NCBI GenBank assembly: GCA_013287585.1
Contig: JABDDN010000004.1
Location: 25,046 to 57,045 of the forward strand
Length of the DNA: 32,000 nucleotides
DNA from: Nitrososphaerota archaeon
Lineage (GTDB): Archaea; Thermoproteota; Nitrososphaeria; Nitrososphaerales; Nitrosopumilaceae
Direction: 5' to 3'
Program-made: the position numbers and the translations under genes
The notes under the pieces: generated by a model
Seen by the model: only the letters and a program-made list of their open reading frames with translations
The model's database searches: none
What the model was told of the DNA's origin: nothing
Shown here: positions 1 through 32,000 of the stretch, in pieces
Position numbering within the stretch: position 1 is the first letter of the stretch
Layout: each line of letters begins with the position of its first letter

Positions 1-28
1 AAATTAGTATAAGGAATCTTTTCCTTTT

Positions 29-1096
29 TTATTTTGATCTTTCGCTTAGCCATTGGCCAAGCTCGGTAAGAACTTTTTTTTGCGAAAATGAACTTGCTAT
101 CATTCCAACATGTCCAGTTGGATAAATTCTCATGGTTTTGTCCTCAGTTCCTACGGCATAGTATAGAGGCATACTACACTCAGGAGAAACCAAATGATCA
201 CCTACTGCAACCTGAATGAATATGGGCATTGTGATATTCTTGAGTGATACAAGTTGATTTCCAACATACATCTTGTCCTGAATTAGTAGATTTTCTTGGT
301 AAACGTCTTTTATCCATTGCCTGAAAAGTTCACCAGGTATAGATGGTGTATCATGTAACCATTTTTCAACACGTAGAAAATTGTCAACATAATTCTTATC
401 ATGTATATTTTTGAAAAAGTGTATGTATTTCTCTACTCCCTGTTCAAACGGTTTCAAAATGGAAAAGATATAGTACATGAATTCAGGTGGCATATTACCA
501 ATTGCTTTTACCATTTCATCTACATCCATGTGTTTAGCAAGATTTCCAACAACTGTAGTATCTTTTTTACCGTCAATCACAGGAGCAGTAACAACTAGAT
601 TTTTTACTTTGTCTGGATGAAGTGCAGAATAAACAGTAGCCAGAGTTCCACCTGTACAATAACCTTGCAGAGTGACTTTTTCTACATCTGCCTCGTCACA
701 TACAAAATCAATGCAGTTATCGATGTAACCATTAACGTAATCGTCAAAGCCTTGATATTTGTCAATATTAGTTGGGCTCCCCCAATCTATTAGATAGACA
801 TCAAATCCCTGATTTAAGAGATTTTTAATCCAACTTTTTTGTGGGTGAATATCCAAGATATGATATCTGTTTACCAATGCATACACAATAACAAGCGGAG
901 TTTTATGCTGTTTTTGAATTGAAGAATTGAAATGTAAAAGACGCACTTTATCTTCAGAATATGCAACATCATATGGAGTCATCTCAAGATTAATTTCATC
1001 AATTGCAGGCACCATTTTTGGAGCTTCGATCAAATTTTTATTAAATTTTAAAAATTCTTCAATTAGTATTGGATCAATTTTTAATTCATTTTCCAT
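29..1096 (-). CDS. phaC: Class III poly(R)-hydroxyalkanoate synthase, PhaC subunit
   Basis: 355-aa ORF with an alpha/beta-hydrolase layout. It carries the lipase-box-like G-Y-C-T-G-G (GxCxG) typical of PHA synthases, a later conserved Asp/His region (GDHLV, PTGHVGM), and the size expected of a class III PhaC. Its start overlaps the stop of the upstream PhaE-like ORF. Confidence 0.85.
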   Translation of the reverse strand: MENELKIDPILIEEFLKFNKNLIEAPKMVPAIDEINLEMTPYDVAYSEDKVRLLHFNSSIQKQHKTPLVIVYALVNRYHILDIHPQKSWIKNLLNQGFDVYLIDWGSPTNIDKYQGFDDYVNGYIDNCIDFVCDEADVEKVTLQGYCTGGTLATVYSALHPDKVKNLVVTAPVIDGKKDTTVVGNLAKHMDVDEMVKAIGNMPPEFMYYIFSILKPFEQGVEKYIHFFKNIHDKNYVDNFLRVEKWLHDTPSIPGELFRQWIKDVYQENLLIQDKMYVGNQLVSLKNITMPIFIQVAVGDHLVSPECSMPLYYAVGTEDKTMRIYPTGHVGMIASSFSQKKVLTELGQWLSERSK

Positions 1097-1700
1097 TGTG
1101 TATTACTCCAGATTTCCTTTCATTTTTTTCTAATTTACTTACTCTTTTTCGTAACGAGTGTAACTCTTTGTAAACTTCATTCAAATCATCTTTAGTTGGA
1201 ACATTTACAGATTCTAGTAACACAGCAAGCATATTATTCCAATGTTTAGAAAGTTCAACCTCACTTGATATTAATTTGCCAAAATTCTCTCCAAATTTTT
1301 CAGAATCAAAAAGTTGTGTAAACGCATTTTCAAATATGTCAATCCACACTCGTTTTGAAGATTCAATATGTTCTACATCATTTGGGATTTCCGGAATTTT
1401 GACATTAAATCTTTTTTGTGATTCGGTCCAAGTATCTGAAAGTTGTTTATAATATTCAGAAAGTTTAGTATTAAATTCTATAAGATCCTCATTTGCTTCT
1501 ATCATTTCAGTTGCCAGTTTTTTAGTTTGTAATGAAAATTTTCTCATGGGTCCTGCTAATATTAAAGCAGATGGTTTGCTTGAAATTAGATATGCCATAT
1601 CTGTCCAAAACAATGAAAGGTGCTTGAAATAATCTGCGGCTTCCTTAGGGTCTATTTTATTTTTAAATTCAGCACCAGATTCCATGCTAATCATATACAA
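1086..1700 (-). CDS. phaE: PHA synthase subunit PhaE-like
   Basis: 204-aa helical, coiled-coil-like ORF immediately upstream of phaC and overlapping it by 11 nt. Position and composition fit PhaE of class III synthases. The call rests mainly on synteny and general resemblance. Confidence 0.65.
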   Translation of the reverse strand: MYMISMESGAEFKNKIDPKEAADYFKHLSLFWTDMAYLISSKPSALILAGPMRKFSLQTKKLATEMIEANEDLIEFNTKLSEYYKQLSDTWTESQKRFNVKIPEIPNDVEHIESSKRVWIDIFENAFTQLFDSEKFGENFGKLISSEVELSKHWNNMLAVLLESVNVPTKDDLNEVYKELHSLRKRVSKLEKNERKSGVIHNGK

Positions 1701-1790
1701 GAGATCGCAATAAATAGATCGCCTGTTATCATTTATTATTGAAATTTAATTTGATATTTCGTCTCATGATATCTCATAGGAGAAGTAACA

Positions 1791-2141
1791 ATGGATTTTG
1801 AGAAGCTGTGTAAAAAAGTCCTTGAAACAGACTCTAAAATAAGATTTGCAGGAGCCATAAATGGGAAGGGTAGGCTTTTTGCAGGTGGAATGAGAGAGGG
1901 GTTGAAATCTCTTGAAGAATCAAAAGATGATGAGATGTTATACATGGAATTAGTGTTAAGAACAAAAATGAGGCGTGAGTTTGATCATGTTTTGGGGCCA
2001 GTAAAATTTGCGATGTCATATAGAGAAAAAGCAATAGTGATGAGCTTTCCCATGGATGAAAATGTTTTGTTAATTTCAGCTGAGCAGGGATTTGATTATG
2101 CAAATGCTCCCTTTAAGATATTGAAGATTTTAGATCATTAA
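1791..2141 (+). CDS. Conserved hypothetical small cytosolic protein (possibly Roadblock/LC7-like fold)
   Basis: 116-aa ORF divergent from phaE, with an ATG start and coding-like composition. No catalytic motif was recognised, and the fold assignment is a guess. Confidence 0.55.
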   Translation: MDFEKLCKKVLETDSKIRFAGAINGKGRLFAGGMREGLKSLEESKDDEMLYMELVLRTKMRREFDHVLGPVKFAMSYREKAIVMSFPMDENVLLISAEQGFDYANAPFKILKILDH

Positions 2142-3034
2142 GATTGTGATCTTTCATAAACTGTTTGGCACCACTGTAATATTTTTTCAATATCATCTGA
2201 AACAAAATCTGCTTCTTCCTTAGTCTTTTTTGCCAGTTTTGTACAAAAAACAAGATGTAATGCTTTACCAAATTTTGCTTTTGATACAGTAACAGCTTGG
2301 GAAAAAAACTTGATTGTATTTTCAGTAGAAGAAAAAACAACAATTACCATCAAGCCTTGTTTTTTTACCCATACTTTGTTTAGAAATCTTTGTAAATCTA
2401 TGTCAAACATGACATCAATAGCAGTTGACATATCTCCTAATTGTGATACTTTCCAACCTTCAACATGAAAAGCGGCAGATGCAGCTTGTGCCATAAGTGA
2501 ATTTTTGGAATCTGCAGAAAAAACAACGATATTCTTTTTTACATCTGTTTCCTGTTCGGCTAGAATGACGAGATAAATTGAACCTAAGATAATGTCATCA
2601 AGATAATTTTTTTCAGATTTACCAATCTTTCCAGATTCATACGAATTTTGAACAGATTCTATTGCTGGGATAACTACTTCTGTAATCATCTTAGTAGGAC
2701 TGGCTCCAGAATGAAGCGAATTTCTGAGTATATTATGAGCTTCTTTACTAGCGCCTGAGAGTACATACTGCAAATACTTATTTTTTAACCGGAAAAAATC
2801 TGCAGGAAATTCAAATGATTCAACGCCTTCTTCCATAAACCAGAGATTTACATTTCCTATGTTTTTTTGCTTTACAAGTCCCTCTGCAGCAAAGACTTTA
2901 AGATATTTGGTCATGGTTAATCTATTTATTTTCAATTTTTTAGAAATCTCAATGCCTGAAAGGCCTATTTTTGAATCATGTAAAACATCAATTAATTTTT
3001 CTTTTATCTTTTCAGATTGATAACCACGAACCAA
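2138..3034 (-). CDS. Winged-HTH transcription regulator fused to a degenerate cobalamin(B12)-binding-like module
   Basis: The N-terminus has a wHTH pattern (SGIEISKKLKINRLTMTKYLKVFAAEGLVKQ..NVNLW). The middle resembles the helical cap of B12-binding domains (..VVIPAIESVQNSYESGKIGKSEKNYL..). The C-terminus is Rossmann-like (NIVVFSADSKNSLMAQAASAAFHVEGWKVSQLG), but the DxHxxG His is replaced (DSK). Confidence 0.55.
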   Translation of the reverse strand: MVRGYQSEKIKEKLIDVLHDSKIGLSGIEISKKLKINRLTMTKYLKVFAAEGLVKQKNIGNVNLWFMEEGVESFEFPADFFRLKNKYLQYVLSGASKEAHNILRNSLHSGASPTKMITEVVIPAIESVQNSYESGKIGKSEKNYLDDIILGSIYLVILAEQETDVKKNIVVFSADSKNSLMAQAASAAFHVEGWKVSQLGDMSTAIDVMFDIDLQRFLNKVWVKKQGLMVIVVFSSTENTIKFFSQAVTVSKAKFGKALHLVFCTKLAKKTKEEADFVSDDIEKILQWCQTVYERSQS

Positions 3035-3088
3035 TGATTTTGAAAATATCTTTTCTAGTATATAGCATTACTAAATTAACCAACAGGA

Positions 3089-3103
3089 ACCTGAATTTCA
3101 GGT
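3089..3103. promoter_or_regulatory. Perfect 15-nt palindrome ACCTGAAtTTCAGGT upstream of the wHTH/B12-like regulator gene
   Basis: Read directly from the sequence. It lies about 55 nt upstream of the minus-strand start at 3034, beyond a TATA-like element near 3055-3065. It is a candidate operator. Confidence 0.3.
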
Positions 3104-3375
3104 CTCCTGCGGTCAGGTACTTGGTATGGTCTGGTATTCAGTACTTTGGTGTGGTCTGTAATTGCTTACGAGCGCACTAGAATTTATTATGTAAATTTAA
3201 TAAATAAAAAATGCGTATCTATGCTACTAAATATTTAATAGTCAGATCTTAAATTGTAATGATTTTTTTCAATTACTGTTCGTTAATGAGTTTTGAATTT
3301 TAGGGGCGCATAAAGGTAGAAGGACAAAACAAATGGATAACCTTAATTCAGAATGCAAGTAAAAATTAAGATAAG

Positions 3376-3738
3376 ATGGCAGGAAAAATAGATATAGAAA
3401 ATGATAATCTGATCTTCACACTGACTGGAGTAGACAAGGTGCTTGCTCTAAAGAGCAAACTTACGATTCCGTTGAAGCGCGTCAAGTCAGTATCGACAGC
3501 CACGGCAGATTGGAATTACTTCAAGATGTTAAAAGTGGCTGGCACAAAGATTCCCAAAGTGGTAGTTGATGGGAGGTTCTTGAGCAAGGAAGGTTTACTT
3601 TTCTATGAGATGCATGACCCTAACAAGTGTATTACAGTTGAGTTGGAAAATGAAAAATACAAGAAGGTTATCTTTGAGGTGCCTGATAAGGAGACTACTG
3701 CAAAAATGATTCAGGAAGCACTTGATAGATTACACTAA
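3376..3738 (+). CDS. Hypothetical protein (possibly bacterial-type PH-like domain)
   Basis: 120-aa ORF with an ATG start, an AT-rich promoter-like region upstream, and a beta-rich pattern. No motif was recognised. Confidence 0.55.
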   Translation: MAGKIDIENDNLIFTLTGVDKVLALKSKLTIPLKRVKSVSTATADWNYFKMLKVAGTKIPKVVVDGRFLSKEGLLFYEMHDPNKCITVELENEKYKKVIFEVPDKETTAKMIQEALDRLH

Positions 3739-4101
3739 CAAGATATGAACTGACGAAATATGACAATACTGATTAACTATTATTTTAGGTCTTGAAGGTT
3801 AACCGTTAGTATAAAGAGGTAAGCTCAGGAACAAACGAACCTATCAGGTCGATCTCCATATTGAATCTACACATTAGTTGTATTTCAATTTTAAAGCCAA
3901 TTTTGTGCATTGCTTCATAAATTATGAATAATATGAAATCAACAAAAATAGTTGTCTGATAGTATAATCGGTAAACCGTTTTGATCACTCATTGTAGAAC
4001 GTGCCGACCTGTTACAAGGTAAAAACGTGCCATCAAGTTAACAGCACCAAATCCAGAAACGTTAAATACTTGTACTTTAAAGTACGGTATAGGTAGGTAA
4101 T

Positions 4102-4488
4102 ATGCCAAAAGCAGGATTCAAATCAATTACAGTTTCAGAAACGGTATACAACAAGTTCCATGATGTATACAAGAAAAACAGAGACGACCTTGCAATGAAA
4201 GGCATCAATAGCTTTGCCGGATACATCACTTTCATGATGGAGGACTTGATGCAAAAAGATGAAACATTTGCAAGATATGCACCTAAACTTGAAAAGATTT
4301 CAGTTGATGATAATAGAGTAGTAGTAAAAGACAACATCAAAAACAGAATTGCCGAAGTTGCAATTCAAAATGGAGAACTTTACTGTATGTTCTGTGAAGA
4401 GAAAGATTGTGTACATGTTGGTTTTGTGTTTTCTCTTCCTGATGTTTATGAAGTTCTAAATGCACGCGGAATTAAACATCAAAGATAA
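4102..4488 (+). CDS. Hypothetical protein with an N-terminal ribbon-helix-helix-like segment and a C-terminal Cys/His cluster
   Basis: 128-aa ORF. The N-terminus (MPKAGFKSITVSETVYNKFHDVYKK) resembles a CopG/RHH beta-strand plus helix. The C-terminus has CMFCEEKDCVH (CxxCx4CxH), a possible Zn site. Confidence 0.55.
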   Translation: MPKAGFKSITVSETVYNKFHDVYKKNRDDLAMKGINSFAGYITFMMEDLMQKDETFARYAPKLEKISVDDNRVVVKDNIKNRIAEVAIQNGELYCMFCEEKDCVHVGFVFSLPDVYEVLNARGIKHQR

Positions 4489-4494
4489 AAAAGT

Positions 4495-4612
4495 GCAGGA
4501 GGTGGGATTTGAACCCACGAACCCCTAAGAGACGGGATCACCCATTTTTATGATCTTAAGTCCCGCGCATCCAAAGGCTAGGCCTTCTTTGGCCAGGCTC
4601 GGCGACTCCTGC
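4495..4612 (-). tRNA. tRNA-Leu(UAA), class II, intron-containing (118 nt)
   Basis: The minus-strand read gives acceptor GCAGGAG/CTCCTGC and T-arm GTGGG-TTCAAAT-CCCAC. The anticodon stem is CGGGA/TCCCG with loop CTTAAG..A (anticodon TAA at 4556-4558). A 16-nt insert sits at the canonical 37/38 site (about 4539-4554). The variable arm is long (TCTCTTAGGGGTTC). About 15 extra nt in the D-arm/position 26 region (about 4567-4585) suggest a second intron. Confidence 0.75.
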
Positions 4613-4710
4613 GTTTTATTAGCATAAAGTTGTGGAAATTAAACGTTTTATGAAAAATTTTGTCAAGACCAAGTAAGATTAATAAGGATTCAGTAAAGCG
4701 ACCATGTCAT

Positions 4711-4783
4711 GCTTCGATAGCTCAGCCTGGTAGAGCGTTACCTTGGTAAGGTAAAGGTCGCGGGATCGAATCCCGCTCGGAGC
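4711..4783 (+). tRNA. tRNA-Thr(GGU)
   Basis: 73-nt cloverleaf: acceptor GCTTCGA/TCGGAGC, D-arm GCTC-AGCCTGGTA-GAGC, anticodon arm TTACC-TTGGTAA-GGTAA (anticodon GGT), T-arm GCGGG-ATCGAAT-CCCGC. No CCA is encoded. Confidence 0.9.
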
Positions 4784-4852
4784 TTTTGTTGTTTTAAAAA
4801 TATCATTTCTAGATTATAATTCAGTAGATTTTTTCTAATGCTAAATTCAATT

Positions 4853-6190
4853 TTATGTAGAGAGAGGAATTGTAAAATAAAAGGTAGTTCCATCTCCTTC
4901 CTTGCTTTCAAACCAGATCTTCCCTTTCAAATTTTCAACTATTAAACGACAGATTACCAATCCAAACCCACTTCCACCGTATCTTCTTTTTAAAGACAGG
5001 TTAACTTGGTAGTATTTTTTAAAAACAGAATCCTTTCTTTTTTCCGATATACCTATACCATTATCCTTAACAAAAAAACGAATACCGTCATCCCCTTTTT
5101 TGGCACCAATCTCGATTTTACCCCCTTCTTGTGGTACAAAATCTACTGCGTTTTGTATCAAGTTATCAAAAACTTGCTTTAACCTATTCTTATCACTTTG
5201 AAGAATTGATTTTTCTTTTGTTGTATCAACAAATTCAATCTTTTTGTCCTTCATCATATGAACATTAATGTCAACAATGCTTTTCATAAATTCATTAATT
5301 TTGAATTCATCTTTGCTGAAAGTCATTTTCTGAGCAACAAGCAGTTGAACATCAGACATATCCTCAAGCATTCTTTCTAATCTAATCGCATTATTATAAA
5401 TCTCATTTACAGCTTCCAATTGTTGTGTGTTTAGATTTGCAGCAACTGGATCATTGAGTGACTCACAGTATCTCTTTATTGGCTCTAAAGGTAATTTACA
5501 TTCTTGTGAAAGAGAGAAATAAAATTCTTCTTTAAGCGAATTCATTTTTTGTAATTCTTCTAGTTGAATTTTTTGTCTTTCGTGGTCTTGTATAACCTTC
5601 CTGGCTTCATAAATATCTGAAATATCCCGAATTGCTGTATTGCTGCCAATTAGTTTGCCCCTTTCATTATACATGTTATTAGCGCTTAATAATGCTGGAA
5701 ATGCGGAACCATCTTTTCGTTTAAACCATATTTCTCTACTCTCAGCACGTCCTGTTTCTTTCCAAGACTCAAATGTATTACGCATTTCTGTAATGCTTTG
5801 CTCTGCAACATGATCAAAAATTGATTTACCTATTACCTCATTTTTGGAAGAACCAAAGTTTTTTGCATATTTTTGATTGCATTCTAGAATTATACCATCA
5901 GTATTTACAGTACGTTGCATTACTGGTGATTCTTCATATAGATTTCTATATTTGATGCCATCTACTGAAGAAAGTGATTTTCTAGTTTCAACTTGATATG
6001 GTTGTGCTAAAAGAGGATTTTTAGGAGTTCTACTGTTTGCCCACATAATAACTCCACCCACAACAATTCCAGCAAGTCCAAGATAAAATGCGTGATATGC
6101 ATATGGAACATTAGGATCTAAACCATAGTCAGTTACTGCCAATCCCATAATTACCAATAATAATCCGCCGGCAATTCCAAAAGTATTCAT
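4853..6190 (-). CDS. Membrane-anchored PAS-domain sensor histidine-kinase-like protein with an atypical H-box
   Basis: 445 aa with two N-terminal hydrophobic helices and a PAS-like region (..ILECNQKYAKNFG..). A DHp-like segment follows. The HATPase_c motifs are intact: N box QVFDNLIQNAVDF, G1 DNGIGI, G2 GGSGFGL. The H-box reads FSLSQECKLPL, with Gln where the phospho-acceptor His is expected. Confidence 0.85.
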   Translation of the reverse strand: MNTFGIAGGLLLVIMGLAVTDYGLDPNVPYAYHAFYLGLAGIVVGGVIMWANSRTPKNPLLAQPYQVETRKSLSSVDGIKYRNLYEESPVMQRTVNTDGIILECNQKYAKNFGSSKNEVIGKSIFDHVAEQSITEMRNTFESWKETGRAESREIWFKRKDGSAFPALLSANNMYNERGKLIGSNTAIRDISDIYEARKVIQDHERQKIQLEELQKMNSLKEEFYFSLSQECKLPLEPIKRYCESLNDPVAANLNTQQLEAVNEIYNNAIRLERMLEDMSDVQLLVAQKMTFSKDEFKINEFMKSIVDINVHMMKDKKIEFVDTTKEKSILQSDKNRLKQVFDNLIQNAVDFVPQEGGKIEIGAKKGDDGIRFFVKDNGIGISEKRKDSVFKKYYQVNLSLKRRYGGSGFGLVICRLIVENLKGKIWFESKEGDGTTFYFTIPLST

Positions 6191-6327
6191 ATTCTACTCC
6201 AAAAAAGATTGCTTTTCATAGTATCCAATACTGGAATGAGTAAAATAATTTTTTGAATAGCAACTCCAATCAATGGATATTAAATACAAAACTAGAAGAT
6301 TAACTTTTCAGGTTTTGTAAATCTAAA

Positions 6328-6864
6328 TCACTCTAAAACCAGAATCAAATTATCCAAGAATTCTTGGATCCTAGTTTTTATTCCATCTATTACTTTTTTG
6401 AGTTCATTATTTGTAATACGTGCTTCATGAATTCGCAAGTTTTTTGATGCATGATCCATCCCATGTTTTGTTATGAATTCGTTAAATTTCTCAAGATACT
6501 GACTTGTGATTATAAGATGACCATTATTTTCAATTTCAGATATAGGTTGATAAATTATTGATTTTCCAAAAAATTCCAATATGTCAGGTGGTAGTGGCAC
6601 CACACTTCCATAAACATCATAAAATAACCAATTAGTTTTTCTATACGAGGGAAGGTTGTCATAAAATTCATCCTTAGTTTTGTATAAACCAAGATAACCG
6701 TTTAATTCTAAATCTATCCATGTATTTTTATCAGATATTCCTAGGTATTTACAGATGGTTTTACATGATTGCAAGATCTCATGTAACGATTTTTTCTCAT
6801 CCAAAAGTTCTATACTTACCGTTTTTGCTAATTTTAACGCCTCATCTTTTTTATTTTGACTCAA
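6328..6864 (-). CDS. AbiTii-like domain protein (abortive-infection-associated family), otherwise uncharacterised
   Basis: In this 178-aa ORF, the segment LHEILQSCKTICKYLGISDKNTWIDLELNGY....LPSYRKT matches my recollection of the AbiTii N-terminal domain signature (..LA.kLg...L..Wi..ELnGY...lPeYR). No effector motif was recognised in the C-terminal half. Confidence 0.5.
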   Translation of the reverse strand: MSQNKKDEALKLAKTVSIELLDEKKSLHEILQSCKTICKYLGISDKNTWIDLELNGYLGLYKTKDEFYDNLPSYRKTNWLFYDVYGSVVPLPPDILEFFGKSIIYQPISEIENNGHLIITSQYLEKFNEFITKHGMDHASKNLRIHEARITNNELKKVIDGIKTRIQEFLDNLILVLE

Positions 6865-6980
6865 GATATCAAACTAGTGTATTACTACCATGATTTTACT
6901 TTATCTTGTAGATACATATAGAAAAATTTTACAAAAATCATGATTTGGAGGCAAATCAGAGTAAAATAAAATTTAGGGTT

Positions 6981-7844
6981 TTAATAATTTTTTATTAAGA
7001 TTTCAGTATGTCCAGTTCTCTTCTTTGAATTTGAATTTATGAATCTATTTGTATTTATTTCTATTATATTATCAGAATATTCTGAGAATAATTCTATTAC
7101 TTCGTGTGATTTGGAATTTGAAAGCATGATATTACAACCTTTAGAATCAAGTTTTTTAAATTCGGTAAAGAGTCTTTCCTGATCTTTGTATCCAAAGTTA
7201 TCATTTGTATAGCTAGTAAAGTTTGCAGTAGAGCTCACTGGCTGATATGGTGGATCTAAATACACAAAATCATCTTTTTGTGCTCTCCTAAGAGCAGCAG
7301 TGAAATCTTCACACTTTATTGAAATTCCTTTTGATTGTAAAACGTGACTTAGTACCTGAAGGTTTTCTTTATTTACTATGTTTGGATTTACATACTTTCC
7401 TATCGGCACATTGAATTTCCCTTTACTGTTTACTCTGTACAAACCATTAAAACAAGTCTTGTTTAGAAATATGAGTCTTGAAACTTTATCAATCTGGTTT
7501 TTTGGATTACTGTCTCTTACTTGATAATAATATTCTTCAGAATTTTTAAAGTAATTTTCTGAATGTTCTTCGAGTGATATTACCAATTCATCAACTTTGT
7601 CACGAATTGTGACATATGATAGAATTAAAGTAGAATTCAAATCAGATACAAAACATTTTAGTTGAGAATTTTGAGATAACAGATATAACAAGACTGCTCC
7701 GCCCCCTAAAAATGGCTCAAAATACGTATCAAAATTTTTTGGAGTATGTTGTGATAGTGTTGGTAAAAGTTGTCTTTTTCCTCCTGCCCATTTTACAAAC
7801 GGCTTGGGTACAACAGATGTGATTTGTTTGTATTGCTGTTTCAA
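6981..7844 (-). CDS. dam: Dam-family (D12 class) N6-adenine DNA methyltransferase
   Basis: 287 aa with the KWAGGKRQLL motif, AdoMet motif EPFLGGGAV (FxGxG) and catalytic DPPY (VYLDPPYQP), in the alpha-class order typical of Dam/DpnIIA-like enzymes. Confidence 0.9.
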   Translation of the reverse strand: MKQQYKQITSVVPKPFVKWAGGKRQLLPTLSQHTPKNFDTYFEPFLGGGAVLLYLLSQNSQLKCFVSDLNSTLILSYVTIRDKVDELVISLEEHSENYFKNSEEYYYQVRDSNPKNQIDKVSRLIFLNKTCFNGLYRVNSKGKFNVPIGKYVNPNIVNKENLQVLSHVLQSKGISIKCEDFTAALRRAQKDDFVYLDPPYQPVSSTANFTSYTNDNFGYKDQERLFTEFKKLDSKGCNIMLSNSKSHEVIELFSEYSDNIIEINTNRFINSNSKKRTGHTEILIKNY

Positions 7845-7996
7845 TATACAATAGTATCAAGATTTTATTTTGCACGATATGACAATAAAAGATCACACGT
7901 TGTGTAGCTTTTTTTAATCAAGATGATCAGATTTTTCTAAAAATCATCTATGAGATAATCTAGGTAGTAATAAAATAAAGTAAAAGGAAAGGGAAG

Positions 7997-8647
7997 TTAG
8001 TCCCACTTACTCCAAGCTGCCATCCATCTGTATGTCCACGTTGTCAATTTGCAGCCTAAAGCTGTCATTGTAACTGACAGGACAGCACCGGCACCCGCAC
8101 CTAGCGCGACCGGACTATCATAGAACTTTCCAACTTGGGGTTCTATTGGAGTCATGTATGGAGGCAATGTAGTCCTTGGGTATTTGAATGCAGTCTCTAG
8201 CGGATCGTCTATCGTAATGAGATTTATCATGTTGAACATTGGCAGAGACATTCCACAAAGTACACCGCCCATCAGAATGAGAGAGTGTTTGTTCTTCTTT
8301 GTTGCCCAATATACCAAATCCATCAGCATAGCCGACGGAATCCAAACTGGTACAACTATGAAGCTATATGGATATCCTAATGAGAACCACGCTCCTTTTG
8401 CAATCCACGTATACACCGTCATTATCAGTGCATAGTAAGTTGCAGTTCCTGGAACTCCAGTGAATGTAAGGTAGTACGCGGCACCGACAGCAAGCATGAG
8501 TGTCTGTGATACTGAAAATACCACAAATGAAGTCCACGCCCAGTCAGTATAGAATATGTAGTCTCCGGCATTGATGGTCAACAACGTAGAGTTGACTGCT
8601 ACCACTACTATAAACAAGTAGTGAGTACATCGTCTTAGCCAGACCAT
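7997..8647 (-). CDS. amoA: Ammonia monooxygenase subunit A (archaeal)
   Basis: This 216-aa polytopic membrane protein begins MVWLRRCTHYLFIVVVAVNSTLLTINAGDYIFYTDWAWTS and ends TWTYRWMAAWSKWD. As I recall them, this is nearly identical to Nitrosopumilus AmoA sequences. Confidence 0.98.
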   Translation of the reverse strand: MVWLRRCTHYLFIVVVAVNSTLLTINAGDYIFYTDWAWTSFVVFSVSQTLMLAVGAAYYLTFTGVPGTATYYALIMTVYTWIAKGAWFSLGYPYSFIVVPVWIPSAMLMDLVYWATKKNKHSLILMGGVLCGMSLPMFNMINLITIDDPLETAFKYPRTTLPPYMTPIEPQVGKFYDSPVALGAGAGAVLSVTMTALGCKLTTWTYRWMAAWSKWD

Positions 8648-8783
8648 TAGCCACTATGATAGATGCGGTGTATATAAAATTTTACGTAGGTATTGAGATC
8701 AGGTTTTATACAACATCATAATTGTTCATTTTTTACTTTCAAGTAAGAATCTAAAAATTAAAAGAAAAGGGGATTGAAAATTT

Positions 8784-9149
8784 CTATGCGCCGAAGAAGA
8801 AACAGTCAGTCAAGATTGTTGCTATTGCTATAGCTGCAATTATTCCTGCCATTGCACCATCATAGGTTCTTGCCTTCGGAGTACCTTCGGTTACAACCTT
8901 TACACATAGTAAATAACCAATGGCCTCTATAATTGTCAACACCGTTAGAGCAAAGTGTGCACTCGGTGGAGGATAAGCCCATGGATAATAGGTAACTGCT
9001 ACGGCAACACCTCCCCATGTTCCAATCCAACTGGCGACGAAAATGCCAGTGATTATTCCAAAATAATCTTCTGCACGTCTACCAATCATTTTGCTTACGT
9101 CGGAACTGGAAGCTCCGCCACCAGTACCAAATCCTTTTGGTAAAGTCAT
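8784..9149 (-). CDS. amoX: AmoX, small membrane protein encoded between amoA and amoC
   Basis: 121-aa hydrophobic ORF in the conserved amoA-amoX-amoC position of Nitrosopumilales. GC-richer composition like the flanking amo genes. Confidence 0.8.
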   Translation of the reverse strand: MTLPKGFGTGGGASSSDVSKMIGRRAEDYFGIITGIFVASWIGTWGGVAVAVTYYPWAYPPPSAHFALTVLTIIEAIGYLLCVKVVTEGTPKARTYDGAMAGIIAAIAIATILTDCFFFGA

Positions 9150-9230
9150 TTGGGTAATTATTAATCCGTATGCTTTTAAGTCTTTCTTAGATGAGAAGAA
9201 AATGCTTTACGCTTTAGGGATCTAAAAATA

Positions 9231-9256
9231 ATAAAAAATGCGCTTTTGCGCGCCTT
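9231..9256 (-). terminator. Terminator-like GC hairpin plus T-run downstream of amoC
   Basis: The minus strand reads ..GGCGCGCAAAAGCGCATTTTTTATTATTTTT immediately after the amoC stop (9260): a short GCGC/GCGC stem followed by oligo-T, the usual archaeal termination signal. Confidence 0.35.
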
Positions 9257-9259
9257 TTT

Positions 9260-9823
9260 CTATGGGATGGATCTACTGTACAATTTACCTTCTAGGGCCA
9301 TCTTGTACATTTCTGCAACATATGGGTTCTCACCTGGGGTTTCTGCTCCAAGCTCGACTAGTCGTGCATATACTCTAACTACATAGGCAAGTGCGCCCAT
9401 GAAAGCAACGACGACACCCATGTTAAACATCCAGTGGTTTGGTACTGCAAAGATTTCCTCTACATACCAGAAGTGCCACATTTCGTTTACACCAATTGTG
9501 AACATTGTTGCCAAATAACCAAGTATGGTCATCTTAAGGCCAGTGTTCATGGAGTTGTTTGGACCCCTCAGGATAGGTACTTTTCTGTCATACATTGCCA
9601 CTGATGCCCAACCTAATGGAAGAGCAATAAAGTGACTGTATAACCACCAGTGTGCTGGTGTAAATGCGCTATCTCTGATAGATGTTTGATGGAGTGATCC
9701 ATCAACGAAGTTGTCTACTTCCACTGAAGCAGCGATAGATCCCATTGCGATGACGATTAACCAGATCTTTTTCAGTCTGTGTATCTCGACTTCTTTTGGA
9801 ATCAGTGCGGGCATTTGTGCCAT
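9260..9823 (-). CDS. amoC: Ammonia monooxygenase subunit C (archaeal)
   Basis: 187-aa membrane protein with characteristic AmoC stretches (SIRDSAFTPAHWWLYSHF, NEMWHFWYVEE), sitting in the amo cluster. Confidence 0.97.
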   Translation of the reverse strand: MAQMPALIPKEVEIHRLKKIWLIVIAMGSIAASVEVDNFVDGSLHQTSIRDSAFTPAHWWLYSHFIALPLGWASVAMYDRKVPILRGPNNSMNTGLKMTILGYLATMFTIGVNEMWHFWYVEEIFAVPNHWMFNMGVVVAFMGALAYVVRVYARLVELGAETPGENPYVAEMYKMALEGKLYSRSIP

Positions 9824-9975
9824 ACACCATGTGATGAGATTTCAATATATAAAGCATGAGTAATAAATTAACAATTTTTTGTATATTTTATAGCAATATA
9901 TTAAACTATTATTAAAAATCATAACATAAATTTCTCTAAAAAGCAAGTAATTCCTATATAAAAAAAATGTGCCCT

Positions 9976-10013
9976 CAATGTTTATCATCAATGTTTATCA
10001 TTAGTTTTATCAT
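9976..10013. repeat. Tandem 13-bp repeat (CAATGTTTATCAT x2 plus a degenerate TAGTTTTATCAT) in the amoC/amoB divergent intergenic region
   Basis: Read directly: 9976-9988 and 9989-10001 are identical, and 10002-10013 is a related 12-mer. It lies about 90-125 nt upstream of the amoB ATG and about 150-190 nt upstream of the amoC start. Confidence 0.9.
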
Positions 10014-10099
10014 TATTTTTCTTATATTTGGATCAGATCACTTGTTATGAGGGTAAAACATATATCGTTGTTCTTTCTCTGATGCATTAGTTACGTGAT

Positions 10100-10666
10100 A
10101 TGGTAGATAAGAAATTAATCGTAGCAGCACTTGGTGTAATTGTAGCACTTGGAGCAGTTGGACCATCATTGGCTCAAATGTTCCAGCACGCAGAAGCACA
10201 TGGTGTACAGGCACAACTACAAAGTCGATTTGTTAGGATAGATGATGAAACATGGTCAAAACAATCTGTCCACACAGGTGACACCCTCACAGTATCAGGC
10301 AAATTCGTAAGTCTCGTACAAAGAGACCTAAGAGGCTGGTATACTGTATATGGTGACTCTCCTAATGCAGGTAACAGATGGGAGATTGTAGCAAGAGACC
10401 CACCTGGTAACGTTATAGACATTCCAGGAAACTCGGTCATTCCTTACACATTGACAATCAGGGCTCTAGAACCAGCAGTCTATCACATGCACACACAGCT
10501 TAACATCGCAAGTATAGGCCCAGGACTTGGTCCAGGACAAACAATAGTAGTCACTGGTGATCCAATCATAAAACCAATTCCATACACAAATGTAGCCTAT
10601 CAGTCGATAATAATTGGCGTGGGTTATGTTGTAACGTTTGCAACAAGACCGTGGCAAGTGATTTAA
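10100..10666 (+). CDS. amoB: Ammonia monooxygenase subunit B (archaeal short form)
   Basis: 188 aa with a signal/anchor peptide, then a ..AEAHGVQAQ.. N-terminal His region, a single cupredoxin-like domain and a C-terminal TM helix. It is inverted relative to amoAXC, as in Nitrosopumilus. Confidence 0.95.
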   Translation: MVDKKLIVAALGVIVALGAVGPSLAQMFQHAEAHGVQAQLQSRFVRIDDETWSKQSVHTGDTLTVSGKFVSLVQRDLRGWYTVYGDSPNAGNRWEIVARDPPGNVIDIPGNSVIPYTLTIRALEPAVYHMHTQLNIASIGPGLGPGQTIVVTGDPIIKPIPYTNVAYQSIIIGVGYVVTFATRPWQVI

Positions 10667-10772
10667 AACAAATTCCCCCTCTCTTTTCATTTTATCAAAG
10701 TCATATGGCACAATATATTCAAACTACATTCATGTCATAAGCCTGTCAAGATATTGTTTAACAGTCATGACT

Positions 10773-11036
10773 TTAACCAAACATACCCGTTGGCACATGA
10801 TTATATTCCAAAGTCCATTTTCTTACACAGTATACAGGCACGCCCACAGTTAGTGGCAAAGCAAAAATCACTCCAAATGGCCACGGAATGATCATTTGAA
10901 CGAAAGCATCAGCAAGAAAAATAATCAATTCCACAATCAACCCTTTTGTAAATTTTCTAATTCTGTAAAAAGCAATAAGCTGAGTTACAAAACTGGGTAT
11001 TATGGCCAGTATCATTTGACCACGCATACCAATCAT
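10773..11036 (-). CDS. Small hydrophobic membrane protein (about 3 predicted helices), unknown function
   Basis: 87-aa ORF convergent with amoB, strongly hydrophobic. No motif recognised. Confidence 0.5.
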   Translation of the reverse strand: MIGMRGQMILAIIPSFVTQLIAFYRIRKFTKGLIVELIIFLADAFVQMIIPWPFGVIFALPLTVGVPVYCVRKWTLEYNHVPTGMFG

Positions 11037-11115
11037 TTTTTACAATTGATAGTCAATGTATTTTTAGTTTTGTCTTATAGAAATTTTTAATGATGATCGT
11101 TTCTTTTAAAACGTA

Positions 11116-11331
11116 TTGAGGAACATTATTCTTAAAATTGCCATAATTCTAATAATAATAGCAGCCACAATACAAGTCATCCAAGTTCCTTCAGATCATA
11201 ATTCTCCAGTATTAGCTGTTTTTCAGAACCCAGATATAATTAATGCATTACCAATCATCCAATACATATTTGCCATAACTGGAATTTTTTTAATAGTTAA
11301 ATTCATCATAGATAAAATATTCAAAAAATAA
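11116..11331 (+). CDS. Small two-helix membrane protein, unknown function (TTG start)
   Basis: 71-aa ORF with two hydrophobic stretches (ILKIAIILIIIAATIQVI, IIQYIFAITGIFLIVKFII). The low-complexity AT-rich coding makes it uncertain. Confidence 0.4.
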   Translation: MRNIILKIAIILIIIAATIQVIQVPSDHNSPVLAVFQNPDIINALPIIQYIFAITGIFLIVKFIIDKIFKK

Positions 11332-11360
11332 TTCTTGAGTTTTAATTATTTATTATAAGA

Positions 11361-12053
11361 TCAATACTTTATTTTCAGATTATCAAAATAAGCTTCTGTA
11401 TCTTTTTTTGTCCACAATCCAAGCTGCCCGTTTTGATAGTGTTGATCATATCTCTGAATAAGCAATTTACCATCAAGATATCCAGCTATGCCTTGTGCAG
11501 ATACATCAGTAGTTATCGTATGCCACTGACCTAGAGGAATATTTACGGATTTATCTTCAATGCATAAAAGTTTCTCAGGATCAGCTTTACATAATGAAAA
11601 GAGACTATTCTTAGAGTCAGCCACTAATACAAAATAATGTTGATTATCCATGAATCTAATTATCAGACCTGCAGCTTGTTCTTTTTCTCCAGAATTAATC
11701 TTAAACTGTACACTTGTTTCTGAATTTGTACTTTCAACACCATCAGGCATTAGTTGAATGTGATAATCAAATGTAGTGTCATTATCTGTCAATTTAGCAA
11801 GTACATTTGGTTTAGATGGTGCAGATGGATCAGACTTAACAACCCAATAACCAGGTTGTGCATCAGTTTGAAGATATGAGAAACCATCAGGCACAGTACC
11901 ATCCTTGTAAGAATCAAAATTCCATTCTTTAGTAGTTTTATACGGACCAGTTTGTATTACATTGTAGTATGCAAATGTGATAGCACCTATCGCTATGATT
12001 GATGCAATAGTATATCTTTTTTTTCTTCCCCAGCGTACAGATCGACTTGACAA
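11361..12053 (-). CDS. Membrane-anchored concanavalin-A-like (LamG/DUF1080-like) domain protein
   Basis: 230 aa with a TTG start, an N-terminal TM anchor, then a beta-rich domain ending ..GQLGLWTKKDTEAYFDNLKIKY. That ending resembles the G.vGL....a.FDN..v terminus of DUF1080/LamG jelly-rolls. Confidence 0.6.
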   Translation of the reverse strand: MSSRSVRWGRKKRYTIASIIAIGAITFAYYNVIQTGPYKTTKEWNFDSYKDGTVPDGFSYLQTDAQPGYWVVKSDPSAPSKPNVLAKLTDNDTTFDYHIQLMPDGVESTNSETSVQFKINSGEKEQAAGLIIRFMDNQHYFVLVADSKNSLFSLCKADPEKLLCIEDKSVNIPLGQWHTITTDVSAQGIAGYLDGKLLIQRYDQHYQNGQLGLWTKKDTEAYFDNLKIKY

Positions 12054-12166
12054 TTATTCTCTGTCGTATTACCAGTTTGTGATTGATATAAACATACTAA
12101 AATTTCCAAAATCTGGAAATGAAATCTAATTATGTTTTTATCAGTAGTAAAACATGTGATTTGTTT

Positions 12167-12364
12167 TTACTTTTTCCATTTCCTTGGCTTTTGTTTTTGT
12201 TTCCATTTATCAAAGCCCCACCTGGTTGCTGCAAAGACTCCAAGTGAAAAGAAAAAGCCTCCAATCCATAAGAAGAGTGCCTTACCTGTGTAAAATCCCC
12301 AAAAGAATCCAATAGCTGCACTTACAAATTCTAATATTACAAAAACTGCCCACCTGTCAACCAT
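12167..12364 (-). CDS. Small two-helix membrane protein with a Lys-rich tail
   Basis: 65-aa ORF downstream of amt with two hydrophobic helices and a KWKQKQKPRKWKK tail. Preferred over the overlapping 63-aa alternative frame, which is polar and low-complexity. Confidence 0.45.
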   Translation of the reverse strand: MVDRWAVFVILEFVSAAIGFFWGFYTGKALFLWIGGFFFSLGVFAATRWGFDKWKQKQKPRKWKK

Positions 12365-12531
12365 AGATAAAGAGAGGTAAATCTACTCCTTTTTACCGTT
12401 TCCCAAGCTTGTACAAATATTACAAAGTAAACATGAAACAATTTGAAAGGATTGTCTGGAAAAATTCCTAAAGTATAATTGAAAATATGTTAAGATTTAA
12501 TAAAATTAAAATTATAGAAAGAAAAACCTTT

Positions 12532-14037
12532 CTAGGTTTCACTCATGTTGTAGGCTCTTTCTCCTACTTGTGAAATATCCAAACCTATTTCTTCTTCTTT
12601 AGGTGTGACTCTAACACCGCCAGGCCAAATCACATCTTGAATCTTCCAGATCAAGAGTGTTATACCAAAGGCCCATGTTGCTGCAAATCCTGCACCCATT
12701 GCATTGATTAGTTCTTGTTGTGGATTTCCAAAGAATAGACCGTCATGTCCATATGGATTAATGCGTTTTTCACTAAACGCACCAGTCAATAGCGCACCGA
12801 CAACACCACCCATACCGTGTACTGGCCAAGTGTCTAATGCATCATCTATTCTTCTCCTATTCTTTATTATCAAACAATAGAAGCATACTGTTGCACACGC
12901 AAACCCTACTATTATTGAAGCATAGCATCCTATGAATCCTGAAGCCGGCGTAATTGCAACTAGACCTGCTACAGCACCAGCTGACGCACCCATTGCACTA
13001 GTCTTTCCAGTATGAGCCCAAGCAAGGAATACCCACCACATTGCTGCAACTGCTGTAGCGATGTTGGTATTTTGGAATGCTTCTGTCTCCAAGAAACCTG
13101 CAAAGCCTGCACTTCCTGGGTTGAAACCGAACCAACCAAACCAAAGTAAAGTAGCACCTAACATAACTAACGGAATTGAATGTGGTTCAAATGGTGCTTT
13201 ACCATAACCTATTCTTCTTCCTAGGAACATTGCAGTTGCTAATCCTGCAAATCCTGATGTAATGTGAATGACTGTACCGCCTGCAAAGTCTTCTGTACCC
13301 AAAGTAAATAACCAACCTGGTGCACTTCCTTGACTTCCTAATGACCAGTTGGCATGACCTGCTACATCGTAAATAAATGTGGTCCATAGAACCACGTGTA
13401 TCATAAACGCACTCATCTTTACTCTATCAGCATAACCTGCTATAGCTAATGCTGGAGTAATTGCAGCAAACATGAGCTGGAACATCACATATGCCAAGTG
13501 TGGAATAGTCGGAGCATAAACATCTGCAGGTGCATTTGTTAGAACATTATTCAATCCTGCCCAATCTAAATTACCAATGAATCCATATGGATCTGCACTT
13601 GGACCAAACATTATGGCGTAACCCCATACCACCCATTGAATACTAACTATTGCATAAACCAAAAAGTTTTGTAAGATAACTGTTAATGCGTTCTTTCTTC
13701 TTGTCATACCACCGTATAGGAAACCTACACCACCAGGAGTCATTATCATGACGAATGATGCTGCTGCATACATGAAAGTGGTGTCTCCTGTATCAATACA
13801 TGGTGCAGAACTTCCTCCAAATGTACCGTTACCTGGTGGCATCATTGGAGAATTGCAGTGGAATTCAGATGTTTTGTTTGGATCAGCTAATTTGTTTAGA
13901 GGACCAAACTGTGCATGTGCATCTTGAACCGCTGTAAATCCTGCAACTGTAACAAGTAAAGCAGCCACTGCAAATACTAGTGGCCATTTATTTTTAGTGA
14001 CAAATTGAATTGATGTTGCTTCTAATGCTCCAGACAT
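12532..14037 (-). CDS. amt: Ammonium transporter (Amt/MEP family)
   Basis: 501 aa, about 11 TM helices, with typical Amt stretches (DFAGGTVIHITSGFAGL, GWFGFNPGSA, VHGMGGVVGALLTG). Confidence 0.97.
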   Translation of the reverse strand: MSGALEATSIQFVTKNKWPLVFAVAALLVTVAGFTAVQDAHAQFGPLNKLADPNKTSEFHCNSPMMPPGNGTFGGSSAPCIDTGDTTFMYAAASFVMIMTPGGVGFLYGGMTRRKNALTVILQNFLVYAIVSIQWVVWGYAIMFGPSADPYGFIGNLDWAGLNNVLTNAPADVYAPTIPHLAYVMFQLMFAAITPALAIAGYADRVKMSAFMIHVVLWTTFIYDVAGHANWSLGSQGSAPGWLFTLGTEDFAGGTVIHITSGFAGLATAMFLGRRIGYGKAPFEPHSIPLVMLGATLLWFGWFGFNPGSAGFAGFLETEAFQNTNIATAVAAMWWVFLAWAHTGKTSAMGASAGAVAGLVAITPASGFIGCYASIIVGFACATVCFYCLIIKNRRRIDDALDTWPVHGMGGVVGALLTGAFSEKRINPYGHDGLFFGNPQQELINAMGAGFAATWAFGITLLIWKIQDVIWPGGVRVTPKEEEIGLDISQVGERAYNMSET

Positions 14038-14101
14038 CTCTTCGAATTCTGTACTGCAACTATAAAAGGTATTTTATCCTAGAAATTTTTTTTTATGATA
14101 T
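14028..14101. repeat. Copy 1 of a perfect 74-bp direct repeat (amt first 10 nt + leader + TATA region)
   Basis: Identical base for base to 17432-17505 (offset 3404 bp). On the minus strand it reads ..AAAATACCTTTTATAGTTGCAGTACAGAATTCGAAGAGATGTCTGGAG. The TATA-like box (plus-strand coordinates 14057-14070) lies about 23 nt upstream of the ATG. Confidence 0.95.
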
Positions 14102-14231
14102 AATGTTAAATTTTAAAAAATTGCCTGATCGTGTACATATTAGAAATTAATTTTTAGAAAATTGATATATATCTTAAAATTATAAAAAATTTAAGAAAAA
14201 TTATTATACTAGACAAGTGGTTATAGTTTTT

Positions 14232-14396
14232 ATGTCAGAAGCAGGATGGGCAATATATATCGCAACCGCAGCTACCACTGCAATTACTATTGCAATCTAT
14301 TTTGCAGAACGCGCCTACAGGTACAAACGAGTAAAGGAAAACAAACATGCTGGAACATATGGATTCAACTTTGAATCTCATGGAACTCATGAATAG
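14232..14396 (+). CDS. Candidate unannotated 54-aa single-pass membrane peptide
   Basis: My own translation gives MSEAGWAIYIATAATTAITIAIYFAERAYRYKRVKENKHAGTYGFNFESHGTHE*. It has an ATG start and one hydrophobic helix followed by a basic stretch, and it is locally GC-richer than the flanking AT-rich spacer. It falls below the 60-aa ORF-track cut-off. Confidence 0.35.
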   Translation: MSEAGWAIYIATAATTAITIAIYFAERAYRYKRVKENKHAGTYGFNFESHGTHE

Positions 14397-14494
14397 AACA
14401 AACAGCAACAAATCCTATTTTTTGTAACGATATATGTAAAAATTATTTTTTCACAGATAGACTAATTTGAAGCAGTAAAACATCTACCAAGATA

Positions 14495-14977
14495 GTGAGA
14501 GTAAATTTAGAAGAAGATGAACATATGGTTGCCGCATTACCGAAAATCTGGGCAATTGTACCTGGATTAAGGGGGTTTTTCAATAAAAGCAAGGAAGGGA
14601 TTCTGGTTAAAACAAACAAAAATCTAATCTTTGTTCCACGATATCTGTATGTTTCACCAAAAGAAAGGGAAAAATATTTTGGTGAAGATAAAGTGAAAGT
14701 AACACAGCTATGGGACTATTCCGAAACTCAACTTGATGAAGACATTTCTGAGAATCCAAAAAGCTGGATTATGCCTTTAGATGCCATTATTGAGGTTAAC
14801 CAAATTACATTACGAAAGGTAAATTTTATGAGAATAAAATTTTCTAAAGACGGAAAGGAAAAAATGTATGATTTTGTAATAGCTAAAAGTGTGACCAACT
14901 ATCCGATTAGGCAACCACTTTTGTATTATAATGTAGATTGGACTGCGTGGATGGATTTGTTAAAATCACGTATTTGA
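14495..14977 (+). CDS. Hypothetical protein (possibly PH/GRAM-like fold)
   Basis: 160-aa ORF with a GTG start (alternative ATG at 14525). No motif recognised. Confidence 0.5.
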   Translation: MRVNLEEDEHMVAALPKIWAIVPGLRGFFNKSKEGILVKTNKNLIFVPRYLYVSPKEREKYFGEDKVKVTQLWDYSETQLDEDISENPKSWIMPLDAIIEVNQITLRKVNFMRIKFSKDGKEKMYDFVIAKSVTNYPIRQPLLYYNVDWTAWMDLLKSRI

Positions 14978-15034
14978 AATTTTATTTTAATTTCCTAGAT
15001 TTAAAATTATAAAAATAATATAAAAAATTGAAAT

Positions 15035-15511
15035 CTAATTATGTTCCTCTTTTGTACCCTGAAGAATCTTTCTAGATCTACTAACAATAAAATCTAGTTC
15101 GGCATCAGATTCATTTAAGAATTGTAAATTTGTAATTCTTTTTGTATATTTGAATATCTCAAGTTCGTATGAATCACCTTTTGGTTTGTATAATGCCAAA
15201 CCAAAGTTAGCAGCTCCATCATAATCTTCTTTAAATCTCTTATAATTGTCAGATATTTTGAGAGATTTTAAGAAAACCCATGTTGCAAGTATAATACGAG
15301 ATTCACAATATAGAACAAATTCAAATGAATCCTCTTTTTCAACAAATCTAATTTTAATCTCATCATCTGGCCAATATTTTATAACTTTGTTCCATATTGT
15401 AGGAATTTTTTTCCTTTCATCAAAAATTAAAAGAATCCTAGGCCTCACATCATAGAAATGATAACCCACACCGAGAAAATCATCATACCAATTTATCTTT
15501 GAATCAGCCAA
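15035..15511 (-). CDS. Hypothetical protein
   Basis: 158-aa ORF with a TTG start. No motif recognised. Confidence 0.45.
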   Translation of the reverse strand: MADSKINWYDDFLGVGYHFYDVRPRILLIFDERKKIPTIWNKVIKYWPDDEIKIRFVEKEDSFEFVLYCESRIILATWVFLKSLKISDNYKRFKEDYDGAANFGLALYKPKGDSYELEIFKYTKRITNLQFLNESDAELDFIVSRSRKILQGTKEEHN

Positions 15512-15651
15512 ACCTATCTTGGCACGTCATTGCTCATATTTAATGATTAAATATTTCATCGTAGATTTTTATTTTTTTAAAATCACTTGTAAAAATTTTG
15601 ATCACATGACTACCTGTTATTTTTATATAAGATTAACATAGTTGTAAATCA

Positions 15652-15876
15652 TTGAGAGTTTCTAAAACAAAACCACTAGATGAGCTTCTCAAGATGAATA
15701 AAGAAGAGTTATTTGAATATCTAAAAGAATCTGAGAGTTCCATGCAATCAACAGATTCTATTGAAATAGTTCCTTTTGAACATGGAACAAAGATACTTTA
15801 TTATCACAAAGGCCAAACCAAACCATACAAGACTCGTGCATATCTTAACAAGGTTGAAGATTCAGATCTATTGTAG
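15652..15876 (+). CDS. Hypothetical small protein
   Basis: 74-aa ORF with a TTG start, immediately upstream of the 253-aa membrane protein. Weak support. Confidence 0.3.
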   Translation: MRVSKTKPLDELLKMNKEELFEYLKESESSMQSTDSIEIVPFEHGTKILYYHKGQTKPYKTRAYLNKVEDSDLL

Positions 15877-15917
15877 ATAATAGAAGTACATAATTCTGAC
15901 GATGTGCATTATATTAC

Positions 15918-16679
15918 ATGGTAAAGGTAAAATCAAATACTGAGAGATGGGCGTTCATTGATACAATTCAAGATTGGTTTTTCCCAAAGAGTAGATTTTG
16001 GAGTTCAATTAGTTTATTTTCATTTTTTTCCCTAATCATTTTACAAATTATTTTTTCCGTTGCAAGTGGCATCAACCCAAGAGCCAGACAAGAAACAGAT
16101 TTTCTAATACTACCGCTTTTAACTTTATTTGTATTTAGTATTTTTTGGAGAGGGTCAATACCAACTTTTCTTTCCTTAACTGGTTCGTTGATGATGTATG
16201 CAGGTATGTATTATATTCAAGCAAAATATTTTGATCTGCAAAATTTACCTCCAACAATTGCAAATAGATTAGGGTATGGCACTATTTCTGAGAATCATTT
16301 TCATATAGACCAATACGCTCAACTTTATTTTCTTGCAGGAATATTTTTTCTCACATTATGTTTGGTAATATCTCTCAAACCATCATTTTTTAGAGCCAGG
16401 GGAGCAAAATATTCACCATATCCTATTTGGGAGAGTGAAGATTCAAAAATAATGTCAGGTAAAAATTCTGTGAGATTAATTCCTGTTTCAAGCTTGCTTA
16501 ATTTTGCAGAACAACAAATAGCTACTACATACAAATACATCACACTAATGATTGATGGAACTATCTATTTTGTTTCTCCAGATGATTGGATACCACAAGG
16601 ATCTAACATCATCAGAGACAAAGAAACAGGTTCTCTTATTGGAATACCTAAGGTTCCTGATGGATTTAATATTTGGTAA
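15918..16679 (+). CDS. Hypothetical polytopic membrane protein with a soluble C-terminal domain
   Basis: 253 aa with about 4 hydrophobic helices in the first 160 residues, then a roughly 90-aa polar domain. No motif recognised. Confidence 0.6.
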   Translation: MVKVKSNTERWAFIDTIQDWFFPKSRFWSSISLFSFFSLIILQIIFSVASGINPRARQETDFLILPLLTLFVFSIFWRGSIPTFLSLTGSLMMYAGMYYIQAKYFDLQNLPPTIANRLGYGTISENHFHIDQYAQLYFLAGIFFLTLCLVISLKPSFFRARGAKYSPYPIWESEDSKIMSGKNSVRLIPVSSLLNFAEQQIATTYKYITLMIDGTIYFVSPDDWIPQGSNIIRDKETGSLIGIPKVPDGFNIW

Positions 16680-16691
16680 AAAAATTTAAAT

Positions 16692-17441
16692 CTAGAAAAT
16701 AGAATCTTTTGGTTTTAATTCGCGCCACTTGCCACGGGCCCAGAATCCCCATTTTTGCTTGTCTTCTGATGGATAATAACACTTTTCGTTATGTGCACAG
16801 CCCATGCATCTTGTCGATGGTTCTAGAGCTGGTATCACATTATTATTTAATAACGTATTAAGAATACGTGCTCTTCGTTTAGTTTCACCAAAAAGTTTCT
16901 CACTTTTTGGAACGATGAATTCCATTTCATTGCCATCTTTATCAAAATACACTATAACACCCTCTGGTTTTTCAAACATGTGTAGGTATGAATTTAATTG
17001 CATAAAATGCTCAGCATGTGGCATCTCTGGCAATTCTTCGGCTGTTCTAAACATCATTACTACATCATCCTCTACTCTATCTGCACGACCAACTAGTTTT
17101 AGTTTAGAATCAATTTCAATTATTCCCTCAGATGGTCTTTCTAATACACTTAGAGCACTTTTTTCCATTAATGTAGACATCATTTGTTTATGTGTTCGTT
17201 CTGCAGGAGATTTACGATCAAGGTATGCACTTCTGAGACATCCACTAACCTCATCTACAGAGATTTTACTTTCATCGTTTAAATTTGGATTAATAACGGC
17301 AAATACTTGCTCAATGACATCATAGACATCAACTTTAGCTGGAGCGTCGCCTGCAGCACGATAATTTTCAATTCCTTCTTTAATTTTATCTTGAACTTTT
17401 CCTAAAATTTTTCCTTTTTGTACTTTCTGTACTCCAGACAT
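16692..17441 (-). CDS. Cas4/RecB-like PD-(D/E)xK superfamily protein with a 4-Cys (Fe-S type) signature
   Basis: In this 249-aa ORF, C68 (SGCLRSAYL) plus C212-x2-C215-x5-C221 match the Cas4/AddB C...CxxCx5C pattern. It also has a GRAD121 motif-II-like Asp and Q148LNSY152 (QxxxY). I could not find a convincing (D/E)xK lysine (region VVMMFRTAEEL). No CRISPR array or cas genes are nearby. Confidence 0.6.
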   Translation of the reverse strand: MSGVQKVQKGKILGKVQDKIKEGIENYRAAGDAPAKVDVYDVIEQVFAVINPNLNDESKISVDEVSGCLRSAYLDRKSPAERTHKQMMSTLMEKSALSVLERPSEGIIEIDSKLKLVGRADRVEDDVVMMFRTAEELPEMPHAEHFMQLNSYLHMFEKPEGVIVYFDKDGNEMEFIVPKSEKLFGETKRRARILNTLLNNNVIPALEPSTRCMGCAHNEKCYYPSEDKQKWGFWARGKWRELKPKDSIF

Positions 17442-17505
17442 CTCTTCGAATTCTGTACTGCAACTATAAAAGGTATTTTATCCTAGAAATTTTTTTTTAT
17501 GATAT
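17432..17505. repeat. Copy 2 of the perfect 74-bp direct repeat (supplies start codon, leader and TATA region of the Cas4-like gene)
   Basis: Identical to 14028-14101. The flanks diverge immediately on both sides (g vs a at the inner edge, a vs t at the outer edge). Confidence 0.95.
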
Positions 17506-17585
17506 TATTTTTAATTGAAATTTTTCGTATAAATTTTAGCAATACTTTAATAAAAGCGATTCATATGTGGTTTGGGTTATAAATT

Positions 17586-17930
17586 ATGAAAAAAATTGAA
17601 GCAGTAGTCCCAGCATCGAAAGTTGAAGCAGTTGCTTCTGCAATACTAGAAACAGGAATTGGAGGTATGACAATTTCCGATACAAAGGGAAGAGGTATAC
17701 TTGAAAGACCAGTGTTTGCGAGTGGAAGAGGAACTGGTGCATATAGACCTGCATTTAATGTAAATGCAACAATAATGGTCGTATCAAAAGATGATCTGGT
17801 AGACAAAATTGTGGAAAAGATTCTTTCTGCTGCAAGTACAGGGGCAACAGGTGAAGGAAAAATCTTCATAACTGACGTAGCAGAAACCATAGATATCGGA
17901 TCTAAAAAACGTGGAGATTCCACACTTTAA
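17586..17930 (+). CDS. glnB: P-II family nitrogen regulatory protein
   Basis: 114 aa starting MKKIEAVV.., with GGMTISDTKGRG.. (T-loop base) and TGEGKIFITDV (the ATP-binding GDGKIF-like motif). Length and pattern are those of GlnB/GlnK. Confidence 0.9.
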   Translation: MKKIEAVVPASKVEAVASAILETGIGGMTISDTKGRGILERPVFASGRGTGAYRPAFNVNATIMVVSKDDLVDKIVEKILSAASTGATGEGKIFITDVAETIDIGSKKRGDSTL

Positions 17931-18075
17931 TTTCTTTCAAAGAATTATTTTTAAAATATCAAAAACAGCATCTACAGAACATGTATAACATATTTTTTAT
18001 TAAATAATCATCGCGTTCTATGTTTGCCTAAATAGTCATACAAATCATTATAACTCTAACACATAGACTAAATCT

Positions 18076-18594
18076 ATGATTTGGCCTGGAATGGGCGATC
18101 CTACAAAGCGTAAAAAAACCCTCAAATTCTTAGTAATTACTGCAGTAATCGGTTTTATGATTTATTTTGGCGGTCTTGAAATTCAGAATTACCTACACAA
18201 AGATGATCCATTATACCAATGCATAAACAATAGAAACATAAACTACAAAATTTCTGCAACTTTAGAATTGACTATAGATGGGAAAAAAGCAGATATTCCA
18301 GCCAAAGTAGGATTTGAAGGAGGATGTCAAAAATCAATGTATACACTTTCAAATGATGGAGTGATTTATGCAGCTTGGGACAATAAACACAGATTTGAAA
18401 TTGGGCAGTTCCTATGGGTTTGGAAATTTCCCTTACGTGACATGGATGAAACTAAATCAAGAATACTTGTAAATGGAGTAGAGTCACCAGACTTTATACA
18501 CACACCACTTGAAGATGGGGCTCATTACAAGGCAGAATTCATTTCGAAAGCTTCAGAAAGCGGCAGTCCAAGCTTCACACCACCTGGAACTTAG
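18076..18594 (+). CDS. Hypothetical N-terminally anchored secreted/membrane protein
   Basis: 172-aa ORF with one N-terminal TM helix (LKFLVITAVIGFMIYFGGL) followed by a polar domain. No motif recognised. Confidence 0.55.
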   Translation: MIWPGMGDPTKRKKTLKFLVITAVIGFMIYFGGLEIQNYLHKDDPLYQCINNRNINYKISATLELTIDGKKADIPAKVGFEGGCQKSMYTLSNDGVIYAAWDNKHRFEIGQFLWVWKFPLRDMDETKSRILVNGVESPDFIHTPLEDGAHYKAEFISKASESGSPSFTPPGT

Positions 18595-18646
18595 ACAATA
18601 TTCATTATCATCTAATTAGTGAAAAATAAGGAAAAAGAATGGAAAT

Positions 18647-18919
18647 TTACCAGTATTTTCCGTTGTCTGGTATCAAGCCGATGCCTTCTTTCTCAAAGTG
18701 CTTGTCAAGTTCTGAGACCCACCTTTCTCTGGTATCTCCACCTAGACCGTGTACTCTAAGCCAGAATGCAATTACTCCAAGGAGGAATACTGCAAACATC
18801 ATGGTCGCAAATATGTAGATCATGACATCATAGAACAATGGGTCATAGTTTGGACCTATTTGACCAGCAAAGTTTGACAGCACACCTACGAGCATAGCAA
18901 ATACAGCGCTCATCAACAA
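18647..18919 (-). CDS. Small two-helix membrane protein
   Basis: 90-aa ORF. The ORF-track start is TTG, but an in-frame ATG two codons downstream (start at 18913) is more likely. Confidence 0.5.
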   Translation of the reverse strand: MLMSAVFAMLVGVLSNFAGQIGPNYDPLFYDVMIYIFATMMFAVFLLGVIAFWLRVHGLGGDTRERWVSELDKHFEKEGIGLIPDNGKYW

Positions 18920-19010
18920 TCAAAACATTTCATGTATGATATATACATTTCTGTTAAAGGAAAAACGATCTCATCTTACAATAGAGAATTAAAATAATAA
19001 AAAGGAAGAG

Positions 19011-19322
19011 TTAGTATGTTTTTTTCGTTGCTTGTTTTGCTCTTACTACAAAGGCAAGGAAAATTCCACCAAATACTGCACCGACTACTATTGATGCACC
19101 GACTACACCATTTGCATCAAGAACTGGAGTACCAGAACCAGTATGTGGATTTGCTGCGGCTTCAGTTACTTTAGCATGGGCTAGTTTCAATGACTCCTCT
19201 AAAGTAGACGCGCCAGTACCTCCTGTTTGTGAGTATGGCGATTGTGCAGCCGCCAGAGGCAAAAACGCAGATGCAACAAAGAGGCTCAGCATTACTGAGC
19301 TAATTATGATAGGTTTGTTCAT
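19011..19322 (-). CDS. Small secreted protein with a signal peptide and a C-terminal TM anchor
   Basis: I place the start at the internal ATG (MNKPIIISSVMLSLFVASAFLPLAAAQSP..), which gives a classic signal peptide. The C-terminus GASIVVGAVFGGIFLAFVVRAKQATKK is a TM anchor plus basic tail. The ORF-track version (to 19394) adds an unlikely N-terminal extension. Confidence 0.55.
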   Translation of the reverse strand: MNKPIIISSVMLSLFVASAFLPLAAAQSPYSQTGGTGASTLEESLKLAHAKVTEAAANPHTGSGTPVLDANGVVGASIVVGAVFGGIFLAFVVRAKQATKKTY

Positions 19323-19437
19323 ATTAAGCACCTGCCATGAAATGTGCGTTCGTTCATATTTAACTTTTGTGTCAAACGCTAAAAATTTTTGCAAAGTCTA
19401 AGTAACGTTTATGTTTTGCTCCGCAGACATGCGACGT

Positions 19438-19887
19438 ATGGGCAGAATGCACTCACACAGACATGGACAATCACATTCGATCAGACCAGTTACACCTAGT
19501 GCACCAACATGGGTAAAACAGAGTCCTGCGGAAATTGAAGAATTAATTTTGAAATATGCAAAAGAGGGTCTAAAAACAAGCGAGATAGGAGTCAAACTCA
19601 GAGATCAACATGCAATTCCACTTACTAAACTAATAGTGAAAAAATCTATTACAGAAATACTTACTCAAAAAGGAATCAAAACCGATATGCCTGAAGATCT
19701 GAACAATATTGTAAACAAGGCATTAGGGTTACAAAAACATCTTAAGACACACACATCAGATAGGCGAAATGTAAGATCTCTGGAATTATTGGAAGCAAAG
19801 GTTCACAGGCTTTCTTTATATTATAAAAAAATAGGCCGTATTCCTAAAACTTGGAAATATAAGTCAGTCATAGCTCAACTGGAGTAA
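19438..19887 (+). CDS. rps15: 30S ribosomal protein uS15 (S15P/S13e)
   Basis: MGRMHSHRHGQSHSIRP.. is the typical archaeal S15 N-terminus, and the C-terminal region (..HLKTHTSDRRNVRSLELLEAKVHRL..) matches the S15 fold. The start is moved to ATG 19438 from the ORF-track 19411. Confidence 0.9.
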   Translation: MGRMHSHRHGQSHSIRPVTPSAPTWVKQSPAEIEELILKYAKEGLKTSEIGVKLRDQHAIPLTKLIVKKSITEILTQKGIKTDMPEDLNNIVNKALGLQKHLKTHTSDRRNVRSLELLEAKVHRLSLYYKKIGRIPKTWKYKSVIAQLE

Positions 19888-21287
19888 TGACAAGCAAGCT
19901 TGATGCAGCACTTTCTTATTTTCATGATAAGGTTTCAGATTGTATAAAATCTGGTAGAAATATTTCTGTAATAACTCATCTTGATTGTGATGGAATAACA
20001 TCTGGAAGTATTGTAACAAAATCTCTCATAAGATCAGGTGCTAAATGTACAGTTAGGACAGTAAATGAATTCAACAAGAATTTAGTTGATAGAATGAAAA
20101 ATGATTCAAGAGAATTTCACATAATTACTGATCTTGGTGGTGGATTTGCAAAGGAACTAGATTCAGGATTAGATGACAACTGGATAGTTGTTGATCATCA
20201 TCAGATACCAGAAGAAGAATTCGACAATGAACGGGTAATTAACGCATGGAAGTATGATATTGATGGCGGTGTAGAGGTATCAGCTGGTGGTATGGCATAT
20301 TTAGTTTCAAATGCACTGCATAGAGAAAATACTGATCTTGCATGGATAGCTGTTGTAGCTGCTCTTGGTGACAGACAAGATCAAGGTGAAAAAAAATCTT
20401 TTTCCGGAATTAATTTAGATATTGCATCTGTCGCTAAAAAAAATGGTCAAGTTGAAATTGATCTTGATATATTGTTGGTGGGAAGAGAAACAAGGCCACT
20501 CCCAGATGCTCTTGCTTTTACATCACACCCGTTTATAGAAGGACTTACGTGGAATAGGGACGCATGTTTGTCACTATTGAATTCATCTGGAATTAAATTA
20601 AAAGATGGGAGTAGATGGCGCGTTCCCGCAGAGCTTACTGAAGATGAGAAAAGAATTCTACTTCAGACAATTTCTAAATTTACAACAAGCAAAAACGCTA
20701 CAGAGATAATGGATGAACTTGTTGGATATACATATACTCTTTCGGGTGAAGATAAACGCAGTTTTTTGCGTGATGCAAGAGAATTTTCCACTATGCTAAA
20801 CTCATGTGGAAGAATTCGCAAGGCTGGAGTTGGAATCGCAATTTGTATGGGAGACAGAACAAGAATGTTAGAAGAAGGAGAAAATATTCTCTTAGAATAT
20901 CGCACACTATTACGAACGTATATGAACGCACTTTCAAGTGAGCGTTGGAGAGTAGTGGACAACGGCAAATATGTAATGGTAGATGGAGAAGGATTAGTAT
21001 CAGAAAACATGACAGGTGCAGTATCTTCGCTTCTAGGCGGCTCACAAAAGAACACAGGCAGAATTATAATATTAAGAACAAATGGAGAGGATGGCACGAT
21101 CAAGTTTTCATCACGAAAATCTACAGGATGTAAATCTGAGGTTAATTTAGGATTACTAATGAGATCATGCGCAACAAAAGTTTCTGGAGTCGGTGGCGGT
21201 CATAATGCAGCTGCTGGAGCTAGAATAACTAAAGACAAATTGGACGAGTTCTTAGGCTGTTTAGAAGAAAATGTCACTAGAATGTAA
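19887..21287 (+). CDS. DHH/DHHA1 phosphoesterase, archaeal RecJ/Cdc45 (GAN)-like
   Basis: 466 aa with DHH motifs I (HLDCDG), II (ITDLG) and III (VVDHHQ), plus DHHA1 GGGH (GVGGGHNAAAG). Its start overlaps the uS15 stop (TAATG). Confidence 0.8.
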   Translation: MTSKLDAALSYFHDKVSDCIKSGRNISVITHLDCDGITSGSIVTKSLIRSGAKCTVRTVNEFNKNLVDRMKNDSREFHIITDLGGGFAKELDSGLDDNWIVVDHHQIPEEEFDNERVINAWKYDIDGGVEVSAGGMAYLVSNALHRENTDLAWIAVVAALGDRQDQGEKKSFSGINLDIASVAKKNGQVEIDLDILLVGRETRPLPDALAFTSHPFIEGLTWNRDACLSLLNSSGIKLKDGSRWRVPAELTEDEKRILLQTISKFTTSKNATEIMDELVGYTYTLSGEDKRSFLRDAREFSTMLNSCGRIRKAGVGIAICMGDRTRMLEEGENILLEYRTLLRTYMNALSSERWRVVDNGKYVMVDGEGLVSENMTGAVSSLLGGSQKNTGRIIILRTNGEDGTIKFSSRKSTGCKSEVNLGLLMRSCATKVSGVGGGHNAAAGARITKDKLDEFLGCLEENVTRM

Positions 21288-21513
21288 AGTTCAAGTCTTT
21301 CTAAATAACCTTACACCACAAAAATCTGATTCCATACGAAAGGCCTTAGCACCAGACAACATAAACTTCCCAGAGAATCTTTCCATGGAGATTGAAAATG
21401 TTAACAATTCACTTGTCTTTACATTTCAAGGTAAAGGAAATATACGAACATTAATTTCTACTATTGATGAGGTCCTTGAACATGCCCAAGTGGTACTCAG
21501 AGTGACTGGCTAA
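21271..21513 (+). CDS. Pcc1-like KEOPS subunit (tentative)
   Basis: 80-aa ORF overlapping the neighbouring genes at both ends. Its pattern (..SIRKALAPDN...SLVFTFQGKGNIRTLISTIDEVLEHAQVV) resembles archaeal Pcc1 (..A..pe....l.i.i.a.d...lR...ns.l.w..). The call is from memory only. Confidence 0.45.
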   Translation: MSLECKVQVFLNNLTPQKSDSIRKALAPDNINFPENLSMEIENVNNSLVFTFQGKGNIRTLISTIDEVLEHAQVVLRVTG

Positions 21514-22775
21514 TGCTTGATCCTAAAATTTTACGAGAAAATCCTGATAAAATTAGAAAAATGCTTAACGACAGAAATATTGATTTTCCATTAGACGAAT
21601 TGATAAAATTAGACAAGGAACGTAGAGATCTCATTATTAAAACAGATGAATTACGAAAGAAAAGAAATGAAATTTCTATAGAGATTGCAAAAAGGAAAAA
21701 AACCAATCAAGATGCAACATCACTCATTGAACAAATGCAGGAAACATCACAAACACTTACAAATCTTGAAACCGAACAGACTCAAACAGAATCAGGATAT
21801 ACAAAACTAACATTAACCATTCCTAATTTAATTGATGAATCTGTTCCAATCGGAAAAGACGATACTACAAACAAGGAAATAAAAAAATGGGGAAAAATTC
21901 CTCAGTTTGATTTTAAAGTAAAAGATCACATAGACATATCACAAAGTCTTGATCTTGTAGATTTAGAAAGAGCCGCCAAAGTGGCAGGAGCAAGATTTTA
22001 TTATTTGAAAAATGATCTTGTAAAGTTAAACCAGGCATTAATACAATATGCACTAGATTTTCTTTCTGAAAAAAATTATACTCCAATTCAAACACCTTAT
22101 TTGATAAATCGTTCGTCTATGGAAGGCGCGATAATTGCACAAGATTTTGAAGACGTTATTTACAAAATTGAGGGCGATGATCTCTATCTAATTGGCACAT
22201 CAGAGCATGCAGTAGCATCAATGCATTCTGACGAAATTCTAGAAGGAAAGATTTTGCCTCTTAGATATGCTGGGGTAAGCCCATGTTTTAGAAAAGAGGC
22301 AGGTGCACATGGAAGAGATCAAAAAGGTATTTTTCGCGTACATCAATTTGAAAAAGTAGAACAGTTTGTTTTTTCCAGACCAGAAGAATCTAAGAAAGAA
22401 CATGAACAGATGTTATCTAATGTTGAAGAGTTTTACCAGAAACTTGAGATGCCATACAGAATAATGATACTGTCAAGTGGAGATCTTGGAAAGATCTCTT
22501 CAAAAACATATGATCTTGAAGCTTGGATGGCAGGTCAGAGCAGCTATCGTGAGATAGTTTCATGTTCTAACTGCTTGGACTTTCAAGCAAGAAGACTCAA
22601 GATAAGATTTCGTGATAGAACTAACGACCAGCCTCAATATGTCCATACATTAAACAGCACACTTGTAGCGACAACACGAACTCTTGTTGCCATAATGGAA
22701 AATTTTCAAACAAAGGATGGTCATATTTCTATACCAAAGGTTTTACAAAAATACATTAACAAAAATACAATCTAA
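21513..22775 (+). CDS. serS: Seryl-tRNA synthetase
   Basis: 420 aa with an N-terminal coiled-coil arm (MLDPKILRENPDKIRKML..) and class II core motifs (..GTSEHAV.., FRKEAGAHGRDQKGIFRVHQFEKVEQF, ..LNSTLVATTRTLVAIMEN). Confidence 0.95.
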   Translation: MLDPKILRENPDKIRKMLNDRNIDFPLDELIKLDKERRDLIIKTDELRKKRNEISIEIAKRKKTNQDATSLIEQMQETSQTLTNLETEQTQTESGYTKLTLTIPNLIDESVPIGKDDTTNKEIKKWGKIPQFDFKVKDHIDISQSLDLVDLERAAKVAGARFYYLKNDLVKLNQALIQYALDFLSEKNYTPIQTPYLINRSSMEGAIIAQDFEDVIYKIEGDDLYLIGTSEHAVASMHSDEILEGKILPLRYAGVSPCFRKEAGAHGRDQKGIFRVHQFEKVEQFVFSRPEESKKEHEQMLSNVEEFYQKLEMPYRIMILSSGDLGKISSKTYDLEAWMAGQSSYREIVSCSNCLDFQARRLKIRFRDRTNDQPQYVHTLNSTLVATTRTLVAIMENFQTKDGHISIPKVLQKYINKNTI

Positions 22776-22818
22776 AAAGTCGTACAACTTATATTTTGGC
22801 TAGAAACGTCGATTATAG

Positions 22819-23433
22819 TTGGCACGTCAAAAGACAGCAAGAGTCAAGGACAAATGGAGAGAGAAAAAATGGGTTACTGTACTTGCACCTTCTGCGTTTA
22901 ACAATGTGCCCATAGCCTATATTCCCATAACTGATGATGCAAATGCGATAGGTAGAGTAATAGAAGTTACTTTGTTTGACATAGTCAAAGGTGATCCTTC
23001 ACAGCATCAATTCAAATTGTATTTTCAGATAAACAAAATAGACGGTGAAACTGCAACAACAATTTTTAAACGATATGAATATGCAAAAGAATTTCTCAGA
23101 AGTCTTGTAAGACGTGGATCTTCTTTAATTAGCTTCATAGGCGACTATAAAACAAAAGATGGGAATATTTTCCGCATAAAGATAATTGCATTGACACAAA
23201 AGAAATTAAATACATCTCGTAAACATGCACTTAGATTAATTGCAAGAGATGTCATGTCAAAAACAATTCCTGAAATGACCATAGAACAATTCATTCAAGC
23301 TACTGCATTTGGAAAAATAAACTCTGATATCATGGCTGCTGTTAAAAAAATAATTCACGTAAGACATGTAGGCATAGAAAAATCAAAGATAATTAGAACT
23401 GCAGAAGCTGAGATTGCATTATTGCAAGCTTAA
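22819..23433 (+). CDS. rps3ae: 30S ribosomal protein eS1 (S3Ae)
   Basis: 204 aa with a TTG start. The sequence ..KDKWREKKWVTVLAPSAFN...GRVIEVTLFDI.. is the characteristic S3Ae N-terminal region. Confidence 0.9.
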   Translation: MARQKTARVKDKWREKKWVTVLAPSAFNNVPIAYIPITDDANAIGRVIEVTLFDIVKGDPSQHQFKLYFQINKIDGETATTIFKRYEYAKEFLRSLVRRGSSLISFIGDYKTKDGNIFRIKIIALTQKKLNTSRKHALRLIARDVMSKTIPEMTIEQFIQATAFGKINSDIMAAVKKIIHVRHVGIEKSKIIRTAEAEIALLQA

Positions 23434-23465
23434 TAGATTTATTGTTTAGATAATAATCAACAAAC

Positions 23466-23888
23466 ATGGTAAATCATACAGAGATCACTGCAGAGATCAT
23501 AATACATGCAACAGAAGATAAGAAAAAAATTTTTGATCCAATGTATGAAGTATTTGAAATAAAAGAAGAAGAATTCATACAAGAAAGATTAGAAGGCCAT
23601 TTTGGAAATCCTATTTTAATGATGAGTATAAAAATAGGAAAAAAACGTGCTGAAGAATTTATCAAGAAATTAGTTTCAAAGATTTCAAAATCTCAGATGA
23701 ACGAGTTTTTAGAAAATATTGAGACGTATTTTGAAGGTTCGTCCTTGTTTATACGAATAAGTAAAAAAGATCTCGTAAGAAAATCTATTAGTTTACAACA
23801 AAATGATGCCTTAAAAATCAAAATTTCCACTCCTGTGTATAAAAGGAGTGAACTTGTCAAAACATATTTGGAACTTTTAGGACAATGA
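23466..23888 (+). CDS. UPF0201/DUF54-type putative RNA-binding protein (exosome-superoperon associated)
   Basis: In this 140-aa ORF, the N-terminal ITAEIIIHATEDKKKIFDPMYEVF matches the v.a.vhPTED.ekV signature I recall for COG1931-family proteins. Confidence 0.55.
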   Translation: MVNHTEITAEIIIHATEDKKKIFDPMYEVFEIKEEEFIQERLEGHFGNPILMMSIKIGKKRAEEFIKKLVSKISKSQMNEFLENIETYFEGSSLFIRISKKDLVRKSISLQQNDALKIKISTPVYKRSELVKTYLELLGQ

Positions 23889-24094
23889 AAAAAAAGAAAA
23901 GATATCTTTTATTACAATTAGAAAAACCAATTGAATTTAAAAAATTCACAGAAATCAAGGTAATATCAAATGAAGAAAATCACGCTGTTATTTCGTGCGA
24001 ACTTGCCAAACTTTCACAAGTAGTTTTGGAATTTGAAAAAGTATGTAAGATTGTGAATGTTTCAGGAACTCTCAAAGCACTGCGCAGAGTTTAA
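23885..24094 (+). CDS. Miniature Pop5/Rpp14-like protein (RNase P component 2 family, tentative)
   Basis: 69 aa. The N-terminal KKRYLLLQLE and C-terminal VNVSGTLKALRRV resemble the KRYi.fei and vSGTik.. ends of archaeal Pop5, but the protein is about half the usual length. Its start overlaps the upstream stop. Confidence 0.4.
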   Translation: MKKKKRYLLLQLEKPIEFKKFTEIKVISNEENHAVISCELAKLSQVVLEFEKVCKIVNVSGTLKALRRV

Positions 24095-24161
24095 TAGTAT
24101 TTCGAGGACAAGATAAAAAGGGAATGATGTGATATTTGCCGCTCCAGTCTGAGCAATTGCT

Positions 24162-25697
24162 GTGAAGAAGCCGCGACGAACAGACCCAAAACCTGATCTA
24201 TTTTCATACGGTTCTTTTAAATATAGTAGATCCATTTTTTTGGCTGTGAAAACCGATTATGATATCATTGTAGCTGGTGGAGGTCTCGCTGGAATGATTG
24301 CTGCACAGTCAGCTTCATTTTATTCTAAACAAAGATTATCAATTTTAGTATTGGATAGAAATCCAGAACCAGCATTAGGAAAAAAAACAATAAATGGCTG
24401 GATCTGCGGAGACGCAGTTGGTAAAAATACAGTAGACTTTATGACAGAAAGAATCAAGATTGCGTGGGGAAATCCAGAGATTGAGCATCCAGTTAAAGGA
24501 GTAATGGCATTTTCGCCAGACAGGCAAACGTCTATACCTTTTGACGGTGATGGATTTATGCTAAATAGACAAGAGCTTCCCCAACGTCAGCTTCGTGATG
24601 CAAAGAAGATGGGGGTAAACATACAGCATTCTGTTGCATTAAGGAATTTGTTATATGAAAACGGTTCAGTAATAGGAGTAGAAGGGACAGATCTTACAAC
24701 AAATCAACCTTACAAAAAAACCGCAAAAATTGTAATTGATGCAACTGGAGTTACATCTATGCTACGAAATGGACTTACAGTAAGTTCTAAGATTGAGAAA
24801 AAAATTGATCGTGATGATTTAGAATCTACCGGTAGACACATTATGAAATTTGAGTACGGAATAGAAGACAAAACAGATTTTGATTCTGATTATTGTATAA
24901 TACATCTTGACCAAGATATTGCACCTGGAGGATACGGCTGGGTCTTTCCAAAAGGTAAGAACAAAGTAAACATTGGTCTTGGAGTACAGCAAAAAGAACT
25001 TCTGAAACGAAATGAGAGATTGGGAAGAAAAGACGATGTTACCAAATTGATTAATGATTATGTAAAAATTAACAAGGCAATGAAAAACCCGTTATTATCT
25101 GATGATGCAAGTGACTCTCAGAATGCAACTGGAAACTGGCAGGTCTCTGTTAGAAGACAAAATGATTGTCTTGTTGCAAATGGATACATGTTAGTTGGCG
25201 ACTCTGCATGGATGCCAAAACCACTAGATGCCGGAGGAATAGGGCCTGCTATAGTTGCTGCAACTTTAATTGGCAAAAATGCCGTTGATTCCATAGAAGC
25301 AGGAGATGTAAGTGAGAAAGGATTATGGCAGTACAACATTGATTTCATTAATGAATACGGATACAAAACTGCAGGTCTTGAAATTTTCAGAAGATTATTA
25401 CAGACTTTGACAAATGAGCAGATTAACTATGGCATGAAACACTTTTTGTCCAATTTAGATGTAGAAGCAATAAGTAAAGGCGAGCATCCTGATTTTGGTA
25501 CAGTTAGTAAGCTTGGTATGATGATTCGTGGTGCTTTGAACAAAAAACTTGCTGATGGTCTTAGATTTACTGCACAACAAAATAAAAAATTAACCGAGCA
25601 TTATTATAATTTTCCAAAAACTCCTGATGGATATGATACGTGGCACAATACTTTGCATCATATTTTAGATGAATCATATGCTAAGCTTGGGAATTAA
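24162..25697 (+). CDS. FAD-dependent geranylgeranyl-reductase-family oxidoreductase
   Basis: 511 aa with a GTG start. It has the dinucleotide-binding DYDIIVAGGGLAGMIAA, a later GDSAWMPKPLDAGGIGPA (GD motif), and the ..PGGYGWVFPKG.. motif typical of GGR-family enzymes. Confidence 0.75.
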   Translation: MKKPRRTDPKPDLFSYGSFKYSRSIFLAVKTDYDIIVAGGGLAGMIAAQSASFYSKQRLSILVLDRNPEPALGKKTINGWICGDAVGKNTVDFMTERIKIAWGNPEIEHPVKGVMAFSPDRQTSIPFDGDGFMLNRQELPQRQLRDAKKMGVNIQHSVALRNLLYENGSVIGVEGTDLTTNQPYKKTAKIVIDATGVTSMLRNGLTVSSKIEKKIDRDDLESTGRHIMKFEYGIEDKTDFDSDYCIIHLDQDIAPGGYGWVFPKGKNKVNIGLGVQQKELLKRNERLGRKDDVTKLINDYVKINKAMKNPLLSDDASDSQNATGNWQVSVRRQNDCLVANGYMLVGDSAWMPKPLDAGGIGPAIVAATLIGKNAVDSIEAGDVSEKGLWQYNIDFINEYGYKTAGLEIFRRLLQTLTNEQINYGMKHFLSNLDVEAISKGEHPDFGTVSKLGMMIRGALNKKLADGLRFTAQQNKKLTEHYYNFPKTPDGYDTWHNTLHHILDESYAKLGN

Positions 25698-25743
25698 TTG
25701 GTTACATACAAGATTACTGTTTTAACTTTCACTAAACTCATCT

Positions 25744-26628
25744 TTGAAATTAGTTTGTTTGGTACGATTACACGTAGTATTAAACCAGAAACAAGGCAAT
25801 TTTAAATTAAGGTCTCATGTTTTCAATATTGTGCTAGCAGAATCATTGTATATAGATTGGAATAATTCCTTTGAAGTGTTAAACAAGGCATATGATGTTG
25901 GTCTGTTTGTTTTAATAATAGGACCAAAAGGCACTGGCAAAACTACCCTTGTTAGAGAATTTGCTGCAAAAATAAACAGAAAGCTTGAATCAGTTAACTT
26001 TAGTTTACGAACCCGTGAAAGTCACTTGGTAGGAGCAAAAACTCTAGAAAGTGGTGCAATTGGTTTTGAGGAAGGAATATTAGTGAAATCTATGAAGGAG
26101 GGCGATATTCTATATCTTGATGAAATTAACGCTGCTGAGGCAGATGTCTTACTTAGATTAGATGAAGCGTTAGATGACCGCAGACAGCTTGTCCTAAAGG
26201 AATCAGGTGGGGAGTTAATTCAAGCAAGTAAGGGATGGTTTGTCATAGCAACTATCAATCCATTAACACATGTCGGAACAAAAGAGTTGCCACCACAAAT
26301 TCTTAGTAGATTCCCTGTTAGAATAAGATTAGAATATCCACCAGAAGAGATCGAACTTCAAATTGTTAAAAAATATATTTCTGGTTCACATGACAAAGAA
26401 CTTTTACAAGCAATAAAACTTGCTAATATTTTAAGACAAGCTGCTTCCGTAGAAGAACTCTACTATTCCCCAAGCCTAAGAGAAACCATAGCTTTTGGAA
26501 AAATGCTTGATTCTGGCGTAAAACCAAGACATGCTGCAGAGATCATCTTTGCAAACATATACTCACAGTGGGGAAATGTTGAATATCAAAAAGTCAACGA
26601 CATCATTACATCCATGTTTGGTAATTAA
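25744..26628 (+). CDS. AAA+ ATPase, AAA_5 (MoxR/CbbQ/NorQ-like) family
   Basis: It has Walker A GPKGTGKT, Walker B ILYLDEIN, sensor region ATINP, and ..PPQILSRFPVRI... The ORF-track start is TTG. An in-frame GTG at 25831, preceded by TTTAAATT about 25 nt upstream, is a plausible leaderless start. Confidence 0.85.
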   Translation: MKLVCLVRLHVVLNQKQGNFKLRSHVFNIVLAESLYIDWNNSFEVLNKAYDVGLFVLIIGPKGTGKTTLVREFAAKINRKLESVNFSLRTRESHLVGAKTLESGAIGFEEGILVKSMKEGDILYLDEINAAEADVLLRLDEALDDRRQLVLKESGGELIQASKGWFVIATINPLTHVGTKELPPQILSRFPVRIRLEYPPEEIELQIVKKYISGSHDKELLQAIKLANILRQAASVEELYYSPSLRETIAFGKMLDSGVKPRHAAEIIFANIYSQWGNVEYQKVNDIITSMFGN

Positions 26629-28193
26629 TGCAATCTCTTCATCTCAGAAACGATACTCTACTTGAAATCGGTACATTTCTTGTTAGACGGTGGTCTGAGA
26701 AACAAAAAATAACCGTAGGCATTTCAGACCAACAAGAAATTCAGACCAAATTAAAAGAAAATAAAGTTGTCATGTTCCCTTTAGATCGTTTTTATGGTAT
26801 TGATTTTCAAAAATACAGACAATTTAGAACCGTTTTATGGTATGAAGCTATGAGGTTAAAACATAGCAGCAAAATCTTAAGTAATGATCACGCTTTTGGT
26901 TTTCTATTAAACACGTTAGAAACAAGAAGGATTGAAAGCATAGGCAGAAAGGAATGGCGCGGAATGGACGAAGAAATCATATTCAATTATGGTTTTGCTT
27001 GGCTTTACAGACCTTTATTGAATTCACTATATGGGAAATCAAGGATCGTTGAGGGTTTCTCTCAATATTTTTTGCTTGGCGACATAAAGGGTGAAGTTAC
27101 ACCAGGTTCATTTGAGAAAATTAAAAAAGCCGTAGAAGTTGCAAATGAGGCAGTAAAACAAGCTGTAAATAATAATTACAATACAGATTGGCTTGAAACA
27201 AAGGTTTCTGAAATAATAAAAATTTTAGAAATTGATCCACTTCTAACTATTCCAATATCAATTCCAAAAATCAGTTCTGGAATTGCAATATCAGACAGTG
27301 ATTTTATCAAAACCATAGGCAAGATAACCAAATTCCGTGAAAGTGATTTTGGAGAACTTGATCCAAAACGAATTACCGATGGAAAATCAGTGTTTGAAGA
27401 ATTCAAGGTTTTGTTACAAGAAACTAGAAAAAATGAGAACCGAGGTCTGAGCACTGAATCAATTGGAATTAGCATTCCTGCTTTAACAAATGTAGATGAA
27501 ACCAGAATATATGATGAAGATCTAATAAGTAATCTAAAAGCAAAATTCAAAGAATGGAAAACAGGTTGGAAAGAACAACATGTTATTGCTGGAGATGAAT
27601 TTGATGAAGAAACATACTTGGAAGGGCATAAACCCTTTCTTACAGATCAAAAGATTTCCATTAAAACAAAAATTGTTATTTTGTTAGATCATTCTTCAAG
27701 CATAACAAACGAAGAACTTCAATACAAAAAGGCTACTCTTGCTCTTTGTGAAGTACTTTCATTTTTAAAAATAAAATTTACTGTCTATGCTTTCAATACT
27801 GAACAAAAACAAGTAATTTGTTGGTTAGTGAAACCAGAGAACGCCAAATGGAATAACTTGGCTGCAAAAAGACTAGCCCAAATAAAAACAAATGGTGGAA
27901 CTCCATTGGCTGAAGTTTATTCAATAATGTTTCCTGGATTACGTTCAAAAAAACCAGATATCTTCCTCACCTTAACAGATGGCGAGCCATCTGATCCTGA
28001 TGCAGTTCGTTCTATGGTAACTTCCTTCAAACTGTTGGGTATAAGGATGGTAGCGATAGGAGTAGGTCCTGATACTACAGCTGCAACAATAATTGCAAAT
28101 AATTTAAAACGTTTAGGATATGAAAGTACGTTAGCAGTAAGCAGATTAAATGACATCCCAAATAGGGTCTTGAATGTTTTGGGAAGATCATAA
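26628..28193 (+). CDS. von Willebrand factor A (VWA) domain protein, CbbO/NorD/CobT-like partner of the AAA+ ATPase
   Basis: 521 aa. The C-terminal VWA domain (about 27660-28193) has a full MIDAS: D354-H-S-S-S (DxSxS), NGGTPL, and LTDGEPSD. The N-terminal 340 aa or so carry no motif I recognise. Its ATG overlaps the ATPase stop. Confidence 0.8.
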   Translation: MQSLHLRNDTLLEIGTFLVRRWSEKQKITVGISDQQEIQTKLKENKVVMFPLDRFYGIDFQKYRQFRTVLWYEAMRLKHSSKILSNDHAFGFLLNTLETRRIESIGRKEWRGMDEEIIFNYGFAWLYRPLLNSLYGKSRIVEGFSQYFLLGDIKGEVTPGSFEKIKKAVEVANEAVKQAVNNNYNTDWLETKVSEIIKILEIDPLLTIPISIPKISSGIAISDSDFIKTIGKITKFRESDFGELDPKRITDGKSVFEEFKVLLQETRKNENRGLSTESIGISIPALTNVDETRIYDEDLISNLKAKFKEWKTGWKEQHVIAGDEFDEETYLEGHKPFLTDQKISIKTKIVILLDHSSSITNEELQYKKATLALCEVLSFLKIKFTVYAFNTEQKQVICWLVKPENAKWNNLAAKRLAQIKTNGGTPLAEVYSIMFPGLRSKKPDIFLTLTDGEPSDPDAVRSMVTSFKLLGIRMVAIGVGPDTTAATIIANNLKRLGYESTLAVSRLNDIPNRVLNVLGRS

Positions 28194-28195
28194 GT

Positions 28196-28651
28196 ATGAA
28201 ATGTCTTTCAGTTTCACAACCTTATGCAGATCTCATCGTCAATGGCAAAAAAACAATTGAGCTTAGAACATGGAATACAAAATTTAGAGGCGAGTTTTTA
28301 GTTCATGCTCCATCTAAAATAAAAATTGATGTTTGTAAGAAGATGGGTATTGATGAAACAAAGCTTAGAACTGGAGTTATTTTAGGTAGAGTCGAAATTT
28401 TTGATGTGAAGAAATATAACTCAATTGCAGAACTCAAAAAGGATTACAAAGAACATTTTGGTTCGGAAGAATTCTTACGTCATAAATATGGATTTTTACT
28501 AAGAAACCCAAAAGAACTTCGTATGCCAATACCTTACAAAGGAAGTTTAGGGTTTTTTGATGTTAAATTAAAATCAACTATAAAAGAAAACGACATAAAA
28601 TTTGAATTATTTGATGAAGAATATAGATATCAGTGGATAGGAAGGCACTAA
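28196..28651 (+). CDS. ASCH (PUA-like) domain protein
   Basis: In this 151-aa ORF, MKCLSVSQPYADLIVNGKKTIELRTW....FLVHA matches the ASCH beta-barrel signature (..p.a..I..G.Kt.E.R......G). It starts 2 nt after the VWA gene's stop. Confidence 0.7.
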   Translation: MKCLSVSQPYADLIVNGKKTIELRTWNTKFRGEFLVHAPSKIKIDVCKKMGIDETKLRTGVILGRVEIFDVKKYNSIAELKKDYKEHFGSEEFLRHKYGFLLRNPKELRMPIPYKGSLGFFDVKLKSTIKENDIKFELFDEEYRYQWIGRH

Positions 28652-28696
28652 CAAGAATCCAAAAATTGTTATAAAACATTAAAAAAATAACAAATC

Positions 28697-29077
28697 ATGT
28701 TATGGTCTTACTTTTTCTATATTTGGGGGTGTATTCCAGAAATTACAAAAGATTGTCAAGACATGACAAATGCATCAAGTACATACCTTGGCATTGCAGG
28801 AGGTGCTGTAATAGGCGCCTTCGTGAGCTGGTGGATTTATAATCGACAAAAGAAAACTGCAGACATGCAGGATTCTGCATTAAATAGAATAAAAGAATTA
28901 GATGAAAGTCATGATAGAATTTTGAAGAAATTAGAGGGTTTTGATATTCGTCATGATGCTACTCTTAATACCATAACCGAATTAAGCAAAAAGATCGATA
29001 CGCTTGTTGAAAAACAAGAAAAATCAGAGAGTTCTGTAAAATCAGATTCATCTAAAATTACCAAGGATTTTAAATAA
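28697..29077 (+). CDS. Hypothetical single-pass membrane protein with a coiled-coil tail
   Basis: 126-aa ORF. The internal ATG at 28763 (MTNASSTYLGIAGGAVIGAFVSWWIY..) is a likelier start. The C-terminal half is helical and charged. Confidence 0.5.
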   Translation: MLWSYFFYIWGCIPEITKDCQDMTNASSTYLGIAGGAVIGAFVSWWIYNRQKKTADMQDSALNRIKELDESHDRILKKLEGFDIRHDATLNTITELSKKIDTLVEKQEKSESSVKSDSSKITKDFK

Positions 29078-29150
29078 ATGTAATTTTGAACATCAGATAT
29101 TAAAAATCAAATCAACTTATGTCATTATAGAAATTGTTTATTTGTAGAGT

Positions 29151-29816
29151 TTAAATTCTGATACTTGGATTTTCTTTCTTAAGTTTTTCCCAGTCAGCTA
29201 AAAAGTTCTTTAGGCCAACATCAGTTAGTGGATGTTTAAGCATCTTTCCAAGTACATCCGGCGGTAGGGTCACAACATCAGCCCCAATCTTTGCAGCGTC
29301 AACTACATGCATTGGGTGCCTAATACTTGCAACCAAAATTTGTGTATTAAATTTGTAATTTTGGAATACTTCGTGTATCTCTTTTATCAAATGCATACCA
29401 TCTTGTCCATTATCATCTAGTCTTCCTATAAACGGGCTAACATATTTTGCTCCTGCTTTTGCAGCTAATATCGCTTGATTTACTGAAAATACCAATGTCA
29501 CATTAACTGGTATTCCTTCGTTGGTTAAGATCCTACAAGCCTTTAGACCCTCAGGAGTCATTGGGCATTTAACAACTACATTGTTTCCATATTTTCGGAG
29601 TCTATGTCCTTCATCAATCATGCCCAAAGTTTCTGTACTTACAACTTCTAAGCTTACGTCTCCTTTGATTATTCTTACAATTTCTTCCATTGTTTTTTGT
29701 GGATCACCGCCTTCTTTTGCTAAAAGTGAAGGGTTTGTAGTAATGCCATCAACAAGGCCCATTTCATTGTACATTTTTATTGCAACAAGATTTGCAGTGT
29801 CAAGGAATATCTTCAT
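29151..29816 (-). CDS. tal: Transaldolase (short Tal/Fsa type)
   Basis: 221 aa: MKIFLDTANL....GITTNPSLL.. with catalytic Lys context (VVVKCPMT) and ..YVSPFIGRLDD.., typical of subfamily 3B transaldolases. Confidence 0.9.
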   Translation of the reverse strand: MKIFLDTANLVAIKMYNEMGLVDGITTNPSLLAKEGGDPQKTMEEIVRIIKGDVSLEVVSTETLGMIDEGHRLRKYGNNVVVKCPMTPEGLKACRILTNEGIPVNVTLVFSVNQAILAAKAGAKYVSPFIGRLDDNGQDGMHLIKEIHEVFQNYKFNTQILVASIRHPMHVVDAAKIGADVVTLPPDVLGKMLKHPLTDVGLKNFLADWEKLKKENPSIRI

Positions 29817-30781
29817 CTGGTTTTACTCCTGATATCTTTCACCGAATTAGCTATATTAATTGATGTAATACCATGTTTTTGTAGTAATAGTGGAACTTCG
29901 TTATCTCGTGCTGATTCACCAAATTTATCCTGAACTCCAATTCGTCTCATCGGTACAGGATATGTTTCAGTAACTACCTCTGATACAGCTGAACCAAATC
30001 CAGCAAGTATATTATGTTCTTCACAGGTTACAATTCCTCCAGTCTCACGTGCGGCCTTTTCTATTAGTGATGAATCAATTGGTTTGATTGAGAACATATC
30101 CAAAACTCTACATGAGATACCCTCTTGTTTAAGAGAGTCTGCAGCATCCAATGCCATTTGAACCGTAATTCCACACGCTGCAATAGTACAATCAGAACCA
30201 TCTCGCAATACAATTCCTTTTCCAATTTCAAATTCCTGTGATTCTGAGTGTATAAGTGGAGTCTTTGATCTTGTCATCCTCATATAAAATGGACCGTGAA
30301 TTTGCGAGATGATCCAAGTCAATTTAGAAACTGCCACAGTGTCAGCAGGAATCAAAACGTTGACATTTGGAATTACTCTCATAATTGCTATATCTTCAAT
30401 TTGTTGATGTGAACCTCCATCAGCTCCGACACTTAGACCACCATGCGAAACTACCATTTTCACATTTAGTCCTTTTTTGCCATTTCGTGACGGATATGCT
30501 ATTGCATTTCGTATTTGATCTACACAACGACCAGGCAAAAATATTGCATATGTACTAGCAAACGGAACTTTCCCTTCATTTGCTAGACCAGCTGCAATAG
30601 AAACCAGATTCGCTTCTGCTATACCTACATTAAAAAACCTATTTGGAAATTTTTTTCCAAAAGGTTTTGTTTTTAATGAATCAGTAGTATCGGCACCTAC
30701 TACCACCACGTTAGAATTTTCTTCCCCAACTTTGATAAGAGTTTCACCATATACAGTACGCATATCGGTCATTTCAGTCAT
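29813..30781 (-). CDS. Transketolase, C-terminal subunit (pyrimidine-binding + C-terminal domains)
   Basis: 322 aa: ..RTVYGETLIKVGEEN..VVVGADTTDS..FFNVGIAEANLVSIAAGLA.. and ..SHGGLSVGADGGSHQQIEDIAIMR.., as in split archaeal transketolases. ATGA overlaps link it to both neighbouring genes. Confidence 0.9.
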   Translation of the reverse strand: MTEMTDMRTVYGETLIKVGEENSNVVVVGADTTDSLKTKPFGKKFPNRFFNVGIAEANLVSIAAGLANEGKVPFASTYAIFLPGRCVDQIRNAIAYPSRNGKKGLNVKMVVSHGGLSVGADGGSHQQIEDIAIMRVIPNVNVLIPADTVAVSKLTWIISQIHGPFYMRMTRSKTPLIHSESQEFEIGKGIVLRDGSDCTIAACGITVQMALDAADSLKQEGISCRVLDMFSIKPIDSSLIEKAARETGGIVTCEEHNILAGFGSAVSEVVTETYPVPMRRIGVQDKFGESARDNEVPLLLQKHGITSINIANSVKDIRSKTR

Positions 30782-32000
30782 ACAAAGCCAGCCTCCTTTG
30801 CGATTTGTAATAGCTCTGATTTTTTCTTACCTACTTCGTGTAAATCTATCCATTTGTTTACGAGTTCTGTACCGCCAAGACTATGTGCCTTTTGTATCAA
30901 GAGTTTTCTTCGTCCATGTAATATTTTTTTCCTAAATTCAGATATGGTAGATCTAACATCTTTTTGGCCAATTATGGCACTTCCACCTACAAAGACTCGT
31001 GCTCCATCTAAAAAGCAAGATTCCACGTTTGAAAGATCAACACCGCCATCAGCCTCTATAAATCCTGAAAAATTCTGTTTTGTTAGTAATTTGACTATCC
31101 TATGAGTTTTCTCGTGAGAGGATTCGATGTATTTTTGACCTGATTTTCCAGGAATTACCGACATAAGTATGAGTTGATCTAGGTCAGAGATGAATTTATC
31201 AGTCCATTGTGGAAGTTCAGTATCTGGGTTTATTGCAAGTCCAACGCTGACTTCGTTTGTTCGTAAGATATCATGAATCTCACCAAAACTTGATTCGTCA
31301 CATACTTCAGCATGTACAGTGATAATGTCACTTCCAGCTTCAACATAATCTCTAACATGTTTTACTGGATCAGTTATCATCAAATGTGAATCAAACGGTA
31401 TTGAAGTAATTGGTCTTAGTTCTTTTATTTTATTATGATCAAAAGTCTTGTTTGGAACAAACAATCCATCCATCACATCAAGATGAATAAAATCAGCACG
31501 TCCTTGAGCTGCTCGTTTTACTTCGTTTCCTAGATTTGTCATATCACCCGCAATTATTGATGGAGCAATGAGAAACTGACAATCAAGTTCAAGATCAATT
31601 ATAGGTGCAATTTTTGGATTTGGTGCAACCCCATGCCATTTAGGATTGTCTTCCATGTGTTCAACACCTTTTCCTTTGATAGTACGAGCTACAACTATTG
31701 ATGGCGTTCCTTTGGTTTGTTGAACAGATCTAATTGCTTTGATTATTTGTTCAATTCTATGACCATCTATTTCTAAAACATTCCATCCAAAAGATCTCCA
31801 TTTGTCTCCTGTTTTCCATCTTGCGGCATTTTTCCACATCTCTGAAATGTCATCACCTGTCAGCTCTTCATCAAGTGGCATTACTCTTTCAGTATAATCA
31901 TCTTGTTGTATGAAATTTCTATCTAAAAACGCTGTAAGATTATCAAGTTTGTATTTAGATGCAGTCATGGCAGCTTCCCAAACTTGTCCCTCATCTGATT
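30778..32000 (-). CDS. Transketolase N-terminal subunit (partial, continues past the window edge) with an embedded ribulose-phosphate 3-epimerase domain
   Basis: The reading frame stays open upstream of the ORF-track Met (..SDEGQVWEAAMTASKYKLDNL.. is internal transketolase sequence). After ..KGKGVEHMEDNPKWHGVAP, a complete Rpe domain follows (LIAPSIIAGDM..HLDVMDGLFVPN..DSHLM..LMSVIPGKSGQ..EADGGV..VGGSAI; about 30919-31575). A 46-aa tail comes after it. Confidence 0.85.
   Translation of the reverse strand, partial: SDEGQVWEAAMTASKYKLDNLTAFLDRNFIQQDDYTERVMPLDEELTGDDISEMWKNAARWKTGDKWRSFGWNVLEIDGHRIEQIIKAIRSVQQTKGTPSIVVARTIKGKGVEHMEDNPKWHGVAPNPKIAPIIDLELDCQFLIAPSIIAGDMTNLGNEVKRAAQGRADFIHLDVMDGLFVPNKTFDHNKIKELRPITSIPFDSHLMITDPVKHVRDYVEAGSDIITVHAEVCDESSFGEIHDILRTNEVSVGLAINPDTELPQWTDKFISDLDQLILMSVIPGKSGQKYIESSHEKTHRIVKLLTKQNFSGFIEADGGVDLSNVESCFLDGARVFVGGSAIIGQKDVRSTISEFRKKILHGRRKLLIQKAHSLGGTELVNKWIDLHEVGKKKSELLQIAKEAGFV

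Follow-up and report, generated by a model that had tools for sequence, protein, structure and literature searches.

The methylase gene and the gene for a 178-aa AbiTii protein that lie side by side next to amoA in this member of the Nitrosopumilaceae are probably two things and not one: an orphan GATC methylase that is independent of its neighbour, and a solo AbiTii protein that works, if it works with anything, with an adjacent PAS kinase lacking the phospho-acceptor histidine. We consider this layered reading likely. It is laid out below from the identity and age of the methylase, the distribution of AbiTii and the kinase, and the orientation of the methylase gene in related genomes.

The window, meaning the whole analysed stretch of 32,000 nucleotides, covers positions 25,046–57,045 of contig JABDDN010000004.1 (assembly GCA_013287585.1; G000:C4:25046-57045). 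The genome from which it derives, here called G000, is 77% complete. Other genomes with G numbers are relatives, and the related records are MAGs from soil, groundwater and lake. The arrangement first described for the locus was found again: both ORFs are on the same strand, separated by 116 nt, with the PAS sensor kinase on one flank and amoA, followed by amoX, amoC and amoB, on the other (Table 1). The tRNA-Thr gene was the sole match in an Rfam scan of positions 4000–9000, and the spacers of the locus hold no hidden or spare ORF.

Table 1. Features of the methylase/AbiTii locus, given in positions of the window
Feature	Position	Strand	Basis
128-aa ORF (orf128), flanks methylase and tRNA-Thr family-wide; old locus boundary	4102..4488	+	synteny
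tRNA-Thr(GGT)	4711..4784	+	abuts methylase in AbiTii-less genera
Membrane PAS sensor-kinase paralogue without phospho-acceptor His (Gln229)	4853..6190	-	Pfam PAS, HATPase_c, weak HisKA
Stand-alone AbiTii-domain protein, 178 aa, without effector domain	6328..6864	-	PF18864, PADLOC, conserved residues, AF2 model
14-nt inverted repeat (TTTTACTTTATCTT, I2), outer-flank arm, genus-conserved	6894..6907	.	repeat comparison
22-nt imperfect inverted repeat (I3), left arm at left breakpoint	6918..6939	.	82% complementary
Methylase cassette, inverted in many close relatives	6922..7919	.	junctions and orientation survey
D12/Dam methyltransferase, predicted GATC	6981..7844	-	PF02086, TIGR00571, DpnM/Dam/T4 Dam structures, synteny with amoA
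22-nt inverted repeat, right arm, holds palindrome GATTTTTCTAAAAATC	7930..7951	.	~10 nt outside right breakpoint
14-nt inverted repeat, partner arm	7972..7985	.	T-rich stretch just past amoA stop
amoA, conserved upstream neighbour of methylase	7997..8647	-	synteny

An orphan Dam-type methylase downstream of amoA

The methylase is 287 aa long and uses a TTG start codon. It had been described as complete with FxGxG and DPPY motifs, and both could be read in the translation as FLGGGA (within EPFLGGGA) and DPPY (within YLDPPY). The protein matches Pfam PF02086 with an E-value of 5.6e-62 (210 bits vs a cut-off of 22) and the TIGR00571 'dam' profile with 1.8e-85 (286.9 bits vs a cut-off of 114.85). 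DpnM (5e-64), E. coli Dam and T4 Dam are the closest solved structures, and all of them recognise GATC. G000 contains a single D12 gene, the methylase itself. The earlier note had also stated that the enzyme has no recognisable nuclease partner. This is borne out by profile searches, in which a DpnII-family nuclease was absent from G000 as well as from five relatives that are 95–99% complete, and by the spacers mentioned above; MutH was likewise not found in G000. We also determined the frequency of the predicted target in G000. The observed/expected ratio of GATC is 0.865, which lies mid-range among the 4-mer palindromes and therefore gives no sign that the site is avoided.

Methylation of GATC has been reported from relatives. 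In Ca. Nitrosoarchaeum BD3, whose methylase comes without an R gene, m6A was detected at 98.2% of GATC sites, and the motif is said there to be conserved within the group (PMC6329791). For Ca. Nitrosomarinus catalina a value of >99% is quoted in a review (PMC11033074), a passage of which assigns the GATC methylase of N. maritimus to a different locus tag, Nmar_1319, at odds with the present reading. Homology to DpnM and Dam, taken together with these published methylomes, makes it most likely that the enzyme studied here methylates GATC throughout the genome, with no cognate nuclease.

We searched for the methylase in 60 relatives, 36 of them Nitrosopumilaceae, covering 27 genera. It was present in 35 of the 36 Nitrosopumilaceae genomes and in each of the 27 sampled genera at 47–94% identity. 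In 32 of these 35 genomes it directly adjoins amoA; one copy is non-adjacent and two are cut off by contig ends. No AbiTii was found in 25 of the 27 methylase-bearing genera. The gene order in AbiTii-less genera is amoA – methylase – tRNA-Thr(GGT) – 128-aa ORF, and the tRNA gene lies only 3–7 nt from the methylase stop codon. The 287-aa gene is a family-wide orphan Dam-type methyltransferase that has been located downstream of amoA since before the family diversified. It combines what characterises an orphan methyltransferase, namely no cognate nuclease in a search for the DpnII family and vertical conservation throughout the lineage. The idea that accessory DNA has settled beside the amo locus does not apply to the methylase, which is a conserved neighbour of amoA. 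The earlier note had further suggested asking whether the methylase and AbiTii genes co-occur across genomes or whether the methylase behaves as a conserved orphan, and the distribution over the genera corresponds to the second case, which the note had named as counting against its idea. Searchable papers yielded nothing on the linkage of amoA and methylase or on Nmar_1499, and no description of a fixed amoA-adjacent position or of repeated inversion of the methylase.

A stand-alone AbiTii protein and its kinase neighbour

Resemblance to AbiTii had been noticed for the N-terminal half of the 178-aa protein. The resemblance itself is well supported, since the ORF matches Pfam AbiTii PF18864 with an E-value of 1.2e-14 (55.4 bits vs a cut-off of 27.6) and the PADLOC AbiTii profile PDLC02334 with 4.3e-18; its restriction to the N-terminal half is not. 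The Pfam match extends over residues 12–170, corresponding to profile positions 2–160 of 189, so that the C-terminal half is not a second module, and the approximately 90 aa that had been set apart as unrecognised are the rest of the AbiTii domain. Relatives share 28–63% identity, and the family-invariant residues W49, E53, G56, Y57, P72, Y74 and R75 are all retained. Among them E53 represents the conserved Glu of the AbiTii family. The AF2 model (pLDDT 84.5) is mainly helical with three short strands, and a fold search with this model returned no match in PDB or BFVD (best E 1.3 and 0.17). The earlier note had proposed inspecting the structure for a PD-(D/E)xK or HEPN fold. Neither is seen in the model, and in view of the missing fold match both candidates were dropped. 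Asp93, part of a putative 'PD' motif, is not conserved and reads N, T or S in orthologues.

In a profile search, 1.8 billion representatives yielded only 65 matches. The nearest relatives outside the lineage are mostly 320–550 aa long and carry AbiTii at the N-terminus. The C-terminal domains of distant relatives are a Ymh HEPN domain, a sub-threshold match to DUF3226 or unknown. Such multi-domain architectures agree with Anantharaman et al. 2013 (PMC3710099), where AbiTii-HEPN proteins are also reported to be often located in R-M neighbourhoods. The lactococcal AbiTii likewise has no fold match in PDB (2026 review). An AbiTi partner was detected neither among the neighbouring genes nor in six whole genomes, in a search whose AbiTi profile matched no control genome either, and PADLOC scans of four neighbouring ORFs yielded nothing beyond sub-significant Cas/CARF noise. 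It follows that the AbiTii protein is a solo domain of the sensor or adaptor type, not a nuclease, and that the locus does not represent a canonical AbiT system.

The AbiTii gene has a narrow distribution. We found it in eight of ten genomes of its own genus and in one other genus, which amounts to 2 of 161 genera in a sample of 401 genomes from the phylum. All loci with AbiTii fall into a single clade of the methylase tree (support 90/78). Methylase and AbiTii are adjacent in all of the approximately 35 loci of this clade, irrespective of the orientation of the methylase, which could reflect a functional link such as sensing of the methylation state. A locus type with a 54-nt spacer was seen in L079 and L080. 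The PAS kinase is always located downstream of AbiTii on the same strand, separated by a spacer of 48–185 nt. Since tRNA-Thr abuts the methylase in AbiTii-less genera, it marks the site at which AbiTii and the kinase were inserted. No att-like duplicate of tRNA-Thr with a match of more than 10 nt borders the insert. AbiTii and the duplicated His-less PAS kinase were inserted once between methylase and tRNA-Thr, in the common ancestor of the two genera.

Orthologues of the kinase are confined to the same two AbiTii-bearing genera, and the next-best matches are paralogues with at most 50% identity. In all orthologues the histidine of the H-box is replaced by Q (Q229 in the window), R or K, and four paralogues read SHELKTPL at this position. 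The kinase next to AbiTii thus lacks the H-box phospho-acceptor His of a canonical sensor histidine kinase. It is a local paralogue that was not co-transferred with AbiTii. By phyletic pattern and strand the constant partner of AbiTii is the His-less kinase and not the methylase. A link between AbiTii and a pseudo-histidine kinase is not described in the searchable papers.

We also compared substitution rates of the three genes. Pairwise dN/dS ranges from 0.02 to 0.19 for AbiTii, methylase and kinase, with values of about 0.1 for the methylase. This purifying selection indicates that the three genes are functional and belong to the slowly evolving core of the clade. In both respects, slow evolution under purifying selection and fixation in the core genome, they differ from typical defence islands.

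Repeated inversion of the methylase cassette

During comparison of the relatives we distinguished between loci in which the methylase is co-directional with AbiTii, as in G000, G003, G005, G007 and G019, and loci in which it is inverted relative to both AbiTii and amoA, as in G001, G004, G006, G008, G009 and many metagenome contigs. The same inverted block, corresponding to 6979–7919 of the window, was found in G004, G006, G008 and G009. In comparison to G008 the breakpoints are located at 6921/6922 and 7919/7920. What is inverted is the ORF together with about 59 nt on its 3' side and 75 nt of upstream (promoter) sequence; apart from this cassette, collinearity extends over 16 kb. A convergent orientation of the methylase was also observed in four further genera, represented by G017, G018, G020 and G030. 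When the two states are mapped on a protein tree of the methylase from 43 loci whose orientation is known, they require eight changes, at least five of which are forced by well-supported branches.

Within the genus the spacing between AbiTii start and methylase start falls into three junction classes of ~131, 162–173 and 182–186 nt, which differ in the flank segments that are retained. The existence of three classes argues for at least three independent inversion events. Because the cassette inverted repeatedly, the methylase is divergent from AbiTii in about half of the relatives, and co-transcription of the two genes is not conserved. The cassette, methylase gene and promoter region together, is a hotspot of inversion, and the co-directional arrangement seen in the window is one of two common states.

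The inverted repeats at or near the breakpoints are short, AT-rich and partly palindromic. When the two spacers of the window are compared, the 22-nt pair ranks first among the inverted repeats (p=0.027 in dinucleotide shuffles). The 14-nt outer pair is the same best repeat in L002–L006, with p between 0.013 and 0.056 in each, which is marginal against shuffles. A perfect inverted pair of 11 nt is present at type-B junctions. All three pairs exceed shuffled controls only marginally (p 0.013–0.056).

Cassette and flanks have different histories. In a tree of the flanks (AbiTii and kinase) G000 and G008 are sisters with support of 100/100; this grouping, named after viewing the trees, is rejected by the cassette data with p-AU 1e-63. 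The discordance implies that the orientation alleles are older than the species or were exchanged between species. Between G000 and G008 dS is 0.40 for the cassette and 0.12–0.14 for AbiTii and kinase. We found no near-identical cassettes of opposite orientation, the closest opposite pair showing a dS of ~0.4, and the sequence comparison gave no evidence of rapid switching. Two further observations were not relied on. The cassette might be viewed as an island of divergence against G008, however its nucleotide identity of ~90% is matched elsewhere in the window. Autoregulation of the methylase through GATC was not built on either, as the type-B lineage has lost the conserved GATC of the promoter region.

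Interpretation of the locus and comparison with known systems

Elsewhere the AbiTii domain forms the N-terminal part of effector proteins, HEPN proteins among them, and serves as their sensor or adaptor. In the layered reading it may here act in trans with the PAS/GHKL membrane protein encoded next to it. Their cooperation is proposed from co-occurrence and strand; the spacer of 48–185 nt and the local origin of the kinase speak against it. Both would then constitute a lineage-specific sensing module with a possible role in defence or stress, and the methylase would act independently as a housekeeping epigenetic enzyme.

A variant that we regard as unlikely, though worth keeping in view, gives weight to the inversions. 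Long-lived orientation alleles shared across species would set the dosage of the methylase, and in parallel AbiTii and the His-less kinase would form a new sensing or defence module. Orientation would set the dosage because the methylase gene follows amoA, whose transcription is the strongest in the cell. The two orientations would correspond to read-through in sense and to convergent antisense transcription, respectively.

The earlier note had suggested that methylase and AbiTii together form a compact defence module. In such a module AbiTii would sense infection or unmethylated GATC DNA and the methylase would mark self DNA. The AbiTii family does originate from an abortive-infection system and has HEPN-fused relatives near R-M genes, PADLOC recognises both proteins, and the two genes are neighbours in all loci of the clade. 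This adjacency can however be explained by insertion beside a tRNA gene. The methylase is older than AbiTii and is present without it in the 25 other genera sampled, and the constant partner of AbiTii is the kinase. There is no effector domain and no nuclease or HEPN fold, no AbiTi partner was found among the neighbours or in six genomes, and repeated inversion of the cassette has left no conserved operon. The slow, purifying evolution and core-genome fixation of the genes also differ from what defence islands show. Most of the proposal is left unsupported by these data, and we judge such a module to be distinctly unlikely.

Still more doubtful is a programmed, reversible element that varies methylase expression by phase variation within populations. 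Inversions recur and their breakpoints fall into the same two spacers, short inverted repeats are located at or near these breakpoints, and the genealogy of the cassette is decoupled from that of the flanks. A programmed element would be expected to have fixed repeat sites and a recombinase. Instead, at least three junction classes occur in one genus and not one fixed site, no recombinase is encoded among the ORFs of positions 3000–12000, and the repeat statistics are marginal. Because the promoter region moves together with the gene, inversion provides no obvious ON/OFF switch, and a cassette pair that is nearly identical and opposite in orientation was not among the sequences compared. That the 178-aa protein, encoded by a small ORF downstream of and in G000 co-directional with the methylase, is the unrecognised GATC endonuclease of an atypical type II R-M system is hardly conceivable, as the entire protein is an AbiTii domain with a confident model that gives neither a nuclease profile nor a PD-(D/E)xK-like match, Asp93 varies, GATC is not avoided, most methylase-carrying genomes (25 genera) have no such gene, and half of the relatives carry the two genes divergently.

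With the layered reading a tempting false lead is removed, as the pairing of a methylase with an Abi-like gene does not amount to a new R-M or Abi system here. What emerges is an orphan GATC methylase of globally important nitrifiers that is physically tied to amoA throughout the family. This one gene was flipped repeatedly amid collinear surroundings, and its genealogy is decoupled from its flanks. In addition, a soil and freshwater clade has fixed a bacterial-type AbiTii sensor domain beside a degenerate sensor kinase. If orientation affects expression of the methylase, the inversions would offer a simple natural handle on epigenetic regulation in archaea in which genetic work is difficult. 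If orientation indeed sets dosage, ammonia-oxidising archaea would possess a heritable epigenetic variability linked to the amo locus.

Among characterised enzymes the methylase resembles M.NspBD3II of Nitrosoarchaeum BD3, M.Nca01II of Nitrosomarinus catalina and DpnM/E. coli Dam, which are likewise D12 proteins with FxGxG and DPPY. The orphan GATC methyltransferases of relatives show ~98–99% GATC methylation, whereas the specificity of the enzyme described here is predicted only. Since archaea of this group have no MutH, a Dam-like function in mismatch repair, if there is one, would have to work differently. The inversions can be compared to the R-M and orphan M units of Furuta, Abe & Kobayashi 2010 (PMC2853133), with which they share short, imperfect bracketing inverted repeats and local rearrangement. 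Those units were read as transposon-like insertions with target duplications, whereas here the gene stays in place and only its orientation has changed, time and again in the course of the family's history.

The AbiTii protein shares with Lactococcus AbiT the match to the AbiTii profile and the conserved Glu, and in both cases AbiTii comes without a HEPN domain and without a fold match in PDB. It differs in that no AbiTi was found and the neighbours are the methylase and the His-less kinase. Moreover, it belongs to the chromosomal core genes of an archaeal clade and is not plasmid-borne. AbiTii-HEPN fusions (c2405, Ymh; Anantharaman et al. 2013) contain the same alpha+beta domain of ~180 aa, which here stands alone, so that any effector acts in trans or is absent. 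The kinase in turn shares with pseudo-histidine kinases the architecture of PAS, DHp-like and HATPase_c domains, in which the His is replaced by Q, R or K.

A putative pseudo-histidine kinase beside AbiTii

AbiTii is followed downstream by a PAS kinase whose H-box lies at about residue 229, and in all orthologues of this kinase the phospho-acceptor histidine is replaced by Q, R or K; the same histidine is present in paralogues from the same genome. The protein looks like a conserved pseudo-histidine kinase confined to the AbiTii-bearing clade.

Outer neighbours of the locus

Comparison of this genome with G008, one of the genomes with an inverted methylase (locus L015), left a single stretch in the first 16 kb that did not align, a small variable segment containing an ORF of 120 aa. 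The 128-aa product of the outer neighbouring ORF starts with a strand-helix-helix-like N-terminus and carries a Cys/His cluster at its C-terminus; a search of Pfam gave no match for it.

Features at the locus (window coordinates)
Feature	Position	Remark
Variable segment	3358-4014
120-aa ORF	3376-3738	inside the variable segment
128-aa ORF	4102-4488	family-wide outer neighbour of the methylase and tRNA-Thr
PAS kinase	4853-6190(-)	downstream of AbiTii
Methylase promoter region	7845-7919

Interrupted copies in related genomes

In two MAGs, G001 (contigs C10/C170) and G006 (C233/C247), the assembly breaks inside or beside the AbiTii gene. Each has two contigs with overlapping but non-identical copies of this region (loci L008, L012, L005, L014), which suggests that strains are mixed at the locus. 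In G024, which represents one genus, the methylase beside amoA (C4:76620-76823 and 75967-76650) is apparently split by an in-frame TGA or a frameshift and may be a pseudogene, the sole such case seen. In L081, a long-read-style ENA contig, several short ORFs stand in place of each of amoA, methylase and kinase, probably reflecting sequencing frameshifts rather than biology.

Upstream region of the methylase

The methylase promoter region contains a small conserved palindrome and a GATC, ACACAACGTGTGATC, immediately followed downstream by the TATA-like TTTTATTG. The element is retained even in the other AbiTii-bearing genus; in the lineage with type-B junctions of the methylase-cassette inversion, its GATC is gone. 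This element could be a binding site or a methylation-sensitive site.

Follow-up and report, generated by a model that had tools for sequence, protein, structure and literature searches.

The two copies of a perfect 74-bp direct repeat in the 32,000-nucleotide stretch of archaeal DNA analysed here (the window) appear to be paralogous archaeal promoters, one belonging to an amt2-type ammonium transporter gene (amt) and the other to a Cas4-like gene that is located 3.4 kb upstream in the same orientation. From comparisons with related lineages, we consider it highly probable that recurrent ectopic gene conversion homogenised these two old promoters, and that in the window the direction of conversion was from amt to cas4. 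As judged from its distribution, the promoter module, which the two genes have in common in soil ammonia-oxidising archaea, is old at both, and its perfect identity in the window is, by the same comparisons, recent.

Genes and repeat copies at the amt locus

The amt gene (12532..14037, minus strand) encodes an Amt2-type ammonium transporter, the high-affinity orthologue (PF00909, E 1e-105; TIGR00836, 394 bits), and lies near amoA, amoX, amoC, and amoB at 7997-10666. This location agrees with that of amt2 (NDEV_1784) near amoA (NDEV_1777) in Nitrosotalea devanaterra (PMC4836417). Further upstream, the Cas4-like gene (16692..17441, minus strand) encodes a PD-(D/E)XK protein with four invariant cysteines (Fe-S type) and a degenerate E-x-K motif, the matches of which to PD-(D/E)XK, phrog_1706, and TIGR00372 are weak (32.8 bits for TIGR00372, against a cut-off of 65 bits). 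Its fold agrees with that of Cas4 (SSO0001, PDB 4IC1; Foldseek E 3e-9), and the four Fe-S cysteines, the GRAD motif, and the Q-x-x-Y motif of Cas4 are all retained. Different from Cas4, however, are an additional conserved N-terminal motif (GIENYRAA.DA) and the catalytic Glu of E-x-K, which is Met, Ile, Val, or Leu in the Cas4-like family, with the Lys often being Arg. Moreover, no CRISPR or cas genes were found beside the Cas4-like gene in any locus examined. Transcribed away from this gene is a divergent P-II homologue (17586..17930, plus strand; PF00543, E 4e-18), which has its own promoter outside the repeat and, at 66 bits against Pfam, falls far under the GlnB/GlnK equivalog cut-offs. 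The matches for these three proteins bear out the identities given in an earlier note on this DNA. Between amt and the Cas4-like gene (14217..16679) are five ORFs, namely a 59-aa membrane ORF (14217-14396, plus), a 160-aa ORF (14495-14977, plus), a 158-aa ORF (15035-15511, minus), a 74-aa ORF (15652-15876, plus), and a 253-aa membrane ORF (15918-16679, plus). The earlier description of all five as being of unknown function stands, with profile searches giving no family match for any of them.

The repeat copies, at 14028-14101 and 17432-17505 and both read on the minus strand, start 3404 bp apart in direct orientation. Exact comparison confirmed that every one of the 74 bases is the same, as had been claimed, while a looser match extends over 85 bp at 96%. 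Copy 1 comprises the amt promoter module and the initial 10 nt of the amt coding sequence, and copy 2 the corresponding module and initial 10 nt of the Cas4-like gene, though with an amt-type sequence that marks it as the putative recipient of conversion. The translations likewise confirm the reported N-termini, MSGA in Amt and MSGV in the Cas4-like protein. A search of both strands of the 32-kb window revealed no third copy, and the chance expectation for a repeated exact 74-mer in 32 kb is about 5e-33 (arithmetic from ~33% GC).

Architecture of the promoter module

In all Nitrosotalea-related lineages sampled, the module is present at both amt and the Cas4-like gene, and consists of a 26-bp palindrome (TATCATAAAA-N6-TTTTAGGATA), AAATACC, the TATA box TTTTATAG, 22-24 nt, and the ATG. 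Each window copy reads, on the minus strand, ATATCAT...GATAAAATACC-TTTTATAG, 22 nt, and then ATGTCTGGAG. The palindrome, here a near-perfect 26-bp inverted repeat (TATCATAAAA-N6-TTTCTAGGATA; minus strand, 14075..14100 for amt and 17479..17504 for the Cas4-like gene), is a putative operator for one transcription factor common to both genes, as suggested by its sequence conservation and exclusive location. In ~264 kb of thaumarchaeal loci, it is found in the amt and Cas4-like promoters only. With three or fewer mismatches allowed, the 19-nt core GATAAAATACCTTTTATAG has the two copies as its only sites in the window, where shuffles expect 0.02.

Scanning metagenomes with this core gave at least 47 sites before Cas4-like genes and at least 32 before amt, always 22-24 nt from the ATG. 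These sites were chosen by an exact match to the 19-mer, so that their numbers are lower bounds and the conservation of the 19-mer is partly ascertainment; ATAaTATCATAAAA, not part of the pattern searched for, is conserved at or close to 100% across 72 unique sequences. There were 53 other listed matches with neither an Amt nor a Cas4-like ORF downstream. The roughly 40 of these that were inspected lack the palindrome and seem to be chance coding matches in unrelated organisms, with the exception of one truncated cas4-type copy (L215). Viral matches to the motif were rejected as viral kin, these being chance coding matches as well.

As read from the sequence, the TATA boxes of amt (14060..14067) and the Cas4-like gene (17464..17471), both TTTTATAG on the minus strand, lie at -30 to -23 from the ATG and are preceded by the conserved BRE-like AAATACC, and the TATA-to-ATG distance is kept at 22-24 nt across lineages. 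The TATA-like boxes of amoA, amoC, S3Ae, and p74 also begin about -30 from their start codons. In the window, the spacers (14038..14059 and 17442..17463, minus strand) each measure 22 nt rather than the approximately 23 nt given in the earlier note, which had recognised the TATA-like box itself correctly. It had also taken this stretch for a shared leader, but with the TATA box so placed, the spacer is probably no 5' UTR and more likely the initially melted region. Module geometry of this kind would set the transcription start at or beside the ATG, and thus both mRNAs are probably leaderless and the two genes probably co-regulated.

Concerted evolution of the two promoters

In the window's clade, each copy is a mosaic in which amt-type and cas4-type sequence are combined, and near-identical copies occur in at least four lineages, in three of which private substitutions are common to both copies. 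When the two copies within one genome were compared over 77 nt, we counted one difference in the window, none in L135 (both copies of which carry private G residues at -51 and +5), two in L151 (private C-20, A-19, and G-10 in both), and one in the mosaic L186. There are six differences each in L196 and L092, and 9-13 in L199, L122, and L208, which retain separate amt and cas4 types. The intra-genome distance is 5.56 versus 8.24 between genomes (P = 0.00015, by a permutation that treats genomes as independent of shared ancestry). For the variable centre of the palindrome in the 23-nt-spacer clade, the concerted-evolution test was not significant (P = 0.08), and it is for the window's clade alone that conversion is demonstrated. 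As these are consensus assemblies, chimerism of a contig might in theory produce a false mosaic, yet the same patterns recur across samples (L081-L086).

The direction of conversion is indicated by L199, which shares ~90% identity with the window over 13 kb and holds an unconverted promoter pair. Here, the window's cas4 promoter differs from the L199 amt promoter at 2 of 77 positions and from the L199 cas4 promoter at 11 of 77, and its diagnostic sites are amt-type and equal to those of the L199 amt copy, including a private A at -10. By non-reciprocal homologous recombination, the amt version would have overwritten the Cas4-like version from -64 to +10, the entire homologous stretch and with it the Cas4-like spacer, after the split from this relative and before the 96-100%-identical strains diversified. 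Sister lineages probably underwent independent conversions of a similar kind, in both directions and with partial tracts. The earlier suggestion that a promoter was copied or converted onto the Cas4-like gene is therefore upheld as to the amt-to-cas4 transfer by the L199 distances, but not as to the capture of a new promoter; since the Cas4-like gene had its own homologous module in all related lineages, homogenisation of old paralogous promoters is what the comparison points to.

Alternatively, purifying selection alone might keep both promoters at one optimum without recombination, and indeed the 43 bp of operator, BRE, and TATA box hardly vary at either gene across lineages and both copies are unchanged among the 96-100%-identical strains. 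We nevertheless regard this as very unlikely. The 22-nt spacer and first codons vary freely by lineage and by gene (in L087, L095, and L097, amt has ...ctacgaaaagATGTCAGAG and cas4 has ...ttt.aaagaATGACGGAA), and so are not tightly constrained, but it is precisely these parts that agree between the copies of the window, L135, L151, and L186, with lineage-private changes in both copies of three of them. Also difficult to reconcile with selection alone are the 13 differences tolerated between the copies of the close relative L199, and the 1-nt shorter spacer that both genes have in common throughout the window's clade.

Gene order around the repeat

In L087, L092, L095, and L097, with a Cas4-like identity of 64-81%, P-II, the Cas4-like gene, the small ORFs, and Amt are ordered as in the window. 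The 158- and 160-aa ORFs are located between amt and the Cas4-like gene in 37 of the 37 loci holding both genes, while the 253-aa ORF is variably present (21 of 37). In 46 of 48 loci, P-II and the Cas4-like start are no more than 600 bp apart, and even in the rearranged lineages (L096, L216, L218, and L089) the Cas4-like gene is still near amt. The earlier note had expected amt and P-II to be adjacent, and proposed checking relatives for this arrangement without the block; instead, the block is kept in relatives, and P-II adjoins amt, as in the deleted form, in none of the 48 loci. Their separation is already known from N. devanaterra, whose P-II homologue is near the high-affinity amt2 without adjoining it (PMC4836417).

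This conserved order bears directly on another reading, in which the 3.4-kb block would be an integrated mobile element or provirus, with the repeats as attL and attR produced by duplication of the amt 5' end upon insertion. As in integrated archaeal elements, two identical direct repeats do surround a few kb of mostly hypothetical ORFs, along with a Cas4-like gene of a sort common in archaeal viruses, and the GC content of the block (0.27-0.34) is slightly under that of neighbouring genes, though typical of the weakly expressed and intergenic DNA of the window. We find such an origin very improbable, however. The block is conserved down to 64% Cas4-like identity, where the module is already at both ends, which makes the repeat older than the lineage, and an empty site was seen in 0 of 48 P-II loci. 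Domain and profile searches of the block ORFs gave no integrase or other mobile-element domain, no tRNA is at the repeat borders (the sole tRNA being ~9 kb off), and no relatives of the Cas4-like protein were found among 2.9 million viral contigs. The note itself had named a shared set of genes separating amt from P-II across relatives as an argument against an insertion, and such a set is what the relatives have.

Equally improbable to us is a small MITE-like promoter cassette that landed before two genes. The repeat is short and sharply bounded with an internal inverted repeat, but each genome has it only twice, invariably at amt and the Cas4-like gene (in the ~264 kb of related loci and among the metagenome matches listed), the borders are without terminal inverted repeats or target-site duplications, and the copy terminates within coding sequences. 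Finally, although a collapsed or mis-joined repeat can show perfect identity and sharp borders, there is scarcely any chance that one promoter was falsely duplicated or the contig mis-joined, as the earlier note had allowed. A metagenome contig obtained independently from another sample (L083, of a 97%-identical strain) spans both copies, each exact and with different flanks, and its assembly at k=141 used a k-mer exceeding the repeat length. Over 20 additional contigs of other species also bridge the two promoters.

Comparison with known systems

The module resembles archaeal BRE/TATA promoters in that the centre of its TATA box lies about 26-27 nt before the presumed start, with a conserved A-rich element directly 5' of the box. 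A dyad-symmetric site abutting the A-rich element is likewise a feature of activator-dependent archaeal promoters (Lrp/AsnC-type or Ptr2-type). As with the NrpR-controlled nitrogen genes of methanogens, one of the two genes concerned serves nitrogen uptake. However, the NrpR operator is GGAA-N6-TTCC, from which the palindrome differs in sequence, and also in position, in that it precedes the TATA box instead of overlapping or following it. To our knowledge, no regulator for such promoters is known in ammonia-oxidising archaea.

As in the canonical amtB-glnK operon, genes for Amt and for a P-II homologue occur in one neighbourhood. Yet, the window genes form no operon; P-II, a distant homologue, is transcribed divergently from the Cas4-like gene at a distance of 3.5 kb from amt, and this separated arrangement is conserved.

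Concerted evolution by ectopic gene conversion is familiar from tufA/tufB in Salmonella and from the multiple amoCAB copies of ammonia-oxidising bacteria. Another prokaryotic example is that of rRNA operons (PMC8022953). As in these systems, copies within one genome resemble each other more than orthologues from different genomes do, the mosaic tracts break off sharply where homology ends, private substitutions occur in both copies, and the unconverted state is preserved in sister lineages. What differs is the converted unit, which is only ~77 bp and, instead of a duplicated gene or operon, comprises a promoter and three codons before two unrelated genes, whose donor and recipient proteins share no homology past the converted N-terminal residues.

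Genomic setting of the repeat

Positions 14028-14101 and 17432-17505 of the window form a direct repeat, 3404 bp apart, that is identical base for base over 74 bp (85 bp at 96% when extended), which bears out what an earlier note had described at the starts of amt and a Cas4-like gene. No further copies were found in the window, and by our own arithmetic (~33% GC) the chance expectation for 74-mer repeats in 32 kb is ~5e-33. The 19-nt core of the repeat, even with three mismatches allowed, has just 2 sites in the window against 0.02 expected. On the minus strand, each copy reads ATATCATAAAAAAAAATTTCTAGGATAAAATACC-TTTTATAG, followed by 22 nt and then ATGTCTGGAG, with the final 10 nt providing the first codons of Amt (12532-14037, minus strand; protein starting MSGA) or of the 249-aa Cas4-like protein (16692-17441, minus strand; protein starting MSGV). 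Divergent from the Cas4-like gene is a P-II homologue (17586-17930, plus strand). This protein is far from GlnB and GlnK, with scores of 66 bits in Pfam and of 64 bits in NCBIfam, where the cut-off is 202, and its gene has a conserved promoter-like element of its own, TTTAATAAAAGC, outside the repeat.

The source is a Nitrosotalea-related archaeon from soil that oxidises ammonia, and the window covers part of its core chromosome, with genes for PhaC/PhaE, tRNA-Thr, a PAS histidine kinase, an AbiTii protein and a Dam-like methyltransferase, then amoA-amoX-amoC-amoB (7997-10666), and after these a ConA-like protein, Amt, five ORFs, the Cas4-like protein, P-II, ribosomal protein S15, a DHH phosphoesterase, SerRS and S3Ae. 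The genes for polyhydroxyalkanoate synthases of the PhaC and PhaE types are at the edge of the window (29-1700, minus strand). Genes for the Dam-like N6-adenine methyltransferase (PF02086) and the AbiTii-domain protein directly adjoin amoA (6328-7844, minus strand), and since the same pair is found by amoA in a related locus, L087 (18749-20207), the arrangement is a conserved one and not a strain-specific defence islet. Elsewhere, a ribulose-phosphate 3-epimerase domain and a short N-terminal piece of transketolase occupy one 396-aa ORF (30778-31968, minus strand), and the C-terminal half of transketolase is encoded separately beside it (29813-30781). The transketolase may be split and joined to the epimerase, or the start codon may have been wrongly called.

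The shared promoter module

For comparison, we gathered related loci and metagenome contigs (handles beginning with L) in two ways, by exact-protein look-up with Cas4-like homologues and by scanning metagenomes for the motif. The homologues are all thaumarchaeal, with 54-92% identity, and six metagenome contigs proved 96-100% identical to the window in the look-up with its Cas4-like protein. An Amt peptide pattern gave, among the matches listed, bacterial proteins at no more than 49% identity. In L087, L092, L095 and L097 (a Nitrosotalea MAG), whose Cas4-like proteins are 72%, 81%, 70% and 64% identical to that of the window, both genes are preceded by ATATCATAAAAA-N10-(G)GATAAAA(T/C)ACCTTTTATAG, then 22-23 nt and ATG. 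The metagenome scan with the 19-nt core returned at least 132 occurrences, at least 47 of them before Cas4-like genes and at least 32 before amt, and among the matches listed the core precedes the ATG by 22-24 nt at each of the 79 Amt and Cas4-like sites. The remaining 53 listed matches have no Amt or Cas4-like ORF downstream; about 40 of these were inspected, and they lack the upstream element and come from unrelated organisms, the exception being L215, a truncated cas4-type case.

The TATA box TTTTATAG is located at -30 to -23, counted from the ATG, which puts its centre about 26-27 nt before the start codon, and TATA-like boxes are found at the same distance from the start codons of amoA, amoC, S3Ae and the 74-aa ORF between the two repeat copies. 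From this position, we infer that both transcripts are leaderless, in which case what the earlier note had taken for a shared leader would instead be the melted region of the promoter.

Upstream of the basal elements is a 26-bp palindrome, TATCATAAAA-N6-TTTTAGGATA, whose half-sites agree at 9/10 positions. Its left half, ATAaTATCATAAAA, which lies beyond the search pattern and forms the palindrome together with TTtTAgGATA, shows conservation at or close to 100% across 72 unique sequences, and the dyad symmetry is conserved beyond basal promoter needs. In ~264 kb of related loci, the palindrome is confined to the amt and Cas4-like promoters. No third regulon member was found with the exact 19-mer in metagenomes or with the palindrome at up to 3 mismatches in the ~264 kb of related loci, though any whose site has diverged might have escaped this search. 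In the distant lineages L094, L096 and L216-L218, the TATA box and spacing are kept and the palindrome is degraded. In the clade with a 23-nt spacer, the amt palindrome is preceded at a distance of ~50-60 nt by an extra half-site-like TATCATAAAAT (in L087 at about 12460-12480, and likewise in L119, L107, L153 and L172), which is absent upstream of the Cas4-like gene and may be a second, amt-specific putative binding site.

Probable gene conversion between the two promoters

Of the readings offered for the repeat, the one supported is that a promoter was gene-converted onto the Cas4-like gene. The spacer and first codons are gene-specific in L087, L095 and L097 (amt, ...ctacgaaaagATGTC(A/G)GA(G/A); cas4, ...ttt.aaagaATGAC(G/C)GAA), so these positions are not tightly constrained. 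Both genes of the window's clade have the 22-nt amt-like spacer and begin with ATGTC, and this sequence pattern points to an earlier amt-to-cas4 transfer in the ancestor of the clade. Within that clade there are two allelic types, an amt type and a cas4 type, that differ at 12 sites. In L199, L122 and L208, each gene has retained its own type and the pair differs at 9-13 sites per 77 nt, while the two copies differ over the same 77 nt by 1 in the window (with its 74-bp exact tract), 0 in L135, 1 in L186 and 2 in L151. Each of these four near-identical pairs has a different sequence, and orthologous copies differ by about 7-8 sites per 77.

Moreover, private substitutions recur in both copies of the same genome, namely A -10 in the window, G -51 and G +5 in L135, and C -20, A -19 and G -10 in L151; G -51 and C -3 likewise occupy both copies in L196. 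There are none in L186, which is a mosaic of the amt and cas4 types, as are L196, L135 and L187. L196 and L092 are partly homogenised. Cas4-type bases are present on amt in L151 and L092, and hence transfers have run in both directions. Overall, the mean distance is 5.56/77 within genomes versus 8.24/77 between them (permutation P = 0.00015, uncorrected for shared ancestry). The conversion tracts have their limits at -64 to -67 on one side and at +4 to +10 on the other, the points at which the two loci cease to be homologous. For the 23-nt-spacer clade, concerted evolution of the palindrome centre was not significant (P = 0.08), and conversion there is weakly indicated.

As for the window itself, its cas4 copy is 2/77 from the amt copy of L199 and 11/77 from the cas4 copy, L199 being a relative with ~90% identity to the window along 13 kb. 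In addition, the amt type is already found on cas4 in every contig from the strains that are 96-100% identical to the window. Judged from these sequences, the event is thus a full-tract amt-to-cas4 conversion that took place after the split from L199 and before the 96-100% strains diversified. In such a process, the modules (~45-77 bp each, in direct orientation and 2.5-3.4 kb apart) would align from time to time in the course of homologous recombination or repair, with a non-reciprocal transfer of sequence as the outcome. Crossing over would instead delete the Cas4-like gene and the block of ORFs between it and amt; this deletion product was not seen among 48 loci with P-II.

Conservation of the intervening block

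Another reading had been that the repeat is the footprint of an integration at the 5' end of amt. A perfect direct repeat around hypothetical genes invites this reading, but the comparison of relatives refutes it. The five block ORFs have no family matches in Pfam, PHROGs or NCBIfam, the Cas4-like fold being all that is recognised in the block. The order P-II, divergent Cas4-like gene, ~74-aa, ~158-aa, ~160-aa and ~54-aa ORFs, and Amt is conserved in L087, L092, L095 and L097, and the 158- and 160-aa ORFs are kept in 37/37 fetched loci with both amt and the Cas4-like gene. P-II is no more than 600 bp from the Cas4-like start in 46/48 loci. The expected adjacency of amt and P-II was observed in 0/48 loci, no empty site was seen, and the separation present in the window (3.5 kb, with P-II on the other strand) is conserved. 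Indeed, the amt/P-II gene arrangement has already been published for N. devanaterra (PMC4836417).

Furthermore, even lineages whose Cas4-like identity falls to 64% already have the homologous module before both genes. No integrase, recombinase or other mobility domain was found in the block with Pfam, PHROGs and NCBIfam, and the sole tRNA is 9 kb away. No Cas4-like relatives were found in viral contigs, and the four viral matches to the motif, which lack the palindrome, are chance coding matches. An att-flanked element was accordingly rejected on its lack of mobility genes, presence/absence polymorphism and viral relatives, and on the repeat predating it; a MITE was considered and rejected as well. 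The possibility of an assembly artefact is ruled out by L083, a contig from a different sample (97% identical overall, assembled at k=141) that spans both copies with an exact 74-mer match to each. For annotators, the caution is that a perfect direct repeat around hypothetical genes need not mean a mobile element.

The one variable member of the block is a 253-aa multi-pass membrane ORF (15918-16679, plus strand) adjoining the Cas4-like gene, which is found in 21/37 loci that have both genes and is missing in L087, L092 and L097. The ~55-aa membrane ORF and the 160-, 158- and 74-aa ORFs (window 14217-15876; L216 8552-10813; L218 2839-4406; L217 6-3520) accompany Amt and the Cas4-like gene despite rearranged order and orientation, and this co-travel suggests one functional neighbourhood. 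The Cas4-like gene stays close to amt in the distant or rearranged lineages L096, L216, L218 and L089, and the pair remains linked, along with the 158-, 160- and ~55-aa ORFs, through several independent rearrangements. In L216, a farmland-soil lineage, the two genes are divergent neighbours across a 181-bp common intergenic region (6820-7000) with a single TTATCATAAAAA element, and a stand-alone AsnC-type ligand-binding-domain gene (78 aa; 10927-11163) lies at the block edge.

The Cas4-like protein and possible co-regulation

In the family alignment, the Cas4-like protein has invariant cysteines (C68, C212, C215 and C221) and conserved GRAD and Q-x-x-Y motifs, together with an invariant extra N-terminal motif, GIENYRAA.DA..K.D. 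The family profile matches SSO0001 (4IC1) with an E value of 1.6e-5, and 4ic1 is also the top Foldseek match (E 3e-9) of the AlphaFold model (mean pLDDT 63). Where the profile is aligned to 4IC1, the position of the catalytic Glu in E-x-K is taken by Met, Ile, Val or Leu and the Lys is often Arg, making nuclease activity doubtful. No CRISPR or cas genes were found near the Cas4-like gene in any annotated locus.

We propose that one putative regulator binds the palindrome upstream of BRE/TATA at both genes and would thereby co-regulate amt2 and the Cas4-like gene, predicting co-expression of a widely conserved Fe-S protein with the transporter and, presumably, a response to nitrogen. A bolder reading, which we regard as improbable, is that the module defines a two-gene regulon in Nitrosotalea-related ammonia oxidisers, in which the ammonium transporter with the highest expression is coupled to an Fe-S Cas4-like protein that has probably lost nuclease activity and would serve nitrogen or ammonium sensing or control instead of DNA repair or CRISPR. 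The Cas4-like protein may then, for example, bind DNA at the shared palindrome and respond to redox state or NO, and the 158-, 160- and ~55-aa ORFs would be further parts of one functional unit. To our knowledge, no nitrogen regulator has been identified in ammonia-oxidising archaea. Our literature search found nothing specific on the amt promoter, its regulator or a Cas4-amt link in these organisms, nor any report of the shared module, palindrome or conversion. The main value of the palindrome, conserved before a high-affinity amt, is therefore as a handle on the regulator of ammonium uptake in these archaea, for which it is a concrete bait.

Comparison with known systems

In the amtB-glnK operon, amt and P-II are adjacent and co-transcribed, whereas here amt is not adjacent to P-II and the two are on opposite strands. 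With Cas4, the CRISPR adaptation nuclease, the Cas4-like family shares the fold and the four Cys ligands for an Fe-S cluster, but the D...E-x-K triad of PD-(D/E)XK is not kept, nor is there an association with cas1/cas2 or a CRISPR array. The exchange between the promoters is ordinary concerted evolution, the hallmarks of which in paralogous segments (intragenomic likeness, shared private substitutions, and mosaics alongside unconverted sisters) are all present here. What sets it apart is the unusually short unit, a promoter and three codons before unrelated genes, and it offers a clean natural example of the conversion of a ~77 bp promoter between unrelated archaeal genes that rewrites the N-terminal residues of both proteins.
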